Assembly (NCBI GenBank): GCA_018400715.1
Contig: JAGYME010000004.1
Location: 11,468 to 75,467, forward strand
Source of the DNA: Candidatus Bipolaricaulota bacterium
Lineage (GTDB): Bacteria > Bipolaricaulota > Bipolaricaulia > M55B111
Direction of reading: 5' to 3'
Length of the DNA stretch: 64,000 nucleotides
Shown here: piece by piece, positions 1-64,000 of the stretch
Layout of the letters: every line of letters begins with the position of its first letter
Numbering within the stretch: position 1 is the first letter of the stretch
Position numbers and translations under genes: made by a program
The notes under the pieces: generated by a model
What the model was told of the DNA's origin: nothing
The model's input: the letters and a program-made list of their open reading frames with translations, nothing else
Database searches by the model: none

Positions 1-27
1 AACAAAAACAAACGCTGTTTGGTGTTT

Positions 28-90
28 TTGACTGCGGACTACGGACGGCGGACTAAAAACCGCGAACTGAGAACTGAGAACTGGGACTTC
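28..90 (+). repeat. Degenerate 7-bp tandem repeat array
   Basis: Phased units ttgactg cggacta cggacgg cggacta aaaaccg cgaactg agaactg agaactg ggacttc; GACT(A/G)AAAACCGCGAACT is shared with 18408-18425. Confidence 0.8.
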
Positions 91-102
91 TTGGACTCAA
101 AG

Positions 103-132
103 TTGAATACACTCGAGTGCGTTAGCTATAAT
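103..132 (+). promoter_or_regulatory. Putative sigma70 promoter
   Basis: TTGAAT (103-108), 18-bp spacer, TATAAT (127-132); ATG at 142 with no SD. Confidence 0.55.
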
Positions 133-141
133 TACTCCGTT

Positions 142-678
142 ATGGAAGATAATTACGTTCGTCTGGCCAAGCTGGCTGTTAGGAGGGCCGTAACGGGGGG
201 AGAGATCGACGAGGATCAGCTGGAAGCAATCAGCGAGGGACTCCCGGAGACGCCCCGAGGAGTGTTCGTGACGCTTAAGAAGGGTGGCACCTTACGTGGG
301 TGCATAGGAACATATCTTCCATCGACCGATTCGCTGGTCGAAGAAATCCTTAAGAACGGATCCTCCGCAGCGCTTGACGACCCGCGGTTTCCACAGGTAA
401 CTCCCGACGAACTGGATGACCTTTCGATTTCAGTTGACGTGCTGAGTGAGCCGGAGGAGTGCACGGAGGACGATTTAGATCCCGACCGGTATGGGATCTT
501 GTTGAAAAAGGGGACCAGGTCGGGCCTGCTTCTACCTGATCTAGACGGGGTAGAAACCGCAGAGGAGCAGATAGACATCACGAAGAGAAAGGCTGGTATT
601 CCTCCGGATGACGAGAACTTTACTATAAAGCGCTTTACCGTTAAGCGTCACGGGGGAGAAGAACCGGTGGGAAAATAG
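142..678 (+). CDS. AMMECR1-domain protein (AmmeMemoRadiSam system protein A)
   Basis: RGVFVTL..LRGCIGT, AALDDPRFPQV, GLLLPD motifs; start moved to ATG 142 because ORF codons 19-141 overlap the repeat and promoter. Confidence 0.9.
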   Translation: MEDNYVRLAKLAVRRAVTGGEIDEDQLEAISEGLPETPRGVFVTLKKGGTLRGCIGTYLPSTDSLVEEILKNGSSAALDDPRFPQVTPDELDDLSISVDVLSEPEECTEDDLDPDRYGILLKKGTRSGLLLPDLDGVETAEEQIDITKRKAGIPPDDENFTIKRFTVKRHGGEEPVGK

Positions 679-739
679 CGGACGTACCTGTGGTCCATCC
701 AACCAGCTATGAACTTACCATTCCGGAACCACCTTTGTT

Positions 740-2041
740 ATGACTTCTTATAGAGTTGCATTCTATACACTTGGGTGTCGGGCAAACCAATATGATACCG
801 AGATGATGAAGGAGCAAATAAGGAATAGCTCCAGGTTTGAGATAGTCCCCTTTTCGGCTGACTCCGATCTTTACGTAATTAATACCTGTAGCGTTACGAA
901 CGGCGCTGACAGGAAGTCCAGACAATATATCCGCCGCGCCGCCCGCTACGGGGGCGTCGTGTTGGTGACGGGATGCTACGTCACCCTTGACGAGGACGAG
1001 ATTCGAAAAATAGATGGCGTAGACGTGATTTTTTCCAATGGCTACAAGGGGAACTTTGCCGCTGTCCTGGAGATGGCGCTATCTGGGTTCAGCGGGACTC
1101 TCCAAGAGGGTGATCTCCTCGATTGGAAGCTGGATTCGGAGCGTGTGTCGGTGGATTCCGCCCATACACGGGCCTTTCTAAAAGTGCAGGACGGTTGCAG
1201 CCAGGAGTGCAGTTACTGTAAGGTAAGGTTTCTCCGGGGACCGACCCGGAGTAAAAACCTTGAGGGAGTCGTCCAGGAGGCTAGAGGGATTGCTGAAAAC
1301 GGTTTTAAAGAACTAGTTTTAATCGGAATCAACCTGGCAGAATACGGCTCAGAGGGAACCAAGCTGCCGGAGCTGGTGTCGCGGCTTGAAGAACTCGAAA
1401 AGGTTAGGAGGATTAGGTTGAGTTCGATAAACCCCCAGGGGATAAGTCGAGATCTGGTAGAAGTATTCGCTTCTTCCGACAAAACTTGCCCTCACTTCCA
1501 CATACCTCTACAATCGGGTTCGGATAGAATTCTGGAAAGGATGGCAAGAGGTTATACCGTCGATTACTATTTGCAAAAAGTCTCTTTACTGGAGGACCAA
1601 CTCGACCGGGTGACCTTGGGAACGGATATCATGGTCGGCTTTCCTGGCGAGAAGGAAGAGGACGTAAGAATGACGAGAAAGGTAATAGAACGGGTTGGCT
1701 ACATTAACACTCACGTGTTTCGCTATTCACCGAGAGATCATACGCCCGCTGTAAGGTATGGAGGAAAGGTGAACGCTTCGGTCAAGAAGGAGAGGTCGGC
1801 CAGTTTGAGGAAACTTGTTTCATCTATTAGCTTAAGTAAAAGAAAAGAGTTCGTGGGGGAGAGTATGGAGATGATCCTCGAAGAAAGAAGCAATAAAGTA
1901 GACGGCTGGCGCGGCTATTCTAAGAACTACATGGATCTCCATCTACAAGCAGACGGGAACCGGAAAAATTTTTCTCCCGGTGATCTGGTTGAAGTGAACG
2001 TTAAGGAAGTAAGAAATGATTACTGCGTTGCCGAACTTTAA
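740..2041 (+). CDS. mtaB: tRNA t6A37 methylthiotransferase
   Basis: TLGCRANQYDT, INTCSVT..ADRKSRQ, radical SAM CSQECSYC, HFHIPLQSGSD, C-terminal TRAM-like region. Confidence 0.88.
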   Translation: MTSYRVAFYTLGCRANQYDTEMMKEQIRNSSRFEIVPFSADSDLYVINTCSVTNGADRKSRQYIRRAARYGGVVLVTGCYVTLDEDEIRKIDGVDVIFSNGYKGNFAAVLEMALSGFSGTLQEGDLLDWKLDSERVSVDSAHTRAFLKVQDGCSQECSYCKVRFLRGPTRSKNLEGVVQEARGIAENGFKELVLIGINLAEYGSEGTKLPELVSRLEELEKVRRIRLSSINPQGISRDLVEVFASSDKTCPHFHIPLQSGSDRILERMARGYTVDYYLQKVSLLEDQLDRVTLGTDIMVGFPGEKEEDVRMTRKVIERVGYINTHVFRYSPRDHTPAVRYGGKVNASVKKERSASLRKLVSSISLSKRKEFVGESMEMILEERSNKVDGWRGYSKNYMDLHLQADGNRKNFSPGDLVEVNVKEVRNDYCVAEL

Positions 2042-2118
2042 GACCCCCCTTCGGCAAGAAGTGGATAAATTTTTGATCTGTCGGGATAAAGACCTTCGGA
2101 ATTAAGGAGTGATAGCTA

Positions 2119-3070
2119 ATTAGCAACGATGGAAAAGAGCGCACGATAACGAGGGAGATCACGTTACGGGATCATGAACAGGCCGTCGTGTTGTTAGGAC
2201 AGTACAACAAGAACCTGAACTATATCCAGGAGAACTTTGACGCGAGAATAATTGTCAGGGACGGGATAATCAAGATAGAGGGGGCTAAGAATGAGGTAGA
2301 GGCGGTCCGCTCGCTGTTCGACGAACTCCTAAATATGATTGAGGACGGTCAGTCCCCACAACTAGACGAGGTGAAAAGTTTAACGGAGATGATCAAATCC
2401 GGCGAAGGTGCTGAACTCGACGGCGTGCTGTCCGACGTCATTCAGACGACATATTGGGGCAAACAGATAAAGCCCAAGTCGCTGAACCAAAAGCGGTACG
2501 TGGAATCGATCAGGGAAAAGGACATCGTCTTTTGTATCGGACCCGCCGGAACGGGAAAGACTTACCTGGCCGTGGCCATGGGCGTAGAATATCTGAAGAA
2601 GGGAAAGGTGAAAAGGATTATCCTGACCAGGCCGGCCGTGGAGGCAGGGGAGGAACTGGGTTTTCTTCCCGGCGATATGCAAGCCAAGGTAAATCCATAC
2701 CTGCGGCCGCTCTACGACGCGATTTACGACATGATGCCCGGAGAGGAGTTCGAGCGGCTAAAGGAGGAGGGTCGGATAGAGATCGCCCCCCTGGCGTTTA
2801 TGAGGGGCCGTACGTTGAACAGTTCTTTCGTTATACTGGACGAGGCACAGAACACGACGTCGACGCAGTTAAAGATGTTTCTCACGAGACTGGGTTTTGA
2901 TTCCAAGGCGATAATTACCGGGGATATCACCCAGATAGACCTGAAGCGTGATGACTCGGGGCTGAGTCATGACAGGAAGTTTTTGGAAAAGATACCCGGA
3001 ATAGATTTTATCTACCTGGAGAAGACCGACGTCGTCCGCCACGATTTGGTAAAAAAGATCATCGAGGCTT

Positions 3071-3096
<26 letters not shown>
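2119..3096 (+). CDS. phoH: PhoH family ATPase (probable ATT start)
   Basis: GPAGTGKT, RIILTRPAVEAGEELGFLPGD, MRGRTL, DEAQN; frame open back to ATT 2119, 9 nt after AAGGAG. Confidence 0.92.
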
Positions 3097-6563
<3,467 letters not shown>

Positions 6564-6668
6564 GGTCGGCCCACGTCTCCTTTACGCTAGCTGGGACGTG
6601 GCGAGGGATCTACTGCGCTATGTCGGTCCTGATATATTCTTTCGACGGATTTGTTGGAGAGGGGAGAA

Positions 6669-7448
6669 ATGAGTTTACATAAGTCGATCGAAGTTCTTCG
6701 ATGGCATAAAGGTTCGGTAAGAAAAGTAGCAGACGAGGTTGTTAAGGAGTCGAAGCTGGAGGTCTACCTAAACGGGGTACACCTAGTCAGCCTTGCATGT
6801 TCGCCTGCCTTCAGGAGTGAACTGGCCGTCGGCTACCTGTTGACAGAAGGATATCTCTCTTCCCGAGAAGAACTAGGGCGGGTTAGTGTGAGTCGGGAGG
6901 ACGGAGTTGTGGAGATAACCGCGGAGGTAACGGAGTGCGTTGATCCCGATTCTGAAAAACGGCCAAAGCTAATCGCGGCGGGTGGAGGCCTTGGGAAAAA
7001 CTGGTGCCGGGAGGAATTAGAAGGCTTTCAGGAGAGTAATCCATTCAAATTTCGCCCTGAGAGACTGGAAGGGATGATGCAAGAGCTACAGGAGGAATCC
7101 AAGTTATTCCGAGAAACAGGCGGGTCTCACGCGGCGGCCCTGGCCGATCCGGAAGGAATAGAGTTTTTTGCGGAAGACATCGGCCGACATAATACACTCG
7201 ACAAACTCGTGGGGAGGGCCTTTCTCGAAAGAATTGGGGCAAACGACAAGGCAATTCTCCTTAGCGGTCGCCTCTCATCGGAGATGACGGTGAAGGCGGT
7301 TAACTCGAGGATCGCCGTTTTAGTATCGCGCTCCGCCCCGACCGACGAAGCGGTTAAGGTCGCCAGGGACAACCACCTGACACTTATTGGCTTTTTGCGG
7401 GACGGGAGGATGACGGTCTATTCAGGCGAGGATAGGGTGATTCGTTAA
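6669..7448 (+). CDS. fdhD: Formate dehydrogenase accessory sulfurtransferase family protein
   Basis: ELAVGYLLTEG, TGGSHAAAL, EDIGRHNTLDK, SGRLSSEM, SRSAPT. Confidence 0.9.
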   Translation: MSLHKSIEVLRWHKGSVRKVADEVVKESKLEVYLNGVHLVSLACSPAFRSELAVGYLLTEGYLSSREELGRVSVSREDGVVEITAEVTECVDPDSEKRPKLIAAGGGLGKNWCREELEGFQESNPFKFRPERLEGMMQELQEESKLFRETGGSHAAALADPEGIEFFAEDIGRHNTLDKLVGRAFLERIGANDKAILLSGRLSSEMTVKAVNSRIAVLVSRSAPTDEAVKVARDNHLTLIGFLRDGRMTVYSGEDRVIR

Positions 7449-7592
7449 CGGTTAAAGGGAAAGGCGTCCCCGCCCCTGGCTTGTAATCACCTTTGCCTTC
7501 TACTAAAATCTGGACGTTAAAATACCTACCTGATTTACAACTATGGACCCTTGTGTAAATTCTGGTTAATTGGAGAAAATGGAGAGTTTTTG

Positions 7593-9611
7593 ATGAAAAC
7601 CGAGTTAGACCGTAAGAAAAAAGAAAGAGTGTTGGTGTGTAGCGCCTGGCCGTACGCGTCAGGTGTGCCACACCTGGGCAATATCCAGACATCCCTGCTG
7701 TCTGGTGGAGTTTTTTCACGGTATTACCGACTGCAGGGGTATCCCGTTCTGCACGTCTCTGGGTCGGATGCTCACGGGACTCGGATTGAATACGAGGCGG
7801 AAAAACGGGAGATCGAGCCCCGGGAACTGGCAGTTGAAACTCACGAGAAGATAGTTGACATAATCGAGAGTTTCGATATCGACATCGATAACTATACGAT
7901 CACGACTAACCCCACCCATAAGGAATTCGTCCGCGAGATCTATCGACAGATGGACGACAACGGCTATATCTTTGAGAGATCGGAGGAACGGGCTTACTGT
8001 CATGACTGTGAGAGGTTTTTGGCCGACAGGTTTATCGAAGGGACGTGCCCGAATTGCGGGGCGGAAGAGGCACATGGCAATCAGTGTGATAGCTGTGGAG
8101 AACTCCTGGAACCGGAAGAGTTAATTGAGCCCCACTGCGCAATGTGCGGCGGGACTAATATTGAATTCAAGTCTACCAACCACTGGTACCTTGATCTCGA
8201 AAAGCTTCAACCCCAGTTGGAGAAATACGTCGAGAGTCACTTCGACGAGTGGCAGGACAACGTAAAACGGTTTACGGGGAGGATGCTAGAGGATGGACTC
8301 GAACCAAGAGCGATTACCAGAGACATCGAGTGGGGAATTAAGGCCCCATTTAATGGTGCGGACGACAAGGTGATCTACGTGTGGGCAGAAGCCGCTCTTG
8401 GATACGTATCAGCTACTATTGAGTACTTCAAGAAAGAAGGGGGCGTTTCTCCCTGGAAGGACTACTGGTTCGATCCAGGCACGCATCAAATTTATACTCA
8501 CGCCAAGGACAACATCCCCTTCCACACGCTGTTGTTCCCCGGCCAACTTCTGGGGTCGGGTCAGGGCTATCACCTTCCCGATCAGATAAGTGCTGGTGAG
8601 TATCTGAATTGGGTGGGAGGAAAGACGTTCTCCAAGAGCAAGGGAGTCGGGTTGTTTGCCGATGACGCGGCTGATATCATGGACCCAGTTTTCTGGCGGT
8701 TTTATCTCCTGTACAGTCGGCCGGAAAAGAAGGATGTAGAGTTTTCCTGGAAAGAGCTGGACAAGACGGTCAATAACATATTCATAGATAACGTTAGCAA
8801 CTTCATCAACCGCGTGACTTCGTTTGCTCATTCGAAGTTCGACGGCTCTATTCCCGATGGGGAAATCGAAGACGAAGTGAAAACAAGAGTAAGGGCGGTT
8901 GTCGACAACCTTGAAGAACTGTTCGAGTCTGGGAGCCTTTCGGGGGCGCTGCGAGAGATATGCGAACTGGGAAATTATGGGAACAAGTACTTTCAGAGAA
9001 AGAGGCCCTGGGATAACCTGAACGAGGACGTAGTCCTTTCCAGTTTATACGCGGCGAAGGCGCTGGGAATTATGCTGAGCCCATTCGTCCCGTCCTTTTC
9101 TCAGGACGTTTATCGGATATTTGGCGTGACCGATCCCACCTGGGATTCTATTTTCGAGGTCCCTTCGGGAACACTCAAGGAACCTCAACCGCTGTTGAAT
9201 AAGCAGGATGTCGACGAGATAAGAGACAAATATGAGGAGATAACAAGAGAACGAGCGAAAAAAACTGAGGAGGAAACCCATATGAGCACGGCGAAGGTAA
9301 GCTTTGACGATTTTTCCGCGATGGATATACGGGTTGGCAAAGTGGCGGAGGTCGAGAAGATGCCATCCGCCGACAGGCTGTACAAACTTCAGGTCGACGT
9401 AGGTGGGGGAGAACTGCAGACGATCTCCGGTTTGAAAAAACATTATTCAATTGAGGAACTCCAGGATAAACGGGTAATAGTCCTGACGAACCTCGAGCCG
9501 GCGACGATCCACGGTGAAAGATCTGAATGCATGCTCCTCGCTGCCGAGGGAGAATCGCTTTCTTTGCTGACGACCGACAAGGAAATCGGCCCTGGCGCGA
9601 GTATCGCCTAA
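7593..9611 (+). CDS. metG: Methionine--tRNA ligase (two Zn knuckles, C-terminal tRNA-binding domain)
   Basis: PYASGVPHLGN, SGSDAHGT, CHDC/CPNC/CDSC/CAMC, FSKS, C-terminal DIRVGKV..NLEP. Confidence 0.97.
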   Translation: MKTELDRKKKERVLVCSAWPYASGVPHLGNIQTSLLSGGVFSRYYRLQGYPVLHVSGSDAHGTRIEYEAEKREIEPRELAVETHEKIVDIIESFDIDIDNYTITTNPTHKEFVREIYRQMDDNGYIFERSEERAYCHDCERFLADRFIEGTCPNCGAEEAHGNQCDSCGELLEPEELIEPHCAMCGGTNIEFKSTNHWYLDLEKLQPQLEKYVESHFDEWQDNVKRFTGRMLEDGLEPRAITRDIEWGIKAPFNGADDKVIYVWAEAALGYVSATIEYFKKEGGVSPWKDYWFDPGTHQIYTHAKDNIPFHTLLFPGQLLGSGQGYHLPDQISAGEYLNWVGGKTFSKSKGVGLFADDAADIMDPVFWRFYLLYSRPEKKDVEFSWKELDKTVNNIFIDNVSNFINRVTSFAHSKFDGSIPDGEIEDEVKTRVRAVVDNLEELFESGSLSGALREICELGNYGNKYFQRKRPWDNLNEDVVLSSLYAAKALGIMLSPFVPSFSQDVYRIFGVTDPTWDSIFEVPSGTLKEPQPLLNKQDVDEIRDKYEEITRERAKKTEEETHMSTAKVSFDDFSAMDIRVGKVAEVEKMPSADRLYKLQVDVGGGELQTISGLKKHYSIEELQDKRVIVLTNLEPATIHGERSECMLLAAEGESLSLLTTDKEIGPGASIA

Positions 9612-9680
9612 GGACCATTAATAGAAGTTAACGGCTTGAAAATTAGTATAAAAGTAAATTAATATCTTGTGGAGGAAATA

Positions 9681-9995
9681 ATGTACGCAATTATAAAAAC
9701 TGGCGGTAAACAGTACCGAGTTGAGCCAGAAGTTGAGATAAAGATCGAAAAGTTAACTGGAAAGGACGTTGGGGAAGACGTGGCCTTCGATCGCGTTTTG
9801 ATGGTTAAGGACGACGAGGGTCTTGCGGTAGGGCGGCCCTTTGTTGAGGACGCGGTCGTCTCTGGTGAGATAGTCGAAAGCGCGCGCGATGACAAGGTTA
9901 CAGTATTTAAGTACAAGAAAAGAAAAGGGCAGAGGCAGAAGATCGGTCATCGACAGCCCTACATGAAAGTAAAGATTAACGACATAGATTACTAG
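9681..9995 (+). CDS. rplU: 50S ribosomal protein L21
   Basis: MYAIIKTGGKQYRV...GHRQPY. Confidence 0.98.
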   Translation: MYAIIKTGGKQYRVEPEVEIKIEKLTGKDVGEDVAFDRVLMVKDDEGLAVGRPFVEDAVVSGEIVESARDDKVTVFKYKKRKGQRQKIGHRQPYMKVKINDIDY

Positions 9996-10020
9996 TTTAC
10001 GACTGAGGAGGTAAGAAGAG

Positions 10021-10272
10021 ATGGCTCATAAAGTAAGTAGTGGTTCTACGCAGAACGTTCACGATACCGCGGGTAAACGCCTCGGCGTGAAAAAGTTTGG
10101 GAGCGAATGGGTGGAACCGGGCAACATAATTGTCAGGCAGAGAGGAACAAAGTTTAGGCCTGGAAGGAATGTTGGAATGGGAAGGGACCACACGATTTTT
10201 GCCAAGAAAGCCGGATACGTGAAGTTTGAAGGATCAGGCGAAAAGTATATTAGCGTTGTATTACCTTCGTAA
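10021..10272 (+). CDS. rpmA: 50S ribosomal protein L27
   Basis: [32 protein letters not shown]; no N-terminal extension and no prp gene upstream. Confidence 0.98.
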
Positions 10273-10322
10273 ATTAGCATTCCACCAACAGAACTTTCCT
10301 GTGAACCACTTCGTGAGAATAT

Positions 10323-11615
10323 ATGTTTATCGATGAAGCGACGATCACGGTTAGAGCTGGCGACGGTGGGGACGGGAAAATTAGCTTCAAGAGGGGTTTC
10401 GGCCAGAGGCATGGAGGTCCAGACGGTGGAAACGGTGGAGAGGGAGGCGATATATACCTCCAGGCCGATAGAAGCGTAAACACCCTGATGAAGTTCGACA
10501 ACAAGAACACCTTCGTGGCTGACTCGGGTCAGGGAGGAGGCAGTCAGAACAGAACGGGAAAATCTGCAGACGACATGCGGGTTAACGTCCCGGTTGGTAC
10601 GATGGTTTTTGACGGGGAGACGGGCGAGAAACTGGCTGATTTTACGGACGAAGGCGAAAGTTATTTAGTTGTCAGAGGTGGAAGCGGTGGCCATGGGAAC
10701 GCGGCGTTTGCCTCGCCTAGTTACACTGCTCCACAATTACGAGAGGTAGGAGAGAGGGGCGAAGAAAGATATCTACGGCTAGAGTTGAAGCTGCTGGCGG
10801 ACGTGGGGATCGTTGGCTTTCCGAACGTTGGTAAGTCCAGCCTAATCGCCAGGATCAGTTCGCAGAAGCCGAAGATCGGAAACTACCACTTTACGACTAT
10901 GGACCCGCATCCAGGCGTGGTAGAAGTTGGTGACTGGGACAGTTTTATTGCCGTGGATATACCCGGTTTAATTGAAGGAGCCCACGAGGGACGCGGGCTG
11001 GGGGACAAGTTTTTAAAGCACCTCGGACGGACGAAGACCCTTATTCACATGGTAGACATATCTGGCATAGAGGGGCGTGACCCTCTAGAAGATTGGAAGA
11101 CGTTGCGAAGGGAGATGACGAAGTACGATAGCTCCTTGGGGAAACTACCCGAGATAGTTGCCGGGAACAAGACGGACTTAGTCGATGAAGAGACGGTAGA
11201 AAAGCAAGTAACCAGGTTTTCTGACGAGGGTCTGAAACTTTATCCAGTCTCTGTGGCTACTGGTGAAGGGGTTGATGAGCTCGTTAACGTAACGTACGAG
11301 CGAGTTCAGCAGTCACGGGAAGTGGCAGAGGGGGAACAAGCCAAACAAGGTAGCGCGGAGGAAGACAATTACAGGATTTATCGGTTTACCGGCGAAAGGG
11401 GGTTCAGAGTAATACAGGAAGGAGATACGTTTGTCGTTGAGGGGAAAGAGGTCGAAAAGCTGGCGGAGAAGTTGGACTTTTCGACCGTGGACGCGCTGGA
11501 CTACTTTCACAGGAAACTGGAGGATAAAGGAGTAATCAAGAAGTTAAAGTCCAATGGCGCGACCGATGGCAGCATTATCAAGATAGGAGGACAGGAATTT
11601 GAGCTCGTCACGTAG
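10323..11615 (+). CDS. obgE: GTPase ObgE with C-terminal OCT domain
   Basis: FIDEA..GGPDGGNGG, ADVGIVGFPNVGKS, YHFTT, DIPGLIEGAH, NKTD. Confidence 0.98.
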   Translation: MFIDEATITVRAGDGGDGKISFKRGFGQRHGGPDGGNGGEGGDIYLQADRSVNTLMKFDNKNTFVADSGQGGGSQNRTGKSADDMRVNVPVGTMVFDGETGEKLADFTDEGESYLVVRGGSGGHGNAAFASPSYTAPQLREVGERGEERYLRLELKLLADVGIVGFPNVGKSSLIARISSQKPKIGNYHFTTMDPHPGVVEVGDWDSFIAVDIPGLIEGAHEGRGLGDKFLKHLGRTKTLIHMVDISGIEGRDPLEDWKTLRREMTKYDSSLGKLPEIVAGNKTDLVDEETVEKQVTRFSDEGLKLYPVSVATGEGVDELVNVTYERVQQSREVAEGEQAKQGSAEEDNYRIYRFTGERGFRVIQEGDTFVVEGKEVEKLAEKLDFSTVDALDYFHRKLEDKGVIKKLKSNGATDGSIIKIGGQEFELVT

Positions 11616-12207
11616 AGTGGGGTTATTTGGCGGCACCTTCGATCCGATCCATAACGCTCACCTGGAAGTGGCTGAAAACGCCATTGAACAGTTAGATCTG
11701 GATAAAGTGATTTTAATTCCGTCCAAAAACCCACCACACAAGAACAACCGAAGTATCCTTGACACGGACCTCCGATACGAGATGGTCAGGTTAGCGGTAG
11801 AGGAATACGAAGAACTCGGAGTATCAAGGGTTGAGATTGAGAGAGAAGGCCCTTCTTACACCGTAGATACAATTAGAAAAATGAAGGAAGATCTGCCGAA
11901 GATCGTCTTCATCGTGGGGGCGGACAACTTGATCAACATCGATACCTGGAAGCAGCCAGAGGAGTTATTGAACAGTTGCCCCTTCGTCATCGCCCCGCGC
12001 GGTGGTTATAGTCAGTCCGACTTCCAGGGAGAAATATTCGAAGGCAAGGACTTAAGGTTTCTGGATATGGATGAAATATCTATATCCTCGACAGAAATTA
12101 GGGAGAGGGTTATGGACGGGAGACCCATTGGAGAAATGGTTCCTCCGGTCGTGTTGGATTTTATCATGCAGAAAGGTTTGTATAAAGCAGTACCTGAAGG
12201 CGTCTAG
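11599..12207 (+). CDS. nadD: Nicotinate-nucleotide adenylyltransferase
   Basis: GLFGGTFDPIHNAH, SYTVDT, FIVGAD, ISSTEIR. Confidence 0.95.
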   Translation: MSSSRRVGLFGGTFDPIHNAHLEVAENAIEQLDLDKVILIPSKNPPHKNNRSILDTDLRYEMVRLAVEEYEELGVSRVEIEREGPSYTVDTIRKMKEDLPKIVFIVGADNLINIDTWKQPEELLNSCPFVIAPRGGYSQSDFQGEIFEGKDLRFLDMDEISISSTEIRERVMDGRPIGEMVPPVVLDFIMQKGLYKAVPEGV

Positions 12208-12239
12208 AGTTTTGAACCCTATAACAAGGAGGGAAAAAA

Positions 12240-12743
12240 ATCTCGAACGAAACTAGAGTAAACCACGAGATTAGGGCAAGAGAAGTAAGAGTGATAGATA
12301 ACGAGGGAGAGCAAGTTGGAGTAATGAGCCTGGAAGATGCCTTGAAAGAGGCTGAGGACCGCGACCTAGATCTTGTTGAAGTGGCACCGGATGCTGACCC
12401 GGTAGTCGCTAAGATATTGGACTACGGAAAGTACAAATATCAGCAGAAAAAGAAGAAGCAAAACCAGCAGAAAAAGAAGAAACTCAAGACGATTAAGTTC
12501 TCGATTAAGATCGAGGAACATGATTTTAACACCAAGGTAGGCCACATAAAGAGGTTTCTTAAGAAAGGTCACAAGGTACGGGCGACCGTCTTTTTCCGCG
12601 GCAGGGAGAAGGCGCATAAGGACAAGGGTTTTGACCTGTTGAATAAGATCAAAGAGGAAACGAGCGACGTTGGGGACGTTGACCAGAAGCCAACGCTGAA
12701 GGGTCAAGTCGTCCAAATGTTGCTTAAACCGGGAGGAGATTAA
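12240..12743 (+). CDS. infC: Translation initiation factor IF-3 (ATC start)
   Basis: SD AAGGAGG at 12226-12232, ATC at 12240, then SNETRVNHEIRAREVRVID...LDLVEVAP...KILDYGKYKY. Confidence 0.96.
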   Translation: MSNETRVNHEIRAREVRVIDNEGEQVGVMSLEDALKEAEDRDLDLVEVAPDADPVVAKILDYGKYKYQQKKKKQNQQKKKKLKTIKFSIKIEEHDFNTKVGHIKRFLKKGHKVRATVFFRGREKAHKDKGFDLLNKIKEETSDVGDVDQKPTLKGQVVQMLLKPGGD

Positions 12744-12744
12744 T

Positions 12745-12939
12745 ATGCCAAAGAAGAAGACTCATAAGGGAATTGCCAAGCGCTTCAAGAAGTCTAAAAA
12801 CGGAAAGTTGACACATAAGAAGTCCGGTTACGTCCACAAGCAGACTAAGAAGTCGCCGGCCAACAAGAGAAAGGCGAGAAAGGACAAGGAAGTTACTGGA
12901 GGGCAGAAGGAAAACCTGGAGAAACTTCTGTCCTCTTAA
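12745..12939 (+). CDS. rpmI: 50S ribosomal protein L35
   Basis: MPKKKTHKGIAKRFK; infC-rpmI-rplT order. Confidence 0.96.
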   Translation: MPKKKTHKGIAKRFKKSKNGKLTHKKSGYVHKQTKKSPANKRKARKDKEVTGGQKENLEKLLSS

Positions 12940-13037
12940 GAAGTAAATAATTTACGATTTAGTCAAGTTTCTTTCAGGAATTTCTAGGGTAGTTTTTAAC
13001 GACAGAGGAACTAGTACAACTTAGGTGGGAGGTAAAT

Positions 13038-13397
13038 ATGCCAAGGACGAAGAGAGGAAATTCTAGATTAAAGTCACGCAAGAAGATATTACAGAGAGCT
13101 AAGGGGTTTTACGGGAAGAGAAGGAATTGCTATAAGATCGCGAAGCAGTCAGTGATGAAGGCGATGAAGAACGCTTACATCGACCGCAGGCGAAAGAAGA
13201 GAGATTTCAGAAAGTTGTGGATTACGAGAATTGGCGCTGCTTCCAAGCAAAACGGCACTTCCTACTCGAAGTTCATTGGTGGCCTGAACAAGTCTGGTGT
13301 GGAGTTAAACCGGAAGATGCTGGCTGACATTGCCGTCCGGGATTCAGATACGTTCACCGACTTAGTCGAGCTATCACAGGAGAACCTGCAAAACTAA
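13038..13397 (+). CDS. rplT: 50S ribosomal protein L20
   Basis: MPRTKRG..AKGFYG..YIDRRRKKRDFRKLWITRI..LNRKMLADIA. Confidence 0.98.
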   Translation: MPRTKRGNSRLKSRKKILQRAKGFYGKRRNCYKIAKQSVMKAMKNAYIDRRRKKRDFRKLWITRIGAASKQNGTSYSKFIGGLNKSGVELNRKMLADIAVRDSDTFTDLVELSQENLQN

Positions 13398-13400
13398 CGG

Positions 13401-14273
13401 ATGAACTTACAACAACTCATCGTCAGCCTGGAAGAGTACTGGTTGGACCATGGATGCCTTATCATTCAACCCTATGACGTAGAGACGGGCGCGGGGACGT
13501 TTAATCCGGGGACCTTCTTCGGCTCGCTGGGCCCCGACCCGTTAAAAGTTGGATACGTTGAACCGAGCCGGCGCCCCCCCGATGGGCGGTATGGAAAAAA
13601 CCCCATTCGGGTGAGACTGCATCATCAATACCAGGTTATCCTGAAGCCTCCACCTGAGGAAATACAAGACCTTTATCTGGGGAGTCTGGAGCATCTCGGG
13701 ATTGATTTAGCCGAACACGACGTGAGGTTTGTCGATGACAACTGGGAGTCTCCTTCGTTGGGAGCCCGAGGTACGGGTTGGGAGGTCTGGATAGACGGCC
13801 TGGAGATCACCCAATTTACCTACTTTCAACGTGTTGGGGGAATCGACTTACAGCCAGTATGCGTTGAACTCGCCTACGGTCTGGAGAGAATTGCCACGTT
13901 TATCCAGAAGGTGGATAGCGTGTATGACCTCTCCTGGAACGGCGATCTGACATATCGCCGAGTCTTCCAGGAAAAGGAACGGCAGTTCTCCACCTATAAT
14001 TTCGACGTTGCTGACGTGGAGAGAAATATAGAACTTTTTGAGTTCGCAGAGGAAGAGGCAAAGAGTTGTCTGGAGGAGGGGCTGTTCTATCCCGCGTACG
14101 ATATGACTCTCAAGGCAGCACATTACTTTAACATCCTGCTGGCACGAAATGCCATCAGCGTGACGGAAAGGGAAAAATATATTGCCCGGATCAGAAAACT
14201 TGCCGGTGGAATCGCTTCTAAGTACGTGGAATCCCTGGAGGGCTATTCTAGTGAGCAAAGACCTATTATTTGA
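13401..14273 (+). CDS. glyQ: Glycine--tRNA ligase alpha subunit
   Basis: QPYDVETGAGTF, YVEPSRRPPDGRYG, DNWESPSLGA, GLEITQFTYFQ. Confidence 0.97.
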   Translation: MNLQQLIVSLEEYWLDHGCLIIQPYDVETGAGTFNPGTFFGSLGPDPLKVGYVEPSRRPPDGRYGKNPIRVRLHHQYQVILKPPPEEIQDLYLGSLEHLGIDLAEHDVRFVDDNWESPSLGARGTGWEVWIDGLEITQFTYFQRVGGIDLQPVCVELAYGLERIATFIQKVDSVYDLSWNGDLTYRRVFQEKERQFSTYNFDVADVERNIELFEFAEEEAKSCLEEGLFYPAYDMTLKAAHYFNILLARNAISVTEREKYIARIRKLAGGIASKYVESLEGYSSEQRPII

Positions 14274-16320
14274 ACTGGGAACCGAAGAAATACCCCCCGC
14301 CCACCTTCCTGGGGTGGGTAGGAACTTCGTTGATGACATCGAAAGCGGCATGGAGAAAGTTAGACTTGATTACACGGACGTTGAACTCTTTTACACTCCG
14401 CGGAGGGTAGCCGTAAGGGTTAACGACCTCGCTGAACGGCAACCGGACGCCGTGAAAACGCATAGAGGGCCGTCGGCGGAAATTGGCCTCGACGAAGAGG
14501 GAGGTTTCCAGCTTCCCGCGGAAAAATTTGCCGAAGGACACGGGGCATCCGTGGAAGACCTACTGATAGAGGATACTGACGGGGGCAGGTACCTTTTCGT
14601 TGAAGAAAAGAAGGAAGGCAACCCGGCTGAAGAGGTCGTTCCTCAACTGCTGACCGAGATAGTTTTTAACCTCCACCAGCCAGAAACCATGAGGTGGGAT
14701 GACTCCGGCCTGGAGTTCATCCGGCCGATCCGCTGGGTCCTCTGTATATACGGAAATAAACCACTGAAGTTCAAGGTCGGTAACGTTCAGTCATCCCGGT
14801 TTACGAGGGGTCATAGGTTTCACGGCCATAGCTCAATTGAGATAAACTCGCCTGAGAACTACGAGGATGAATTGAGAAATAACCACGTCATTCCCGATCC
14901 TCAGGAGCGGTTGGGGTACATGGAGAACGGGGTAGAGGAGAGGACTAGCCAACTGGGAGCGAAAATGGCCGTGGGAGAGAGTTTTCTCCAGTCTTTATCC
15001 AACAGCCTTGAGTATCCGAGTATAGTCGACGGGTCGTTACCCGACGAGTACCTGGATTTGCCTCCCGAGCTGTTGTATAAAACGTTGACCGGAGAGGCAA
15101 GGCTTATCCCCCTGGTTGACCTGGAGACAGGTGACCCGCTTTCGCTGTTTATCGGTTTTCGCGACGGAATCGAAGACGAAACGGGGAACATAAAGAGGGG
15201 TTACGAGTCCGTGATCAACGCTCGCCTCAGAGACTCCAAGTTCTTCTTCGAGCACGACAGGGAGAACTCGCTTGAGAGTTTTCTTCCAGAACTTAAGAAG
15301 GTCACGTTTCAGGAGGACCTCGGTTCCATCTGGGATAAGGTTGAGAGAATGAAGGAGCTGGCCGCAAAAATAGGTGGGGAGATCGATACGGAAAAAACCG
15401 AGATCATTGATAGGACGGTGAGCCTGTGTAAGGGAGATTTGGTCACAGAAGTAGTCGACGAATTTCCCTCACTGGAAGGAGTTATCGGCAGTTATTACGC
15501 CGAACTGGATGGCGAACCAGACCAGGTCGTCCAGGGAATACGTGAGCACTTCAACCCCAGGTCGTCGGGAGACGAAACGCCCGAGACCACACCGGGGGCC
15601 GTCGCCAGTATTTCCGATAAACTGGACACGTTAACCGGGTCTTTTATGATCGGCGAGGAGCCTACGGGGACACGTGACCCTTATGGTTTGAGAAGAAAGG
15701 CGGACGGGGTTATCAGGACGATAATCGACAACGAAATGGTCCTGGACCTGTGTGCGCTCGTGGCGTTCTCCGGAGACAACTTCTCTCTAGAAACGGACGT
15801 CCCGTTTGTGGAGCGCCTAAGTGATTACTTCGAGAAACGGACCGCAAGCGTTCTAGAACGGGTTTACGGGTTTGATTACGATGTCGTTGACGCGGTTATG
15901 GCCAACTACGACGGAGACGCGTATGAAACCTATGAGCGGGCTGATAGCCTGCAGAACTTCAAGGAGAAGCCGGAACTGAAGCGGTTAGTGGACTCGTTTA
16001 CGCGGGTAATGAATATCCTGGGGAACGACAGGGCCGAGTACGAGGTCGATTCTGAACTAATGGAACTGGAAGAGGAAATTACGCTCTGGGAAAAGACGTC
16101 AGAGAAGGCCGAAAAACTCGACAAGTTAGCCGTGGAACAGAGATACGACAGGGTTATCGAACACCTGCTGGAGTTAAAGGAGCCGATCGATAATTATTTC
16201 GATAACGTAATGGTAATGACGGACGACGATAAGAAGAGAAACAATCGGTTGAACCTTCTTTCCAGCCTGCGAAGACTGTTTATGAACGTGGGTGACCTCT
16301 CGAGGATAATTACGGAGTGA
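14251..16320 (+). CDS. glyS: Glycine--tRNA ligase beta subunit
   Basis: DLLFELGTEEIP, TPRR, FIRPIRW, ARLRDSKFF, DPYGLRR; GTG start at 14251. Confidence 0.96.
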   Translation: MSKDLLFELGTEEIPPAHLPGVGRNFVDDIESGMEKVRLDYTDVELFYTPRRVAVRVNDLAERQPDAVKTHRGPSAEIGLDEEGGFQLPAEKFAEGHGASVEDLLIEDTDGGRYLFVEEKKEGNPAEEVVPQLLTEIVFNLHQPETMRWDDSGLEFIRPIRWVLCIYGNKPLKFKVGNVQSSRFTRGHRFHGHSSIEINSPENYEDELRNNHVIPDPQERLGYMENGVEERTSQLGAKMAVGESFLQSLSNSLEYPSIVDGSLPDEYLDLPPELLYKTLTGEARLIPLVDLETGDPLSLFIGFRDGIEDETGNIKRGYESVINARLRDSKFFFEHDRENSLESFLPELKKVTFQEDLGSIWDKVERMKELAAKIGGEIDTEKTEIIDRTVSLCKGDLVTEVVDEFPSLEGVIGSYYAELDGEPDQVVQGIREHFNPRSSGDETPETTPGAVASISDKLDTLTGSFMIGEEPTGTRDPYGLRRKADGVIRTIIDNEMVLDLCALVAFSGDNFSLETDVPFVERLSDYFEKRTASVLERVYGFDYDVVDAVMANYDGDAYETYERADSLQNFKEKPELKRLVDSFTRVMNILGNDRAEYEVDSELMELEEEITLWEKTSEKAEKLDKLAVEQRYDRVIEHLLELKEPIDNYFDNVMVMTDDDKKRNNRLNLLSSLRRLFMNVGDLSRIITE

Positions 16321-16328
16321 GTTGGTCT

Positions 16329-16583
16329 CTAATCATCCTCGTCTTCGTCCATTCCGGGTACGGGGTCGTAACCACCGGGGTTTAACGGGTGACAGCGCAG
16401 GATCCGTCTGATACCCAGATAAAGCCCCTTAGTTGGGCCGTGGCGCTCTATCGCTTGCTTGTTGTACTCCGAACAGGTTGGGTAAAATCTACAGGTATTG
16501 GGAAACCCTGGAGATATTGCCCTCTGGTAGAACTTAATAATTCCCAGCAAAGATGTCTTTAACAGTTTGTCTATCCTGAGCAA
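16329..16583 (-). CDS. yidD: Membrane protein insertion efficiency factor
   Basis: [35 protein letters not shown]; TTG 16583 after GAGGGGG (alternative start 16613). Confidence 0.92.
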
Positions 16584-17802
16584 ATCTATATGAACCCCCC
16601 TCAACTGATTCAAGTTTACCAGGTACGTCTGCTACGTCCAACTCTCCGACGGTAAGGTCACAACCCAGATTTCCACTGAGTGAAGGTAGGCTCCTGTGAC
16701 CCTCCGAGGTAATTAATTCTTTGATATAAAGTCCGCTCTCAGCCCAGAGATAAACTTCGTAATTCCGGTCTCCGGCCCTCCTTCCGCTGGCGCCGAACAC
16801 CCGCCTGACTCTAACGAGGTCTGATCTTCTATGGGCAACTCTGGTCGGTGTTCGTTGAAATATCCTTCCCTGAATTTTCCGTAAGCCCTCCGCGAAATCA
16901 TCTGCGCCTATCTCGACTTCTGAGTCTACGAGGGCCCGATATATCTTATCGGGTTTAGCGCTCTTGATCGCTTCGACCGCTCCCTTCGCGACGATTCTTA
17001 AGTTTCTGATCTCAAGATCTTCGGACTTTTTGGTCTCCTCCTTGAGGTCATTTAGATCAAGGCTCCGGATTCTCGGTTCTCGTAACTCCACGACGAACGG
17101 TCGCCCTCCGCCAAGGCATAGGACGTCCACGTCCTCCCTTCCCCCTCCGTGAAAGACGGACGATTCCGAGCGGCTAAGGGACCGGGCGGGCGAAGAGATT
17201 ATCTCTTCGACGGAATTGGAGTAACCCATCTCCGGCCAGTCCGTCTGTGGGATCCCCCGGGTGAGTTTTCGATATCTACCGTAGACGTAGACGGGGCGGA
17301 GTTCAATTTCGATTCGGTCGTTTTCGAAGTCCAGGAGTACGGTCAAATCAGGAGTATCGAAGTCCGCCTCGACCGTTATTCCCCTCTCCGCCAGGTTATC
17401 CCTGAAGCGTTTCCCCAGGGCGCGGTTGACGGCGTGGCTGAAGTCCTCTGCGTTCTTGAGGTTATATTTCTCCTCCAGACTTTCCTGGTTCCGTTTCACC
17501 ACTCTCCTTAACCTGGTGCCAAACAGGAAGGTGGAGAATTCGTAACCCTCAACCGTCTCTATAGTCCTTTCTACCCAGGAGTCGAGGTCCGAGCAGAGGC
17601 CAAAGCATATATTGCAACTATCGTCCTCCACGATCGGTTTATCCATGACCATCCCCGCGACGGTCCTCAGGGATTTCCCCCGCTCCCTGTTGGTTAGCCC
17701 GTGGCTTAGCTCCCCGAAGAGCCTTCCCAGGCAGCTGTCACAAATTTCGTGGTCCTCCAGGATCCTTGCTGCAGTTGAAACTACGTCGGGCTCTTTGCTC
17801 AT
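16534..17802 (-). CDS. pus10: tRNA pseudouridine(54/55) synthase, Pus10 family (archaeal type)
   Basis: N-terminal CDSCLGR..C..C, THUMP-like region, [47 protein letters not shown]; ATG 17802 after AAGGAGG. Confidence 0.9.
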
Positions 17803-17956
17803 ACCTGCCTCCTTATATAGGTCGTTATTCCGCACCGAACAGAAGATATTACTAAATATCTGGGCCCTTTTATACCGGGTTGAGTTAGCTTTGACGATCT
17901 TGAGTCGGCATTGTTTGTCCTGGGGGAGTCGGAAGGGAAACCTACGGGTTTATTGC

Positions 17957-18048
17957 TGGCGGAGGGGGTGGGATTCGAACCCACGGCTGAGTTCCCACTC
18001 AGCAATGGCTTAGCAAGCCATCGTCTTCGGCCACTCGACCACCCCTCC
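17957..18048 (-). tRNA. tRNA-Ser(GCT) with long variable arm and encoded CCA
   Basis: GGAGGGGTGGTCGAGTGG...ATGGC TT GCT AA GCCAT...GGTTCGAATCCCACCCCCTCCGCCA. Confidence 0.97.
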
Positions 18049-18064
18049 AGGGGCATCGTATCTT

Positions 18065-18093
18065 AATTTACCACATCGGCAGGGGGTTTTCAA
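18065..18093 (-). promoter_or_regulatory. Putative promoter of tRNA-Ser and downstream pus10-yidD
   Basis: Minus strand TTGAAA-N17-TAAATT with an extended -10 TG. Confidence 0.55.
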
Positions 18094-18094
18094 T

Positions 18095-18440
18095 AGGTGG
18101 GTAGGTGGGTAATGGGTGGTGAGGTGTAGGATTCAGGATTTAGGATTTCGGGGTTAGGGTTTGGGTTGGTTGGTGAGCGGGGGTTGGTGGTGTTAGCGAG
18201 GTACCAGGTATTAGGTATCAGTTTTGAGGGGGTAGGATTTAGGAGTTGGGATTTAGGGTGAAGGGTAACGGGGAATGGGTAATGGGTTAATGGGTTAATG
18301 GGTTAATGGGTGATTTGGTTAATTGATTACTAGATACTAATTGCCAAGACCTACGACCCAAAACCCAATACCCAGGACGCACGACACTTGACGCCTGACG
18401 CTTAATCGACTGAAAACCGCGAACTAAAGAACGTTGACTA
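18095..18440. repeat. Back-to-back degenerate 7/8-bp tandem arrays (G/T-rich block, then C/A-rich block)
   Basis: taggatt caggatt taggatt..., several aatgggtt-type units near 18275-18312, then aagacct acgaccc aaaaccc aataccc...ttgacta. Confidence 0.85.
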
Positions 18441-18462
18441 CTAAACATATGTTTAGTAAAAT
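18434..18462 (+). promoter_or_regulatory. lexA promoter with a palindromic operator in the spacer
   Basis: TTGACT (18434-39)-N17-TAAAAT (18457-62); perfect palindrome TACTAAACATATGTTTAGTA at 18439-18458. Confidence 0.8.
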
Positions 18463-18477
18463 AAATTGCGATCGGAT

Positions 18478-19101
18478 ATGAACAATACTAATTTAACTGA
18501 CAGGCAGCTCTCCATACTGAAGTTTATTTGTGAGGTCATAGATGATGCATCTCGGCCTCCGACTATACGGGAGATAGGGTACGAGTTCTCTATTAGCTCG
18601 ACCAAGGGAGTGGCCGACCACCTGGACGCGCTCGAGAGGAAGGGGTGGATAGAGAGGGAACCGGGTCAGGCTAGGGGTATAAAGCCGGTCAGGGAGAAGA
18701 CGGAGAAGCTTTTTGGGGCAAGCACGGGTCTGCCTGTAGTCGGTTCCGTTGTAGCTGGAGGTCCGACCCTGGCCAGGGAAAACCTGGAGGGTTTGCTCAA
18801 TCTGGACGACCTATTTCCCAATAACGACGATCTGTTTGCCCTCAGGGTTAGAGGAGATTCCATGACCGGGGCCGGCATCTACAGGGGCGACATAGTGGTC
18901 GTAAGACAGCAGTGGCAGGCCGACGTTGGAGACGTAGTAGTGGCTATAGTTGACGACGAGAAGGGTACTGTAAAAAAGCTCTCCAAGGTAGGTGAAGAGA
19001 TTCACCTGAAGCCGGCGAACCCAAACTACGACACGATCGTTAAGGAGCCGAGCCGAGTGGAGATAAGGGGTAAGGTAGTTGGTGTAATTAGGAAGATGTA
19101 A
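18478..19101 (+). CDS. lexA: SOS repressor LexA
   Basis: LTDRQ..PPTIREIG..HLDALERKGWI; Ala-Gly cleavage site (VAGGP); Ser (GDSM) and Lys (TVKK) dyad. Confidence 0.95.
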   Translation: MNNTNLTDRQLSILKFICEVIDDASRPPTIREIGYEFSISSTKGVADHLDALERKGWIEREPGQARGIKPVREKTEKLFGASTGLPVVGSVVAGGPTLARENLEGLLNLDDLFPNNDDLFALRVRGDSMTGAGIYRGDIVVVRQQWQADVGDVVVAIVDDEKGTVKKLSKVGEEIHLKPANPNYDTIVKEPSRVEIRGKVVGVIRKM

Positions 19102-19143
19102 TCCATCCTTCTCTGATCTTGGCGACGTCTTGTTCTCACTATC

Positions 19144-19404
19144 ATGTATAAGGATATCAATCAATCGATAAAAGTTGGGGTCAAATTCTCCCGGGGGCGG
19201 GTTGAGCCCGTCTGGTTCTTCTGGCAGCGGAGAAAACACGACGTAGACGAGGTCAACCTGTACCATCGGACCTTTAAGGGTGAAGCGCCCATACACCACT
19301 TTTCCGTTACGGTGGGAGGGGACGTCTTTCAGCTCTCTTTTGATGGCAAGAAACTTCGATGGAAGCTGGACAAGATCTGGGTCTCGGGTGACTACGACCG
19401 ATGA
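19144..19404 (+). CDS. Small beta-rich hypothetical protein between lexA and the Y-family polymerase
   Basis: 86-aa ORF with an ATGA overlap to dinB; aromatic beta pattern PVWFFWQRRKHDV..HHFSV..FQLSFD..LRWKL. Confidence 0.75.
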   Translation: MYKDINQSIKVGVKFSRGRVEPVWFFWQRRKHDVDEVNLYHRTFKGEAPIHHFSVTVGGDVFQLSFDGKKLRWKLDKIWVSGDYDR

Positions 19405-20630
19405 AACGAGTGATATTTCACGTTGATATGGATTCGTATTTCGCTTCAGTGGAACAACAGGCAAATCCCAGACTGCGGGGGAAACCGATAGTCGTCACCG
19501 GTAGACCGACGATTAGGTCAATAGTAGCTGCTGCCTCCAGGGAGGCGAAGGAGGCAGGTGTGAAGTCAGCTATGCCCACCTGGAAGGCGGAAAAATTGTG
19601 TCCTGACATAACTCTTGTGCCGGGAGATCCAGATAAATACGAGTGGGTAACCAACAACTTCTTCTCGATATTGAGGTCCTACAGTTCCAGGCTGGAACCG
19701 TTTGGTGTCGATGAGGCCTTCTTGGACCTAACGCCCTCCGGCCTCGACCTCAGATCGCCAGAGAGGATAGCGGGGGAGATTAAACGCAGGGTAAGCGACC
19801 GTCTGGGCAACTGGATTACCTGTTCGATTGGCATCGCCCGTAATAAACTCCTGGCAAAGCTCGCCTCGGACATGGACAAGCCGGACGGTGTGACTCTCAT
19901 CGGAGACGGAGACGTCGATGCCGTATTAAGGGATACCCCCTTGACCGATCTGTGCGGCATTGGCACAAGAATCGAGAGCAGGCTCAACCGCATGGGGATA
20001 AGTTCTATCGCCGAACTAGGAGAATATCCGGAGAAGGAGTTAAGGAGGGAATTTGGGGTGATCGGAGCTAAGCTAAAGTTAATGGGGCAGGGGAAGGACC
20101 CGAGTCCAGTCCTCCCCGCCGGATACTCGGAGGAGGTCAAATCTGTGGGCCACTCCTTAAGTCTGCCGGATTACAAGAGGACGCCCAGGAAAGCCATGCC
20201 AATTCTGTTTAAGCTGGCCCAGCAGGTAGGTTACAGGTTGAGAAAGCGGGACCTTGCTGCCAGCACGATAAAGCTGTACGTCAGGGGCGCCGAGTATAAC
20301 ATAACAGGTAAACAGATTACGTTGGGCCGACACGTTGACGACGGCAACGAGATCTATTCGGCCTGCCTCAGGATTAAGGAAAAGATTGGGTTCCCATCTA
20401 CCCCGACCATGGTCGGGGTGCGGGCTTCAAATCTGCGGGACAGAAATACCCTTTCGCAACCGATCTTGCCGAAATGGAGAAAGCGGGAGGAGTTGCTGGA
20501 CGTCATGGACTCGGTAAACGAAGAATACGGGGAAGAGACCCTTTACTTTGCAGCACAGAGTGGATCGGAGGACCTCCTTCCGTCCGTTGGAGAGTTCAGG
20601 CGGCCGGGTGATCTGGGTCCGGAAAAATGA
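19401..20630 (+). CDS. dinB: Y-family DNA polymerase (Pol IV/DinB-like)
   Basis: FHVDMDSYFASVEQ, DEAFLD, SIGIARNKLLAKLASDMDKPDG; C-terminal LLDVMDSVNEEYG. Confidence 0.93.
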   Translation: MKRVIFHVDMDSYFASVEQQANPRLRGKPIVVTGRPTIRSIVAAASREAKEAGVKSAMPTWKAEKLCPDITLVPGDPDKYEWVTNNFFSILRSYSSRLEPFGVDEAFLDLTPSGLDLRSPERIAGEIKRRVSDRLGNWITCSIGIARNKLLAKLASDMDKPDGVTLIGDGDVDAVLRDTPLTDLCGIGTRIESRLNRMGISSIAELGEYPEKELRREFGVIGAKLKLMGQGKDPSPVLPAGYSEEVKSVGHSLSLPDYKRTPRKAMPILFKLAQQVGYRLRKRDLAASTIKLYVRGAEYNITGKQITLGRHVDDGNEIYSACLRIKEKIGFPSTPTMVGVRASNLRDRNTLSQPILPKWRKREELLDVMDSVNEEYGEETLYFAAQSGSEDLLPSVGEFRRPGDLGPEK

Positions 20631-20656
20631 AGCCAGGAGAATGCACCCAGAGGGGT

Positions 20657-21037
20657 TCAAGCATCCCTGGTGATCTCGACTTCGGCGCTTCTAGCTAGGG
20701 GGAGAGCCGCGGGTTTCTGCACAGAAACCGTCACCTCGCGAGCCCCGTCAAACCCGAGTGTCAAATCGGCGATTTCCTGGGCGAGGACCTCTATCAAATA
20801 AGCTTCTTCCTCGGTTACCAAGCTGTAGATATCTTCGCTAAGCTTGCTATAATCTATTGTATCATTCAGGTCATCGGTCTTACCCGCCCTCCTTGAATCG
20901 GTGATAATTTCTAGATTTACGATTATTTTCTGTCTTATCTCCCTCTCGAAGTCCTCCGTTCCCACGATGCAGGGAATAGCAAGGTCGTTTATCCTGATTT
21001 TGTCCCGGCCGTCTCCGCCGTTCTGGTTATCTCTCAC
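20657..21037 (-). CDS. folB: Dihydroneopterin aldolase
   Basis: IVG...ER...Q, DDLNDTIDYS, LIEVLAQEIA, V.KPAAL. Confidence 0.92.
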   Translation of the reverse strand: MRDNQNGGDGRDKIRINDLAIPCIVGTEDFEREIRQKIIVNLEIITDSRRAGKTDDLNDTIDYSKLSEDIYSLVTEEEAYLIEVLAQEIADLTLGFDGAREVTVSVQKPAALPLARSAEVEITRDA

Positions 21038-21038
21038 G

Positions 21039-21782
21039 TTAGCCTCCCAGTTCGTAAAGTAGTTTTCTGCCGCCGTCCACGAAGAGGACTTCCCCGGTAA
21101 TGAACGTCGATTTTAGCAGGAAGGTCACCGCGTCAGCCACGTCCGACTTCTCTCCATATCGGCCGAGTGGGACACGATCGACCCTGTCTTCCAGGTATTC
21201 CTTCCCCATCCCCGGTGGGGGTGTGATCAACCCGGGGGCAACCCCGTTTACCGTAAAGTCGGGGGCGTACTTGAGGGCGGTCATCTTGGTCATCCTCGTC
21301 AGGAGGACCTTACTGAAGTAGTAGCCCGCGTGGTCCCAATCATAGCCCGCGACTCTGGCATCCAGCAGGTTGACTACCTTCCCCTCCAAGAAGTTGTCTA
21401 CGAACGACCGGGTCAATGAGAGCGGGGCCCAGGAGTTGACTTTCAGGTTAGTGAGAAGATCGTCGAATTCAACCTCTTCTAGGTTGCCAGGTGGGAAGAT
21501 GGAAGCGTTGTTAATTAAACAGTCCAAGGTCCCCACTTCACCTTTGATTTCCCCGATGAATTCGGAATAATTCGTCTCCGACTCGAAGTCCTCCTGGACG
21601 GTCCAGGCGTTTACGCCCACCCTCTCGAGAACACCCTTAAGCTCTCTGGCCTCACGACCTGATGACCGGTAGTGGATTACCACGTCCATACCTTCATTCG
21701 CGAGCGAGAGGGCGATTTGCCTGCCGGTTCTCTTTGCCGCTCCCGTGACGAGGGCGGTCTTTCCAGTTAAATCATCCCCCAT
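21039..21782 (-). CDS. Pteridine reductase-type SDR (FolM/PTR1 family)
   Basis: LVTGAAKRTG, IHYRSS, LINNASIF, NLLD, YYFSK, VNGVAPG; adjacent to folB. Confidence 0.85.
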   Translation of the reverse strand: MGDDLTGKTALVTGAAKRTGRQIALSLANEGMDVVIHYRSSGREARELKGVLERVGVNAWTVQEDFESETNYSEFIGEIKGEVGTLDCLINNASIFPPGNLEEVEFDDLLTNLKVNSWAPLSLTRSFVDNFLEGKVVNLLDARVAGYDWDHAGYYFSKVLLTRMTKMTALKYAPDFTVNGVAPGLITPPPGMGKEYLEDRVDRVPLGRYGEKSDVADAVTFLLKSTFITGEVLFVDGGRKLLYELGG

Positions 21783-21890
21783 GCTGCTTCCACCTATAAC
21801 TAGTTTGCCTGAGGGGAAAGTGTGATCCCCTCCTCCCGTCTGGTCCCGGACCAAGACGACCTGTTTCTCCCGGACTGCTCGATGGCCACA

Positions 21891-23090
21891 TTATATGGCG
21901 TTGACGAGGTCTTCTTTCCTGAAGCATTCCTTCCGCTCGACAAGCTTCCTGGCCTGTTTCTTTTTACCCCAGACGCCGAGCAGGAGGACACCACGGACTT
22001 TTCCTTCCTCGGAGAGATAGTAGACTACGCCCTTCTTTCCCTCCTCTTTCCAGTCGATAAAGGTATCAAGATGGGAATCTACGTCTCCCAGGGCTTCGAA
22101 GCCAAAGTCAAACAGGTCGGAGTAAAAGTAAGGTATGTAGTCGTAAGGTTTCTCCGCCCCGGCCATGTTCTCTCCGGCCAACTTGCCCTGTTTAATTGCG
22201 TTATCCCAGTGTTCGACTCGGACGCAGTCCTCGAGGGCGGCATAAGGAAAATAGGCGTTGTCGCCAGCAGCGTAGACGTCCGGACAGGAAGTCTCCAGGT
22301 GTTCGTCTACTTCGATCCCTTCGAATACGTCGAACTCTCCCTCTTCACATAGATCCACCCCCGGTTTCATACCTATTCCGGCGATAACGAGGTCGCCCGT
22401 TACCGTCGATCCTTCTTCCGTGGTCAGAGAATACTCGTCTTCCGGTTTGGTTATTTTTTCGGGTAGTTCCTCGGAGTATATTTCTATCCCCCTCTCCCGG
22501 TAGTCGTCCTCCACGGCGCGTGATAACTCTTCGGGGAATACCTTCTCAAGAAGATGCTTATCGGGAAATACCATTGAGACATCGATGTGGTTTAGATTCA
22601 GCGCGGCCGCGATCTCGGAACCGATGAATCCTCCGCCAATGACAATTGCGCTTTCTCCCGACTCCATCTCGGCTCTAAGTCGTTTGTAGTCTTCGAGGTT
22701 GCGGTAATAGAGTATTCCTTCCAGGTCTCCACCCGCGACCTCCAGTCTCCTGGGGTGGCCCCCCGTCGCCAGGAGCAACTTCCCGTACTCGTAACTTTCT
22801 CCAGAATCGGATAGGGCCGTCTTTTCATCTGGGTGAACTTCCGTTATCTTACTTCCCAGTTTTGTTTCCACTCCTTGGTCCTCGTAAAAGTCCTCATCCT
22901 CGACGAATACGTCCTCCAGTTCCTTTCTCCCAATCAACAGCTCCTTGGATAAGGGAGGTCGGTTGTAAGGGAGGTAGTTTTCCTCGCTGACTAGGAGGAT
23001 TGAGCCTTCACTATCTCGATCTCTAACCCCTTTGACCCCTGACACTCCGGCCAGGCCTCCACCTACAATTACGTAATCAAAGTATTCCAT
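21891..23090 (-). CDS. FAD/NAD(P)H oxidoreductase, ferredoxin-reductase-like
   Basis: VGGGLAG, PYNRPPLSK, LLLATG, IGGGFIGSE, YAAGD, RVEHWDNA, PYFYSD. Confidence 0.9.
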   Translation of the reverse strand: MEYFDYVIVGGGLAGVSGVKGVRDRDSEGSILLVSEENYLPYNRPPLSKELLIGRKELEDVFVEDEDFYEDQGVETKLGSKITEVHPDEKTALSDSGESYEYGKLLLATGGHPRRLEVAGGDLEGILYYRNLEDYKRLRAEMESGESAIVIGGGFIGSEIAAALNLNHIDVSMVFPDKHLLEKVFPEELSRAVEDDYRERGIEIYSEELPEKITKPEDEYSLTTEEGSTVTGDLVIAGIGMKPGVDLCEEGEFDVFEGIEVDEHLETSCPDVYAAGDNAYFPYAALEDCVRVEHWDNAIKQGKLAGENMAGAEKPYDYIPYFYSDLFDFGFEALGDVDSHLDTFIDWKEEGKKGVVYYLSEEGKVRGVLLLGVWGKKKQARKLVERKECFRKEDLVNAI

Positions 23091-23231
23091 CTTGCACCTC
23101 CTTTTTGGTGCAGATCAAGGGACGTGATGTCAACTTATCGTGGGAACAATCCCTGAAATACCGGCCAATCACCGGGGAATCATCCCATCGTACCTATTTT
23201 ACGTGATATAATCTCTTATCGTAAACCTTTG

Positions 23232-24044
23232 CTAGCCCAGGGCTACGTCGAGAGTCATCATTATCGTAAAACCCAACATCGCTCCCATCGTCGCTATATC
23301 GGCGTTTTTATTTAGCTGCGCTTCGGGGATAAGTTCCTCGATCACGACGAATATCATGGCCCCGGCCGCGAAGGCTAGTGCGTAGGGAAGGAGAGGCCTA
23401 ACGACTATGACGGCCAGTGCTCCCAGGACGCCGGAGATGGGCTCCACGAACCCGGAAAGCTGTCCGTACCAGAAACTCTTCCGCCGGCTGAAGTTTTCCC
23501 TGCGTAAAGGGACGGATACCGAAGTCCCCTCGGGGAAGTTCTGTATTCCAATGCCTAGCGCCAGGGCAACGGCCCCACCCAGCGATGCTGACGGCAGGTC
23601 GGTGGCAAGAGCTCCGAAGGCAACGCCGACTGCAAGTCCCTCGGGAATGTTGTGGATGGTTATCGCCAATATTAACAGGACGCTCCTATGGAGGCTTGTC
23701 TTTACACCTTCCGCCTCGTCCATGGAAAATCCCAGGTGCAGATGGGGAAGATATCGGTCAATCAGTCTGAGGAAAGCCCCTCCGAGGAGAAAGCCAGCTG
23801 CTGCTGGAAGCCAGGATGGCAGGAAAGAGTCGGAAGCCATCTCAATGGCGGGGGCAAGCAAGGACCAGTAACTTGCGGCAATCATGACGCCGGCGGCAAA
23901 CCCCAGCATGAGGTCGAGGACCTTCTGGTTTACCGACTTAAAAAAGAACACGAGACCAGCCCCGGCAGCGGTTAGGCCCCAGGTAAAGATTGTGGCGAGC
24001 AGGGCCTGTATTATTGGGTTAAGGTCTTTAAACCAACCGATCAT
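23232..24044 (-). CDS. ZIP (GufA/ZupT) metal transporter
   Basis: [36 protein letters not shown]. Confidence 0.93.
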
Positions 24045-24856
24045 GTTCTTACCTCCGTGAGCGTTCTAATTACCTCCTTCCTGATACGGGGTTCATCTGT
24101 CCCCAGGCCAACTATCCCTTCCGCCATTCTCCTGCTCTCAAGGTCGTAGGTCGGGCGTTTTCCGGTGGTGTCGTAAACGCCTCCTCCCGCCTCCTCCAAA
24201 ATTATCTGCGGAGCACAGGTATCCCAGATCCCCAGGCGATCCGTCGTGTAATAGGTTAGGTCGGCAGCCCCTTCGGCAATTGAGGAGAACTTGACTCCCA
24301 GGCTACCCATCCGCGTGACCCCCGCGACGTCGAGGAGTTCCGAAATCTTCCTGTCCGCATCGCTGAAATGGTTACGACTCGCAATTAACCTGAAGCGATT
24401 TAGCCTGCCCTTGCCGTTTACCTCGATTTTCCTCCTTTTTTCCCCTTTATCGATGACGTACGCACCTTCGTCTTTTGCCCCGTACCAGAGCTTTTCACCC
24501 ACCGGCGCGTAAACAACTCCAAAGACGGGTTCTCCACGATGGAGGAGGCCGACCATAATCGAAAACTCACCTGTCTTATCGATGAAGTCCTGCGTGCCAT
24601 CAAGGGGATCGACAATCCAGATTCCTTCGGATCCGTCCTGGTTAACGCTCCCTCTCTCCTCGGCAAATATCCCGTATCCCGTCTCCGATAAGCCACTAAC
24701 TAGTATCTCCTCTGACTCTAAATCTGCCTCTGTGACGGGGCTACCTCCGGCCTTCTCCGATACGTCGTATTCCTTACGATAGAACTCCATCGTTTTCTCT
24801 CCTGCCTCTCTCGTTAGAGCTTTCACAAAATCCAGATGCTCCCGTGGATCTGTCAT
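24041..24856 (-). CDS. cysQ: 3'(2'),5'-bisphosphate nucleotidase
   Basis: [45 protein letters not shown]. Confidence 0.85.
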
Positions 24857-24870
24857 TTTTTCACCCTTAG

Positions 24871-24901
24871 TTGGTGTCTATTATGTTTGGTGTCTGTTAT
24901 G
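24871..24901. repeat. 15-bp direct repeat in the cysQ-ZIP leader
   Basis: TTGGTGTCTATTATG-T-TTGGTGTCTGTTATG, 14/15 identical. Confidence 0.75.
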
Positions 24902-24924
24902 GTTAAACTCATCCATTCATTTAC

Positions 24925-24952
24925 ATTATAAGGGGTTTTCGCCCACGTACAA
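24925..24952 (-). promoter_or_regulatory. Putative promoter of the cysQ-ZIP operon
   Basis: Minus strand TTGTAC-N16-TATAAT. Confidence 0.5.
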
Positions 24953-25130
24953 TTTTTTCTCCGCTGGAAGACCGAATTGTTTGGAAAAGGTCTCGAGTCC
25001 TCCTAGTAATCGAACTATTTGCGGTTGGTCCCGGCGACGCGGAGACAAAACTGAATCTACTGGACGTAGCAAAGCTTGATGGTGCCTTTCGGCGAAATGG
25101 AATTGGCTTCTTACCGGGGTTTTTATTTTC

Positions 25131-25158
25131 TTGACAAGGTCATGTGTATCCGTATAAT
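25131..25158 (+). promoter_or_regulatory. Promoter of the Mrp-Mbx operon
   Basis: Consensus TTGACA-N16-TATAAT. Confidence 0.75.
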
Positions 25159-25266
25159 GATTGTGAAAAAGATCATATGCACGTAATCGAAACGTTAGGC
25201 TGGCCCTGAACCCTGAATACGAGTACTGGTCGGGCAAAAGGTTAAACTTTTTAAAGGGGCTGCTCT

Positions 25267-25764
25267 TTGAGCAAGGTTAAGAGTTTTTTCTACCTGTTTA
25301 GCGCCTTATTCCTGATATGGATCGGGTTCACGACTACTTTTCAACCTCAGGAATTGGGGCTTGGGCTTATCATTAGCCTATTTCTCTCGACAATTTTCTT
25401 TAAAACCTACGTAGGATTGGGTTTCCCTCCCCTTGGTATAAAACGTTTTCTCTTTGCCCTTATTTACATAATCGTTCTCTTCAAAGAGATAGTGAAGGCG
25501 AACCTGGACGTTGCCTACAGGGCTGTTCACCCCGAGGTGCCCATAAATCCCGGTATCGTCATAATTAACACTGACCTGGAAGGTGACGTTGCCAGGATGG
25601 TGCTGGCCAACTCAATTACGTTGACGCCGGGCACGTTTACCCTGGATGTAATCGGGGATCACCTGTTGATCCACTGGATAAATGTGGAAACGACTTCGAA
25701 GGAAGAGGCGACGGAACTGATAGGAAAGAGGTTCGAGAAGTACCTAAAAATAATTTTCGCCTAA
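25267..25764 (+). CDS. MnhE/MrpE-like subunit (MbxA)
   Basis: ANLDVAYR...PGI...LANSITLTPGT..LD..L.IHWI. Confidence 0.92.
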   Translation: MSKVKSFFYLFSALFLIWIGFTTTFQPQELGLGLIISLFLSTIFFKTYVGLGFPPLGIKRFLFALIYIIVLFKEIVKANLDVAYRAVHPEVPINPGIVIINTDLEGDVARMVLANSITLTPGTFTLDVIGDHLLIHWINVETTSKEEATELIGKRFEKYLKIIFA

Positions 25765-25775
25765 CAGGGGTAAAA

Positions 25776-26033
25776 GTGAACATAGTCACGATATCGTTTC
25801 TGTCGATAATATGTCTGGGGCTTTTCCTCTCCTTTATACGAATGTTGCGGGGGCCGACCCCTCCCGACAGGGCCGTTGCCGTCGATACGATGACGACAAT
25901 GATCGTTGCCACGCTCGTGTTAATCGGCTTCGTTCTTGAGAGGTACGTATATTTAGACGTCGCCCTCGTATACTCCCTCATCTCTTTTGTCGGCTTGGTG
26001 GCCCTGGCAAGGTTTTTGGAGAAGGGGTTTTAA
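25776..26033 (+). CDS. MnhF/MrpF-like subunit (MbxB)
   Basis: RGPTPPDRAVAVD..YLDVALVY. Confidence 0.92.
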   Translation: MNIVTISFLSIICLGLFLSFIRMLRGPTPPDRAVAVDTMTTMIVATLVLIGFVLERYVYLDVALVYSLISFVGLVALARFLEKGF

Positions 26034-26366
26034 ATGTATTATCTGGGGCTCGTAGTCACGGGGGTTGGCGTACTCTTTCTCTGTTTGGGCGGACTCGGGT
26101 TGTTTCGGTTTCCTGACGTCTACAACAGGGTGCAGGCCGGGACTAAGTGTACGACACTGGGGGCTTTTTGCACTATTTTAGGCGTAGGTATCACCCAGCC
26201 AGGTTGGTTCTGGAAGACGTTGATTATCGCTCTGTTTATTCTGGCGACCAACCCTATTTCCAGCCATTCGCTCGGACGGGCCGCGTACAAAAGTGGCACT
26301 GAATTGGCAGAAGAAAGCGTGGTGGATATGGCGGGCGAGTTTGACGATTACAGCGAGGAAGGGTGA
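26034..26366 (+). CDS. MnhG/MrpG-like subunit (MbxC)
   Basis: GLFRFPDVYNR..TK..TLG..TNP.SSH.LGRAAY. Confidence 0.92.
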   Translation: MYYLGLVVTGVGVLFLCLGGLGLFRFPDVYNRVQAGTKCTTLGAFCTILGVGITQPGWFWKTLIIALFILATNPISSHSLGRAAYKSGTELAEESVVDMAGEFDDYSEEG

Positions 26367-26370
26367 TCCC

Positions 26371-26610
26371 ATGATAATAATCGCTACCGTGACCGTATTC
26401 TTTATGCTGGGGGCGGCGGTGAGTATATTCTTCTTTAAGGACTTGATGAACGCCGTAGTAGCTTCGTCGCTGGTTAGCCTAACCGCCACCGTCCTGTTCT
26501 TTCTCCTCCAAGCTCCTGACGTGGCCATGGCAGAAGCGGCCATAGGTGTGGCACTTGTCACCGGGATATTTGTGATCGCAATTAGGAGGACGGAGAGGTT
26601 TGAAAAATGA
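26371..26610 (+). CDS. DUF4040/MrpA-C-terminal-like subunit (MbxD)
   Basis: LLQAPDVAMAEAAIG. Confidence 0.88.
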   Translation: MIIIATVTVFFMLGAAVSIFFFKDLMNAVVASSLVSLTATVLFFLLQAPDVAMAEAAIGVALVTGIFVIAIRRTERFEK

Positions 26611-27311
26611 GGGATATACTGAGTTTCCGTGGGTTTGTTGCGCTATTTTTGCTTGGGATTATCGTTGCGGGTATATCGTCCGCGGTAGGACAGATACCCT
26701 TCGGTCAGCCCGACAGCGAAGTGGGGCAGCTGTACCTTGAGAACGGACTCCAGGATACAGGAGCCCCGAACCTCGTTACGTCGGTAGTGGCTGGTTATAG
26801 AGCCCTCGATACGCTAGGAGAGGTCGTGGTCCTTTTCGTTGCTGCTACCGGGCTTTCGGCGGTACTCGCCACCAGCAAAAGAAGGGTAGAGAGAGAACTA
26901 GAGGACGCAAGTCTCGTTTTAAAAACGGGATGTCGAATCTTTTTCCCCTTGATTCTGTTATTCGGTGCCTACCTGTTTATTCACGGCCATCTCACGCCCG
27001 GAGGAGGTTTCCAGGGTGGGGCGGTTATCGGTTCAGCCTTTTTACTGGTATATCTTGGCTGTAGCGGTAGAAGGGTGTCAGCGGACGCTGCCGGCGCTAT
27101 CGAATCCTTGAGTGGATTTGGGTTCGTCTTTCTTGGACTTCTCGGTCTGTTAGTTGGTGGAAGTTACTTCCTGTCAAATTTCCTCCCGAAGGGCGACCTA
27201 TACGAACTGATCAGCGCTGGAATTTTTCCGCTGATTTACATCCTGATCGGGCTCAAGGTCGGGTCAGAGTTTGCTGGGATTGTCGACAGCATGATCGAGG
27301 AGAGTAAATGA
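26607..27311 (+). CDS. MnhB-like subunit (MbxE/F fusion)
   Basis: NLVTSVVAGYRALDTLGE and HGHLTPGGGFQGG. Confidence 0.9.
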   Translation: MRDILSFRGFVALFLLGIIVAGISSAVGQIPFGQPDSEVGQLYLENGLQDTGAPNLVTSVVAGYRALDTLGEVVVLFVAATGLSAVLATSKRRVERELEDASLVLKTGCRIFFPLILLFGAYLFIHGHLTPGGGFQGGAVIGSAFLLVYLGCSGRRVSADAAGAIESLSGFGFVFLGLLGLLVGGSYFLSNFLPKGDLYELISAGIFPLIYILIGLKVGSEFAGIVDSMIEESK

Positions 27312-27670
27312 TCTTCCTATCTGAGTACATTTACTATATCGGGGCGATCGGCCTAATCTTTATCGGCCTGCTCATTGTCCTGGTAAAACGGAACCTGATA
27401 AAGGTCGTCATTGGGATTAACGTTCTCGATACCGGAGTGAACCTGTTTTTGATTTCGTCCGGCTATCTAAAAGGTGGTACGGCACCGATTTACTCCCCAG
27501 GGTCCGACGCCGCTCCGTCCACGATGGTCGATCCGGTGCCCCAGGCCCTCGTCCTCACGGCCATAGTTATCGGAGCCAGCGTCCTTGCTCTAGCCCTGTC
27601 ACTAGGGATAAAGCTCTACGACCATTACGAAACGCTTGATCTAGAGGAAATAAGGGGGCAGAGATGGTAA
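27308..27670 (+). CDS. MnhC/MrpC-like subunit (MbxG)
   Basis: NLIK..G.NLF..DPVPQALVLTAIVIG. Confidence 0.92.
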   Translation: MIFLSEYIYYIGAIGLIFIGLLIVLVKRNLIKVVIGINVLDTGVNLFLISSGYLKGGTAPIYSPGSDAAPSTMVDPVPQALVLTAIVIGASVLALALSLGIKLYDHYETLDLEEIRGQRW

Positions 27671-29142
27671 ACCCGGCCCTGTTGTTGGCGGTCCCGCTCG
27701 CGCTCGCTTTTTTAATCCCTCTCGTCCGCTTGGTGGCCAGGGGAGTAGTCAAGTGGATCCCCGTCTTCGCCATGGCGTTCAACTTCATAGCGTCCGTCCT
27801 TATCATACCGCGTGCCCTCGAAGAAGCGATAGTTACGGAGATTGGTGGTTTTCCAGCACCCTTCTGTATAAACCTCGTTGCGGGGCCGCTGGGCTCAATC
27901 CTATCTTCTTTTATCGCCCTGATTGGCTTGCTCGTGGCGATATATTCGTTTGACTACCTGAGGGAGGTCCCGACGGCCAAGTACTATACGATGTACCTCC
28001 TACTTTTGACCGGCGCGACAGGAATTGTCCTCACGGGAGATATTTTTAATCTGTTTGTCTTTTTCGAGATCCTCTGTATATCCTCCTACTCTTTAGTTGC
28101 CTACCAGGGGAATAAAGCCGGGATTGAGGCCTCGGTCAAGTACCTGGTCCAGGGCTCGATTGGATCCAGCCTGCTTCTTCTAGGAATTGGCCTAATCTAC
28201 GGTCAGTACGGGACGCTCAATATGGGAGACCTTGCGGGTAAAATTGAAGGAATCAGTTCCCCATCGGCCTTTGTCCCCCTGGTATTGATGATTACCGGCC
28301 TTGGTGTAGAAGCCGCAATATTTCCGTTGAACGCGTGGCTGCCCGATGCTCACTCGTCCGCACCTTCGTCGATCAGTGCCGTGCTGTCAGGCGTTGCTAT
28401 TGGTGTTGGCCTCTATTCGATAGCTAGAATCCTTTTTACCGTTTTTGGCGGGACGGCCCTCCTCGAAACGCTTGCCGTAATCGGACTATTGACGCTGCTT
28501 GTGGGAGAATTATCCGCACTTAGCCAGGACGATGTCAAAAGGTTGCTGGCGTATTCCAGCATCGGTCAAATGGGGCTTATCGCCTTTGGGCTTGGCCTTG
28601 CGACTGGCGAGGGAGTGACAGGTGGTTTATTCCAACTGCTATCTCACGGTTTGTCCAAGGCCCTGTTGTTTCTATCCGTCGGATACATGATCTACCGGTC
28701 CGGTTCGAAGAAGATTTCGGACCTGCAGGGCTCGTGGAAGAGGACGCCGGTGGCGTCTCTCGGGTTTGCGGTTGGGGCGTTCTCCCTGGTAGGCCTTCCG
28801 CCGTTTATTGGGTTCCCTGGAAAGTTCTTGATAGTCCGCTCCGCCCTCCTCAAAGGGGAGTTGTTTTACACGGTATTGGTTGCATTTGTTTTATTTGCCA
28901 CGGTCGTGGAAGGTGGGTACTTCTTCAGGGTTGTCCAAATTATCTTCTTCAAAGGAACTGGAGGGAGACGGCTGAAGAGGGAGGTCGCTCCGGTCTCGGG
29001 GCTGATCCCTCTGGTTGTGTTAATGCTTTTGATCTTGATTGTCGGCGTATATCCCGGCCTGATTACTGGTTTAATTGATTCCGCGGCAGCTGAGCTTACC
29101 GCCCGGTCGAGTTACTTCACCCTTGTCATGGGGTCTACCTGA
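27664..29142 (+). CDS. MnhD/MrpD antiporter-like subunit (MbxH)
   Basis: TGDIFNLFVFFEI, KY, PLNAWLPDAHSSAP, KRLLAYSS, GLPPFIGFPGK. Confidence 0.92.
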   Translation: MVNPALLLAVPLALAFLIPLVRLVARGVVKWIPVFAMAFNFIASVLIIPRALEEAIVTEIGGFPAPFCINLVAGPLGSILSSFIALIGLLVAIYSFDYLREVPTAKYYTMYLLLLTGATGIVLTGDIFNLFVFFEILCISSYSLVAYQGNKAGIEASVKYLVQGSIGSSLLLLGIGLIYGQYGTLNMGDLAGKIEGISSPSAFVPLVLMITGLGVEAAIFPLNAWLPDAHSSAPSSISAVLSGVAIGVGLYSIARILFTVFGGTALLETLAVIGLLTLLVGELSALSQDDVKRLLAYSSIGQMGLIAFGLGLATGEGVTGGLFQLLSHGLSKALLFLSVGYMIYRSGSKKISDLQGSWKRTPVASLGFAVGAFSLVGLPPFIGFPGKFLIVRSALLKGELFYTVLVAFVLFATVVEGGYFFRVVQIIFFKGTGGRRLKREVAPVSGLIPLVVLMLLILIVGVYPGLITGLIDSAAAELTARSSYFTLVMGST

Positions 29143-29190
29143 TGGCTCCCGGCGGGTGGAGGGGAGGTTAACGATGGAGGAAAGAAAGTC

Positions 29191-31044
29191 ATGTTAGAAG
29201 CGATATTGGTCGTCGCCTTTGGCGGCGCCCTCGTCTCCTATTTCCTGGGACGGTGGACATCTAGAATAAGAGATTATTTTGCCCTTGGCGTCTGGATAGC
29301 TATCCTGGGGATGACCTCTTATCTCCATCAAATTGAGCCGAAAATTAGTACCTTCTATCCCGGATTCCTCGGATACGACTTAAGTCTTCGGATTACGTCG
29401 TTGTCCTGGTTGTTCGCAGTCACGGTCGCTGCGGTGAGCGTTCTGGTTATTATATACTCATTCCGCTATATCAAGGGCCACGAAAAGAGAAACCTTTTCT
29501 ATTTCCTCCTCCTGCTTGTTAACGGAGGAATGATGGGTATCACCCTGAGTGGTGACCTGCTCTCGTTCTACATATTCTGGGAGATCGCCTCGTGGAGTAC
29601 CTTTCTGTTGATATCGTTTAACAGAGGAAAGGCACTTCCCGCAGGCCTGCGATACGTAGTGATGTCGGTAATTGGTTCTGCTGCTATGCTGGTTGCGACT
29701 CTATCTCTCTACAGCAGTTACGGTACCCTCGCGCTATCCGATTTATCTACCCACCTTGCGACGGCCGGTGGGGGGTACGTAATATTTATTTTTCTCCTGT
29801 TCTTCGTAAGTTTTGGGGTCAAGAACGCAATCGTCCCGTTTCACACGTGGCTCCCCCCGGCGCACTCCGAGGCGCCGGCACCTTTTTCGGCCGTTCTGTC
29901 CGGCCTGTTGGTCAAGATGGGGACATATGGACTCATCTTAATATTCTATCTCATAGCTGGGATGAAGATATTTCTGGGTCTGGGGACGGGAATATGGAGT
30001 TTTCACTACATAATTTCCGCGCTAGCGGGGGTTACGATCGTGGTGCCAAGTTTCATAGCGGTACTGCAGGACGACGCGAAGAAGACCCTCGCCTGGTCAA
30101 CTGTAGGGCAGGCAGGATATATCGTGTTGGGTGTCTCCTTCGGGACGGGACTTGCTCTGGCCGCGGGTATCTTCCATTTTTTAAATCACGCGATGTTCAA
30201 ATCGCTGTTGTTCATGTCGATCGGTACGGTTGAGAGGAAGACATCTACTCGAGACCTCAACGAACTGGGCGGGCTGGTCAAGAGGACCCCCGTACTGTTT
30301 GTCGTTACACTCGTTGGGGCAGCGGGGTTAATTGGTATTCCCCTGACAAACGGTTTCTTTTCCAAGTGGATGCTGTATAAGACGTTGATTTTGGAGGGAA
30401 ATCCGTTTTTGGCCTTCGCTGCCCTGGTCGGTACCTGGGGGACTGTTCTCTACTCGTATAGGTTGATCCACAACGTCTTTTTCGGTCAGTTACCGGAAAA
30501 ATACAGGGACGTTACGCGGACGTCCTTTAGCACTTACCTTCCCATGGTTATCCTGTCGATAGCAATCGTATTCTTCGGGGTCTTCCCCGGTTTCCTCCTC
30601 GGCGAGATTAACGTCGTCACTACTTCTCTGGGGTTTACTCCTTTGGACGTCCAGCTGTGGGGAATATCCTCTGATAGCGGGACCGTAAATACGTTGAATA
30701 TCCTTGCTGCTTTAGCAGTAGTTGGTGTGATGGTCTGGTATCTGTTCCGGTCATCAGCCGAGACCACGGAGGTCTCCCAGGAGGACAGTTATACTGCCGG
30801 GGCTCCCGTTCCTCAGGGCAGGTTTACGTACACGGCCGATTTTTACCGACCGCTGGAAAAGATCATTCGTCCTTACCTGAAGGACAGAATCGAGGACTTC
30901 TACGGGATGCTGGTGGGTTTCGTTGGAGTTCTCTCTGATACCGTTAGGAGAATCTATACGGGTTACGTGGGAACCTACGTCGCCTACATTTTGGCGTTGT
31001 TGGCCGCGGTTCTATTGGTTCAGTTGGGGTGGAAACCATGGTAG
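29191..31044 (+). CDS. Second antiporter-like subunit (MbxH', NuoL/M-like)
   Basis: DLLSFYIFWE, PFHTWLPPAHSEAP, KKTLAWST, HAMFKSLLF, GIPLTNGFFSKW. Confidence 0.9.
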   Translation: MLEAILVVAFGGALVSYFLGRWTSRIRDYFALGVWIAILGMTSYLHQIEPKISTFYPGFLGYDLSLRITSLSWLFAVTVAAVSVLVIIYSFRYIKGHEKRNLFYFLLLLVNGGMMGITLSGDLLSFYIFWEIASWSTFLLISFNRGKALPAGLRYVVMSVIGSAAMLVATLSLYSSYGTLALSDLSTHLATAGGGYVIFIFLLFFVSFGVKNAIVPFHTWLPPAHSEAPAPFSAVLSGLLVKMGTYGLILIFYLIAGMKIFLGLGTGIWSFHYIISALAGVTIVVPSFIAVLQDDAKKTLAWSTVGQAGYIVLGVSFGTGLALAAGIFHFLNHAMFKSLLFMSIGTVERKTSTRDLNELGGLVKRTPVLFVVTLVGAAGLIGIPLTNGFFSKWMLYKTLILEGNPFLAFAALVGTWGTVLYSYRLIHNVFFGQLPEKYRDVTRTSFSTYLPMVILSIAIVFFGVFPGFLLGEINVVTTSLGFTPLDVQLWGISSDSGTVNTLNILAALAVVGVMVWYLFRSSAETTEVSQEDSYTAGAPVPQGRFTYTADFYRPLEKIIRPYLKDRIEDFYGMLVGFVGVLSDTVRRIYTGYVGTYVAYILALLAAVLLVQLGWKPW

Positions 31045-31979
31045 GGATGAAGATAGCGGGAATAATCTTTTCTCCGATTATCGGGGTTATTACCGGCTTA
31101 TTGCTAACCGGGGCGGCGAGGAAGATGGTTGCCAGGGTTGAATGGCGCTACGGACCGCCCATTCTTCAACCGGTCATAGACCTTATAAAGCTGTTCTTTC
31201 AGCGGCCACCTTCCCACGGGAAGACCTTCGACTACGGACTAATCGCCTCCCTCGCTGGCTCCATTGTGCTTGTCCTGTTCTTGCCCGTTGGCCGTCTCTG
31301 TCCCTTAAGTGAAGGAGGAGGGTTGTTGCTTATCACCTACCTTATCCTGATAGGTCCGCTTGGTATGGCTCTTTCCGGTGGGGAGGGGGCAAACCCGTAC
31401 GTCAGCATAGGGATTTCCCGGAAACTAATTCTCAGTTTGGGTTACGAGGTTACGCTCCTTCTGATCCTCCTGTCAGTTATGTCGGAGTACGACACGATAT
31501 CGATATTTAACGTGGTCAGGGCCCAAAGCGAGAACGGCTGGTCACTCTTCTCCTGGCCCCTGGTTATTCCCGGCCTCGCCTATCTCCTTATTTTGCCCGC
31601 GATCCTCGGGGTTAAGCCATTTGACGTGGCCTCTGCCCCTCAGGAGATATCTTCGGGACCGCACGTGGAATACGGGGGTAAGTACCTCGCGCTGAGTAAG
31701 CTCGAGGGTGGTCTTTCCGAATTTATCGGAATTGCTCTCTTTGTAAACCTGTTTCTTGGCGGTTGGAGCATCCCCGGGAGTCTTCACCTTCCTGCTGGGG
31801 TGCTCGGCGTCTTTTTGGGCGTTCTCGTATTTTTAGCCAAAGTTGCCTTCGTCTTTTCCCTTAACGTGACCGTCAGCGCGTCCTTTCCGAGGCTGAGGGT
31901 AGAACAGGCGGTTAAGTATTTATGGAGTTGGCCTGCGTTTATCGGGCTTGTCGGTCTGATAATCGTCTCGGCCCTGTGA
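31038..31979 (+). CDS. NuoH-like subunit (MbxM)
   Basis: RYGPPILQP..D.IKL, PFDV..A.QEI..G..VEY.G, FPRLR.EQ. Confidence 0.92.
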   Translation: MVGMKIAGIIFSPIIGVITGLLLTGAARKMVARVEWRYGPPILQPVIDLIKLFFQRPPSHGKTFDYGLIASLAGSIVLVLFLPVGRLCPLSEGGGLLLITYLILIGPLGMALSGGEGANPYVSIGISRKLILSLGYEVTLLLILLSVMSEYDTISIFNVVRAQSENGWSLFSWPLVIPGLAYLLILPAILGVKPFDVASAPQEISSGPHVEYGGKYLALSKLEGGLSEFIGIALFVNLFLGGWSIPGSLHLPAGVLGVFLGVLVFLAKVAFVFSLNVTVSASFPRLRVEQAVKYLWSWPAFIGLVGLIIVSAL

Positions 31980-32003
31980 GTATCATTCCGGGAGGGATAT
32001 CGT

Positions 32004-32567
32004 ATGGATAGACGTCAACTCATTAAATGGCTCAAAGAGCCGTTGAAGATGAGCAACAAGTATTCCCTTCACGTGGTGTACTTCTGTACCGGATGCGGAA
32101 TTATTGAGATACCACCGTCCATCACGGCGAGGTGGGATGCGGAGCGGTTTGGAGTAAAGCCCGTTGCCACCCCTAGACAGGCAAATTTATTCCTAATAAC
32201 CGGTTACGTCTCGCTGAAGACGTTAAAGCCAATTATAAGGACGTACGAACAGATGCCGGCCCCGAAATATACCGTTGCCTTCGGTTCCTGTCCAATAGAC
32301 GGGGGAATGTACTGGGATTCGTACAATACGATAAATCACCTCGACAAGTACATCCCGATCGACGGTTACATCGCGGGTTGCATGCCGAGGCCGGAGGCAG
32401 TGTTTGCGGGGATAACCCACCTCTGGACCTTAATTGACGAGGGCAAGGCCGATGGTTATAAGAAATACCGCAGGAACTATTCGCAGTATAGATCGAATCA
32501 AGAAAGGCTGTACGGGGAACTGGGGTGGCCACCGAGGTTTGAAACGGAGGGACTGGAGAATGAGTAG
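32004..32567 (+). CDS. NuoB-like Fe-S subunit (MbxJ)
   Basis: FCTGCGIIE, TPRQA, GSCPIDGG, YIAGCMPRPE. Confidence 0.93.
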   Translation: MDRRQLIKWLKEPLKMSNKYSLHVVYFCTGCGIIEIPPSITARWDAERFGVKPVATPRQANLFLITGYVSLKTLKPIIRTYEQMPAPKYTVAFGSCPIDGGMYWDSYNTINHLDKYIPIDGYIAGCMPRPEAVFAGITHLWTLIDEGKADGYKKYRRNYSQYRSNQERLYGELGWPPRFETEGLENE

Positions 32568-33057
32568 CATAGAGGAAAAAATCACCGCTAATTTTGATGG
32601 AATCGAGGTCCGGAAGATCGAGGAGGGCCGGATCGAAGTTAAGACGAAGAAGGAAGCATTGCTCTCGACCTTGAACTTTCTTAAAGACGAAGGATACGGC
32701 CATCTCGGGCTCGTCTCCTGCGTCGACAGGATAGAAGAGGGGATATTCGAATTGGTCTACATCCTCTCGAGATATTTGGTAGGAGGTGAAGTGGCGGTTG
32801 ACCAGGCGTCCTTGATTGTCAAGACCGAGGTGCCCCGGGGGAATCCGACCCTCGTCACGTCGGTCAAGGTATTTGAAACCGCCGAGCCCTATGAGAGAGA
32901 ACTTCACGAGATGTTCGGAATAGTCTTTTCAGGCCATCCCAGGTTAACGCCATTGTTCCTGGAGAGGGATATCGATCTCCCGCCGATGAGAAAGGACTTC
33001 GATACAAGAAAATATGTGGAAGAGGAGTTCGAATCAATTCCCCCGGTGGAGGATTGA
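32560..33057 (+). CDS. NuoC-like subunit (MbxK)
   Basis: YERELHEMFGIVFSGHP.L, P.RKDF; ATG 32560. Confidence 0.9.
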   Translation: MSSIEEKITANFDGIEVRKIEEGRIEVKTKKEALLSTLNFLKDEGYGHLGLVSCVDRIEEGIFELVYILSRYLVGGEVAVDQASLIVKTEVPRGNPTLVTSVKVFETAEPYERELHEMFGIVFSGHPRLTPLFLERDIDLPPMRKDFDTRKYVEEEFESIPPVED

Positions 33058-34193
33058 CCATGGAAATAATTAGCGAGAAGAAGAAGGGCGGGTCCTCACG
33101 GGAACTAGAACTATACTTTGGACCTCAGCATCTGGGTATGATTGGTAATTTTAGTATCACGTTAAACGTCCGGGGTGACCGAATCGTCCGCGCGGAGGCG
33201 AACCCGGGATACCTGCACAGGGGTTTCGAAAAACTCATGGAGGGACGTAGCTGGATACAAAACTTCCCCCTCGTGTGCCGAGTCAACGTGATCGAACCCG
33301 GTTCAATGGAGATGGTATACTCTACCGCGGTTGAGAACCTTGCGGGGGTCAAGGTGCCACCGAGAGGTAAGTACATCAGGTGTATTTACCTGGAGCTTTC
33401 CCGGATAGCCTCTCACCTGTTCGGTCTCTGGGCTTACTCCAAAACCCTCGGGTTTGAGACGGTGGGGGGATGGGCTATGTATCACCGCGATCTGATACTG
33501 GATCTCTTCGAAGAACTTACAGGGGGCAGGGTATATAACATATACATCTGGCCCGGCGGTGTACGGAGGGACCTGCCGGAGGGGTTTGAAGAGAGAACAA
33601 AAGATGTCCTTCACGAGATCGGCGAGAAGGTACCGGATTACAATCAAACCTTCTTTGAGAACAGGTTGTTCCACGAGAGGGCTCGTGGGGTTGGAGTCGT
33701 GAGTCGAGAGGAGGCGATGAATACCGGGGGCACCGGGCAGGTCCTCCGAGCTACGGGTCTGGAATACGATATCCGTAAGGTTGAGCCCTATGGTGTTTAC
33801 GACGAGATCGATTGGGACGTCCCCACTCGAGAGGACGGGGATGCTTACTCGCGGATAATGGTGGTCCGCGACGAGATGATAGAGAGCGTTCACGCGATCT
33901 TTAAACTCTTCGATAAGTTGCCGGGTGGGCCCGTCTATAACAAGATACCGAACCCATTTAAATGGAATATCCCAGAAGGAGAGACCTACGTGCGGTTGGA
34001 GTCCTCCCGCGGTGAACTGGGGCTCTATCTCGCCTCGGATGGAGGGCGAAAGCCTTACCGTGCGCATTTCAGAACCCCTTCTTACCCCCACGGGTTGACG
34101 ATCCTGGAGAAGGCGTTGGCGGGGGAAAGCATCTCCGATACGGGTAATATCATGATAAGTCTGTACGTGACAGCACCAGAGATAGACAGGTAA
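33054..34193 (+). CDS. NuoD-like subunit (MbxL) without NiFe-binding motifs
   Basis: FGPQH, GYLHRGFEKL, ELSRIASHL, GGVRRD, ESSRGE; no RxCGxC or DPCxxC; ends VTAPEIDR. Confidence 0.92.
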   Translation: MTMEIISEKKKGGSSRELELYFGPQHLGMIGNFSITLNVRGDRIVRAEANPGYLHRGFEKLMEGRSWIQNFPLVCRVNVIEPGSMEMVYSTAVENLAGVKVPPRGKYIRCIYLELSRIASHLFGLWAYSKTLGFETVGGWAMYHRDLILDLFEELTGGRVYNIYIWPGGVRRDLPEGFEERTKDVLHEIGEKVPDYNQTFFENRLFHERARGVGVVSREEAMNTGGTGQVLRATGLEYDIRKVEPYGVYDEIDWDVPTREDGDAYSRIMVVRDEMIESVHAIFKLFDKLPGGPVYNKIPNPFKWNIPEGETYVRLESSRGELGLYLASDGGRKPYRAHFRTPSYPHGLTILEKALAGESISDTGNIMISLYVTAPEIDR

Positions 34194-34208
34194 GGAGGTA
34201 AGGACGAC

Positions 34209-36071
34209 ATGAGCGGCAAGAGGCCGAGCATATTAAACTCGCTGGGCGCGGGCAAGTACCTGTTTAGAAGGCCGAAGACGATAAAATACCCGTTTGAGTT
34301 GAAGGAACCCGCGCCCCGCTACAGGGGGTTCCACCTTAACGACTGGGATGCCTGTACTGGATGTGGTAATTGCGAGGACATATGCCCGAACGAGGCAATT
34401 GAGATGGTGGAGGTCCCGGAACTAGAAGAGGCCCCCGAAGAAGGAAGAACGAATTTGAGGCCCCAAATAAACTACGGCAGGTGCTGCTTCTGCGGACTTT
34501 GTGTAGACGTTTGTCCTGCCGGAGCCTTGAGGCTTTCCAGGGACTATCTCCATATCCACTTTGACACGGATACTTTTACCTTCATCCCGAAGGACCAAAA
34601 AAGTGCCGGAGAAAAGTTCCTTCCCGAAGAAGAATATTCCGTACTTAAGGCGAATCTGGACCATAGAAGACAAGATTACGAGGGCTTTAGCCAGGACCTG
34701 GACTTCTCGCTCTTCAGGCTTGATAGGGTCCCGATGCCCCAGGTCCCTCCCGAAGAGAGGAAACTATCCTTCATCGAGCAGGTGATCGGGTATACAAAAG
34801 AAGAGGCCAAGGGAGAGGCAGAGAGGTGCCTGGAATGCGGTCTTTGTGAGGACGCGTGCCCGGCGGGTTTAAATATTGTCGATTACGTAGGGGCGATATA
34901 TGAGGACGACCCTGATGAGTCGCTCAGACAGATCTTTAAGGACAACCCCCTGCCGTCAATATGTGGTCGGGTATGCATGAAGCACTGCGAGGATGCCTGC
35001 TCGCTTGGAAAACAAGGAGACCCGGTCGCCATCAGGTGGCTAAAGAGGTGGACGGCCGATTCTATTGAGGATTACAAGCGCTCGCTCGAACTTACCCCCG
35101 GGGAGGATAAAGGAAAAAAGGTAGGAATAGTCGGGGCCGGACCATCGGGCCTATCTTTGGCCTACTTTCTCAGGCTGAAGGGATACGGGGTAACCGTGTT
35201 TGACTCCCTCCCGGGGGCTGGTGGAGCGACTCGGATCGGCCCCCCGCAGTACCGCCTGCCCCTGGACGCAATAGAAAAGGACGTCAATTATATCGCCTCT
35301 CTCGGCGTCGAGTTCAGATTTTGCACTACCGTGGGGGAAGACGTTAGTTTCGAGGAGATAAGAGATGTTTACGACGCGGCTTACCTCGCCGTCGGAAACT
35401 CTGACCCTCTTTCTACTGGGATTGAAAACGCGGACAAGGCTCATCTCGCCCTCGACTTTCTCCGGAGTAATAAAATCGGTGAGGGAGTAGAGGTCGGGCG
35501 GGAGGTAGTTGTCATTGGTGGGGGAAACGTAGCCATGGACGCCGCCCGGGAAGCGTTGAGGCTGCAGCACATGCAACATCCGGAGACCTCCGTGGTGACT
35601 AAGACTGTGTCTCTGGAGGACTGGGATGAGCTTCCGGCGACGGGCGAGGAGGTGGAAGAGGCACGGGAGGAAGGTATTCAATTCAACCCCGCCTGGGGAC
35701 CAAAGAAGATCGAAGTGGACGGAGATGGGCGAGTAAAGGGACTGCTGTGTACGAAGGTTAAATCGGTCTTCGATGAAGATGGACGGTTCAATCCGTCTTT
35801 TGATGAGGACCGAGAAAAGTTTCTGGAAGGTGACACGATTATCGAGGCAATCGGGCAGAAACCCGACTTCTCATTCATATCTGAAGAAACCTTTGGAAAG
35901 TTGGAATTTACAGAACGGCGGAAGGTTAGAGTTAACGAAAACGGAATGACGAGTCTACCCGGCGTCTTCGCAGGTGGTGACATAGTTAATACCAACCTCG
36001 ATGCGGTAACGGCGATCGCCGATGCTAAGGTGGCTAGCGAGGGTATAGATTGCTACCTCTCCGGAAAGTAG
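34209..36071 (+). CDS. NuoI-like 2x[4Fe-4S] subunit (MbxN) fused to a GltD/NfnB-like NAD(P)H flavoprotein
   Basis: CTGCGNCEDICP and CCFCGLCVDVCP, then CLECGLC..ACP, CGRVC..CE..C, GAGPSGL, IGGGNVAMD, FAGGD. Confidence 0.9.
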   Translation: MSGKRPSILNSLGAGKYLFRRPKTIKYPFELKEPAPRYRGFHLNDWDACTGCGNCEDICPNEAIEMVEVPELEEAPEEGRTNLRPQINYGRCCFCGLCVDVCPAGALRLSRDYLHIHFDTDTFTFIPKDQKSAGEKFLPEEEYSVLKANLDHRRQDYEGFSQDLDFSLFRLDRVPMPQVPPEERKLSFIEQVIGYTKEEAKGEAERCLECGLCEDACPAGLNIVDYVGAIYEDDPDESLRQIFKDNPLPSICGRVCMKHCEDACSLGKQGDPVAIRWLKRWTADSIEDYKRSLELTPGEDKGKKVGIVGAGPSGLSLAYFLRLKGYGVTVFDSLPGAGGATRIGPPQYRLPLDAIEKDVNYIASLGVEFRFCTTVGEDVSFEEIRDVYDAAYLAVGNSDPLSTGIENADKAHLALDFLRSNKIGEGVEVGREVVVIGGGNVAMDAAREALRLQHMQHPETSVVTKTVSLEDWDELPATGEEVEEAREEGIQFNPAWGPKKIEVDGDGRVKGLLCTKVKSVFDEDGRFNPSFDEDREKFLEGDTIIEAIGQKPDFSFISEETFGKLEFTERRKVRVNENGMTSLPGVFAGGDIVNTNLDAVTAIADAKVASEGIDCYLSGK

Positions 36072-36207
36072 TAAAAGACCCATCCGTGATATATTCCTTT
36101 TTCGGTTACCGGGGATTATCTCACTCGGTTGTTGGAGAAACGGCCGACTCGACCTTAAAATTAACAGGTCGTTTAAGTATAAATAAGAATTCCTTGGGAG
36201 GTAATTT

Positions 36208-36498
36208 ATGCCCTGGGTAAACGATGAATGTAAAGGATGTGGGGTTTGTATTGATGCCTGTCCTGTGGATGCTATCGCAATGAACGATGGAGAAGCGGTA
36301 ATAGATAATGCGACCTGTACGAGATGCGGAGATTGTTTTGAAGCATGCCCCCTTGACGCGATACGGCCTAACTCCGCAAACCCGGATTTGAGGGGTAGAT
36401 TTGACAGAACCGGTCGAGGTAACGGGAGTAGAGGGGGTGGAGGCCGACGAGATGGTAGAGGTAAGGGTAGTCGTGGAGGAAATCGAAGGCAATTTTAA
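36208..36498 (+). CDS. 2x[4Fe-4S] ferredoxin with Arg/Gly-rich tail
   Basis: CKGCGVCIDACP and CTRCGDCFEACP; tail RGNGSRGGGGRRDGRGKGSRGG. Confidence 0.88.
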   Translation: MPWVNDECKGCGVCIDACPVDAIAMNDGEAVIDNATCTRCGDCFEACPLDAIRPNSANPDLRGRFDRTGRGNGSRGGGGRRDGRGKGSRGGNRRQF

Positions 36499-36514
36499 TC
36501 AGGAGGATTATTTG

Positions 36515-36925
36515 ATGAGGTTTATTGTCGCCTGCGGAACGTCAGATGGCGAAAAGTTGACGGATGATCACTTCGGCGAGTCGGAGTACTTTGATATCTA
36601 CGATCTCGATGACTACGAACCGCGGTTTGTCAAAAAGGTCGAGAATGACACGCGGGAAGAGGATGAGGACCTCGGTCACGGGGATCCTGGAAAGGCCAAA
36701 GAGGTGTCTCAGATCCTTAAGGACGAGTCCGTAAACGTAGTTCTTGCCCATCAAATGGGTCCGAATATCGTTAGGATCAGTAAGAGGTTTGTGCCCGTGA
36801 TCTATCGGGGCAGGGAGGTCGACCGGGCGATAGGCCTACTGCTCGACAACATTCATCTCGTTGAACGAGAATGGAGAAAAGGGGAGAAGAGGGAGTACGT
36901 AGTTCTAGAAAATGACCAAGGGTAA
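36515..36925 (+). CDS. NifB/NifX (FeMo-co biosynthesis domain) family protein
   Basis: HFGESEYF, HGDPGKA, MGPN; AGGAGG RBS before ATG 36515. Confidence 0.8.
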   Translation: MRFIVACGTSDGEKLTDDHFGESEYFDIYDLDDYEPRFVKKVENDTREEDEDLGHGDPGKAKEVSQILKDESVNVVLAHQMGPNIVRISKRFVPVIYRGREVDRAIGLLLDNIHLVEREWRKGEKREYVVLENDQG

Positions 36926-36945
36926 GTAATCGAGGGGGCGGTAAG

Positions 36946-38139
36946 ATGACTTCAACTAGAGCGGCTCAATTTCCGGAGTCACCTATAAGGAAGTTAAATC
37001 CACTTAGCGAGAAGGCGGAGGCGGAAGGCGTCCATCTCTATCACTTAAACATCGGTCAGCCGGACATACCTACTCCCGATGAATTCTTCGCCGGAATAAC
37101 GGATAGTGACGTGGATGTGCTGAGTTACAGTCCGTCGCCTGGCTTGCCTGAGGTGAGAGAGGCACTCGTCCGCTACTACGGTGATCACGGTATAGATCTC
37201 CAGGCGGACGAGATAATCGTAACGGTCGGTGGAAGCGAGGCGGGCTTGTTTGCATTTTACGTCGCGCTCGAGCCCGGGGGGGAGGTCCTCGTCCCCGAGC
37301 CATTTTACACAAACTATCGGGGATTCGCGAAGATGAGCGGTACCGAGCTGTCGCCAGTACCCTCGTCCGCGAAAGACGATTTCCGCTTGCCCGACAGCAA
37401 GGAATTGGATGATTTGGTCTCGGAGTATACCGGGGCCCTGTTGTTGACCAACCCCAGCAACCCCACGGGAAGGGTATACACCAAGGACGAGCTGGAGCGG
37501 GCTCGGGACGTTGCCCTGGAAAACGACCTCTTTCTGATAACTGACGAGGTATACCGGGAGTTCGTCTACGACGGTAAGCAAGCTAGAAGCATATTCCAGC
37601 TCGACGGGATTGACGATCGGGGCGTGATGATAGATAGCATCTCCAAGAGGCTAAGTGTATGCGGGGCGAGGATTGGGGTAATCGCCAGTCGGAACAGAAG
37701 GTTTTTGGATGCGGCCCTGCGCCTGAGTCAGGCAAGGCTATCTCCGCCGACCCTAGGACAGCTTGGGCTGCGTAACTTTCTGAACTCCTCTGAATATCCC
37801 TCTGCAATTGATGAAATGGTGCGCCGATTCGAGCGTCGAAGGGACGTTCTCCTCGACGAGGTCCGGGATATACCCGGGGTGGACTTTTCTCGGCCCGGGG
37901 GAGCGTTTTATCTGATGGTAGACCTGCCCGTTGAGGACGCTGACGACTTCGCGAGGTGGATGATCACGGACTTTCGTCACCAAAACGAGTCGGTCGCCCT
38001 AGCGCCGGGCGCGGGTTTCTACGCTACGCCGGGAAAAGGGAAAAGCCAGGTCAGGATAAGCTACGTGTTGAACCGCGACGATCTCAGGCGCGCTGCAGAG
38101 TTAATCGGAGTTGCTCTCTCCGAGTATACAGATTCGTAA
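36946..38139 (+). CDS. PLP-dependent class I/II aminotransferase (aspartate aminotransferase-like)
   Basis: LNIGQPD, NPSNPTG, DEVYREF, DSISKRLSVCGARIG, GAFY. Confidence 0.93.
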   Translation: MTSTRAAQFPESPIRKLNPLSEKAEAEGVHLYHLNIGQPDIPTPDEFFAGITDSDVDVLSYSPSPGLPEVREALVRYYGDHGIDLQADEIIVTVGGSEAGLFAFYVALEPGGEVLVPEPFYTNYRGFAKMSGTELSPVPSSAKDDFRLPDSKELDDLVSEYTGALLLTNPSNPTGRVYTKDELERARDVALENDLFLITDEVYREFVYDGKQARSIFQLDGIDDRGVMIDSISKRLSVCGARIGVIASRNRRFLDAALRLSQARLSPPTLGQLGLRNFLNSSEYPSAIDEMVRRFERRRDVLLDEVRDIPGVDFSRPGGAFYLMVDLPVEDADDFARWMITDFRHQNESVALAPGAGFYATPGKGKSQVRISYVLNRDDLRRAAELIGVALSEYTDS

Positions 38140-38175
38140 GATATCTGCCCTACCACCGTCTTGAGGAGAGGAGAG

Positions 38176-38760
38176 TTAATCCTCATTTTTGGGGGAGGTT
38201 CCGGTAAACTCGTCGCATATTGCTCCACCTTCTGGGCAGTCTTCGAGTCTTATCTCATCGATAACGATTTTACCCAGGGGGTTGTGTGTGGCGAGTTCGT
38301 GAGCAACGTGAAGGTGAAGACACTTCACGTTCACGTTGCTTTCAATCCCCCCGATTCCCCGGGACAACGCGTTTTCCAGACCGTGTTTTTCGATGAATTC
38401 TCTCTCCTCATCGCCCAGTAGGTGGCTCTGTGCCCTTAGGTAGCTTTTCTCGGCTTCTCTGTATTTTGCCCTCAGGTCCGCGTCGTTCTTCAGCCTTCCC
38501 TCGAGATCTCTTACGAAGCCCCGTGATTCCAGTTCCGCGATCTCAGTTACCCTCTTTGGACAGCTTAGCCAGAAAAGCGTCGGGAACACCTCGAAGTCCC
38601 CTTCGGCCCTTATTATTAGAGGTTTAGTTACCAGTACAGTAGGATGGCCAAATTTACATCTATCACCAATCCCTATCAAGCCGATTGGATCCCTATCAAT
38701 CTGGCGGGAAACGACCTCATGGTCGACCTGGCTGACTTCCTCGTAAGTCATCGGACTCAA
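38176..38760 (-). CDS. DUF501 family protein
   Basis: RC..GHP, FPTLFWLSCP..I..LES.G, GIGG..VKCLHLHVAH. Confidence 0.88.
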   Translation of the reverse strand: MSPMTYEEVSQVDHEVVSRQIDRDPIGLIGIGDRCKFGHPTVLVTKPLIIRAEGDFEVFPTLFWLSCPKRVTEIAELESRGFVRDLEGRLKNDADLRAKYREAEKSYLRAQSHLLGDEEREFIEKHGLENALSRGIGGIESNVNVKCLHLHVAHELATHNPLGKIVIDEIRLEDCPEGGAICDEFTGTSPKNED

Positions 38761-38787
38761 TCTTGTCTGTCCCCTTGATGGAGGGCT

Positions 38788-40017
38788 CTAAGCCCCGAAC
38801 TTTTTCAGCTGATCGCTATACGACAGAGTTATCGGTAGAAGTTGTCCGCTGAAAGTTCCTAGGCCACCGTGCATTGCGGTATATTCGTCGAACATCTCAA
38901 CTTGGTCGGTTTTTACGTTGGGGCCCACAATCATTACCGGTACCGGTTCGGCTACATGGTCTCCGTAGCGAATCGGGGTTGTGTGGTCTCCGGAGAAGGA
39001 GAGGTGTGTTTCGTTCCAGTCAATGTTGTCGTCGAGCCAGGCAAAGGTCTCGTCTATCTTTTCTATGAATTTGACCTTTGCTTCAGCGTTGTGGTCATGT
39101 GAAGCGTTGTCGGTTCCCTTCATGTGAACAAAGACGACGTCCTTCCCTCCCTCCAACTCGCGTATTGCCGCTTTTGCCTTGTTGATGATCTTAGAATCTA
39201 CCGTGCCAGTAGCGCCATCTACCGGTATGTAATCCATCCCAACGACTTTTGCCACTCCTATGTACAGCGCTCCCGCCGCGACGACGGAGGCGGACACCCC
39301 GTAGACCTCTTCTACGGATGGCACGTCCGGGTATTTTGCCGCCCCGCGTGAGAGGATTGCATTTGCAGGCAACTTCCCCTCTTTCCTGCGTTTAACGTTG
39401 ATCGGGGCTGACTCAAGAATCTCTCTTGCCTGGTCGGTGACCTCGTTGAGTACCTCCGCAGTTTTTATAGATTCTTCGTCCAGACCTTTGGCCTGGGGTA
39501 TAGGGACGCCAAGTTCGTGGGGGTCGGTAGGGGTTACGTTCCCTCCTAAATCCTCTCCGGAAATTGACAGCGCCCCCCGATGTTCGGTGCTTGTCTTAAA
39601 CCTTACCTCGACGTCGGGATATTTCTTCGAGGTCAGTTCTGAGAGCGCTTCCTCTAACTCCTCCTGGCCGTCGGAGATCCTGCCCGCGCGCCTGTCGGAA
39701 ATTTTTCCGTCTGAGTCGACCGTCGCGAAGTTGGTTCTAAAACTTACGTCATTTTTCCCGAGGTCCATACCGATGCCGGCGGCTTCGAATACGCCGCGCC
39801 CGGTATAATATTTTTCGGGATCGTAGCCGAAGAGAGACAGGTGTGCGGTATCGCTACCCGGTCTCACCCCTGGTTTGATGGGATGCATTAATCCGGCTGT
39901 CCCGCGGTCAACCAGGCTGTCCAGGGTTGGCGTGTTGGCGACTTCAAGGCACGTTCCCTCTGGAGTATCGTCCGGCCTCCCACCGAGTCCATCTGCGATA
40001 ACCATTATCGTCTTCAT
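38788..40017 (-). CDS. apgM: Cofactor-independent phosphoglycerate mutase, archaeal type
   Basis: IADGLG.RP, PGSDTAHLSLFGYDP, GRG.FEA.G, H.KG.D..SHD, GDHTTP, HVAEPVP. Confidence 0.9.
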   Translation of the reverse strand: MKTIMVIADGLGGRPDDTPEGTCLEVANTPTLDSLVDRGTAGLMHPIKPGVRPGSDTAHLSLFGYDPEKYYTGRGVFEAAGIGMDLGKNDVSFRTNFATVDSDGKISDRRAGRISDGQEELEEALSELTSKKYPDVEVRFKTSTEHRGALSISGEDLGGNVTPTDPHELGVPIPQAKGLDEESIKTAEVLNEVTDQAREILESAPINVKRRKEGKLPANAILSRGAAKYPDVPSVEEVYGVSASVVAAGALYIGVAKVVGMDYIPVDGATGTVDSKIINKAKAAIRELEGGKDVVFVHMKGTDNASHDHNAEAKVKFIEKIDETFAWLDDNIDWNETHLSFSGDHTTPIRYGDHVAEPVPVMIVGPNVKTDQVEMFDEYTAMHGGLGTFSGQLLPITLSYSDQLKKFGA

Positions 40018-40046
40018 GTTAGTACCTCCAAATGTTGTTATGAGTC

Positions 40047-41459
40047 CTACCTGTTTCCGGTATGAATAGCTCTTTTATGTACGTTTTCTGCCGCCTCCAT
40101 GATTGCTTCTGATAGGGTTGGGTGGGGGTGAACGGCGTTACCTATCTGAGTCACCGTAAGTTTGGATTCGATCGCCAGGCCTATCTCCCCAATCATGTCG
40201 GAAGCGTTTGGGCCTAGAATTGCCCCGCCAAGTAATCTGTCGCTGTTTTTATCGGCGACCAGGACTACTGCACCTTCCGTTTCGTCCATTGCCAGAGCTT
40301 TTCCCGATGCGCGGAGGGGGAACCTGCCAACGATTGGTTCGAACCCTTCCGCCTTTGCTTCTTCTTCGGAGAGACCGACGTCAGCGTATTCAGGGTCCGT
40401 AAAGACGGCTGCAGGTATCGCGGTAAATCCTTCTAGTTCTTCTCCCACGATCGACCCCGCGGCTAATAGCCCCTCGTGGGATGCCTTGTGGGCAAGAAGC
40501 GGGTCACCGGCGACGTCGCCGATCGCGTATACTCCGCTCAGGTCTGTTTCACAGTTCTTTCCTGTGACTATGTAGCCCCGGTCGTCCAGGTCTAACCTCA
40601 CGTCTCCGCCGATGAAGTCGGTCCGTGGTTTCCTGCCCACGGCGACGAGAACTTTATCAGCCGGGAACGAAACCTGTTCACCGTTTTGCTCGCCAAGGAC
40701 GATCCCCTGTCCGTCGTCTCTTTTGTATTCTACTGCCTTCGTTTCCGTGGAAACCGTTATTCCTTCCTTCTTTAAGGCACGATTTAGGTAAGACGATATT
40801 CGTCTGTCCAGGTCCGACGTGGGCAGGATCGAGTCCTTCATCTCCAGTATCGTTACTTCACTTCCCAGTCGGCTATATACAGTGCCCATCTCCAGGCCAA
40901 TGACCCCGGCGCCCAGTATTACCAGCCTATCTGGCACCGTCGTCGGGAAGACCGCCTCGCGTGAGGTCCAAATATCTTCCTCCTCGAACGGGAAGCCGGG
41001 CAGCTCGATTGGGTACGAGCCGGAGGCGATGATCAAGTTCTCCGGTTCTAGCCTAAGCTCCTCACCACCCTCTTTCGTGACCCTGACTTCCGGACCGGCT
41101 AGTATTTCACAGTTACCCGATACGAATTCTCCGCCGTTACCGTCGATCAACTTGGCCACGCCGCCCGTCAATCGGTCAACAACTTTCTTCTGGTGGTCGG
41201 TTAAATCGTCTAGCGAGACGGATGGTTCGGCAAAATCTATACCACGTTTTTTCCACGAGTCCAGCTTGCTCAGGGGTTCGGTCGTGCTATAAGCGGTTTT
41301 GGTGGGGATACACCCCCAGTTTAGGCAGACCCCACCGACGTTTTCCTTATCAACCACTACCGGTTCCAGGCCAAGCTGGCCCAGCCGGATGGCTGCTGTA
41401 TAGCCACCCGGCCCGGCACCAATGATAAGGACTTCTGGGCTGTGCGAAATTTTGCTCAT
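40047..41459 (-). CDS. lpdA: Dihydrolipoyl dehydrogenase
   Basis: IGAGPGGY, GGVCLNWGCIP, GAGVIGLE, LAHKASHEG, HPHPTLSE. Confidence 0.94.
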   Translation of the reverse strand: MSKISHSPEVLIIGAGPGGYTAAIRLGQLGLEPVVVDKENVGGVCLNWGCIPTKTAYSTTEPLSKLDSWKKRGIDFAEPSVSLDDLTDHQKKVVDRLTGGVAKLIDGNGGEFVSGNCEILAGPEVRVTKEGGEELRLEPENLIIASGSYPIELPGFPFEEEDIWTSREAVFPTTVPDRLVILGAGVIGLEMGTVYSRLGSEVTILEMKDSILPTSDLDRRISSYLNRALKKEGITVSTETKAVEYKRDDGQGIVLGEQNGEQVSFPADKVLVAVGRKPRTDFIGGDVRLDLDDRGYIVTGKNCETDLSGVYAIGDVAGDPLLAHKASHEGLLAAGSIVGEELEGFTAIPAAVFTDPEYADVGLSEEEAKAEGFEPIVGRFPLRASGKALAMDETEGAVVLVADKNSDRLLGGAILGPNASDMIGEIGLAIESKLTVTQIGNAVHPHPTLSEAIMEAAENVHKRAIHTGNR

Positions 41460-41516
41460 AGGCCCTCCTGTAGGTAGAAAATTAGATCTCCTGAGGATTG
41501 AGTCTCGACGTAATCC

Positions 41517-41849
41517 TTAGGTCATGTCCTCCAGTGCTTCCAGGACGAGTCCCGCATGCATTAACGCCGGGCCTCCACCCATCAGGACTGCTACCCAGGC
41601 GGCTTCACGGATTTCGTCCTCCGTTGCCCCTGCCTCAAGGGCGTTGTTCACGTGAAACGCGATACACCACTCGCACTGCTCCGTTATTGCGGTACCGATC
41701 GCGATCAACTCCTTTGTCTTAGCCGACAAGACGTCTTCTTTTTCTATCGCTTCCATCATGTTCTGAAAGCTTTCCATGCTGTCCGGGTTGGTTTTTCCGA
41801 ATTCTTTCATCCATCCCTGTGCTCTTTCCAGTGCTTTTCTTGAACTCAT
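41517..41849 (-). CDS. AhpD/carboxymuconolactone decarboxylase family protein
   Basis: KTKELIAIG..QCEWCIAFH..A...GAT..EI.EA. Confidence 0.9.
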   Translation of the reverse strand: MSSRKALERAQGWMKEFGKTNPDSMESFQNMMEAIEKEDVLSAKTKELIAIGTAITEQCEWCIAFHVNNALEAGATEDEIREAAWVAVLMGGGPALMHAGLVLEALEDMT

Positions 41850-42072
41850 TATTAATCACTCCTTTATGTATATATGATAAGTTCTGACTACATATTTTCC
41901 AGGGAGCTTTAAATGTCAAAGGACGGTTTAAGCCGGGGTTCTGTCTGCAACTTCCTCCGGAGGTGGGTGATGAGATTTTGACCGGGAGTTACGTCCGTTT
42001 CGGGTTTGTTATTGGCTCATATGCTGGGTAAGATTCAAATAATCGAAGAAAATAACGAGGAGGTAGGGCGAT

Positions 42073-43062
42073 ATGCCGGCAAATCTGCCGCCAGAATATC
42101 TGGAAGCTGAAGAAGAGTTCCGCCAAGCGGATTCCAAGGACGAGAAGGTAAATGCACTTCAGCGGATGCTATCCCTGTTACCGAACCACAAGGGTACGGA
42201 CAAAATTGAGGCGGATATCCGGAGGCGGATTTCTAAGCTGAAGAAGAGTTCCGCCAAGAAGAAAGGCCCCACCAGGGCTAAGACCCCTGACCAGATTGAA
42301 TCTCAAGGGGTGGGGCAGGTCGTCCTAAGCGGAATGCCTAACACGGGAAAGTCTGCCCTGCTCGACATCCTCACCAACGCCAATCCCAACGTGGCTGACT
42401 TCCCCTTTTCTACATATGGTCCGACGATCGGCATGATGGATTACGAAGACGTCCAAATTCAGCTCATCGATACCCCACCACTTTCTGAAGAACACGTGGA
42501 GAACTGGGTGTTCAACCTGATTAGGAAGGTCGATCTCGTCACCCTTCTCGTCGATGGTTCGGTAGACGAACCCTTGAAGCAGTACGCGAAATCACTGGAC
42601 CTCCTTGCTGATGAGGGAATATATCTTTTTCCACCGGAAGCGGACTTCAAGATAGATGAGATAGGGCGGACCAACAGGAGAGGTTTGGCCGTCCTTACCA
42701 AGGACGACGAACCAACGGCTGAAGGGGTATGCGGGAGACTGGAGCAAGAAGCGGATTTGCCCGTCGCCCCCGTGTCTATCCTGGAGGAGGATACGCTGAA
42801 GGAGTTCGCAAAATTAGTATTTGAGAGTCTGGAAAAAATCAGGGTGTATACTAAAAAGCCAGGTGAGGAACCAGATCTCCACGAGCCCTACCTGCTCGAT
42901 AGAGGCAGTACGGTAATAGAGGCCGTCAGGTCCATTCATAGGGATCTCGTTAAGGAGCTCGATTACGTAAGAATTTGGGGTTCAGGCAGGTTTGACGGGC
43001 AGGAGGTGGCTCAGGATCACGTCCTTGAGGACGGTGATATCATTGAGATACATGACAAGTGA
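42073..43062 (+). CDS. DRG-like GTPase with TGS domain
   Basis: MPANLPPEY, PNHKGTDK, GMPNTGKS, YTKKPG, C-terminal TGS H.L.DGD. Confidence 0.88.
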   Translation: MPANLPPEYLEAEEEFRQADSKDEKVNALQRMLSLLPNHKGTDKIEADIRRRISKLKKSSAKKKGPTRAKTPDQIESQGVGQVVLSGMPNTGKSALLDILTNANPNVADFPFSTYGPTIGMMDYEDVQIQLIDTPPLSEEHVENWVFNLIRKVDLVTLLVDGSVDEPLKQYAKSLDLLADEGIYLFPPEADFKIDEIGRTNRRGLAVLTKDDEPTAEGVCGRLEQEADLPVAPVSILEEDTLKEFAKLVFESLEKIRVYTKKPGEEPDLHEPYLLDRGSTVIEAVRSIHRDLVKELDYVRIWGSGRFDGQEVAQDHVLEDGDIIEIHDK

Positions 43063-43085
43063 CCTACCATGAACGCGCGAGAAAG

Positions 43086-44546
43086 TTACGAAAGAGGGCT
43101 TCCCTTGATGATGTTTTCCGCCTCAGCTATCGCTTCTTGCCGACTGGTGATATCACCAGCGTAGATCATCTCGTGTAATTCATCGAGAACCTCACCCAGT
43201 CTTGGCCCCTCCGACAGACCCAGGTTCTTGAGGTCGTCACCGTTAATAAGCTTCCGCGCGGTTCCCAGGTCCTCCAGGTCCTGGAGGTGTAGTAGCAGCT
43301 TCGTGAGGCGCTCGACTACCGGAAGCCAACCCTTCGAGCCGTGAACGCTGGCTTCGCTGTCGGCGATTATCGTCTGCAGTAACGATGTAAAGTAGTTGAA
43401 CCTCTCCGCCGGGCGGACTATTGGAAACTCCTCCTCCTGGTTGTACCTTACAAGCTTTACCTGTTTGGCTCGTTTCATCTCCTGGAGGATCGAGCCCCTC
43501 ATGTGGTTCCCGACTATCCACGTTAATTTCTTCGTTTCTTTGTTGGACAGCCGTAACCTCTTAGCTATCCTGCCTGCCTGTTTCTGCCCGATCAACTCGT
43601 GCCCACCCAGGTGTCCCCCCTTGTTTCTCCGATAAGCTTCCGCCTTCCCCACGTCGTGGAGAAATGTGGCCAGTTTAACCAACGGCGTGAACCTTAACCT
43701 GTCCGCGACCTCAAGAGCTTGGAAGCTGTGCTCGAGTACGTCGCCTTCCGGATGGTATTCCTCCGGCTGAGGCACTCCGTCGTTGTCGGCCATCTCAGGG
43801 ATGATCTCTTTCAGCAACCCTAATTCATGGCAGGTCCTCATACCCCAGGCCGATCTGGGGGTTTCGAGGATTTTAAATAGCTCCAGATTTATTCTCTCCC
43901 AGGATATGCGGGTTATCTCCTCGGAAAGGTGATCGATTGCCTTATAGGTTTCTTCCTCTATTGCTGCGTCGAGATCGCAGGAGATTCTGATCCCCCTTAG
44001 AGGTCTGAGGTAATCCTCCTGAAATCGATCGATCGGGTCCCCAATTGCCCTGATGACTCGATTTCTTAAGTCCTCGATCCCGCCGACGAAGTCGTAAATT
44101 CTGCCCTCAAGGTTGACGGCTATTCCGTTCACCGTGAAGTCGCGCCTTTCGATGTCCTCCTCAAGGGAATCTACCAGTTTAACCTGGTCCGGCCGTCGGC
44201 CGTCGTATCCCGATTCGCTGCGATACTGAGCGATTTCGTATTCCCTGCCGTCAGGGGCGATGGCGATGAGGACGCCAAATTCCTCTCCGACGCCTACGAA
44301 GTTGAACCCGGGTAGGTGCGATCTAATTTGGTCCAGGCCGGCCGACGTGGCGATGTCAACGTCCGTCTTCTCAGGATCGAATTCGTAATCGTTGAATATT
44401 AAAGACCGCAATAGGTCGCGGATTGCCCCACCAACTATTACGGCTTGAAAGCCCGATTTTGATAAGTTGGCAAGGATCTCCTCGGCATACGGCTGATGTT
44501 CAAATAGTCCCGAGAGGTCAACTTGGTCCATTCTTAACCTGTTCAA
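43086..44546 (-). CDS. cca: CCA tRNA nucleotidyltransferase with HD domain
   Basis: VGGAIRD, DVDIAT, RRDFTVN, FQEDYLR.LR, HPEGDV..HS, LHDVGK; alternative start 44531. Confidence 0.9.
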   Translation of the reverse strand: MNRLRMDQVDLSGLFEHQPYAEEILANLSKSGFQAVIVGGAIRDLLRSLIFNDYEFDPEKTDVDIATSAGLDQIRSHLPGFNFVGVGEEFGVLIAIAPDGREYEIAQYRSESGYDGRRPDQVKLVDSLEEDIERRDFTVNGIAVNLEGRIYDFVGGIEDLRNRVIRAIGDPIDRFQEDYLRPLRGIRISCDLDAAIEEETYKAIDHLSEEITRISWERINLELFKILETPRSAWGMRTCHELGLLKEIIPEMADNDGVPQPEEYHPEGDVLEHSFQALEVADRLRFTPLVKLATFLHDVGKAEAYRRNKGGHLGGHELIGQKQAGRIAKRLRLSNKETKKLTWIVGNHMRGSILQEMKRAKQVKLVRYNQEEEFPIVRPAERFNYFTSLLQTIIADSEASVHGSKGWLPVVERLTKLLLHLQDLEDLGTARKLINGDDLKNLGLSEGPRLGEVLDELHEMIYAGDITSRQEAIAEAENIIKGSPLS

Positions 44547-44555
44547 TTTAGGTGA

Positions 44556-44990
44556 TCAAAATTTGAACATGTCCCTCAACTTGGATATAAAAGACGAACT
44601 TTCTTCTCTTGTCATTTCCTCGTAATCTGCGCCGTCGAGGACCCTCCCCTCGTTTTCTGCCAACTCAACCATTTCCTCCCATTTGTTGTTCTCCTTGATC
44701 GACTTTTCCCACTCCTCGGCAAACTGAGTTAACGTCTTCAGGGCCTTGTCGACGCTGAAACCGCCGCCCGGGCGCGGGGATTGTTGCAGGTCCTTACGAA
44801 GTTCACCCAGTCCTCCTGGCAAAGGCCTGATATGCACCTTGTCCTCAAGCCTGACGGGTACGAAAGTCGTCGCTTCACTTATCAGTCCGTAAGTGGAAAG
44901 GTTTATGGAATTGAGGGGCAACTTCTTCGTGAAATCGTTGTCAGTGCGAATGAATTCCTGCTTGACAAATTCTCGCCATTCTTGTGCCAT
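44556..44990 (-). CDS. Hypothetical protein
   Basis: 144-aa ORF with GGAGG RBS filling the ribF-cca gap; no recognised motif. Confidence 0.7.
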   Translation of the reverse strand: MAQEWREFVKQEFIRTDNDFTKKLPLNSINLSTYGLISEATTFVPVRLEDKVHIRPLPGGLGELRKDLQQSPRPGGGFSVDKALKTLTQFAEEWEKSIKENNKWEEMVELAENEGRVLDGADYEEMTREESSSFISKLRDMFKF

Positions 44991-45047
44991 AACTACCTCC
45001 TTAATGCCTACAGTGTTTGGGAGTTCTCACTCACCGCTGGGATAAAT

Positions 45048-45938
45048 TTAGTCTGAGAGGATTTCTCTCGCCTGCTCTACAATTCTCTTGATAGCCCCGC
45101 TAAGTTCTGCCCTGTCACGGTAACGAATGCTCGGAGAGATAAATTTTATCAAATCTAGTTCGACGTCCTCCCCGTAAATATCATTATCGAAGTCAAAAAT
45201 GTGAACTTCAACCTGCGTCTTAGACTCGTTAAACGTCGGTTTCTGGCCAACGTAAACTACTCCTTTATGGCTCTCGCCGTTGACTCTGACGAGTGCAGCG
45301 TAACTACCCGACGCTGGTCTGACGACCCGTTCGTCTACGTTCAAGTTGGCTGTGGGGAAGCCGATGTCCCGACCAATTCGGTTCCCGCCGACTACCTCCC
45401 CGTAGATCGCTGGGGGGTTGCCTAAGAGTTCTCGGGCCCGCTGGACGTTTCCTCTCTCCATTTCTCGTCTTATCCACGTGCTGCTGATGGCCCTCCCTTC
45501 ACTCTTTACTTGCTCTATTGGGTGTATCGTGAACCTTCCGTCCGAGAGTGTGTAAAGTTTGTCTAAGGAACCAGCCCTGTTAGCCCCGAACCTCCAGTCG
45601 GTGCCGACAATTATCGCTCCTACGTGGAGTTCCTGGACAAGCACATTTTCCACGAATTTCCTGGGGCTATAGTCTTTTACCTCTTCAAAATCGTGGACTA
45701 CCACCTCGTCGACGTATCCTTTGAGGGTACGAATCTTCTCTTTGGGGGGCATCAGCAGTGGCGGTCGGTTTCCGGTAAAGTACCGCCGTGGGGGTATTCG
45801 GTAGGTATACGCGGCGCTGGTCAAACCCCTCTCCCTGGCGACCTTTTTAGTCTCCGACAGTAAGGCCTGATGACCAAGATGGACCCCGTCAAAGGTTCCA
45901 ACCGCCAGCGCGACGTTGATAGTATCAAAGTTATGCAT
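45048..45938 (-). CDS. ribF: Riboflavin kinase/FAD synthetase
   Basis: GTFDGVHLGHQ, DWRFG, ISST.IR, GFPTAN, VEVHIFDF..DIYG. Confidence 0.97.
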   Translation of the reverse strand: MHNFDTINVALAVGTFDGVHLGHQALLSETKKVARERGLTSAAYTYRIPPRRYFTGNRPPLLMPPKEKIRTLKGYVDEVVVHDFEEVKDYSPRKFVENVLVQELHVGAIIVGTDWRFGANRAGSLDKLYTLSDGRFTIHPIEQVKSEGRAISSTWIRREMERGNVQRARELLGNPPAIYGEVVGGNRIGRDIGFPTANLNVDERVVRPASGSYAALVRVNGESHKGVVYVGQKPTFNESKTQVEVHIFDFDNDIYGEDVELDLIKFISPSIRYRDRAELSGAIKRIVEQAREILSD

Positions 45939-46899
45939 TTATACGTTTGTTTACCTCGGAGAGGACCCGTTTTCGTACCTTTTCCAACTCTCCTTCGACG
46001 AGGCAACCAGCGGCTACGGTATGGCCTCCTCCTCCGAACTTGCTGGCTACCTGGCTGACGTCAAAGCCTCCCTTTGACCTCAGTGAAACCTTGACTCTAT
46101 TTTCGGGTAGTTCCTTGAATACACAGGCAACCATCGCTCCCTCCGTCGTCCGAAGGGTGCCGATTATTCCCTCGGTATCCTCGCCGGTTGCGTTAACTTC
46201 TTCCAGAAGGGAAGGAGTTATCGTTGTCCAGACGACTCCGTTTTCAAATTCCGCCTCCGAGAGGACCTTGCCCAGCAACTGGAGCTTTGTGAATGGTTCC
46301 CGTTCGTAAAGGTTAACTATGACTGACCTCGCGTTGGCGCCACTCCGTAGGAGATTTGCTGACCTTTCCATTACTTCTGGGCCCACGTTATCGTTTCTGA
46401 AAGAGGAGGTGTCGGCGATTATTCCTGCGTAAAGTGCTGTTGCCATGGGTTCGTCAAGGTTTAGGCCCATGTACTCGATCAGTTCGGCGATTATTTCTGT
46501 CGTTGCGGCGACGTCCTGGACGTGATTGATAACTCCGAAGTTGTCATTGTCTTTGTGATGGTCAATGTTGATTATCGGTAGTCCCGCGAACAATCTCTTG
46601 CCCGCGTTGCCAAGCCGGTCAAGGTCGCTACAATCGACAACTATACCTACTTCGACCCCAGATAACTCGTTTTCGTCTATCTTACCGGGTTTCTTGACCG
46701 CATCAGCTCCTTTTAGAAAGGAGAGATTTCTGGGGACGCCGTCTACGTTTACCAGAATAGTCTTCTTGCCCCGCTGACGGAGTGCCCGACTTAGTCCTAG
46801 TTGGCTGCCTATCGCGTCAGCCTCCGGGCTGCGGTGAGAGCCAATGATGAACTTCTCGTGGCGAGAGATTACGTCTTCTACCTCTTTAAGTCTGTTCAT
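45931..46899 (-). CDS. DHH/DHHA1 phosphoesterase (NrnA-like nanoRNase/pAp phosphatase)
   Basis: H..P..DA.GS, VDC, IDHH, DT..F, SLRS..GGGGH..AAG. Confidence 0.93.
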   Translation of the reverse strand: MNRLKEVEDVISRHEKFIIGSHRSPEADAIGSQLGLSRALRQRGKKTILVNVDGVPRNLSFLKGADAVKKPGKIDENELSGVEVGIVVDCSDLDRLGNAGKRLFAGLPIINIDHHKDNDNFGVINHVQDVAATTEIIAELIEYMGLNLDEPMATALYAGIIADTSSFRNDNVGPEVMERSANLLRSGANARSVIVNLYEREPFTKLQLLGKVLSEAEFENGVVWTTITPSLLEEVNATGEDTEGIIGTLRTTEGAMVACVFKELPENRVKVSLRSKGGFDVSQVASKFGGGGHTVAAGCLVEGELEKVRKRVLSEVNKRINA

Positions 46900-47061
46900 G
46901 AATAAATCCTTTCCTCACAAAAGGTGAGATTTTGGTGAGTTAAAAACTAATAACGAAGGTATCCAAAAACCAATATGTAGGTAATTATATCGAGAGCAGA
47001 TAGTTAATTCAAAATAGAGGTAGTTGCAGTTCCTCAGGGTTGGCGTTTACAATATTTTATC

Positions 47062-48084
47062 ATGGACTTCGAAGAAGATAACGAAAGAGCGGTGAGTCCG
47101 GAAAGGAAATCGGAGGACACGGGCTTGAACAACCTTCGGCCCAAAAGCCTTGATGACTTCATCGGTCAAGAGGACGTTAAACAGCGACTCTCAATTTTAC
47201 TTGAAGCTGCGCTGAATCGAGGGGGGACCGTTGACCATATATTGTTTCACGGTCCTCCGGGACTGGGAAAGACGACCCTTGCCCACATAGTAGCCTATGA
47301 AATGGGGGTAAATATTAAGACTACTTCCGGTCCCGCAATCGACAAACCGGGAGATCTGGCAGCGATAGTCAGCAACTTGACCCCCGGAGACATCCTCTTT
47401 ATTGACGAGATACACCGTCTGAGGCGAAACGTCGAGGAGGTTCTCTACCCGGCGATGGAGGACTTCAAAATCGATATAGTAATCGGAGAGGGACCTAGCG
47501 CCCAGTCGATCAGGCTGGACGTCCCCCCATTTACCCTGATCGGAGCGACTACGAGGACCGGGTTGCTTACCTCGCCCCTGAGGGATCGCTTCGAAGTCGT
47601 GCTCCACCTCGAATTTTACGACGTCCCGGCGATCGAGAAGATAGTCTTGAGGGGCGCTAACCTACTGGACGTTGAGATTAACGATGGCAGGGGTGGAGCC
47701 AATGAGATCGCCCGGCGGTCACGGGGAACGCCGAGAATTGCCAACAGGTTGTTAAAAAGGACAAGAGATTATGCTGAGGTCCGTGCGGACGGATATATCG
47801 ACCGAGAGGTTGCCAGAGAAGCGCTGGAGATGCTTGGTATCGACGGAAGCGGGCTGGACAAACTGGACCGGCGAATATTGGAGACCATTACCGAGAACTT
47901 CGACGGCGGGCCGGTGGGGCTGGATACCATATCCGCTGCCCTGTCCGAGCAAAAAGACACGATCTCCGAGGTATACGAGCCTTACCTGTTGACGAAGGGA
48001 TTTATCGAACGGACCAGCCAGGGAAGGAAAATCACCAAAAAAGGTCTCGAACACCTGGGTTATGACGACAACAGGCTGCTTTGA
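47062..48084 (+). CDS. ruvB: Holliday junction helicase
   Basis: [53 protein letters not shown]. Confidence 0.98.
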
Positions 48085-48100
48085 GGGCTTTGACCTGATC

Positions 48101-48115
48101 AGATAATAATTATCA
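48101..48115. promoter_or_regulatory. Fur-like 7-1-7 box upstream of uvrB
   Basis: AGATAATAATTATCA versus TGATAATNATTATCA; one mismatch. Confidence 0.4.
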
Positions 48116-48182
48116 TCTCTACTCCTCGGTTTCCCGCTCTTACGGCTGATAAGGGGCACTCCTTTCGGTAGTATTTAACGCT

Positions 48183-50177
48183 ATGGGCAAAGAAAATTTT
48201 ATTCTCGAAACTGACAAGGAACCCAAAGGGGACCAGCCGGAAGCTATCTCCCAGCTGACTAGAGGGGTGGAGAAAGGGATGAAGCACCAGACCCTCCTGG
48301 GAGCCACAGGCACCGGCAAGACCTTTTCCATGGCAAACGTGATCGAAAACGTCCAAAAACCGACTCTTGTAATTGCCCACAACAAGACCCTTACCGCGCA
48401 ACTGTGGAACGAGTTCAACGAACTCTTCCCCCACAACGCCGTTCATTATTTTGTCTCCTACTACGATTATTACCAGCCCGAGGCGTACGTTCCGGAAACT
48501 GACACCTATATCGAGAAGGATTCTTCGATAAACGATGAGATAGACAGGTTAAGGCATCGCGCGACCTCTGCCCTGTTTGAAAGGGAAGACGTAATTATTG
48601 TTGCCAGCGTCTCCTGTATTTACGGCCTCGGCTCCCCGAGCGCGTACGAGGACATGGCCCGGCCACTCGCCCTGGAAGCCAAGCTGGACAGGGATGACCT
48701 CCTTGGGAGCCTGGTTGACCTGCAGTACACGAGAAACGACGTTAACCCCACCCGCGGAACCTTCAGGGTTCGGGGCGATACTATAGAGATCGTCCCCATA
48801 TACGGAGAGGAGACGATCCGGGTCGAGTTCTTTGGGAACGTGATTGACAGGATTACGCTGGTGGACTCCTTGACCGGAAGGAAGATCAAGGAGAAGGAAA
48901 AGGTCGTAATCTACCCGGCCACGCACTTCATTACCTCTAAGGCTCGCCTCGACAAGACTATCGAAGCCATAAAGGAGGAGCTCGAAGAGAGGCTTGAACT
49001 CTGCAGAAAGAATGGCAAACTGCTCGAGGCTCAGAGACTGGAACAGAGAACTAAATACGACCTGGAGATGATGGAGGAACTGGGATACTGCAAGGGAATC
49101 GAAAACTATTCCCGGTACCTGACCGACAGGGACCCGGGCGAACCACCTTATACTTTGATTGACTACTTTCCGGACGACTTCTTAATAATAATTGACGAAT
49201 CCCATCAAACTATTCCCCAGATAGGCGGTATGTACAACGGAGATAGGTCGAGGAAGGAGACGCTCGTAGAACACGGCTACAGGTTGCCATCTGCCCTGGA
49301 TAACCGCCCGTTGAAGTTTAACGAGTTCGAGGACCGGATAAACCAGGTTATCTATACTTCAGCCACGCCCGGCCCGTATGAGTACGAACACAGCGAGCAG
49401 GTCGTGGAGCAGATAATTAGGCCGACAGGTCTGGTTGATCCCCAGGTGGAGGTCCGACCAATAGAAAATCAGGTTGATGACCTGCTGAACGAGATAGACG
49501 TCGTGACGGGGCGTGACGAGAGGGTGCTGGTGACGACACTCACGAAAAAGATGGCCGAGGAACTCTCCGACTACTTTCTCGAGGTCGGAGTAAAGGCCAG
49601 ATACCTGCACTCCGAAATTGACACCCTGGAGCGCGTGAAGATATTGAGGGAGTTGAGACAGGGCAAGTTCAACGTCCTCGTGGGGATTAACCTGTTGCGG
49701 GAGGGTCTCGATTTACCGGAAACGTCTCTCGTAGCGATATTGGACGCGGATAAGGAGGGTTTTCTCCGGTCCGACACCTCTCTCATTCAAACGATGGGGA
49801 GGGCAGCACGGAACGTTAGCGGCAAAGTTATTCTCTACGCAGACAGGATGACTGATTCCATGAGGAGGGCGATAGACGAGACTAACCGGCGTCGGGAGAT
49901 ACAAATTGCCTACAACGAGGAACACGATATCGAACCGGAGACGATCAAGAAAGAGATAACCGACATCGCGCAGTTGATTGAGCCCGACTCTACCGAAGAG
50001 GTGCCGATCTACGAGCAGAGCGAAGTCCAAGAGATGAGTGAGGATCAGATCTACGACCTGGTACAAAGGCTCGAAGAATCAATGAAAGAGGCCGCTGAAA
50101 GACTCGAGTTTGAGAAAGCGGCGGCTTATCGAGACGAGATCGAGGAGCTAAAATCGGAGTTGGTCCGCCTTAATTAG
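48183..50177 (+). CDS. uvrB: Excinuclease ABC subunit B
   Basis: [41 protein letters not shown]-terminal UVR domain. Confidence 0.99.
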
Positions 50178-50228
50178 ATGGCTTCTTCATTATATAGAAC
50201 TACTTACTCAGAAAATTATCTTTGTAAT

Positions 50229-50256
50229 TTGCACTTTAGAGGTTTACCTCTATAAT
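50229..50256 (+). promoter_or_regulatory. Putative gltX promoter with a palindrome in the spacer
   Basis: TTGCAC-N16-TATAAT; TAGAGGT-TT-ACCTCTA at 50237-50252. Confidence 0.5.
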
Positions 50257-50324
50257 ATTTAAGATAGCGTCATCATTATCATTATCTTTATCTTTTGTAG
50301 ATAAATCAGCTGGAGGAAATATCT

Positions 50325-51752
50325 GTGAAGACGAAAAGAGTTCGTTTTGCTCCCTCTCCCACTGGTTGGTTGCACGTGGGAGGAGCGAGAACTGCATTAT
50401 TTAATTGGTTGTTCGCGAAAAAGCACGAGGGGAAGTTGATTCTTAGGATTGAGGACACTGACGTTGAGAGGTCCAGCGAGGAGTACACGGATAGCATCAA
50501 GGAGGACCTTAAGTGGCTTGGTATCAAGTGGGATGAGTACTACCGCCAATCGGACCGGCTGGAAATTTACGAACGGTACGCCCGCAAACTGGTGCACGAG
50601 GGAAAAGCTTACCATTGCTATTGTACCGAGGAGGAGCTGGAAGAGAGGAGAAAGAAGGCTATAGAGGAGGGCCGCCCCCCGGTATACGATGGTAGGTGCA
50701 GAAACTTGACCGAGGAGGAGAAGAAGCGCTTCGAGGACGAGGGAAGAGAACCCACGATAAGGTTTAAGTTGCCCGAGCAACAGCCACATGTCGTAGTTCC
50801 CGATGAGATCAAGGGCGATATCGAGTTCGACAGCTTGACCACAGGGGACTTCGTGATTTTGAAATCCGATGGAACCCCGAGCTACAACTTCGCCTGCGTA
50901 CTCGATGACCACCTGATGGAAATTAGCTTCGTTCTCCGCGCTGAGGATCACCTAACTAATACTGCAAAACAGATGTTTCTCTACGAGGCGCTGGGTTTTG
51001 AGCAGCCCAAGTTCGGGCATCTTTCCATGTTGCTCGGTCCGGATAAATCCAAGCTAAGCAAGAGGAGCGGCGCTACTTCGGTAAGGGAGTTCAGAAAGAA
51101 TGGCTACCTGCCCGAGGCGATGGTTAACCACCTTGCCCTACTGGGGTGGTCTTCTAAGGACCAGCAAGAGATTTTCTCCCGGGAAGAGTTAATCGAGAAG
51201 TTCTCTCTCGACAATATCGTCGATAGTCCGCAGGTTTTCGACAGGGAAAAGCTGGATTGGTTTAACGGACAGTATATTAAGGAGGTTGAACTGGAAAGGT
51301 TTGTCGAACTGGCCACTCCGTTTCTCGAGGGGTCCGAGTCCGTCGATGAAGCGTCTTTGAAGGAGCTTGGAGATGAGAGGTTGCGTAGGGCTCTGGACCT
51401 GGTCCGCCCTTCGGTTAGCAAGCTGAGCGAGCTGGTTGATAACGAGGACATGGCGATATTCTTTGAGGGCCTGGAATTGACGGATGAGGCGGAAGAGGTC
51501 CTGTCGTGGGAGGATTCGGATCGCGTTCTCCGAGCAATAGTAACGAGGTTTTCTGGTATGGAGGAATTGACTCCGGAGGAAGTCTCGGAATCAGTTAAGG
51601 AGACCAAGGAAGAGATCGATACAGGTTACAAACAAGTATATAAACCGTTGCGTGCTGCCGTGACCGGTAAGATATCGGGTCCGGAGATTAAGGAAGTTAT
51701 CAGCATACTTGGACCGGAAAAGACCGTAAACCGGATAAATTCGGTACTTTAG
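50325..51752 (+). CDS. gltX: Glutamate--tRNA ligase
   Basis: RFAPSPTG.LHVGG, RIEDTD, KLSKR, PLRAAVTG..GP. Confidence 0.98.
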   Translation: MKTKRVRFAPSPTGWLHVGGARTALFNWLFAKKHEGKLILRIEDTDVERSSEEYTDSIKEDLKWLGIKWDEYYRQSDRLEIYERYARKLVHEGKAYHCYCTEEELEERRKKAIEEGRPPVYDGRCRNLTEEEKKRFEDEGREPTIRFKLPEQQPHVVVPDEIKGDIEFDSLTTGDFVILKSDGTPSYNFACVLDDHLMEISFVLRAEDHLTNTAKQMFLYEALGFEQPKFGHLSMLLGPDKSKLSKRSGATSVREFRKNGYLPEAMVNHLALLGWSSKDQQEIFSREELIEKFSLDNIVDSPQVFDREKLDWFNGQYIKEVELERFVELATPFLEGSESVDEASLKELGDERLRRALDLVRPSVSKLSELVDNEDMAIFFEGLELTDEAEEVLSWEDSDRVLRAIVTRFSGMEELTPEEVSESVKETKEEIDTGYKQVYKPLRAAVTGKISGPEIKEVISILGPEKTVNRINSVL

Positions 51753-51846
51753 GCGCAACTGTGAGTTACCAGGGGCAACCTTTTGCCCGTGGGTATGATT
51801 ATTTTACATACTTAATAACCCATAACAAAGCTTAGGAGGTTTGTTA

Positions 51847-54054
51847 ATGTTAGGAATTTTTAACTTGATTTTGGTACCTGGGATTATCTCGGGGGTAGCG
51901 TTACTGCTCGCGTGGTATCTTGTTAGGTACGTATCCAAACAGGACCAGGGAACTTCCAAGATGAAGGATATTCAGAAGTTCATCAGGGAAGGTGCCTGGA
52001 CTTTCATGCGAGAAGAGGTACAAATATTTGCTGTCGTGATGGTTCTTATTGCCCTGTTGTTGTGGGGGATATTCTACTGGGAGGTTGCCGTAGCGTTTCT
52101 AATCGGTGCAGTCCTATCGATGACGGCTGCATTTATTGGGATGAATTCGGCCACTCTCTCCAACGGTAGGACCACTCACGCGGCGAGGACCAGTTTTAAA
52201 AAGGCACTAAACATAGCGATCTCCGGGGGGTCCGTTATGGGGCTGGCGGTGGCCGGTCTCGCCCTGGGTGGCCTTGTATTGGTCATCGCCCTCTTTAGAG
52301 GTGCATTCGATCCGGCGTCCCTCGAGATTACGTCTAAATCTGTCCCCGTCATCAGCCAGGTCCTTGGTAGAGACCTGAACCTCATCAAGGGTGCGTTAAT
52401 TGTCAGCGCCTATTCCATGGGTGCTTCTCTTGTGGCGCTGTTCGATCGTGTTGGTGGAGGTATCTACACGAAGGCCGCTGACATGGGAGCAGATCTAGTC
52501 GGTAAGGTCGAGCAGGGTCTTCCCGAGGATGACCCCCGCAACCCCGCGTCTATTGCCGACAACGTTGGAGACAACGTCGGTGACGTAGGTGGGCTGGGGG
52601 CGGACCTCCTCGAGTCCTTCATTGGCTCGGTCATTTCCGTTATCATTATTGTCTTGTACCTGTTCGTCGGCCAGGGAGTCGATGGTGGGGTAAACGAGTC
52701 ACTTGCCACGATGCTCGGCGACCTCGGCCTATCGGTTGGGGTTACGACGGTGCAGTACTGGTGGTTAGTGCTTGCTCCTACCTTGATCGTCGCCTCCGGA
52801 ATATTCTCTAGCATCCTGGGAATTTTCTTCATCCGCTCAAGTTCACGAGAAGAGGGTATGCAGGCGACGTTGATGAACGGGACGAGGATCGCCGCGGTAT
52901 TAACTGCGGTGTTCACATTAATTATCGTCTGGCTGTCGCCGATGAACTTTGCCCCGTTCTGGTCCGTCTTGATTGGGGCCACCGTGGGGCTAATCATCGG
53001 TTACGTGTCTGAGTATTACACCTCTGCCGACTATAGTCCCGTGCAGAGGCTGGCCTCTCAAAACGATTCGGGAACGGCGGTAGGCGTGACTTCGGGCATG
53101 GCAGTAGGCATGCTTAGCACGTTCATCCCAGCTATAGCGATAGGAGTGGCCGTAATCATTACCTATTGGCTTGCCGGATTGATGGGAGTGGCTTACGGAG
53201 CTCTCGGTATGCTGTCCTTCGTGGCGATAACCGTATCGGTCGATACATACGGACCGATTGCCGATAACGCAGGTGGTATCGCTGAGGGCGCTGGCCTCGA
53301 AGAAGAGGTCAGGGACAGGACAGACAAGCTGGACTCAATCGGAAATACAACTGCCGCTATCGGTAAAGGTTTTGCGATAGGGTCGGCTTCCTTTTCTGCT
53401 CTGGCATTGATAGCTGCCTATATGTGGTCGGCGATTGGAAGCGCCGAGGCGGTCAAGGTCCCGACTATCGAGATAATTTCTTCCAGTCCGGGAATTGGTG
53501 GGTCGGTCATTGCCGCTCTATTCCTCGGAGCGATGGTACCTTATGTCTTTTCATCGCTGTTGATCCGGGGAGTTAGTGATACCGCGGGCATGATGGTCAA
53601 GGAGGTCAGGCGGCAGTTTAAGGAGATTCCCGGGATACTGGAAGGGGAATCGAAACCCGAATACAACAAGTGTATTTCCATTACCTCTTCGGGTGGACTG
53701 AAAAGGATGGTAATTCCATCCCTCCTTGCCGTGATTATGCCGTTGATCGTCGGATTAATCCTCGGTAAGTTTGCTCTGGCAGGATTTCTTATAGGTGCAC
53801 TGTTATCCTGCCTGCAACTGGCTATTTACTCCGCCAATACCGGTGGCGCACTGGATAACGCCAAGAAGTACATCGAAGAGGGACATTACGGCGGTAAGGG
53901 ATCGGAAGCACACGATGCCAGTGTAGTTGGAGACACGGTCGGGGACCCGCTGAAGGACACCGTAGGGCCGTCGCTCGATATCCTGGCAAAATTGATGTCC
54001 GTCGTGTCGATCTTGTTTGCCTCACTCTTCCCGGTGTATCCGATAATCTTCTAA
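51847..54054 (+). CDS. hppA: Membrane pyrophosphatase, K+-dependent type (probably Na+-pumping)
   Basis: GGIYTKAADMGADLVGKVE..PEDDPRNPA.IADNVGDNVGD, DLLES, GNTTAA (Ala = K+-dependent), GDTVGDPLKDT. Confidence 0.95.
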   Translation: MLGIFNLILVPGIISGVALLLAWYLVRYVSKQDQGTSKMKDIQKFIREGAWTFMREEVQIFAVVMVLIALLLWGIFYWEVAVAFLIGAVLSMTAAFIGMNSATLSNGRTTHAARTSFKKALNIAISGGSVMGLAVAGLALGGLVLVIALFRGAFDPASLEITSKSVPVISQVLGRDLNLIKGALIVSAYSMGASLVALFDRVGGGIYTKAADMGADLVGKVEQGLPEDDPRNPASIADNVGDNVGDVGGLGADLLESFIGSVISVIIIVLYLFVGQGVDGGVNESLATMLGDLGLSVGVTTVQYWWLVLAPTLIVASGIFSSILGIFFIRSSSREEGMQATLMNGTRIAAVLTAVFTLIIVWLSPMNFAPFWSVLIGATVGLIIGYVSEYYTSADYSPVQRLASQNDSGTAVGVTSGMAVGMLSTFIPAIAIGVAVIITYWLAGLMGVAYGALGMLSFVAITVSVDTYGPIADNAGGIAEGAGLEEEVRDRTDKLDSIGNTTAAIGKGFAIGSASFSALALIAAYMWSAIGSAEAVKVPTIEIISSSPGIGGSVIAALFLGAMVPYVFSSLLIRGVSDTAGMMVKEVRRQFKEIPGILEGESKPEYNKCISITSSGGLKRMVIPSLLAVIMPLIVGLILGKFALAGFLIGALLSCLQLAIYSANTGGALDNAKKYIEEGHYGGKGSEAHDASVVGDTVGDPLKDTVGPSLDILAKLMSVVSILFASLFPVYPIIF

Positions 54055-54088
54055 TTTGAATCGATCACGATTTCATAGTTAGAATCTT

Positions 54089-54128
54089 GGGGCCGCGGGA
54101 AGTTCGCGGCCCCTTCGTTAGTTTTTTT
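54089..54128 (+). terminator. Intrinsic terminator after hppA
   Basis: GGGGCCGCG/CGCGGCCCC stem followed by TTCGTTAGTTTTTTT. Confidence 0.75.
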
Positions 54129-54192
54129 GGGCTGCGGAGGTATGTCCGCCTAAACGATGGAATAGTGAGTACGGCCAGGCTAGGAGGATAAT

Positions 54193-54621
54193 ATGAGAGA
54201 TTTCGATTGGTCCGAGGAAGAAAACCGCTGTTTTGGCTGTGGGGACAACCCCTGGGGTCTCAAGCTGGACTTCGAAATAGGGAACGAGGAGGTATATACT
54301 CAAACTGAACTGGATGAGAACTACCAGGGGTTTAAGGGGACAGCCCACGGTGGAATAGTTGCGGCTATGCTCGATGAGGCGGCGGCCTGGGCGATTGCAG
54401 CAGATACTGGATATCTTGCCCCAAGCTATTCTCTCGACTGCAGGTTTATAAAGCCCGTTCCGCTGGGGAAAGAGATACATCTCACGGGGCGAGTTGAGAG
54501 TTCTCGGCACGGTGTGGTTACGGCCAGGTCTCTGGTCCAGAACGTCTCCGGTGAGTTACTCGCCAGAGCAGAGGTAAAGGCAAAGATCTTGGAAAAGTCA
54601 GTCAAGGTCGAGAAGGATTAA
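54193..54621 (+). CDS. PaaI/hotdog-fold thioesterase
   Basis: CFGCG..NP.GL, YQG..G.AHGG...MLDE, F.KPVP. Confidence 0.9.
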   Translation: MRDFDWSEEENRCFGCGDNPWGLKLDFEIGNEEVYTQTELDENYQGFKGTAHGGIVAAMLDEAAAWAIAADTGYLAPSYSLDCRFIKPVPLGKEIHLTGRVESSRHGVVTARSLVQNVSGELLARAEVKAKILEKSVKVEKD

Positions 54622-54677
54622 GGAGGGGTTCGCGGACATACTGAAGCTAGGAGACTTTCAGTGGATTTGGGTCAAGG

Positions 54678-56648
54678 CTACTTCAGGTATCGGTCAAACC
54701 AGTCGACCATCTCCTCCAGCCGCTTTATCCGATTTGCAGGGGTGCCTGATCTGCTCAGGTCGTGGTTTTCGCCCTCGAACAGGACGGTCTTGGCGTCCAC
54801 CCCAAAGTACTTGAGCGCGGTAAACATCTGCAGGCCTTCGCCCAACCAGCACCTGTAATCCTCTTCCGAATGAATAAACAGAGTGGGGGTATTGACCTGG
54901 TCGGCGTACTTTAACGGCGATTGGTCCCATAAACGGGCATGATTCTCCCAGGGGTTTCCGTCCTGCTGATCAGCGACGAAGTAATACCCGATGTCAGTCG
55001 TGTTGAACTTAGATATCCAATTAGATATGCTCCTGCAGGATACTGCGGCGCTGAACCTGTCGGTATGTCCGACTATCCAGTTAGTCATGAACCCTCCGTA
55101 GGACCCGCCGGTAACTCCCAGGCGGTCAGGGTCGATAAAGGGATATTCCTCTATTGCTCTATCGACTACCTTCATCAAGCCTTCGTAATCTTCGCTGCCG
55201 TAACTACCCCGTATATCGGCAAAGTCGTCTCCCTTTCCCGCGCTGCCCCTAGGGTTGGAAAATAGTACGACGTATCCCTCGTTTGCGAGAAGCTGCATCT
55301 CGTGGAAATAAACCTCTCCGTAGGCCGCTTCAGGTCCGCCGTGGACTTCTAAGATCGTCGGGTACCGTTCGTTCTCGTCAAAACCGGGTGGGGTAAGGGC
55401 CCAGGCCTGGACGTGCTCCCATTTTCCGTCCAGAGTAAAGCTCTCCAGAGTTCCTCTTGAGAGGCCAGATAACGAATCATCATTTATGTCGGTAAGCTGA
55501 CGGGTGTCGCCATCCTCCACCAGGTATAGTTCCTGTAGGCTACAATTTTGTAAACCTACAAAGACAGCCTTACCTCCATTTACATCAAAGCTATCTACGG
55601 AACCGTCCTTCTCCGTGAGATAGCCTATATCTCCTGACCGACCTACTGAAACCAGTCGAGAGTGGTTATCCTCGGTTGTGACGAAGTAAGCGGAGCCATC
55701 CGCGCTAGCGCTTAACTGGCCTGACCCGAGACGCACGTCGGTTAATACACGATTGTAGATGGAACTTTTCCAGTTCTCGTTGAGGGGTTCCATCTTATTG
55801 CCTTCCAGATCGTAGCGGTACAGCTTGTGGTTCTCGTTAATCCCCCTGGACTCCATATCGGTAAAAGTTAAGAACAGCTCCCCGTCTTCCAGGAACTCGA
55901 TCAGTCCAAACTGGCCGTCCGAGTCCGTGAGTTTGCTCGGGGAGGGTCCGTCATCGTTGAGGTTAACGAGATAAAGGTCGTTTGTTACGGAAAACCTGTC
56001 CTCGTATTCGGTGCCGATAAAGGCGATCCTGTCCCCGGCGGTTGCGAATTCCCCCACCTCTACAGGTCCCTCAGTGAGTTCTATCCTCTCATCTGCCCCG
56101 GGGTCGTAGACGAACAGGTGTTCGCGTTTCTTGTTTGTAAATCCCTCCGCGTTCTTCCAGAACGGTATCTCGTCCAGAACTTTGTAAGTCGCAGGGCTTT
56201 TATCGTTAGATCCGTCTTCCTCGGCCTCTTCTCCCTTCCTCACTTCACCTATTGAGGTCGGTGCTTTGAATATTAACTTCCCGTCACTCCAGGCGAACTC
56301 GCTGACGTTACCCTTGAGTGTAAACTCCTTCCTTGCCTCCCCTCCGTCTACCCGGATTGAGTAAAGAACGGTTCTCTCTTCGTCGGTCTCCTCGTCATCC
56401 TCACGAGACGAGATAAACAGTATCTCTTCACGGTTAAGCCAGAGGGGAGATTCGTCCTTACCGGACCGAGTTAACTGACGCGTCTCCGCGGACTGAAAGG
56501 AGTGAAGCCAGATATTAGAGTCGTATCCGTCACCTTCTTCGTTCGCTGATTTAACGATAAAGGCGACTTTGTCACCGGTCTCTGACAGGGTAGGGTTTGA
56601 AATAAACCGAAACTGCGTGAACGAACTGGGTCTAACTTTATCCACCAT
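54678..56648 (-). CDS. S9 family serine peptidase
   Basis: Propeller repeats, VHGGPE, GGSYGG, HSEEDYR, ENHDL. Confidence 0.94.
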   Translation of the reverse strand: MVDKVRPSSFTQFRFISNPTLSETGDKVAFIVKSANEEGDGYDSNIWLHSFQSAETRQLTRSGKDESPLWLNREEILFISSREDDEETDEERTVLYSIRVDGGEARKEFTLKGNVSEFAWSDGKLIFKAPTSIGEVRKGEEAEEDGSNDKSPATYKVLDEIPFWKNAEGFTNKKREHLFVYDPGADERIELTEGPVEVGEFATAGDRIAFIGTEYEDRFSVTNDLYLVNLNDDGPSPSKLTDSDGQFGLIEFLEDGELFLTFTDMESRGINENHKLYRYDLEGNKMEPLNENWKSSIYNRVLTDVRLGSGQLSASADGSAYFVTTEDNHSRLVSVGRSGDIGYLTEKDGSVDSFDVNGGKAVFVGLQNCSLQELYLVEDGDTRQLTDINDDSLSGLSRGTLESFTLDGKWEHVQAWALTPPGFDENERYPTILEVHGGPEAAYGEVYFHEMQLLANEGYVVLFSNPRGSAGKGDDFADIRGSYGSEDYEGLMKVVDRAIEEYPFIDPDRLGVTGGSYGGFMTNWIVGHTDRFSAAVSCRSISNWISKFNTTDIGYYFVADQQDGNPWENHARLWDQSPLKYADQVNTPTLFIHSEEDYRCWLGEGLQMFTALKYFGVDAKTVLFEGENHDLSRSGTPANRIKRLEEMVDWFDRYLK

Positions 56649-56707
56649 TATCTCTCCTTTGTCTCCTTTGGTGATTTGATGAAAAACCTTCGTGACGGTG
56701 GTCTGGC

Positions 56708-57097
56708 TTAAATTCTCTGGAACATAACCCCTAACCGCTCGGCAATTGGTTCCTGTATCTCGAGGACGAGTTCTCTGTCTCCGCGAAGGACCAGCTCGTA
56801 GTTTTCGTAGTAAATAAGTTGGAACGTACCTGATTCCGTTTCGATTTTTAGGTGCTTGAGCATGTAGGGTTCCGTCTCGCCCGGGTCGTCGACTTCGACT
56901 ATCGGGTCCTCGAAGAACTCATCAAACCAGTCAGTTAATTCCGCCAATTCTTCTTCGCACCCTTGCACGTTTCTAGAAATGAAGAAGATATCTCTTTCCT
57001 CCCCGGCCTCCGAGAGCGACCTTTTCTTGAGGTCCTCGGAGACCGAGCCAAACCAGAAGACATTCTTTAGCGATTGAAAAAAGCTCTTTAGACTCAT
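56708..57097 (-). CDS. Hypothetical acidic protein
   Basis: 129-aa ORF between asnS and the peptidase, codirectional with tight spacing. Confidence 0.7.
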   Translation of the reverse strand: MSLKSFFQSLKNVFWFGSVSEDLKKRSLSEAGEERDIFFISRNVQGCEEELAELTDWFDEFFEDPIVEVDDPGETEPYMLKHLKIETESGTFQLIYYENYELVLRGDRELVLEIQEPIAERLGVMFQRI

Positions 57098-57104
57098 GGC
57101 GTTT

Positions 57105-58409
57105 TCATGGATAGATCCGGTTGATCTGTCGGGGAAATGGTATGGTTTCCCTGACGTGGTCCAGGCCGCAGATCCAGGTTATTGTTCTCTCCACGCCGAG
57201 GCCAAAACCGGAGTGGGGGACCGATCCGTATTTCCTTAGGTCCAGGTACCATTGATAGGGCTCCTCGGGTAGCCCTGCTTCTTCCATCCGGCGTTGCAAA
57301 ATTTCCAGATCGTCTATCCTCTGGCTACCCCCAATCAACTCCCCGTACCCATCCGGGGCAATCAAGTCGGCGGTAAAGGCCTTCTCGCCGTCCTCCGTCG
57401 GCTCCATGTAGAACGGTTTTATCTCCCGGGGAAACATCTCAATGAAGACGGGCTTGTTGAAGTGGTCCCCTAGTGCTGTCTCCGCCGGCGCGCCAAAATC
57501 TTCACCGTGTTCCATGCTTACCCCCGCGTCGTTTACTATATCTATCGCTTCCTCGTAGGTAATCCGCGGGAAAGGCAACTCTACCTTCCTTATGAGATCG
57601 TCTACGTCAACTCCCAGCTCCTCCAGTTCCCCGCTTCTCTTCTCCGCGACCTGGTTGACGGTATAATTCAACATTTTTTCTTGGAAGTCGAGGTTTTCGT
57701 CGTGTTCGACCCAGCTTAATTCCGCTTCGGCCATCCAAAACTCAGTTAGGTGCTTTCTCGTTTTAGACTTTTCCGCCCGAAAGACCGGGCCAATCCAGTA
57801 GACCTGCCCCAGCGCCGCCGCGGTCGCTTCCAGGTATAACTGTGAACTCTGCGTTAGATAGGCGGATTCACCAAAGTAGTCGGTTTCAAATAACGTTGTC
57901 GTCCCCTCTACCGAGACTCCTGTAAGAATAGGGCCTTCCGTTGCGATTAACCCAGAGTTGTCGAAGAACTCCCTCAGCCCCTGCAGGAATTCGTGGCGAA
58001 TCCTTAGGACCGGCGCCGCACCCTTTTCCCTGATCCAGAGATGTCTGTTGTCCATCAAGAAACCGACGCCGTGCTCCTTTCTGCTTATGGGATAGTCTTC
58101 TTCCACTGCTTGATACGCTTCGAGGTTATCCACGTTGATCTCGTATCCAATTGGGGCCCGTTCGTCCTCGTTTACTTGACCGGTTACGATCAAGGATGAC
58201 TCGAGTTTCAAGTCGGCGGCGTATTCGAAGAGTTCGTCGTCGACATGATCAGCCTTGAGAACTCCCTGGATCAGGCCGGTGCCGTCTCTTATCTGGAGGA
58301 AGTGTATGCCACCGCTTGACCTACGATTGTATAGCCACCCCTTGACCCTGACCTTCTCGTTTGCGTGGTCCCCTACTTCTGAAATAAATATCGTCGGCGT
58401 TGAAGACAT
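57105..58409 (-). CDS. asnS: Asparagine--tRNA ligase
   Basis: GW..NRRSSG...F...RDGTG, YLTQSSQLYLE, FRAEKS.TRKHLTEFWM.E, PHSGFGLG.ER. Confidence 0.93.
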   Translation of the reverse strand: MSSTPTIFISEVGDHANEKVRVKGWLYNRRSSGGIHFLQIRDGTGLIQGVLKADHVDDELFEYAADLKLESSLIVTGQVNEDERAPIGYEINVDNLEAYQAVEEDYPISRKEHGVGFLMDNRHLWIREKGAAPVLRIRHEFLQGLREFFDNSGLIATEGPILTGVSVEGTTTLFETDYFGESAYLTQSSQLYLEATAAALGQVYWIGPVFRAEKSKTRKHLTEFWMAEAELSWVEHDENLDFQEKMLNYTVNQVAEKRSGELEELGVDVDDLIRKVELPFPRITYEEAIDIVNDAGVSMEHGEDFGAPAETALGDHFNKPVFIEMFPREIKPFYMEPTEDGEKAFTADLIAPDGYGELIGGSQRIDDLEILQRRMEEAGLPEEPYQWYLDLRKYGSVPHSGFGLGVERTITWICGLDHVRETIPFPRQINRIYP

Positions 58410-58424
58410 CTTTCCCTCACTCCT

Positions 58425-59195
58425 CTAGTTTATTCTCGTGACGAATTCTTTATGTATCAACCCGTTGCTGGCCACTATGCCCGGCGAATGATAAATATCG
58501 TGTTCGCCCCCCTGATAATCTGTAACTCTTCCCCCTGCCTCGCGGACGATCAGTGATCCCGCGGCGATGTCCCATGGCGATAGGTTTAACTCCCAGAAAC
58601 CATCGAGACGACCGACCGCCACGAACGAGAGGTCTATTGCGGCAGAACCGTCCCGGCGGATTCCCCGTGTCTTTCTTGTAAGTTTTGAGAAGGTCTCGAT
58701 AGCCTGAGGTACAAGGTCCTTTTCGTACGGAAATCCAGTTACCAGCAGGGAGTCTTTAAAAGAGTCGGTGTCTGAAACGTGAATCTCCTCTCCATTTAGC
58801 CAGGCACCCTCTCCGGCTACCGCCCAGAACGTTTCGCGGAGGACGGGCAAGTGGACTACCCCTACCTTTATCTCACCCTCCACCTCGACGGCGATCGAGA
58901 CGCTAAATAGGGGGTAGTTGTAGACAAAATTTGTCGTCCCATCTACGGGATCGATTATCCACCTTGCTTCGTTTCCTTTGATTTCAACCTCTTCCTCGGC
59001 TAGTATCGAGTGATCAGGAAACCTCTCACTGATTTTGCTCACGATTAGGTCCTGGGAGGCGTGGTCGAACTGGGTTACAAGGTCTGTCGGTCCGGACTTG
59101 TGGGAGACCTCCCGGTTCTTTCCCCGACTTTCAAGAAGGAGACCGCCAGCCTCTTCCGCTGCTTTTCTGGCTACAGTTAACAGGTCTTCTTCCAT
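58425..59195 (-). CDS. suhB: Inositol monophosphatase
   Basis: DLVT..D, WIIDPVDGTTNF, GSAAIDL..VA.GRLDGFWE..L.PWD.AAG. Confidence 0.92.
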   Translation of the reverse strand: MEEDLLTVARKAAEEAGGLLLESRGKNREVSHKSGPTDLVTQFDHASQDLIVSKISERFPDHSILAEEEVEIKGNEARWIIDPVDGTTNFVYNYPLFSVSIAVEVEGEIKVGVVHLPVLRETFWAVAGEGAWLNGEEIHVSDTDSFKDSLLVTGFPYEKDLVPQAIETFSKLTRKTRGIRRDGSAAIDLSFVAVGRLDGFWELNLSPWDIAAGSLIVREAGGRVTDYQGGEHDIYHSPGIVASNGLIHKEFVTRIN

Positions 59196-59202
59196 GTCTG
59201 GG

Positions 59203-59853
59203 CTACAGTTTCTCGTTCATTAATTCTACTACCTCTGAGGCGTTCTTAATCGCGTCCTCTTCTAACTCTACCCTCTTCTGTTCGGTTTGATTAACAAATT
59301 CCTCGTCTTTGATCGAACCAAGGTTGATATCCACGTTCAACAGTGCTGTTCTCGTCGCCGCTTCAGCGAGGATTGCCGAGGCTCCCGCGTCCGTTACCGC
59401 GTGGGCGTTGCCCGTTTGGGCGCACTCCTTGCTGAGTTCGAGGACCTTTTTTGCCAGTTCTGCCATCTTCAAAGGAGGTTCAGTGGCCCCCTTTAGTGCT
59501 TCCTGGAGTTGTACCTTTCTCTTTTCCTTATCTTCCTCCGTTTCCTTGGGAGCCTTGTAAGCGTCCATAACTCTATTATACGCTTCCATATCCTCGGCTA
59601 TCGCGTCGAGAAAGTCTTCCCTGAGATCGTCTGCCTTAGATAGGATAGTTTCATACTCTTCAGAGACGTCTCCGTACCCGGACTTTCCGACCGTGAGGTT
59701 AGCCACCATTGATGACAGGGCGGCAGACAGCGCCCCTGTCACGGCAGCTGCTGACCCACCCCCAGGAGCTGGCTTGTCGGATGCCAGGTCTCTGAGAAAG
59801 TCCTCCATCACCTGCTCTCTTGCTTTGACGTGATCTTCGTTTTTGTTGCTCAT
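59203..59853 (-). CDS. Formiminotransferase-cyclodeaminase C-terminal / methenyl-THF cyclohydrolase family protein
   Basis: LAS..PAPGGGSAAA, MVANLT.GK, GN.....DAG, NV.INL. Confidence 0.9.
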   Translation of the reverse strand: MSNKNEDHVKAREQVMEDFLRDLASDKPAPGGGSAAAVTGALSAALSSMVANLTVGKSGYGDVSEEYETILSKADDLREDFLDAIAEDMEAYNRVMDAYKAPKETEEDKEKRKVQLQEALKGATEPPLKMAELAKKVLELSKECAQTGNAHAVTDAGASAILAEAATRTALLNVDINLGSIKDEEFVNQTEQKRVELEEDAIKNASEVVELMNEKL

Positions 59854-59864
59854 TTAATGGATAG

Positions 59865-60353
59865 TCATTCCTCCCTTGCCCAGTAAACTCTTACCAGGCG
59901 TTCATTATTAGCGGATTTTATTTCTAGTTCACCGTCGTGGGCTCTCTTTATCGCCTTTCCTATCCGCCGAGCAAGGTGCTCGTTGGTGGTGGCGATTTCC
60001 AGGGTATTCGATTCACAGTTTGCCCACATAATCTGTTGTAAGGGTCGATTGCTTCTTGCTTGTGCCTCGTTGTTTCTGGCAATGGCAATGATTTCTTCTT
60101 TATGTTCTCGAAGATAATCCCCCGACAGATAAATCAAACCCTCAGGGTTTTTGTCCCGCTTTCTCCTGCACGCCGGGCAAAGGGCTTCGTTTAGGTTGTC
60201 TTCTGGAATATCATCATTTACCCATCTCCCCTCTTTGTATACCAGGCCACAGTTGGTGCAAAAGGTCGGTTCCTTGTACTTCTTTCCTTCGTAGTAAGGG
60301 TTTTTTGATTCGTGTCCTACATCACCTCTGCGAGCTTCTTCCACTCTTATCAC
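59865..60353 (-). CDS. BCAM0308-like Cys-pair hypothetical protein
   Basis: CTNCGLVY..GRW, CPACRR, T...HLARRIG.A...A..GEL. Confidence 0.75.
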   Translation of the reverse strand: MIRVEEARRGDVGHESKNPYYEGKKYKEPTFCTNCGLVYKEGRWVNDDIPEDNLNEALCPACRRKRDKNPEGLIYLSGDYLREHKEEIIAIARNNEAQARSNRPLQQIMWANCESNTLEIATTNEHLARRIGKAIKRAHDGELEIKSANNERLVRVYWAREE

Positions 60354-60406
60354 CTCGTAGCTAAATCAGTCGAGGGCTTAAGAAAATAAGGGGTCCGTTC
60401 TTATTG

Positions 60407-60649
60407 TTATTCCTCGTTAAGAAGGTTTTCAAGGTATTCGATCGATTCGCCCACCGTCCGTAAGTTTTCCGCATCTTCGTCCGGGATCTCCAGCCCGAAT
60501 TCGTCCTCAAATTCCATGATCATCTCTACGGTGTCAAGCGAATCCGCCCCCAGATCCTCGACGTACGAGGCGTCCATAGTTAACTCGTCCTCGTCCACCA
60601 TGAGTTGTCTGCTAATAATTTCCTTGACTTGTGACTCGAGATCTTCCAT
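60407..60649 (-). CDS. acpP: Acyl carrier protein
   Basis: DLGADSLD.VE..M..E.EF..EIPDE; ATG 60649 after GGAGG. Confidence 0.97.
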   Translation of the reverse strand: MEDLESQVKEIISRQLMVDEDELTMDASYVEDLGADSLDTVEMIMEFEDEFGLEIPDEDAENLRTVGESIEYLENLLNEE

Positions 60650-60860
60650 ATAAATACCTCCTAGGGTTATATTGGCTCGTGCCCAACATGTGTGATTAAC
60701 TTTGGCGCCGAAAATTTGTAAGTAAGATCTTCGGGTAACTTTCCTCAAATAAATTCTGGACTACTTACTTTTGCTTACAAATTTTTGCCTTATGCTCGAG
60801 CTATATCGTCTAACCACGCTAATAATTGCTTTATTTGGGTCGTAGTTAGCGTGATCAAGT

Positions 60861-61589
60861 CTAGCCAAATGACAAACCTCCGTCAACCCTGACGACAGTC
60901 CCCGTAATATAGCTGGCCTGGTCGCTTAGAAGAAACATCGTCGGTTCAGCGATCTCTGAGGGGTTGGCGAACCTGTTCAAGATGACGTTCTGTAAATATG
61001 AGTCCTTCTTTTCCTCGGGTATGTCGCTGGTCAGTTTCGTGTCGACGAACCCGGGAGCAACGACGTTGGCCCGCAGGTTCCGGGATCCATATTCCTGGGC
61101 GAGGGATTTTGTAAATCCGATTATTCCTGCCTTTGCTGCCGAATAATTTGCTTGTCCCGGATTTCCCAGTATCCCCGAGACCGACGAAATATTTATTATG
61201 CTGCCTGTCCGGTTCTTGATGAGGTATCGTAACGCTGCCTTCGTGCAGTTAAAGGTCCCCGAGAGGTTGACGTCTATGATCTGCTCCCACTCTGCGTGGG
61301 ACATCCGTAACAACAGGTTGTCGGCAGTCAACCCGGCGTTGTTCACGAGGTAATCAATCCTTCCATGTTCGTCTACAGTATTTTGCACCGAGTCCCTGAC
61401 GGAGTCGTAGTCGGAAATATCAGTGGGAACGAATTCGCAGAGTTCGCCGAGGTTCTGCGCCGTGTTCTCGCCCTTGCTGCGGGAAAATATTTGGGTCTTA
61501 ATCCCCCTCTCTACCAGTCGTCTCGTGATTTCTTTGCCTATCCCGGTTCCCCCACCGGTAACTATTGCGACCTCGCCTGAAAAGTCCAT
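60861..61589 (-). CDS. fabG: 3-oxoacyl-ACP reductase
   Basis: TGGGTGIG, NNAG.T.D.LL.RM, NYSAAKAG, VAPGF. Confidence 0.95.
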   Translation of the reverse strand: MDFSGEVAIVTGGGTGIGKEITRRLVERGIKTQIFSRSKGENTAQNLGELCEFVPTDISDYDSVRDSVQNTVDEHGRIDYLVNNAGLTADNLLLRMSHAEWEQIIDVNLSGTFNCTKAALRYLIKNRTGSIINISSVSGILGNPGQANYSAAKAGIIGFTKSLAQEYGSRNLRANVVAPGFVDTKLTSDIPEEKKDSYLQNVILNRFANPSEIAEPTMFLLSDQASYITGTVVRVDGGLSFG

Positions 61590-61590
61590 A

Positions 61591-62490
61591 TCAATACACC
61601 TCGTTGAAAGTCCTGTTATCGACCCCTGGGGCTATCCGCCTCGTAAGGTTTTTCAGTGTGGAGCCGGGGCCAACCTCAATCGTCGATTCTACTCCAAATT
61701 CTACCATGGTGTTTACGCAGGAAACCCAGTCTACTGAGTCTGTCATCTGTCTTTTAATGAGCGATTTCAACTTCGATCCGCTTCTCTCGGGAGCGCCGGA
61801 GACGCTCGAAATTATTGGAACCTCCGGGTCGATGAAGTGCAATCGGTCTATTATCCCGGTAAGCTTCCTCTGCGCCTCCTCCATCAGTGGAGAGTGAAAT
61901 GGACCGGATACGTCAAGATCAACTGTCTTTCCGCCCCTGTTGCCCGCTATCTCTTTGACGTGTTTCAGACCGACTTGATCTCCCGATACGACGACCTGTT
62001 TGGGGGAGTTGTAGTTCGCTACCGTAACCTCGCGGTCGGCCTCTTTCAAAATTTTTTCGACCTCTTCTCGTTCCAGGCCGAGAACGGCGAGCATAGAACC
62101 CTTTGAGTCGAGCGAACTGGATATCTCACCCCTCCTTCTGACTAAGCGGAGGCCGTCCTTAAAAGTGAGTGCTCCAGCTGCAGTTAGCCCGGTAAACTCA
62201 CCGAGGCTATGACCGACGATCAGGTCAGGTCGATAACCCTTTTTCTTCAAGAGTTCGTTTCGGGCAATTCCATCGACAAATACCGCTGGCTGGGCGTTAA
62301 CCGTCGAATTTAGTTCCTCCTCTGGGCCCCTCGTTATCAATTTGTAGAGGTCGATATCGAGAATTTCTTCCGCCCGGTCGAAAATTCCTCTGGCCTCCGG
62401 TTCTTCCAGGATATCATCGCTCATATCTACGCTCTGTACGCCCTGGCCGGGGAAGAGAAACCCCTGTCCAGTTGACAAGGTTATCACCAT
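61591..62490 (-). CDS. fabD: Malonyl-CoA:ACP transacylase
   Basis: FPGQG.Q, GHSLGE, VSGPFHS. Confidence 0.96.
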   Translation of the reverse strand: MVITLSTGQGFLFPGQGVQSVDMSDDILEEPEARGIFDRAEEILDIDLYKLITRGPEEELNSTVNAQPAVFVDGIARNELLKKKGYRPDLIVGHSLGEFTGLTAAGALTFKDGLRLVRRRGEISSSLDSKGSMLAVLGLEREEVEKILKEADREVTVANYNSPKQVVVSGDQVGLKHVKEIAGNRGGKTVDLDVSGPFHSPLMEEAQRKLTGIIDRLHFIDPEVPIISSVSGAPERSGSKLKSLIKRQMTDSVDWVSCVNTMVEFGVESTIEVGPGSTLKNLTRRIAPGVDNRTFNEVY

Positions 62491-63497
62491 TCGATGAGAG
62501 TTGCCCCGTAAGCCGCTCCAGCGCCAAAGGCTGTTAATAGTACCAAATCGCCCGATTGGACTGAGCCCTGGGAAACGACCTCCTCCAGGGCAACAGGAAT
62601 TGTTGCCGTAGACGTGTTAGCGTATTTGTCAAGGTTGACGACGACCTTATCCATCCTTACCCCTAAACTCTTTGCTAACTGCTTGATTATCCTGATGTTG
62701 GCCTGATGGGGGACTATCCAGTCAACGTCCTCGAGCGAACGTTTAGCCTCCTCCAGGACCTTCAAAGAGGAGGACTTCATCATGTTGACGGCGCTCTTGA
62801 AGACGCCTTTTCCTTCCATCTCTACGTAGTAGTTAGCGTCGACTTCCTTTCCGTTTGTGGCTGGGAACCTTGTTCCCCCACCTTCGAGTCGGATTAGCTC
62901 GGCCTTCGAGGAATCCCCAAACATGGATGAGGCCAGTATCCTCCCGGTGGAACCAGATCCGCTTACTACACCTGCGCCTGCGGCATCGCCAAACAATACA
63001 CACGTGCTCCGATCGTTCCAGTTGACCACCCTCGATAAGGCTTCGAGCCCGACTACGAGGACATTATCGTAGTTTCCCCCGAGCACGTAGTTGTAAGCTG
63101 CGTCTACCGAGTAAAGAAAACCGCTACACCCAGCTTTTAGGTCAAAAAAGGGGACGTCCGGTCTCAAGTCGAGCTGGTCCGCTACAAAAGGGGAAGAACC
63201 CGGTATAGGCATGTCCGAAACGTTCGTGGCGACTATAAGCAGGTCAACCTCCTCGTTGGTTATGGGTGCGTTTTCGAGAGCTTCCCTCGATGCGGCTACT
63301 GCAAGAGACGATGGTGACTCTCCCTCCGTTAATACCCTCCTTTCCTTTATGCCGGTTCTGCTCGTTATCCATTCATCTGAGGTCTCGACAATATTCTCTA
63401 GATCGAAGTTCGTTAGGACTTTCTCCGGCAGGCCTTTGCCTAGCCCGACTATTCCGGGTGTCGGAGTCAGTTGGTTCTTCTCATTCACCAAAATCAA
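62484..63497 (-). CDS. fabH: 3-oxoacyl-ACP synthase III
   Basis: WI..RTGI.ERR, AGCSGF, CVLFGDAAGA, PHQAN.RII, NTS.A.IP. Confidence 0.96.
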   Translation of the reverse strand: MILVNEKNQLTPTPGIVGLGKGLPEKVLTNFDLENIVETSDEWITSRTGIKERRVLTEGESPSSLAVAASREALENAPITNEEVDLLIVATNVSDMPIPGSSPFVADQLDLRPDVPFFDLKAGCSGFLYSVDAAYNYVLGGNYDNVLVVGLEALSRVVNWNDRSTCVLFGDAAGAGVVSGSGSTGRILASSMFGDSSKAELIRLEGGGTRFPATNGKEVDANYYVEMEGKGVFKSAVNMMKSSSLKVLEEAKRSLEDVDWIVPHQANIRIIKQLAKSLGVRMDKVVVNLDKYANTSTATIPVALEEVVSQGSVQSGDLVLLTAFGAGAAYGATLIEW

Positions 63498-64000
63498 CCC
63501 TTTCTATCTCCGCCTCAATCTCCCCGGGTAAGTCCCAGCGGGAAGCCTGAGATGCGTATAATATCGCGTTCTTTATTGCTCTCGCCTCGGATCTCCCGTG
63601 AGCGACGAAAACGACCCCTCTTACGCCTAACAAAGGGACCGCCCCGAACTGCGCGTAACTCAGCTCATGTTTCAGTCTCTCCAGCACAGGTCGGAGGATA
63701 AGACCACCGATTTTTGCCCTGAGGCTGGAGGAAATTGCCTTCTTAAAAAACCCTAACGTGCCCTCGGAGCCACCTTCAAATGCTTTTATAAGTATGTTGC
63801 CCGTGAACCCTTCGCAGATGACTACGTCAGCGGGAGGGCTCGTGAGTAACAGGTGCGGTTCTACGTTGCCAACGTACTTTAGATCGGTCTTATGCAGGAG
63901 GTCAACGGTCTTCTTTGTCAGACGGTTGCCCTTTGATTGCTCCTCACCAATGTTCAGCATTCCTACCTTTGGTTGCTCCTTTCCCAGTACCTTCTTGGCA
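63481..64000 (-). CDS. plsX: Phosphate acyltransferase, 5'-truncated by the window edge
   Basis: LNIGEE..KG, GNVE, ADV..CEGF.GN..K, GA.PLLG..HGRS; frame open to the window end. Confidence 0.93.
   Translation of the reverse strand, partial: AKKVLGKEQPKVGMLNIGEEQSKGNRLTKKTVDLLHKTDLKYVGNVEPHLLLTSPPADVVICEGFTGNILIKAFEGGSEGTLGFFKKAISSSLRAKIGGLILRPVLERLKHELSYAQFGAVPLLGVRGVVFVAHGRSEARAIKNAILYASQASRWDLPGEIEAEIERVDFGE

Follow-up and report, generated by a model that had tools for sequence, protein, structure and literature searches.

An archaeal-type Pus10 as the probable tRNA Ψ55 synthase of a Bipolaricaulota bacterium, in a phylum where it appears to have displaced TruB

We analysed a 64,000-nt stretch of DNA, referred to here as the window, which belongs to an 84.5-kb contig of a 2.19-Mb Bipolaricaulota MAG (G000; 176 contigs, 88% complete). 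The gene under study, pus10, occupies positions 16534..17802 with its stop codon included, as delimited by the ORF and its translation, by matches to TIGR01213 and Pfam profiles and by the fold of an AF2 model; it lies on the minus strand, as does every other feature for which coordinates are given below. The ORF runs from an ATG at 17802 to a stop codon at 16534-16536 and encodes an intact product of 422 aa, in which we recovered all of the Pus10 motifs listed by the first-pass annotation of this DNA, among them an N-terminal CxxC and the catalytic Asp. A Shine-Dalgarno sequence read from the DNA, AAGGAGG (17808..17814), sits 5 nt before ATG 17802, making an alternative start at the upstream GTG 17835 unlikely.

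On one side, pus10 is flanked by obg, nadD, infC, glyQ, glyS and yidD, and on the other by tRNA-Ser(GCT), lexA and dinB; the host of the gene is a bacterium. The yidD ORF (16329..16613; TIGR00278 at 1.3e-24, extent from ORF coordinates) overlaps the 3' end of pus10. ARAGORN placed the tRNA-Ser(GCT) gene, with the T-loop GGTTCGAATCC, at 17957..18048, which is 154 nt upstream of pus10 and on the same strand, in agreement with the earlier remark that pus10 lies just downstream of a tRNA gene. A consensus scan picked up a promoter-like TTGAAA-17-TAAATT with a TG element upstream of the tRNA (18065..18093), a sequence scan found no terminator-like site between tRNA-Ser and pus10, and the two genes may be co-transcribed. 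The order glyS-yidD-pus10-tRNA-Ser(GCT)-lexA is kept in five other MAGs, two from the same genus as the window (G001 and G002), one from genus g3 (G004) and two from genus g2 (G011 and G013). Conserved synteny around pus10 was not found outside family f1, so the neighbourhood cannot date the acquisition of the gene. The GC content of pus10 is 0.529 (GC3 0.60), compared to 0.47 to 0.54 for its neighbours and 0.522 for the genome, a base composition that is native or fully ameliorated. A chimeric contig, which the first-pass annotation had named as a finding that would overturn its proposal, was ruled out by the synteny in five related MAGs, the bacterial neighbours and the native GC.

The N-terminal zinc-binding region of the product (17605..17742; alignments A1 and A2) contains the pairs C21xxC24 and C63xxC66, of which all four cysteines are invariant in both alignments and correspond in position to the Zn-binding residues, likewise four, of human PUS10 and to C31/C34/C106/C109 in Methanocaldococcus jannaschii Pus10 (MjPus10), as described in PMC3753934. 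This region is followed by a THUMP RNA-binding domain (residues 76-158, 17329..17577; Pfam PF22023 Pus10_THUMP_arc, 1.3e-18) and by the pseudouridine synthase catalytic domain (residues 172-393, 16624..17289; Pfam PF21238 Pus10_C, 1.3e-54), which matches profile positions 1-231 of 232 and aligns with residues 285-520 of human PUS10. The active-site motif, H218-GGGREDVD-226 (17125..17151), falls in columns that are invariant in A1 and A2, aligns with GREDVD of the human enzyme and includes R222 and the catalytic D224, equivalent to R273 and D275 of MjPus10. Residues R222, D224, D226, Y288, H324, R325 and L388 are all invariant in A2, an alignment of 40 sequences, and map onto MjPus10 residues tested in PMC3753934. 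The last 28 or so residues (395-422, 16537..16620; alignment A1) form a C-terminal extension, which is missing in the Pus10 of other Bipolaricaulota families, is kept in the closest relatives (P0006-P0013) and was modelled by AF2, at lower confidence, as a pair of short strands plus a helix.

Profile and fold searches agreed on the identity of the protein. It scored 384.7 bits against the NCBIfam equivalog TIGR01213, tRNA pseudouridine(54/55) synthase Pus10 (cut-off 200), 185.7 bits against Pus10_C (cut-off 27) and 67.4 bits against Pus10_THUMP_arc (cut-off 28). The AF2 model, built on alignment A2, had a mean pLDDT of 92.2 and a pTM of 0.86, and its top PDB match in a Foldseek search was human PUS10 (2V9K; E 3e-31, TMq 0.77); the next family, with other Ψ synthases at about 1e-9, trailed it by 22 orders of magnitude, and 2V9K was also the only PDB entry matched by sequence. 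The possibility that another family would prove the better match, which the earlier annotation had left open, is thus answered in favour of Pus10 by both HMM and structure, and its placing of Pus10 in a bacterium holds, given the Pus10 profile scores and the bacterial neighbouring genes. The window protein is a bona fide Pus10 with active site and fold preserved, and its chemistry would be expected to be that already known for the family.

We then considered the distribution of T-loop enzymes across the phylum. Pus10 (TIGR01213) was detected in 40 of 41 relatives, 169 of the phylum's 184 genomes, all 71 high-quality genomes and 52 of 54 genera, and the genomes that carry it include the single-contig G023 and G026. 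TruB (TIGR00431) gave no match in G000 or in any of the 41 relatives, and no genome of the 75 that are at least 90% complete, G023 and G026 among them, exceeded the cut-off for TruB_N (PF01509), a profile that also picks up archaeal Cbf5 and was positive in 14/14 control genomes. Since G000 itself is only 88% complete, the absence of truB and trmY from it leans on its relatives. In many bacteria, truB sits between nrnA-type (DHH) and ribF genes; in the window, nrnA and ribF (45048..46899; NCBIfam NrnA and RibF) have an overlap of 8 nt and no intervening truB.

The enzymes that methylate position 54 in bacteria were searched for in the same set. TrmFO (TIGR00137) did not exceed the cut-off in any of 41 genomes, and its sole matches were partial and lay inside ORFs of about 620 aa, which we take to be MnmG (GidA) paralogues; the TrmA/RlmD family (PF05958) was essentially absent (0/41), with one generic match of 23 bits. 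TrmY (PF04013), by comparison, was present in 22/22 relatives outside the window's family and in 120 of the 149 genomes that are at least 80% complete, and one example from the phylum reached 233 bits on the TrmY equivalog NF002560. None was found in the f1-family genomes searched (19 in one search and 11 in another), nor did tblastn with the TrmY of a relative as query give a match in G000. The first-pass annotation had not touched on the phylum-wide absence of TruB, on the absence of TrmA and TrmFO, or on TrmY being common in the phylum and lost in the window's family. Import of the remaining archaeal T-loop set was also considered, and the result for Trm56 (PF01994; 0/41 genomes) speaks against it, so that the imported archaeal module would comprise positions 54 and 55 only. 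The canonical T-loop GTTC[AG]A was present in 41 of the 42 tRNAs that ARAGORN predicted in G000, and the single non-canonical prediction looks like a false positive.

The closest non-bacterial relatives of the window protein are from Halobacteriota (36-42% identity), and no named bacterium outside Bipolaricaulota occurred among the Pus10 matches found. Bacterial Pus10 proteins scored 385-530 bits on TIGR01213, a model of archaeal equivalogs whose cut-off Sulfolobus does not reach, and this suggests that the bacterial sequences may be nested within euryarchaeal diversity. For 99 Pus10 sequences, a quick maximum-likelihood tree, unrooted and with the archaea represented by the 80 best matches, joined 27 Bipolaricaulota rows, the window included, in one group (SH-aLRT 95) apart from the Halobacteriota-type archaeal sequences. 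The comparison with archaeal Pus10 proposed in the first-pass annotation therefore yields a coherent bacterial group; from an unrooted tree, the donor can be called no more than euryarchaeon-like and the direction of transfer no more than probable. As for the horizontal acquisition from archaea which that annotation had put forward, the archaeal origin stands as the best reading of these data, and the local or recent event does not: the phylum-wide distribution, native GC and family synteny indicate that acquisition would have been ancient and shared by the phylum.

Other accounts of how the gene came to be here were weighed against this reading. An archaeal gene that assembly or binning had wrongly assigned to a bacterial genome might be suspected in a MAG as fragmented as this one (176 contigs, 88% complete), all the more as the nearest named matches outside Bipolaricaulota are all archaeal, but pus10 lies inside an 84.5-kb contig with bacterial genes on either side, keeps the same neighbourhood in five other MAGs and fits its neighbours in GC and GC3. 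Conserved synteny, together with presence in 71/71 high-quality genomes including the two single-contig ones, refutes such an artefact, for which we see a negligible probability. A recent transfer into this lineage, with TruB merely missing from an incomplete MAG, is very improbable, because the window copy clusters with the Pus10 of other Bipolaricaulota (SH-aLRT 95), TruB is absent from all 75 genomes of at least 90% completeness and the composition of the gene is fully ameliorated, even if pus10 may have entered the phylum more than once, as suggested by four g2 genomes with an archaeal-like second copy elsewhere on the chromosome. Somewhat less remote, and still improbable, is vertical inheritance, by which Pus10 and TrmY would be ancestral in a deep-branching bacterial lineage and no archaeal transfer would be needed. 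Bipolaricaulota are called deep-branching in the titles of two sources (PMC9586279; bioRxiv 10.1101/2025.11.21.689855), and in a tree that has no outgroup the bacterial clade is simply one side of a branch. This scenario is difficult to reconcile with the lack of any named bacterium outside Bipolaricaulota among the Pus10 matches, with bacterial scores of 385-530 bits on an archaeal model where Sulfolobus fails the cut-off, and with TruB/Cbf5 being otherwise universal (14/14 controls). An ancient acquisition from archaea remains the reading that we prefer.

Genus g2 offers a further view of how the gene has been maintained. In G003, G010 and G014 the ancestral site is empty, with yidD separated from tRNA-Ser by 78-900 nt and lexA following, which leaves no room for a 1.2-kb pus10; in G006, the contig ends at tRNA-Ser. 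All four have, at another locus, a Pus10 of high divergence, which in G014 adjoins frr and the genes of the F0F1 ATP synthase. These neighbours, on a contig of 95 kb, mark the gene as chromosomal and bacterial and led us to reject archaeal contamination as its source. By BLAST, the best non-self matches of the divergent proteins are all archaeal (42-45% identity), whereas the syntenic g2 copies (G011 and G013) find their best matches in the window's family. In the unrooted tree, the divergent group sits on a branch of length 0.99 next to Aenigmatarchaeota (SH-aLRT 89), and an AU test did not reject a single origin of all 31 bacterial Pus10 sequences (p = 0.106); the case for a second acquisition is built on the empty ancestral site and the BLAST ranking, not on the tree. 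The second pus10 of g2 is probably a xenologous replacement. Because an archaeal-like pus10 is present in the genomes whose ancestral copy has been deleted, the replacement fits an indispensable function, and being without Pus10 may not be tolerated by the lineage.

The segment after QT.W had been described in the first-pass annotation as short and lacking a CxxC..CxxC insert. The short segment is real, and the insert is present in other Bipolaricaulota Pus10. Alignment A1 and a comparison within the family place the deletion at W189-N196 (WPEMGYSN, 17215..17238), where the window protein is without 15 residues, all four cysteines of a CxxCxGxGCxxC zinc knuckle among them; the other Bipolaricaulota proteins read WPCRxCRGxGCxxCxxTGKxYPESVEE at the same place. 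The deletion is common to the window, G001 (P0006, 68% identity) and P0007 (63%), with the catalytic motifs intact in all three, and since the insert is retained in G002 of the same genus, in genera g2 and g3 and in all other families, the pattern of presence marks the deletion as recent, derived and stably inherited. We mapped it onto MjPus10, in which ffl1 is Cys227-Arg231, ffl2 is Cys238-Val249 and the active site includes Arg273 and Asp277 (Joardar et al. 2013, PMC3753934), by taking the catalytic Asp of the insert-bearing relatives as residue 275 and counting backwards. This count returned C227, R231, C238, V249, R273 and D277, the very residues named for MjPus10, and the deletion takes out ffl1, the linker, the start of ffl2 and all four presumed zinc ligands. 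Judged by these alignments, the short segment arose by deletion of the forefinger region that experiments have defined, and is a derived and not an ancestral trait. A strict coupling between loss of TrmY and loss of the insert was considered and rejected, as genus g23 and most of f1 are without TrmY and keep the insert.

Mutants of MjPus10 indicate what such a deletion might do. All three Δffl mutants retained >60% of Ψ55 activity; Δffl1 reduced Ψ54 formation in vitro to 5-6% and still allowed it in vivo, whereas Δffl2 and Δffl(1+2) abolished Ψ54 both in vitro and in E. coli, so that Ψ55 was the only product (PMC3753934). By analogy, and on the strength of the deleted forefinger knuckle and the loss of TrmY in the family, we predict, with somewhat better than even confidence, that the window Pus10 makes Ψ55 only and leaves U54 unmodified. 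The enzyme might instead still form both Ψ54 and Ψ55 in spite of the deletion, or act on another RNA target, an alternative that we consider credible and the less probable one. The in vivo activity of Δffl1 would favour it, as would human PUS10, which is without ffl2 and yet forms Ψ54 in some tRNAs (PMC3753934, PMC6380271), so that the deletion by itself is no proof of Ψ54 loss. Against it stand the extent of the deletion, which goes beyond ffl1 through the linker into ffl2 and removes the four zinc ligands, the outcome of the two larger MjPus10 deletions, and the disappearance from the window's family of TrmY, an enzyme that depends on Ψ54.

Together, these results suggest that Pus10 is the Ψ55 synthase of this bacterium and that an ancient acquisition from archaea displaced TruB throughout the phylum, an explanation to which, taken as a whole, we assign a probability of roughly 85%. 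Its functional part we infer from the family membership, active site, fold, bacterial context and patterns of presence and absence, which were observed directly. In this scheme, the ancestor of Bipolaricaulota would have taken up pus10 and trmY from a euryarchaeon-like donor and would then have lost truB, having no trmA or trmFO, and an archaeal position-54/55 module would have displaced the bacterial T-loop enzymes. The THUMP and N-terminal zinc domains of Pus10 would dock the tRNA, and D224, together with R222, Y288, H324/R325 and L388, would isomerise U55 in a GUUCRA T-loop. In the lineage of the window, deletion of the forefinger knuckle and loss of TrmY in the family would leave Ψ55 only, and m1Ψ54 together with Ψ55 is the probable state in most other Bipolaricaulota.

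Neither the enzyme family nor its chemistry is new, and annotation pipelines already name the gene Pus10; NCBI, for instance, lists MCI2430852.1 as 'tRNA pseudouridine(54/55) synthase Pus10 [Candidatus Acetothermia bacterium]'. In bacteria, TruB and Ψ55 are generally regarded as almost universal, and TruB often serves as a marker gene when bacterial genomes are placed. Pus10 is given as "not in Bacteria" by a review on T-loop modification from 2021 (PMC7912444), and our literature search found no paper tying Pus10, TruB or pseudouridine to Acetothermia or Bipolaricaulota; a phylum-wide displacement of TruB by Pus10 is not described in the searchable literature. New in this analysis are the family without TrmY, the clade whose Pus10 has no forefinger, the extension at the C-terminus and the replacement of pus10 in g2. 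A phylum that traded TruB and TrmA/TrmFO for archaeal Pus10 and TrmY would be a clear example of non-orthologous displacement between domains in the core translation machinery, and the natural variants among close relatives, with or without the forefinger and with or without TrmY, would be useful for dissecting Pus10 specificity. We propose tentatively, as something short of an even bet, that Bipolaricaulota are the first bacterial phylum with an archaeal m1Ψ54-Ψ55 T-loop and that the window lineage combines Ψ55 with an unmodified U54. If so, position 54 would carry neither the bacterial nor the archaeal modification in the window lineage, and the repeated capture of archaeal pus10 would show strong selection for Ψ55 synthesis once TruB is gone. 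A preprint reports a first cultured Bipolaricaulota isolate (bioRxiv 10.1101/2025.11.21.689855), which makes the prediction testable by tRNA mass spectrometry.

Among characterized enzymes, MjPus10 offers the closest comparison. The window protein shares with it the N-terminal four-Cys zinc domain, the THUMP domain and the catalytic domain, has equivalents of R273, D275, D277, Y339, H376/R377, I412/K413 and L440, and would be expected to act on the same GUUCRA T-loop. MjPus10 was reportedly characterized as a dual Ψ54/Ψ55 synthase by Gurha and Gupta in 2008, and it is described as a dual tRNA Ψ54/Ψ55 synthase by Joardar et al. 2013 (PMC3753934). Unlike it, the window Pus10 is without the forefinger knuckle on which Ψ54 formation depends (ffl1 plus the first part of ffl2), carries the extra C-terminal tail of about 28 aa and belongs to a bacterium that is without TrmY. 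It resembles the Pus10 of Pyrococcus, likened here by published description (PMC3753934, PMC7912444) on account of the shortened forefinger region: the P. furiosus enzyme is naturally without the ffl segments and is Ψ55-specific in vitro and in E. coli (PMC3753934), and Pyrococcus makes neither Ψ54 nor m1Ψ54 (PMC3753934, PMC7912444). The likeness does not extend to the methylation of U54, which in Pyrococcus is carried out by an RlmD-derived enzyme, whereas our TrmFO and TrmA/RlmD searches found no U54 methyltransferase.

Human PUS10 is the best fold match to the window protein and is likewise without ffl2, but the two are 23% identical, and the human protein is longer, eukaryotic, forms Ψ54 in certain tRNAs and occurs alongside TRUB1. 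TruB of E. coli and T. maritima has the Ψ-synthase core fold in common with the window Pus10, as seen in weak Foldseek matches (1K8W and 1R3E), and the role predicted here in tRNA Ψ55 formation; it belongs, however, to a different family, whose TruB_N domain was found neither in G000 nor in the phylum, and has neither a THUMP nor a zinc domain. The nearest counterparts are the Pus10 proteins of other Bipolaricaulota (e.g., MCI2430852.1), orthologues with 38-52% identity in the same TruB-less background, which keep the zinc knuckle and mostly occur with TrmY, both of which the lineage of the window has lost.

On the reverse strand of the window, the genes for tRNA-Ser(GCT), pus10 and yidD lie in the same orientation (16534-18093), and the 3′ end of pus10 overlaps the yidD ORF. 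Inspection of this stretch revealed a promoter-like site upstream of the tRNA only, and no terminator-like site was found between the three genes. In this arrangement, tRNA-Ser(GCT) may share a transcript with the gene for the enzyme that modifies it, Pus10. Elsewhere in the same genome, ARAGORN reported an 87-nt tRNA-Pro(GGG) (G000:C98:14533-14619) that has no canonical T-loop and is probably a false positive.

In the neighbouring genus g2, the ancestral yidD-pus10-tRNA-Ser site is devoid of pus10 in the genomes G003 (L117, contig C21), G010 (L118, contig C33) and G014 (L120, contig C50). These three genomes and G006 carry a highly divergent, archaeal-like pus10 at another locus; in G014 (L121:7398-8618, contig C65) its neighbours are frr and the genes of the F0F1 ATP synthase. 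Xenologous replacement of the ancestral gene by the archaeal-like copy is the probable explanation in these genomes, although a single origin was not rejected by the AU test (p = 0.106).

The window Pus10 also ends in a C-terminal extension of approximately 28 residues (16537-16620, reverse strand), which is kept in its closest relatives (P0006-P0013); the tail is missing from Pus10 of other Bipolaricaulota families. TrmY, the archaeal m1Ψ54 methylase, has been lost a second time, independently, in genus g23 of family f6 (L109-L111). Pus10 of this genus retains the zinc knuckle, has GIAQT in place of GIPQT and GREDAD in place of GREDID, and is missing the Tyr preceding SVEE. In family f7, trmY and pus10 are only 13-14 kb apart on one contig (G028:C1 and G037:C3), while in the other families they are on separate contigs or widely spaced.

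The four-Cys forefinger insert is also missing from several archaeal Pus10 proteins, namely those of Natronomonas (L047 and L049), an Aenigmatarchaeota member (L090) and an uncultured archaeon (L020), and its loss is therefore recurrent beyond Thermococcales. Concerning TruB, many bacteria have truB at the nrnA-ribF position; in the window, ribF shares 8 nt (45931-45938) with nrnA, the gene for a DHH phosphoesterase, and this overlap is consistent with a clean deletion of truB.

Follow-up and report, generated by a model that had tools for sequence, protein, structure and literature searches.

A candidate LexA operator with an AAAC-N4-GTTT core in the lexA promoter of a Bipolaricaulota bacterium

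Which regulator, if any, recognizes the perfect palindrome that lies in the promoter of the lexA gene of Candidatus Bipolaricaulota bacterium, and how many genes does that regulator control? The window analyzed here is a stretch of 64,000 nucleotides, to which all coordinates given without a contig name refer. It is part of contig C111 of a Bipolaricaulota metagenome-assembled genome (MAG; G000 in this work) that comprises 176 contigs and 2.19 Mb and has a completeness of 87.9%, so that further copies of the box may be missing from it. A literature search returned no study of LexA in Bipolaricaulota (OP1/Acetothermia). The sequence and position of the dyad, its conservation, its phyletic co-occurrence with LexA, and its recurrence at genes of the same cassette all point to TACTAAAC-N4-GTTTAGTA being the predicted operator of the LexA of this lineage, a reading to which we assign a probability of about 0.87. 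Judging from the sequences, the predicted operator is real and apparently undescribed, a modest, one-letter variant of a known box, and the operon, too, is of a known type.

The sequence TACTAAACATATGTTTAGTA at positions 18439 to 18458 is its own reverse complement, with two 10-nt arms that are 100% complementary and joined without a gap. Read as a predicted LexA operator, which has no strand of its own, the same 20 bp form TACTAAAC-ATAT-GTTTAGTA, two 8-bp arms around a 4-bp center. They lie in a promoter at positions 18434 to 18462, TTGACT-ACTAAACATATGTTTAG-TAAAAT, with a 17-bp spacer, which the promoter scan returns as the top sigma-70-like site of the region (10 of 12 positions matched). 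Both hexamers are on the plus strand, the -35 hexamer TTGACT at 18434 to 18439 and the -10 hexamer TAAAAT at 18457 to 18462; the palindrome takes in the last T of the former and shares its own last two bases with the start of the latter. The sequence-only reading, which described a perfect 20-bp palindrome filling the spacer between TTGACT and TAAAAT, is exact on this point. As is typical of autoregulatory LexA operators, the dyad thus overlaps, in the promoter of lexA itself, the elements contacted by RNA polymerase.

The length of the palindrome says little about its function. Of 200 windows of 64 kb simulated with a first-order Markov model, 13 (~6%) contain perfect palindromes with arms of at least 10 nt, and the 2.19-Mb genome contains 7 palindromes of such arm length. 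A second perfect 20-bp palindrome, ACCCCGACCATGGTCGGGGT, is found at positions 20400 to 20419 within the coding sequence of the Y-family polymerase, in the region encoding PTPTMVGV, and is probably due to chance or driven by codon choice. Since simulated windows reach such arm lengths and another 20-bp palindrome lies in coding DNA, palindrome length was rejected as evidence, and the case for an operator rests on position and comparative data. An exact TAAAC-N4-GTTTA core is found at one place only in the 2.19-Mb assembly, whereas with one mismatch allowed the window alone contains 3 matches vs 1.6 expected. In a softened position weight matrix (PWM), the lexA site scores 34.9 bits and the next-best upstream site in the genome 15.7 bits, with the proviso that this matrix was derived from lexA promoters only and is over-specific, weak sites being inseparable from the background.

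The DNA upstream of the promoter has several features of its own. Between a tRNA-Ser gene (17957 to 18048, minus strand) and the lexA promoter, positions 18095 to 18330 consist of G/T-rich tandem units of 7 to 8 nt (GGGTTAAT, GGATTTA, and similar ones), which are not conserved in the lexA upstream regions of the relatives. Further upstream, at 16534 to 17835 on the minus strand, this bacterium encodes an archaeal-type Pus10 pseudouridine synthase (Pfam domains Pus10_C and Pus10_THUMP_arc).

The promoter precedes three genes on the plus strand. The first, lexA (18478 to 19101), encodes a 207-aa protein with the LexA_DNA_bind (Pfam ID PF01726) and Peptidase_S24 (PF00717) domains, which scores 198 bits against the NCBIfam equivalog TIGR00498 (cut-off, 111). 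This protein combines the N-terminal winged-helix domain and C-terminal S24 peptidase domain of a LexA repressor with a cleavage site (Ala93-Gly94), a nucleophile (Ser128), and a Lys166 that are all invariant in an alignment with 13 relatives; its nearest solved structure is that of Thermotoga maritima LexA (3K2Z). The second gene (19144 to 19404) encodes a conserved 86-aa protein, which has no match in Pfam or NCBIfam but keeps its place relative to lexA and the polymerase gene: it is found between these two genes in the loci of 14 relatives from families f1 and f3 (62 to 93% identity), and weaker homologs adjoin lexA in loci of Omnitrophota and Clostridia. The third gene (19401 to 20630) codes for a Y-family (DinB-like) translesion DNA polymerase that matches the Pfam families IMS, IMS_C, and IMS_HHH and the NCBIfam models of DNA polymerase IV. 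The first codon of this gene overlaps the stop codon of the 86-aa gene, and because the next gene is convergent, the operon ends with the polymerase. The assembly contains a single copy of each of the three genes. It also encodes the co-protease RecA (G000:C155:41686-42471, 394 bits to PF00154).

The ATG of lexA lies 15 nt past the -10 hexamer (~11 nt in genus g2) and is not preceded by a Shine-Dalgarno sequence, indicating that the lexA mRNA is probably near-leaderless. With transcription predicted to start at about 18469 to 18471, its leader would have 7 to 9 nt. In other phyla, too, lexA begins 5 to 15 nt past the predicted -10 hexamer without a Shine-Dalgarno sequence (loci L027, L038, L043, L044, L046, and L054), which suggests that leaderless or near-leaderless lexA mRNAs might be widespread.

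LexA homologs are found in 24 of the 41 relatives. Conservation of the site could be followed in the 17 genomes for which upstream DNA is available, representing three genera of family f1 and family f3; their LexA proteins are 59 to 83% identical to that of the window. The dyad is present in the lexA promoter of all 17, as ACTAAAC-N4-GTTTAGT in 16 of them and as GCTATAC-N4-GTTTAGT in G004, and TTGNNN at -35 and TAnnAT at the -10 offset are retained as well. When the 17 sequences are anchored on the dyad and the information content is calculated per column (maximum, 2 bits), the 14 arm positions average 1.95 bits, the four central positions 1.38 bits, and the -35 hexamer 1.36 bits, compared to a mean of 0.23 bits for the 39 columns upstream of the -35 hexamer and 0.79 bits for the 39 columns that start 6 nt past the dyad and include the early coding region. 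The kinship of the 17 genomes inflates the apparent conservation, although their flanks have fully diverged and can no longer be aligned; the box has been kept ahead of the lexA orthologs while the surrounding DNA changed. Variation within the dyad is restricted to its center, which reads ATAT, AAAT, ATAA, AAAA, ATAC, or ATCA, so the conserved unit is 8+4+8. The full 20-bp perfect palindrome is peculiar to the genome of the window, and most sites of the relatives are not fully palindromic. Constant arms around a free center are the footprint that would be expected of a dimeric DNA-binding protein. Conservation ahead of orthologous lexA genes, on which the sequence-only reading had staked its proposal of an SOS box, is thus borne out.

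The phyletic distribution of the box follows that of the protein. With at most one mismatch, ACTAAAC-N4-GTTTAGT is found in 18 of the 184 genomes of the phylum, namely, in 16 of the 19 members of f1, in G020 from f3, and in one member of f4; a reversed control pattern yields ~0.2 matches per genome. The f4 match has one mismatch, lies within a gene, and is a probable chance occurrence. The f1 genomes that lack a lexA match (G006, G016, and G018) contain no box, and neither, apart from that single f4 match, do f4 and f6, two families in which the 15 genomes sampled yielded no LexA match. The box is therefore found essentially only in genomes that carry the same type of LexA. Its lineage specificity, likewise proposed from the sequence, holds for f1 and f3, the other families having either no LexA and no box or a different dyad at the same place.

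Two further copies of the box are found in promoters of the same architecture, with a 17-bp spacer and different hexamers. Contig C257 of G007 contains TTGATA-ACTAAACACGTGTTTAG-TAAACT located 13 nt ahead of the ATG of an additional polymerase gene of the Y family, whose product is 73% identical to the polymerase of the lexA operon of that genome; the two genes have no match at the nucleotide level, and, as G007 is a MAG, the contig could stem from a co-binned relative. Contig C104 of G004 contains TTGACA-ACTAAACAAATGATTAG-TATGCT ahead of a stand-alone homolog of the 86-aa gene (63% identical), the very gene that is absent from the lexA-polymerase operon of G004. In both promoters, the T after the spacer is at once the last base of the arm and the first base of the -10 hexamer. 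The box thus recurs at promoters of other genes of the DNA damage response.

These two copies stand out by their gene context rather than by their number. The extra one-mismatch matches in the family are about as frequent as expected from the reversed control, and the family-wide one-mismatch search with the 12-base pattern was uninformative for the same reason; only these two have a meaningful gene context. By a rough estimate rather than a computation, the chance of falling directly ahead of a cassette gene is ~1 in 1,000 per match, given one or two such genes per genome of ~2,000 genes, and two of the six extra matches doing so would not be a matter of chance. The remaining matches were not taken as sites. 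The exact matches in G015:C40, which has no gene context and corresponds to no Rfam family, and in G001:C52, located 143 bp from a trpE/pabB-like gene, are probably due to chance. One-mismatch matches were set aside at the start of an ABC permease gene (G012:C67), at another gene start (G002:C48), and within genes (G020:C79 and G132:C116). In the genome of the window, matches at 9 to 11 of the 12 positions ahead of pdxS-, nusA-, folE-, and nitroreductase-like genes look like chance occurrences.

Among known LexA boxes, the dyad most resembles the Cheo box, CGAAC-N4-GTTCG, of Bacillus subtilis, Mycobacterium, and Dehalococcoides. The optimal box of B. subtilis is CGAACATATGTTCG. The Cheo box and the site of the window, TAAACATATGTTTA, have in common a 4-bp center that is rich in A/T and an invariant inner AC...GT, and the Cheo box, too, occupies the lexA promoter, where a canonical LexA (winged-helix and S24 peptidase domains) binds it. 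In lexA loci from Actinomycetota, Chloroflexota, and Gemmatimonadota, CGAAC/TGAAC-N4-GTTCG/A is found at the same place. In contrast to the Cheo box, however, the site of the window has A/T instead of G/C as the outer core base (AAAC/GTTT), its conserved arms are three bases longer (ACT...AGT), and recA appears not to be among its targets; the LexA protein itself differs from the Cheo type in having S-T-K-G-V-x-D-H-L as helix 3. The GAAC/GTTC arms that define the Cheo box in the strict sense are replaced by AAAC/GTTT in 16 of the 17 genomes and by ATAC/GTTT in G004. Going by its letters, the box is best described as a variant of GAAC-N4-GTTC and not a member of that class in the strict sense, in agreement with the initial view of the site as GAAC-N4-GTTC geometry with changed outer bases. 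A single classical-looking Cheo box, CAGAACAAAAGTTCAG, is found at G000:C99:12566-12581, 53 bp ahead of a nitroreductase-like gene, probably by chance.

Sister families within the phylum have a different dyad at the same place. The lexA promoters of f5 and f7 contain GCATAC-N4-GTATGC in the spacer, which shares with the box of the window its position, its 4-bp center, and its targets (lexA and the combination of a small open reading frame [ORF] with a Y-family polymerase gene) but has T for A at the second core base and GC for CT in the flank; the accompanying helix 3 differs as well. No published description of this dyad was found. A mixed dyad, GCGAAC-N4-GTATGC, is found in two records assigned to Bipolaricaulota/Fraserbacteria (L028 and L029), and f8 has AAAC-GCTT-GTTC. 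A phylum-wide search for GCATAC-N4-GTATGC was noisy at one mismatch, with similar counts for the control, and sites were therefore selected by an A/T-rich center and a matching promoter context. One of them, from G037 (f7), is CCATACATTTGTATGC, flanked by the hexamers TTGCAT and TATACT; the genes behind this promoter are a 109-aa ORF and a Y-family polymerase gene whose product matches the polymerase of the window at an E value of 7e-59. Two lineages thus have two dyads at the same targets, lexA and the polymerase cassette, which is what one would predict for dyads that each serve as operator for the LexA of their own lineage. In two genera of f5, GCATAC-TTTT-[AG]TATG[CT] is also found in a TTGACA/TATACT promoter ahead of orthologous genes for an ABC transporter ATPase (L197 in G025:C22 and L200 in G040:C17; site at 1501 to 1516 in each), which is a possible non-repair target of LexA.

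The lexA promoters of many phyla fit the same frame, TTGACA-[xxxxAC-N4-GTxxxx]-TAtAAT with the ATG close behind, and across lexA loci the letters of the dyad and helix 3 of LexA change together. Thus, the CTAAAC dyad goes with S-T-K-G-V-x-D-H-L in the LexA type described here, GCATAC with S-V-R-S-V-Q-T-H-L or S-P-A-S-V-x-x-H-L, CGAAC with S-S-S-T-V-H-x-H-L in Actinomycetota, and CCACAC with S-T-G-T-V-R-D-Y-L in Omnitrophota, where the lexA spacer reads CCACAC-N4-GTGTGG. Other lexA spacers contain ACTATAC-N4-GTGTAGT in Nitrospirae, AGTAGAC-N4-GTCTAGT in Armatimonadota, CTCAAC-N4-GTTGAG in Rokubacteria, and CTGTGC-N4-GCACAG in some Chloroflexota. These dyads and that of Omnitrophota, from loci L044, L062, L068, L069/L073/L074, and L078/L096, fit the frame xxxxAC/GC-N4-GT/GCxxxx, and each is accompanied by its own helix 3. 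Within the phylum, at least two and probably three predicted LexA specificities (AAAC, ATAC, and the AAAC/GTTC hybrid) appear to differ by single symmetric base changes.

The regulon of this LexA appears to be limited to the translesion cassette and to include neither recA nor the excision repair genes. The regions upstream of ruvB (47062 to 48084) and uvrB (48183 to 50177) contain no box, their best PWM scores being approximately -3 bits vs 34.9 at lexA, and those of uvrA, uvrB, ruvB, recA, radA, dnaE, and sbcD rank 545th to 1769th of 2067 in the PWM search and have no box either. In G000:C155, recA comes after ndk, from which it is separated by a gap of ~75 bp that contains no dyad, and no site of at least 12 bits is found within 1.5 kb of recA in 15 genomes of the family. 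The sequence-only reading had found no match by eye upstream of ruvB or uvrB and had suggested a small regulon, and in both respects the comparison sides with it, the two extra copies in a matching promoter context being found at genes of the translesion cassette; its expectation that a genome scan would recover recA failed in the genome of the window and in the 15 relatives alike. The best-supported view is that the regulon consists of a single operon in this genome and, in the relatives, of the same cassette genes where these have split off.

Alternatively, the dyad might be a LexA operator that belongs to a larger, normal SOS regulon, whose further members (recA, uvr, and others) either have degenerate sites or half-sites that escape a strict pattern or lie in the 12% of the genome that the assembly lacks. 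In other bacteria, recA is usually a member of the LexA regulon and weak sites are part of it (PMC8565304, PMC7739468), an over-specific matrix and an incomplete MAG would both tend to hide such members, and a 9-of-12 match does overlap the start of an sbcD-like gene (G000:C1:117071). However, the low ranks of the seven repair and replication genes, the bare ndk-recA gap, the lack of strong sites near recA in 15 genomes of the family, and the fact that both extra boxes in a matching promoter context precede cassette genes all make a larger regulon unlikely, though one to be kept in mind. There is also a precedent for a restricted one. In the "GeoPolY-like" group of Geobacter, the genes cotranscribed with lexA are a small one of the ImuB-C type and one for an active Y-family polymerase (PMC6511836), and LexA autoregulates this operon and, according to the account of Jara et al. 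(2003) given in PMC6511836, does not bind the recA promoter. The lexA-(imuB-C)-polY operons of Geobacter sulfurreducens have a layout like that of the lexA/86-aa gene/Y-family polymerase operon of the window. However, the box of Geobacter is GGTT-N10-AACC (PMC8565304), a long palindrome that has no relation to the box of the window in sequence or spacing, and Geobacter has two lexA copies vs one in the genome of the window.

A different regulator, with LexA not binding the dyad at all, is highly improbable. One type of candidate would be a protein like PsrA, a TetR family regulator of Pseudomonas, whose box, G/CAAAC-N(2-4)-GTTTG/C (PMC13104628), has the same core letters; in the literature, AAAC-N4-GTTT was found only as a PsrA-type box. 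The regulator family, the organisms, and the targets are, however, unrelated, and the likeness to PsrA is a coincidence of letters, not homology. Moreover, the operon encodes no other DNA-binding protein, whereas across the 184 genomes the box tracks both the presence of LexA and its helix 3 type. It is found at genes of the translesion polymerase cassette, and no LexA targets are conserved more widely than these (PMC7739468); its place in the spacer of the lexA promoter is one at which dyads are seen in many phyla.

The notion that the palindrome is no repressor site and either arose by chance or belongs to the structure of a strong promoter (as conserved spacer DNA, a cruciform, or a hairpin), to which the ~6% of simulated windows with such palindromes and the coding palindrome at 20400 to 20419 might lend color, is extremely improbable, given that conservation of the arms exceeds that of the -35 hexamer while the center varies freely, that the dyad recurs at two other promoters with different -35 and -10 hexamers, and that sister families have changed both arms symmetrically, from AAAC/GTTT to ATAC/GTAT. 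Transcription is predicted to start downstream of the dyad, and there is no run of T residues behind it, so the dyad is neither a terminator nor an RNA hairpin.

With the dyad read as the operator of LexA, the following switch can be proposed. At the only promoter of the operon, a dimer of LexA would place one winged-helix domain on each arm, spanning the spacer and reaching over both the -35 and the -10 hexamer, and, as its position suggests, would exclude RNA polymerase. Upon DNA damage, RecA filaments on single-stranded DNA would trigger self-cleavage of LexA, a step consistent with the presence of recA and with the intact cleavage site and Ser/Lys dyad of LexA. Induction of the promoter would then yield the polymerase for translesion synthesis together with its small partner, as well as new LexA, which would reset the switch. 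The box itself would derive from a Cheo-type GAAC-N4-GTTC, with A for the outer G and an extended CTA/TAG flank.

If so, the box would add another LexA motif for an uncultured phylum, one in which the change is small and traceable: the outer G is replaced by A here and by T in the sister families, with matching changes in helix 3. LexA is unusual among bacterial regulators in that its binding motif has changed often, with 17 motifs counted in 2021 (PMC8565304), and the LexA variants of Bipolaricaulota would provide a natural series for reading the recognition code of the winged helix. That the LexA of this family is a dedicated switch of the cassette and not a global SOS regulator and, at the same time, that the two, probably three, LexA specificities of the phylum track helix 3 is a compound proposal that we regard as an even bet. 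The understanding of how LexA works remains unchanged by these results. In practical terms, the motif may be used for annotating damage-inducible genes in such MAGs. For the biology of this lineage, it would represent a further example of an SOS system reduced to its most conserved function, the control of an error-prone polymerase.

Follow-up and report, generated by a model that had tools for sequence, protein, structure and literature searches.

A predicted 13-subunit membrane complex of the MBS/Mbx family with a NuoI-GltD/NfnB fusion subunit, from a bacterial clade whose L subunit carries neither MbsL cysteine

The window, a 64,000-nucleotide stretch of a Candidatus Bipolaricaulota genome, was analysed through its open reading frames and a Pfam profile search. 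Thirteen co-oriented genes were found on the plus strand at positions 25267-36071. All 13 ORFs are intact, and their Pfam matches bear out the Mbx/MBS-type gene order that the original prediction had read from the DNA. The genes and associated features are as follows.

25131..25158, plus strand: sigma-70-type promoter, TTGACA-16 nt-TATAAT, 108 nt 5' of the first gene, 12/12 consensus positions
25161..25178, plus strand: weak Rex-like half-palindrome TTGTGAAAAAGATCATAT, directly 3' of the -10 box, 3 mismatches to TTGTGAA-N4-TTCACAA
25267..25764, plus strand: MbsA/MrpE-like subunit (PF01899 MNHE, E 3e-38)
25776..26033, plus strand: MbsB/MrpF-like subunit (PF04066, MrpF_PhaF, E 4e-20)
26034..26366, plus strand: MbsC/MrpG-like subunit (PF03334, PhaG_MnhG, E 6e-25)
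26293..26610, plus strand: MbsD (MbhD-type) subunit (PF13244 MbhD, E 2e-17); from the translation, the ATG at 26371 is probably the true start
26607..27311, plus strand: MbsE, with MbhE and MnhB domains (PF04039, E 2.5e-24; PF20501, E 4e-7)
27308..27670, plus strand: MbsG, NuoK-MrpC-like subunit (PF00420, Oxidored_q2, E 1e-24)
27664..29142, plus strand: MbsH, antiporter-like (MrpD/NuoN-type), 492 aa (PF00361, Proton_antipo_M, E 4e-63; NCBIfam PRK08377, 438 bits)
29191..31044, plus strand: MbsH', long antiporter-like subunit with a C-terminal extension, 617 aa (Proton_antipo_M and Proton_antipo_N; 6u8y_X)
31029..31979, plus strand: MbsM/NuoH-like membrane anchor (NADHdh; best PDB match 6u8y_M, E 5e-58)
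32004..32567, plus strand: MbsJ/NuoB-like subunit, proximal [4Fe-4S] cluster (Oxidored_q6; 6u8y_J, E 7e-68)
32434..33057, plus strand: MbsK/NuoC-like subunit (PF00329, Complex1_30kDa, E 7e-28); the translation points to the ATG at 32560 as the probable true start
33054..34193, plus strand: L subunit (MbsL/NuoD-like), without NiFe ligands (Complex1_49kDa; 6u8y_L, E 1.9e-98)
33273..33299, plus strand: clade signature V-C75-R-V-N78-V-I-E-P in L, with N78 for MbsL C85 and C75 as a displaced, invariant Cys
34161..34190, plus strand: C-terminal motif L-Y-V-T-A-P-E-I-D-R in L, with T374 for MbsL C385 and Y372 for the Asp of DNC/DPC
34209..36071, plus strand: N subunit, NuoI-GltD/NfnB fusion, 620 aa (two Fer4, Fer4_20 and Pyr_redox_2; PDB alignments)

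With longest-ORF starts, the intergenic gaps range from -134 to +48 nt, and the internal ATG starts for D and K remove both large overlaps. The probable start of L is the ATG at 33060; an identical L protein on record (P0003) has 377 aa. Because the subunit E-values lie between 1e-17 and 1e-98 and the same 13-gene order recurs in every related locus with enough flanking sequence, in dozens of genomes, the operon assignment is not due to chance. The flanking genes vary between related loci, which marks the 13 genes as a self-contained module. The promoter was the top-ranking site in a 13-kb scan, and the minus-strand ORF around it (24926-25237) is unsupported, with no Pfam match. A good Rex-like site was found upstream of only 3/35 related operons (L017, L025 and L043), and the one at 25161..25178 is suggestive only as a regulator site. 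As read from the DNA, the operon encodes a respiratory complex of the MBS/Mbx family, complete with 13 subunits and apparently expressed, in which an Mrp-type ion-translocating membrane arm joins a NuoH/B/C/D/I-type peripheral arm.

For L, J, M, H' and the N-terminal part of N, the top solved-structure match is the matching chain of P. furiosus MBS (6U8Y). Residues 57-610 of H' align to 58-614 of MbsH' (6u8y_X, 618 aa, E 8e-75). M matches MbhM at 3e-23 only, and the match of L to MBH (6cfw_L, E 2e-40) is far weaker than that to MBS. The subunit best conserved relative to MBS is J. Its motifs FCTGCG, GSCP and AGCMPRPE align to MbsJ C25, C28, C93 and C123 (ligand numbering from PMC7684303), and the cluster cysteines C28, C31, C96 and C126 are all kept. 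Like hydrogenases, this NuoB-like subunit has CxxC and not the tandem CC of complex I.

The L subunit contains neither the RxCGxC nor the DPCxxC hydrogenase motif, and all four NiFe-position cysteines are lost. When L is aligned to P. furiosus MbsL (6u8y_L) with HMMER, RICVPEP pairs with RVNVIEP (33279-33299), replacing C85 by N78, and DNCPPDIDR pairs with YVTAPEIDR (VTAPEIDR at 34167-34190), replacing C385 by T374. The Cys of VCR (33273-33281) does not coincide with the MbsL Cys position but precedes it by three residues. The original prediction was correct about these absences and exact in its motif coordinates. It had also taken the loss as the new part, whereas we find an invariant signature of a large clade. 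C75 and N78 are present in 100% of 71 clade members, while relatives that keep the Cys have P/L and C there. The strict VCRxNVxEP occurs in 120/120 of the best protein clusters and in 64/70 L proteins adjoining the fusion gene, and both the 120 clusters and the 70 loci follow the consensus Y[VI][VTAI]APE[IV]DR; neither set has a member with a Cys at the MbsL position. Nor does MbsL need its two cysteines, as had been assumed, since the C85A/C385A enzyme has wild-type-like DMTS reductase activity (PMC7684303). MBS catalysis is assigned to the proximal [4Fe-4S] cluster of MbsJ (PMC7684303), and because the mutant enzyme is active, the Cys loss is compatible with MBS-type chemistry. Full conservation of C75 and N78, together with the MBS-like J, suggests that the L pocket is still in use. 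However, with three substitutions in the pocket (C to N, C to T/V, D to Y), the acceptor may have ceased to be sulfane sulfur.

Residues 4-114 of N align to MbsN (6u8y_N, E 1e-30) and residues 171-618 to the NfnB structures 5jca_L and 4ylf_B (P. furiosus and T. maritima; E about 1e-75). A NuoI/MbsN-type part with two [4Fe-4S] clusters (about 1-115) is followed by a conserved linker and an NfnB/GltD-type part (171-620) with two further [4Fe-4S] clusters, FAD and an NAD(P)H site. Judged by Pfam and PDB alignments, the last gene is a true fusion, in agreement with the original prediction. Not one of the 16 cluster cysteines varies among 80 homologues. At the nucleotide site, TKTVSLED replaces the YRR of NfnB; TKT and the SLED insertion are conserved through the clade and in most Thermotogota fusions, while one Thermotogota subclade keeps YRR. 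As the site lacks the NADPH-type Arg-Arg and has the acidic SLED stretch, it was read as NADH-type, a specificity made plausible by the general Rossmann-fold rule rather than by a structure.

Related operons occur in more than 20 phyla and form one well-supported clade with identities of 59-85%, a spread consistent with horizontal transfer. By subunit, the identities across phyla are 73-91% for J, 61-85% for L and 59-84% for N. A single Thermotogota MAG (L046) carries an operon of the window type. Thus the locus is not uniquely rewired but contains a real variant, common to a large bacterial clade that has spread horizontally. In the tree, this L clade groups with MbsL and Thermotogota Mbx, which does not support the proposed "intermediate between MBS and complex I". 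Neither do the quinone positions H38 and Y87 of Nqo4, which are occupied by Ile and Val, or the CxxC of the NuoB-like subunit. Likewise, "undescribed" is too strong, as passages in PMC4758237 and in 10.1101/322537 (citing Schut 2013) already describe mbx-like operons with a GltD fusion as encoding a complex linked to NAD(P). Most host lineages are not known to respire sulfur. Many host MAG titles cite sulfidic anoxic sites (Zodletone, Guaymas, Auka, a sulfidic cave), which is soft evidence, as is the induction of T. maritima mbxA by S0 (PMC9431562).

Donor, acceptor, direction and coupling ion are inferred alike for this clade and for Thermotogota Mbx. The explanation we favour, at about even chances, is an NADH-fed, ion-pumping reductase whose acceptor is possibly sulfane sulfur. 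The locus belongs to a distinct bacterial clade with horizontal mobility, in which L has lost the last two NiFe-derived cysteines and bears the invariant C75/N78, and the flavoprotein part of N brings in FAD, a nicotinamide site and a further two [4Fe-4S] clusters. The end-to-end alignment with MbsN and NfnB suggests that N acts as an electron wire from that site. Hydride would pass from NADH to the FAD of N. Five [4Fe-4S] clusters, of which the GltD part and the NuoI part contribute two each and J one, would then conduct the electrons as far as the MbsJ-type proximal cluster, where J, L and M meet. An acceptor accessible from the membrane, by homology sulfane sulfur or polysulfide as default, would be reduced at this point, and the reaction would power H+/Na+ export through H, H' and the Mrp modules in the manner of MBS and complex I. 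The complex would act downstream of Rnf: ferredoxin to Rnf to NADH to complex to acceptor.

This explanation has weak points, and the first of them leads to the classical "Mbx" reading, an ion-translocating ferredoxin:NAD(P)+ oxidoreductase, which we regard as possible but rather unlikely. By textbook potentials, the standard driving force between NADH and polysulfide amounts to only about 50-60 mV. One-pump MBH works with 12 kJ/mol and two-pump MBS, from ferredoxin to polysulfide, with 41 kJ/mol (PMC8165549); the NADH to polysulfide span thus resembles that of MBH, yet the complex has the MBS layout, which the ferredoxin to NAD+ span suits better (PMC8165549). Ferredoxin, whose docking on the NuoI part may still occur in any case, would here deliver electrons that exit via the flavoprotein to NAD(P)+, and about 25-35 kJ per 2 e- would pump Na+/H+ as in Rnf. 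This is also the annotation of GltD-fused mbx-like operons in the passages mentioned above (PMC4758237; 10.1101/322537), and by their record titles the hosts are mostly fermentative anaerobes that need to re-oxidise ferredoxin. However, flow from NuoI to FAD would skip both the proximal cluster and the site of coupling at J/L/M, where the four cysteines of J are kept and C75/N78 of L are invariant through the clade. The activity would moreover be redundant almost everywhere, since this genome has two RnfD loci and RnfD/NqrB accompanies the operon in 46/50 carrier genomes. Rnf is common in anaerobes anyway (28/41 genomes of the window's class), so its co-occurrence is weak evidence, and the co-occurrence data lean towards NAD(P)H:acceptor over ferredoxin:NAD(P)+. 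For archaeal MBX, the ferredoxin:NAD(P)+ hypothesis has been superseded by sulfane reduction (PMC7684303).

A second, independently evolved "complex I", i.e. an NADH:menaquinone oxidoreductase with quinone in the C75/N78/Y372 pocket, seems improbable. An NADH module leading through an FeS chain to a hydrophobic chamber follows the overall logic of complex I, the MBS chamber matches the complex I chamber in width (PMC7684303) and driving force would be ample, but the Ile, Val and CxxC described above argue against a quinone site. The genome has a MenA-like prenyltransferase (101.6 bits against an NCBIfam cut-off of 102.15) but no MqnA/D-family gene; a MenA-like gene was found in only 16/50 carrier genomes, 9 above the cut-off, with MAG incompleteness and other prenyltransferases as caveats. 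Quite improbable, too, is flavin-based bifurcation or confurcation, with the NfnB-like FAD splitting or merging electrons between ferredoxin and the membrane-arm acceptor. The nearest solved relatives of the flavoprotein part are bifurcating NfnB proteins (5jca_L, 4ylf_B), but GltD, DPD and SudA-type relatives share the fold and are not known to bifurcate, no sequence feature marks a bifurcating flavin, and neither an NfnA-like partner nor a second nicotinamide site lies within or adjoining the operon. Finally, the loss of all four NiFe-position cysteines could suggest a degenerate relic of hydrogenase or MBS descent, surviving as an Mrp-type antiporter only. This is hardly credible: conservation across phyla is highest in the soluble subunits J, L and N, the cluster ligands are all invariant, and the short internal branches after a long stem speak against decay.

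Compared with known systems, the complex shares with complex I (Nuo/Nqo) and photosynthetic NDH-1 the homologous H/B/C/D/I core, antiporter-like pumps, a D-type subunit without NiFe cysteines and a nicotinamide-oxidising flavoprotein module at the end of the FeS chain. However, NuoE/F/G are missing and NADH is served by an unrelated, FAD-containing GltD/NfnB fold; L has Ile/Val for H38/Y87 and the NuoB-like subunit CxxC instead of CC; the arm is Mrp-type (MrpE/F/G, MbhD/E) with two antiporter-like subunits instead of three. NuoD proteins are about 35-41% identical to the window L and lie on the opposite side of the tree. Rnf, which this genome has in addition to the operon, is a functional analogue without homology, and would share ferredoxin, NAD and ion coupling only if the ferredoxin:NAD+ reading is right. 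Among group-4 [NiFe] hydrogenases (MBH/Ech), MBH matches the window L much less than MBS does. As group-4 hydrogenase kin without Ni/Fe-ligating residues and with Mrp-like subunits, the complex falls under the catch-all name Ehr (PMC6349859); the Ehr complexes described from Geobacter and Margulisbacteria differ in subunit sets and partners.

P. furiosus MBS has the same 13-subunit inventory and gene order, shares the FCTGCG, GSCP and AGC cluster motifs of J and likewise lacks the complex-I quinone ligands. In contrast to MBS, the window L has Asn/Thr for C85/C385, a displaced invariant Cys and Tyr for the Asp ahead of the C-terminal Cys, and N is extended by an NfnB/GltD-like flavoprotein of 450 residues, absent from MbsN; the host is a non-hyperthermophilic bacterium. 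Thermotogota Mbx (the 13-gene T. maritima/Mesotoga cluster, e.g. Theba_1796-1808) shares the gene order, the terminal NuoI-GltD fusion and, in most copies, the non-YRR nucleotide motif. Its identity to the window proteins is only 43-48% in L and 39-46% in N. As the original prediction stated for Thermotoga, its L, unlike that of the window, keeps both cysteines (LIPRICVPEP and D.C[PA]P[ED][IF]DR, 29/29 Thermotogota-type loci), and it forms its own clade with MbsL, separate from the window clade.

The operon at 25267-36071 was subjected to ORF calling and Pfam searches within the window. Its 13 ORFs are tightly packed on one strand and are preceded by a perfect promoter sequence. The features are as follows, with the subunit letters taken from the Pyrococcus furiosus MBS complex:

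25131-25158, forward strand: promoter TTGACA-16-TATAAT, 108 nt 5' of the first gene
25267-36071, forward strand: the 13 genes of the operon
Genes 1-5, forward strand: Pfam MNHE, MrpF_PhaF, PhaG_MnhG, MbhD and MnhB(+MbhE), in this order
Gene 6, forward strand: Pfam Oxidored_q2 (NuoK/MrpC-like)
Genes 7 and 8 (H and H'), forward strand: Pfam Proton_antipo_M; 492 and 617 aa
Genes 9-12, forward strand: Pfam NADHdh (NuoH), Oxidored_q6 (NuoB), Complex1_30kDa (NuoC) and Complex1_49kDa (NuoD)
Gene 13 (N), forward strand: 620 aa; two Pfam Fer4 motifs, Fer4_20 and Pyr_redox_2

This succession, MrpE,F,G-MbhD,E-NuoK-like-H-H'-M(NuoH)-J(NuoB)-K(NuoC)-L(NuoD)-N(NuoI), is that of MBS/Mbx operons, as the original prediction had it, and the same gene set and order were found in every related locus with enough flanking sequence. 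The use of internal ATG starts for D and K removes the only two large apparent overlaps in the operon. A 103-aa ORF without a family match (24926-25237, reverse strand) spans the promoter on the opposite strand and is probably not a gene. Control of the operon by Rex is not claimed: a pattern search of the window yielded no good Rex operator, a looser scan gave only a half-site with 3 mismatches after the -10 box, and of 35 related operons scanned in this way, 3 have a good upstream site.

For the NuoD-like subunit L (33054-34193), the predicted motif positions proved exact upon translation, with RVNVIEP at 33279-33299, VCR at 33273-33281 and VTAPEIDR at 34167-34190. The nearest solved structure is P. 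furiosus MbsL (6u8y_L, E 1.9e-98; rounded, 2e-98 against 7e-75 for Thermus thermophilus Nqo4 and 2e-40 for MbhL). In the alignment to 6u8y_L, RVN78VIEP lies opposite RIC85VPEP and YVT374APEIDR opposite DNC385PPDIDR, and the two residual cysteines of MbsL are thus replaced by N78 and T374. Cysteine 75 of the VCR motif is located three residues upstream of the MbsL cysteine position and does not take its place. The Ni-Fe ligand pairs RxCGxC and DPCxxC were not found in L, which reads CRVNVIE and YVTAPEIDR instead; true hydrogenase representatives recovered in the same search as the L relatives carry RVCGIC / DPCxxC. In a gap-free N-terminal alignment with Nqo4 (2fug_4), I30 and V79 of L occupy the positions of H38 and Y87, the quinone ligands (PMC7684303). 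L is therefore neither a hydrogenase large subunit nor a canonical MbsL nor a quinone-binding NuoD.

The assumption that MbsL needs its two cysteines is contradicted by published mutants. The MbsL C85A/C385A and MbsJ C25A enzymes reduced a model trisulfide as well as the wild type, and according to the authors, the mutated residues “are not involved in catalysis” (PMC7684303). In the same work, the chemistry of MBS was assigned to MbsJ and its proximal [4Fe-4S] cluster, one iron of which is non-cysteinyl. Since the double mutant is active in vitro, C85 and C385 are a hallmark of the family and not a functional requirement, and their loss is no evidence for lost or altered catalysis. The cluster motif of J, i.e. 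the element that is currently held to be catalytic in MBS, is fully conserved in the window. FCTGCG, GSCP and AGCMPRPE of J are identical motifs that align with C25, C28, C93 and C123 of MbsJ, so that all four proximal-cluster cysteines are present, in the hydrogenase-type CxxC arrangement and not the tandem CC of complex I (CTGC at the SCC position of NdhK). As judged from sequence comparison, the matching MBS chain is the best solved-structure match of each subunit tested: J matched MbsJ (6u8y_J) with E 7e-68 and MbhJ with 1.5e-29, M matched 6u8y_M with 5e-58 and MbhM with 3e-23, and residues 57-610 of H' (617 aa) align with the 618-aa MbsH' (6u8y_X, E 8e-75), including its C-terminal extension.

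The missing cysteines are shared by a large group of operons. A search of 5.8 billion proteins with L gave 2757 matches, the best 120 of which are clusters with 70-100% identity carrying labels such as Acetothermia/Bipolaricaulota, Planctomycetes, Eisenbacteria and Sumerlaeota. Among these best 120, all but two clusters match the strict pattern [LMI]VCR[IVM]N[VL][VIF]EP, none has a cysteine at the MbsL position, and every C-terminus reads Y..[AP][PS]EIDR. When one genome per species was scanned with the fusion gene N, 80 loci with 59-84% identity were obtained from more than 20 phyla, namely Bipolaricaulota, Planctomycetota, Aerophobota, Cloacimonadota, Bacteroidota, Spirochaetota, Bacillota, Thermodesulfobacteriota, Nitrospirota, Actinomycetota, Eisenbacteria, Zixibacteria, KSB1, Fermentibacterota, Sumerlaeota, Omnitrophota, WOR-3 and Elusimicrobiota, as well as a single MAG from Thermotogota and a single bin with a Thermoplasmata label. 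The L beside the fusion gene showed the strict pattern in 64 of 70 cases; one non-matching L that was read out (locus L046) keeps the C-R-x-N core with D for E. In the alignment, C75 and N78 are present in 100% of 71 clade members, and the corresponding residues are P/L and C in 30 cysteine-keeping relatives. The nearest L clusters outside the clade, taken from a library of 50%-identity representatives, are 43-47% identical and all have both cysteines. The Thermoplasmata bin contributes only a fragment of such an operon (locus L011, DAOVMN010000247.1; L 75% and N 70% identical) on a 4.2-kb contig, which reflects either cross-domain transfer or mis-binning.

In a maximum likelihood tree, the L sequences of this type form one clade (SH-aLRT 100, stem 0.40) with very short internal branches and a branching order that disregards phylum boundaries. 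It groups with MbsL, with the Thermotogota type and with some other clusters that keep the cysteines (support 91); NuoD and the true hydrogenases are placed elsewhere. The proposed intermediate position, with MBS on one side and complex I on the other, thus found no support in the tree. Of 41 genomes in the class of the window organism, only 4 have a full-length fusion gene; a further copy is cut by a contig end. Taken together, the tree, this patchy occurrence and the flanking genes, which are shared only with the closest Bipolaricaulota MAG, indicate that the operon is a self-contained unit that spread by horizontal transfer and is under strong purifying selection. Within the MBS/Mbx family, the locus belongs as an ordinary member to a large variant that is horizontally mobile, and its lack of the two cysteines is no sign of rewired catalysis. 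The original prediction is thus confirmed in its observation and partly supported in its interpretation.

Contamination or mis-binning of the window was considered and rejected due to the even GC content, the housekeeping neighbours and the downstream synteny with another Bipolaricaulota MAG (locus L007). The chromosome around the operon is ordinary; the rest of the window encodes aminoacyl-tRNA synthetases, LigA, RuvB, UvrB, Obg and a membrane pyrophosphatase. The latter (51841-54054, forward strand; H_PPase 774 bits) is an ion pump and constitutes a further ion-motive device 16 kb off the operon. Directly 3' of the operon lies a small protein with a Nitro_FeMo-Co domain (NifX/NifB-C-terminal-like; 36401-36925, forward strand). 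It is conserved only in L007 (85% identity) and therefore lies outside the mobile module. Conserved accessory genes were likewise discarded, as the NifX-like and aminotransferase genes downstream are common only to this closest MAG, and a comparison of downstream flanks revealed no gene family recurring in more than 4 of 51 loci. Two flavoproteins of the disulfide/ferredoxin-reductase family flank the region on the reverse strand, a 399-aa ferredoxin/rubredoxin-NAD+ reductase-like protein (21891-23090; Pyr_redox_2 + AIF_C) and a 470-aa dihydrolipoyl-dehydrogenase-like protein (40047-41459); neither is kept beside the operon in the other loci. Also on the reverse strand are a cofactor-independent phosphoglycerate mutase of the archaeal-type ApgM architecture (38788-40017; PhosphMutase + Metalloenzyme) and a 433-aa ORF (16534-17835) with Pus10_C and archaeal Pus10 THUMP domains (E 1e-54 and 1e-18). 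Pus10 is a tRNA pseudouridine synthase normally found in archaea and eukaryotes, and here it is encoded in a bacterial (Bipolaricaulota-like) chromosome.

The last gene is the predicted fusion of a NuoI-type part with a GltD/NfnB-like FAD/NAD(P)H domain, as in the GltD-fused Mbx-like operons: residues 4-114 of N align with MbsN and residues 171-618 with NfnB of the P. furiosus and T. maritima Nfn enzymes. Its score against NCBIfam PRK13984 is 676 bits (cut-off 946). Sixteen cysteines in four motifs of the CxxCxxCxxxCP / CxxxCxxxCxxxC type (C49/52/55/59, C92/95/98/102, C207/210/213/217 and C252/256/260/264) are invariant in 80 homologues; together with the cluster of J, they would give five [4Fe-4S] clusters leading from the flavin to the J/L/M interface. 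In the nicotinamide site, TKT and a four-residue SLED insertion stand in place of the YRR of NADPH-dependent NfnB, and this motif is kept throughout the clade. In Rossmann folds, an acidic residue after strand 2 points to NAD and an arginine to NADP. Due to the acidic SLED stretch, we infer that N prefers NADH.

Thermotoga Mbx was expected to keep the cysteines and to have a similar fusion, and this held. Of 151 Thermotogota genomes, 85 contain an L homologue with 43-48% identity, and all 29 of the 29 loci that were read have LIPRICVPEP and D.C[PA]P[ED][IF]DR followed by a NuoI-GltD fusion. The window-type L is separate from these MbxL sequences, which group with MbsL in the tree. The cysteine loss is thus real and sets the clade apart from Thermotogota, but it is a clade-wide character and not a local event. 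Vestigial cysteines have been stated to persist in the NuoD homologues of mbx-like operons (PMC4758237); this does not hold for the present clade. Most Thermotogota fusions have a ..LE.. version of the nicotinamide motif (..V.CLE..), and YRR is kept in one subclade, represented by loci L098 and L112 (genomes G073 and G072) with an NADPH-type VVYRRR, which suggests that the nicotinamide specificity has changed in the course of Thermotogota Mbx evolution. A sulfur-reducing role of T. maritima Mbx has been proposed from the S0 induction of mbxA (PMC9431562).

In the literature, GltD-fused mbx-like operons are read as ferredoxin:NAD(P)+ oxidoreductases (PMC4758237; 10.1101/322537). Two observations argue against this reading. 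Rnf occurs alongside the operon, with two RnfD loci in the window organism's genome (GCA_018400715.1) and an RnfD/NqrB gene in 46 of 50 genomes that carry the operon; a replacement of Rnf would have led us to expect an anti-correlation, and the opposite was found. In addition, J and the pocket signature of L are the best-kept parts of the complex, which would be needless if electrons only moved between the NuoI clusters and the flavin. Because of this co-occurrence and conservation, we favour a complex-I-like direction, in which NADH would deliver electrons to FAD and, through the FeS chain, to an acceptor bound in the J/L/M pocket, with ion export as the coupled reaction. With polysulfide as the acceptor, the energy span would be small for a layout with two pumps (energetics: PMC8165549), and the substitutions in the L pocket may reflect a different acceptor. 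Menaquinone is unlikely as a general acceptor: the quinone ligands are absent from L, no MqnA/D gene was found in the window organism's genome, its only MenA-like gene is borderline at the NCBIfam menA cut-off, and MenA-like genes were found in 16 of 50 carriers, a count subject to MAG incompleteness.

In the same genome, the two RnfD/NqrB-family loci are separate (C128:4399-5310, C98:3980-4912 and C98:215-916 are the contig stretches concerned). About 3 kb separate the C98 locus from the MenA-like prenyltransferase, and this locus may represent a complex of the Rnf/Nqr type with a link to a prenylated cofactor. At C116:422-3983, there is another Mrp-like cluster (MrpF, MbhD, NuoK-like, MrpD-like). 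A tblastn search with the operon's own subunits gave no second NuoB/D/H in this genome. At C89:82303-82593 (520-aa ORF), a [NiFe] hydrogenase large subunit was found; as its RVCGVC and DPCMAC motifs are intact, a genuine hydrogenase exists besides the NiFe-less complex.

A more far-reaching reading, which we put forward tentatively and consider rather improbable, is that the cysteine-less clade represents an independently evolved NADH dehydrogenase complex with a different acceptor at a remodelled J/L/M pocket. An MBS-type Mrp pump would, in parallel to complex I, have lost the last hydrogenase cysteines and gained its own, unrelated NADH-input module, and its acceptor would differ from that of archaeal MBS. 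Its markers would be the invariant C75/N78, the Tyr that replaces the C-terminal Asp, and the fused NADH-type flavoprotein. For the displaced Cys75, a role at the open iron of the proximal cluster is conceivable, perhaps even as its ligand. If this were true, Rnf and the complex would form a two-site, quinone-free respiratory chain in many uncultured anaerobes. The clade is among the most widely transferred energy-conserving modules of uncultured anaerobes; in the searchable literature, we found no paper on it or on an assay of any bacterial member. In genome-based metabolic models, the complex goes under different labels: NADH dehydrogenase, Mbx or Fd:NAD(P)+ oxidoreductase. Which donor, acceptor and coupling ion it uses bears on the predicted ATP yields of numerous candidate phyla, such as Bipolaricaulota, Cloacimonadota, Aerophobota, Planctomycetota, Zixibacteria and Fermentibacteria, and on whether the complex-I design, in which an Mrp-type pump is connected to a nicotinamide module, has evolved repeatedly.

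Among known systems, the operon fits the definition of Ehr, a group-4-hydrogenase-like module without Ni/Fe ligands combined with Mrp-like subunits; this is a descriptive umbrella for NiFe-less complexes (PMC6349859) and makes no statement on function. Group-4 [NiFe] hydrogenases (MBH/Ech) differ by the Ni-Fe ligand pairs that are missing from L. Complex I differs by its NuoE/F/G module, which is not among the operon genes, by the tandem-Cys N2 motif of NuoB and by the quinone ligands His38/Tyr87, which L does not have. The closest characterised system is P. furiosus MBS, whose typical activity is the ferredoxin-dependent reduction of sulfane sulfur (polysulfide/DMTS) with coupled ion pumping and from which the window operon is distinguished by the absence of both residual cysteines (C85/C385 in MbsL), and the closest described architecture is Thermotogota Mbx.

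Follow-up and report, generated by a model that had tools for sequence, protein, structure and literature searches.

TruB is absent from the candidate phylum Bipolaricaulota, and an archaeal-type Pus10 has probably taken its place in an ancient, phylum-wide non-orthologous displacement, as judged from gene content, synteny and motifs, which would have left the genes for a DHH phosphoesterase and RibF adjacent to each other. Few features of bacterial translation are as conserved as TruB and pseudouridine-55. The sequence under study was a stretch of 64,000 nucleotides (referred to here as the window) from a Candidatus Bipolaricaulota (Acetothermia/OP1) bacterium (GCA_018400715.1, contig JAGYME010000004.1, positions 11,468 to 75,467). 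An earlier inspection of these letters had noted that truB is missing from its usual position between the DHH and ribF genes, and had suggested that the enzyme may have been lost and replaced by an archaeal one. Both loss and replacement are supported by a survey of 130 genomes of the phylum, in which TruB was found in 0 and Pus10 in 125, with the activity of the latter deduced from homology. The scope of that suggestion has to be widened, however, as the event appears to be ancient and phylum-wide and not specific to this genome.

The locus that raised the question contains the following features, given in window coordinates:

45048..45938, minus strand: ribF, bifunctional riboflavin kinase / FAD synthetase (FAD_syn 8.7e-36, Flavokinase 1.4e-34)
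45931..46899, minus strand: NrnA-like DHH/DHHA1 phosphoesterase gene (DHH 1.2e-14, DHHA1 3.1e-13)
45931..45938, minus strand: 8-nt overlap ATGCATAA, read from the sequence, comprising the ribF start and the DHH stop
47062..48084, plus strand: ruvB (RuvB_N 5.7e-78), divergent from the DHH gene

Both open reading frames were confirmed, as was the reported overlap of exactly 8 nt with no gene in between. On the coding strand the DHH gene ends in ...CGT ATA AAT GCA TAA and ribF, the usual gene after truB, begins with ATG CAT AAC..., the shared letters being ATGCATAA; this overlap leaves no space for an intervening gene or pseudogene, and none was present between the two. Close relatives of the DHH protein carry the name NrnA at NCBI. 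We also considered the overlap as a deletion scar and rejected this, since the length of the junction varies among relatives (overlaps of 8 or 11 nt, or a gap of 1 nt); it is ordinary operon coupling and no conserved scar. No rbfA lies upstream of the window's DHH gene, its place being occupied by the divergent ruvB, followed by uvrB.

The search for truB employed two models, Pfam TruB_N (PF01509) and the NCBIfam TruB equivalog TIGR00431, and covered 130 Bipolaricaulota genomes of at least 85% completeness (2 of them closed single-contig genomes and 71 at least 90% complete), a set of 41 relatives spanning 17 genera in 8 families, and 14 control genomes (10 bacteria and 4 archaea). TruB_N matched neither the window's genome (0/1) nor any of the relatives (0/41) or phylum genomes (0/130), and TIGR00431 gave no match at E ≤ 0.01 in the 130 phylum genomes; each model was positive in 14/14 controls. 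The same models also detected the distant archaeal Cbf5 in all four archaeal controls. Alignment of a genuine TruB from an outgroup contig to the whole window assembly by tblastn produced no match at E ≤ 0.1, while DHH, RibF, RbfA and PNPase from that same contig were all recovered. A single sub-threshold TruB_N match in the phylum (19.6 bits, genome G054) belonged to an RluD-like protein with S4 and PseudoU_synth_2 domains and was discarded. The HMM search proposed along with the original prediction thus came back empty for this genome and for the phylum, and no intact truB was found elsewhere in the genome by PF01509, TIGR00431 or tblastn.

A truB gene that is present but escaped the search, owing to gaps in the MAGs or to divergence beyond the reach of the models, is extremely improbable. 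The window's assembly, a MAG of 2.19 Mb in 176 contigs that is 88% complete and has pnp at a contig edge, would by itself leave some room for such an omission; against it stand two models that matched in 0/130 genomes, including the closed and the at least 90% complete ones, and that nevertheless picked up Cbf5 in 4/4 archaeal controls. With both models negative, closed genomes included, tblastn negative on the window's assembly and the controls positive, genome incompleteness or sequence divergence is not a tenable explanation, and the absence of truB is real. Annotators should accordingly take the lack of truB in these MAGs at face value and not as an assembly gap.

The candidate replacement is encoded in the same window:

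16534..17835, minus strand: pus10, archaeal-type tRNA pseudouridine-54/55 synthase (Pus10_C 1.4e-54, Pus10_THUMP_arc 1.3e-18)

This gene, whose start may lie 11 codons later at 17802, contains no internal stops, and its Pus10_C match spans profile positions 1–231 of 232. An intact pus10 is therefore located 27.2 kb from ribF, close to the distance of about 28 kb given in the original prediction. It sits between bacterial glyQ-glyS and lexA-dinB, and composition is even across the window (GC 0.47–0.55). This neighbourhood is not a conserved one, glyS and lexA being unlinked to pus10 at 54 other loci.

The best matches to the window's Pus10, as to its DHH protein, came from Candidatus Bipolaricaulota, Acetothermia and Fraserbacteria MAGs, and identity of the Pus10 to archaeal proteins was 38–46%. 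The domain architecture is that of archaeal Pus10 (PsuX; COG1258, TIGR01213-type), with a Cys4 zinc site at the N terminus, a THUMP domain and, in the catalytic Pus10_C domain, the GREDxD motif. Specifically, alignment with human PUS10 (2V9K) and archaeal proteins showed retention of GREDVD including the catalytic Asp, of the four N-terminal zinc cysteines (CDSC and CNIC pairs, in conserved columns), and of the thumb HRR residues and the YIKEL core. What sets the window's copy, a putative pseudouridine synthase, apart from archaeal Pus10 is its location in a bacterial chromosome, beside glyQS, lexA, ruvB and uvrB. Within the Pus10 family the enzyme is unremarkable; it is the host and the complete absence of TruB that are unusual.

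One element was missing. The forefinger insert, 21 residues with a CxxC..CxxC pattern, is absent from the window's Pus10 (G000), from G001 and from a metagenomic relative (P0003), and is present in all remaining Bipolaricaulota Pus10 proteins examined, one of them from the window's own genus, and in most archaea. Archaeal Pus10 produces pseudouridine-55 in truB trmA mutants of E. coli as well as in vitro, and deletions in the forefinger abolish pseudouridine-54 activity while pseudouridine-55 activity is kept; the naturally forefinger-poor Pyrococcus Pus10 makes pseudouridine-55 only (PMC3753934, PMC7912444). The window's copy lacks the insert just as the Pyrococcus furiosus enzyme (position 55 only) does, in distinction to Methanocaldococcus jannaschii Pus10, which acts at positions 54 and 55. 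As the forefinger is needed by archaeal Pus10 for position 54, the window's Pus10 is predicted to make pseudouridine-55 only. That it makes pseudouridine-55 in this bacterium we infer from homology and from the published complementation by archaeal Pus10.

Across the phylum, 125 of 130 genomes had a Pus10_C match above cut-off, including 71/71 with a completeness of at least 90%. In the control set only the four archaea had one, the ten bacterial controls being TruB-positive and Pus10-negative. When one genome per GTDB species was searched with a Pus10 labelled ‘Caldiserica’, all matches were Bipolaricaulota-like or archaeal. Some of the bacterial ones carried other labels (Caldisericota, Neomarinimicrobiota, Thermotogae and others) at 49–100% identity to the query, and identity was similar for matches labelled Bipolaricaulota or Acetothermia. 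Independent bacterial Pus10 lineages under those labels were considered and set aside; the differently labelled proteins included in the tree fell inside the phylum's f6 clade (support 100/100), and most likely represent mislabelled MAGs. TruB was likewise found in 0/19 of these further Pus10-positive bacterial MAGs. Within the genomes surveyed here, full-length bacterial Pus10 is confined to one lineage.

Phylogenetic analysis was compatible with a single origin of these proteins. A single Bipolaricaulota Pus10 clade was not rejected in the AU test (p = 0.57), and the constrained, monophyletic tree outscored the free one by 3.2 log-likelihood units. The backbone of the Pus10 tree was not resolved, and for this reason no donor lineage can be named.

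The phyletic patterns of TruB (0/130) and Pus10 (125/130) in the phylum are complementary, as in non-orthologous displacement. This complementarity, though perfect, represents a single evolutionary event: all Pus10-positive, TruB-negative bacteria in the survey belong to one lineage, so the pattern alone cannot prove functional replacement. The anticorrelation between pus10 and truB put forward earlier consequently holds as complementarity between phylum and controls, but does not amount to a statistical anticorrelation.

The substrate and the other enzymes of the T-loop were also surveyed. In the window's genome, 41 of 42 predicted tRNA genes have a canonical T-loop (G53-U54-U55-C56-R57-A58-N-N-C61; G-UUCRANN-C), and the U55 substrate is therefore intact. 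TrmFO did not exceed its cut-off in any of 41 phylum genomes, the matches being MnmG-like, and no convincing TrmA/RlmD-type enzyme was detected in the 41 genomes (a single partial match was borderline, at 23.1 bits for a cut-off of 23 bits). Full-length TrmY (PF04013, Methyltrn_RNA_2), by comparison, was found in 22/22 genomes of families f2–f8, which are the seven families sampled besides the window's own (f1), and in 0/19 genomes of the latter. Given the lack of TrmFO and TrmA-type enzymes and the presence of TrmY in most families, the phylum appears to have traded the entire bacterial set of T-loop enzymes for the archaeal one, and we infer that its T-loop module is an archaeal one, consisting of Pus10 with or without TrmY.

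The archaeal pathway to 1-methylpseudouridine-54 by Pus10 and TrmY offers a direct comparison: families f2–f8 resemble it in having a forefinger-bearing Pus10 and full-length TrmY without TrmA or TrmFO, whereas TrmY is missing from the window's family and the forefinger from the window's Pus10. In this lineage the Pus10/TrmY pathway seems, from its gene content, to be reduced to position 55. A fuller version of this reading, to which we give even chances, holds that Bipolaricaulota tRNAs would have an archaeal-type T-loop with (m1)pseudouridine-54 and pseudouridine-55 made by Pus10/TrmY, with no ribothymidine and no TruB, and that the module was simplified stepwise. If true, the loss of TrmY in the window's family followed by loss of the forefinger in a sublineage would form a natural gradation from modification at both 54 and 55 to modification at 55 alone.

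Two other accounts of U55 have to be weighed against takeover by Pus10. Because E. coli tolerates deletion of truB in the laboratory, where the gene is dispensable, loss without replacement is conceivable; Pus10 would then serve pseudouridine-54 only, or a non-tRNA target, and U55 would be unmodified. The retention of both the forefinger and TrmY, which are position-54 features, in most of the phylum fits such a scenario. We nevertheless regard it as unlikely, as pseudouridine-55 is a product of all characterised Pus10 enzymes and no mutation uncouples the loss of position-55 activity from position-54 activity (PMC3753934). Moreover, the window's Pus10 is intact with all catalytic residues even though the position-54 determinant and the family's TrmY are gone, which argues for position 55 as the retained function. 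This conservation after loss of the position-54 apparatus is the best internal argument that position 55 would be the essential job of the enzyme.

The second account, in which an RluA/RsuA-family synthase took over U55 and Pus10 is incidental, is very improbable. The window's genome does encode two PseudoU_synth_2 proteins (RluA/RsuA type), both of rRNA type, but two constitute a minimal rRNA-type complement and we know of no RluA/RsuA member that targets U55. Such a takeover would also leave the retention of Pus10 across the phylum unexplained. Replacement by Pus10 is accordingly the reading followed below.

The DHH-ribF junction was compared with its counterparts outside the phylum using three outgroup contigs, which carry the most distant of the DHH matches listed (39–40% identity). 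L008/L009, in a protein cluster that includes a Candidatus Omnitrophota MAG, reads rbfA-DHH-truB-ribF-rpsO-pnp, with 8-nt overlaps at both truB junctions on L008; L120 reads nusA-ylxR-infB-rbfA-DHH-truB-ribF; and L121 (protein cluster Tissierella, Bacillota) reads rimP-nusA-ylxR-infB-rbfA-DHH-truB up to the contig end. The window's DHH shares 39% identity with the rbfA-linked DHH of L008, L120 and L121 and 26% with a DHH-CBS-PolyA_pol fusion on L008, which identifies it, by sequence similarity, as the orthologue of the rbfA-linked DHH that normally precedes truB. The order rbfA-DHH-truB-ribF, taken as the reference in the original prediction, is thus borne out in the nearest DHH orthologues outside the phylum, but does not extend to the window, where rbfA is not upstream of DHH. 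Compared with the bacterial nusA-infB-rbfA-(DHH)-truB-ribF-rpsO-pnp operon, DHH and ribF in the window are orthologous, adjacent and translationally coupled; the differences are that truB is lacking from the genome and that the pair is split from rbfA and from rpsO-pnp and is divergent to ruvB.

Within the phylum, DHH and ribF were adjacent in 13/13 genomes of families f1, f2, f3, f5, f7, f8, f9 and f10, corresponding to 8 of the 10 families sampled, and on four metagenomic contigs, one of them from Fraserbacteria. Recurrence on this scale places the adjacency beyond chance. A divergent ruvB lay ~0.1–0.7 kb from DHH in 8 of the 13 genomes and on contigs L010, L011, L122 and L123; it was 1–4.6 kb away in three more genomes and was not seen within the region examined in two. 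It marks a move of the DHH-ribF pair from rbfA to a new site that is specific to the phylum. In families f6 (a closed genome included) and f4, DHH stands alone among unrelated genes in 7/7 sampled cases. A truB pseudogene remnant was looked for as well, and no DHH-ribF spacer was long enough to hold one in any sampled genome.

With truB between the two genes in the outgroup and the two genes adjacent in 8/10 families, the DHH-ribF junction is very probably the former truB site. The alternative is that the adjacency is no trace of truB, either because the ancestor had DHH-ribF with truB elsewhere or because the two genes were joined secondarily during their moves to ruvB. Several observations are in keeping with this: in the window's genome the ancestral operon has two further breaks, rbfA|DHH and ribF|rpsO-pnp (rbfA is on contig C102, after infB-DUF503 and before a radical-SAM gene, and pnp is at the start of contig C154), DHH is dispersed in families f6 and f4, and the outgroup consists of three contigs. 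We consider it a lesser though appreciable possibility, since truB was found exactly between DHH and ribF on 3/3 outgroup contigs from at least two phyla, and re-joining of precisely both flanking genes is less parsimonious than loss of the middle one. In view of the dispersal in f6 and f4, clean excision of truB is proposed here as the simplest reading.

Under displacement of TruB by Pus10, truB would have been lost from an rbfA-DHH-truB-ribF operon in the Bipolaricaulota stem lineage, leaving DHH and ribF adjacent and translationally coupled; the operon would also have broken on both sides of this pair, which may later have been dispersed in families f6 and f4. The archaeal-type Pus10 would have been acquired by horizontal transfer, putatively once, and inherited vertically afterwards, with isomerisation of U55 in the tRNA T-loop passing to it. 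The window's family would then have given up TrmY again, and the window's sublineage would next have lost the Pus10 forefinger, giving a presumptive pseudouridine-55 enzyme.

Other systems differ from this arrangement in what they keep. All archaeal controls have a TruB-family (Cbf5) match, whereas Bipolaricaulota have no TruB-family protein at all. In mammals, Pus10 and TRUB1 are both kept and are described as functionally redundant for pseudouridine-55 (PMC7749629), whereas Bipolaricaulota keep Pus10 only. A review from 2021 gives Pus10 as ‘not in Bacteria’ (PMC7912444), and full-text literature searches returned no paper linking Pus10 with Bipolaricaulota or Acetothermia, nor one reporting a TruB-less bacterial phylum. 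The NCBI pipeline already annotates these proteins as Pus10, so the gene call itself is not new; new here are the outgroup evidence for truB at the DHH-ribF junction, the family-level extent of the adjacency, and the proposed two-step loss, of TrmY first and of the forefinger afterwards.

A phylum without TruB, TrmA and TrmFO, relying on Pus10 and mostly also on TrmY, would constitute a natural experiment. It addresses which role of TruB matters, modification or tRNA chaperoning, how easily core tRNA-maturation enzymes are transferred between domains, and what the Pus10 forefinger and TrmY each contribute. The report on the first cultured Bipolaricaulota strain, with a closed genome, does not mention pseudouridine (bioRxiv 10.1101/2025.11.21.689855); as strain and genome exist, the prediction is directly testable.

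Two minor observations concern the surroundings of the DHH-ribF pair. Downstream of ribF lies a 144-aa ORF, followed by a gene for a CCA-adding/PolyA_pol enzyme; the ORF had no significant family match (the best was DUF5799, E = 0.004, below its cut-off). Upstream of the pair, in the ruvB-DHH spacer, a consensus scan identified a site that is weakly promoter-like:

46984..47012, minus strand: promoter-like site TTGAAT-17-TATAAT, 10/12 consensus matches

No TrmFO scored above the cut-off in 41 Bipolaricaulota genomes (the window's whole genome and 40 relatives), the ORFs matched by the TrmFO model being MnmG-like proteins of ~620 aa, and no convincing match to a TrmA/RlmD-type m5U methyltransferase was found in the same set. 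Full-length members of PF04013, the archaeal TrmY family of tRNA pseudouridine-54 N1-methyltransferases, were present in all 22 genomes of seven Bipolaricaulota families besides the window's own (G019-G040; e.g. loci L149, L150 and L151). Within the window's family, TrmY was detected in 0/19 genomes (G000-G018).

Alignment of Pus10 located the site of the forefinger, the insert needed for position-54 activity, and the vicinity of the gene contained a tRNA gene:

16534-17835, (-) strand, pus10; forefinger insert site at the residues after the PQTDWP motif
17957-18048, (-) strand, tRNA-Ser(GCT), in the same orientation as pus10 and 121 nt upstream of it, with lexA on the far side

Pus10 of the window, of its relative G001 and of the metagenomic relative P0003 had no forefinger insert (21 residues, CxxC..CxxC), which was retained in G002 (a congener of the window's genome), the remaining phylum and most archaea. 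Linkage of pus10 to its neighbours glyS and lexA was not conserved across 54 other Bipolaricaulota loci.

Bipolaricaulota-type Pus10 was also identified in several GTDB representative MAGs carrying the NCBI labels Caldisericota, Neomarinimicrobiota, Thermotoga or Thermotogae (found via loci L038, L043, L044, L047, L049, L061, L066, L068, L072, L076 and others), with 49-100% identity to the 'Caldiserica'-labelled query, as in matches labelled Bipolaricaulota. TruB was absent from these Pus10-bearing MAGs, the labels of which are probably wrong. Absence of a gene from a single MAG is weak evidence, as illustrated by G159, a Methanocellales MAG reached via locus L092: it had no TruB_N (Cbf5) match, Cbf5 is normally present in archaea, and MAG incompleteness is the likely cause.

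Among 42 tRNA genes predicted in the window's whole genome, 31 encoded the 3' CCA. An odd 87-nt tRNA-Pro(GGG) call without a canonical T-loop, on another contig of this genome (C98), may be false.

Downstream of ribF lay the following:

43086-44990, (-) strand, 144-aa ORF and PolyA_pol/HD CCA-adding enzyme

The 144-aa ORF had no significant Pfam match and was conserved in G002 (64% identity). In the Omnitrophota-like contig L008, an 887-aa DHH-CBS-PolyA_pol fusion protein was encoded directly upstream of rbfA; together with the CCA-adding enzyme near ribF, it indicates that genes of the DHH and nucleotidyltransferase types recur around the rbfA-DHH-truB-ribF operon.
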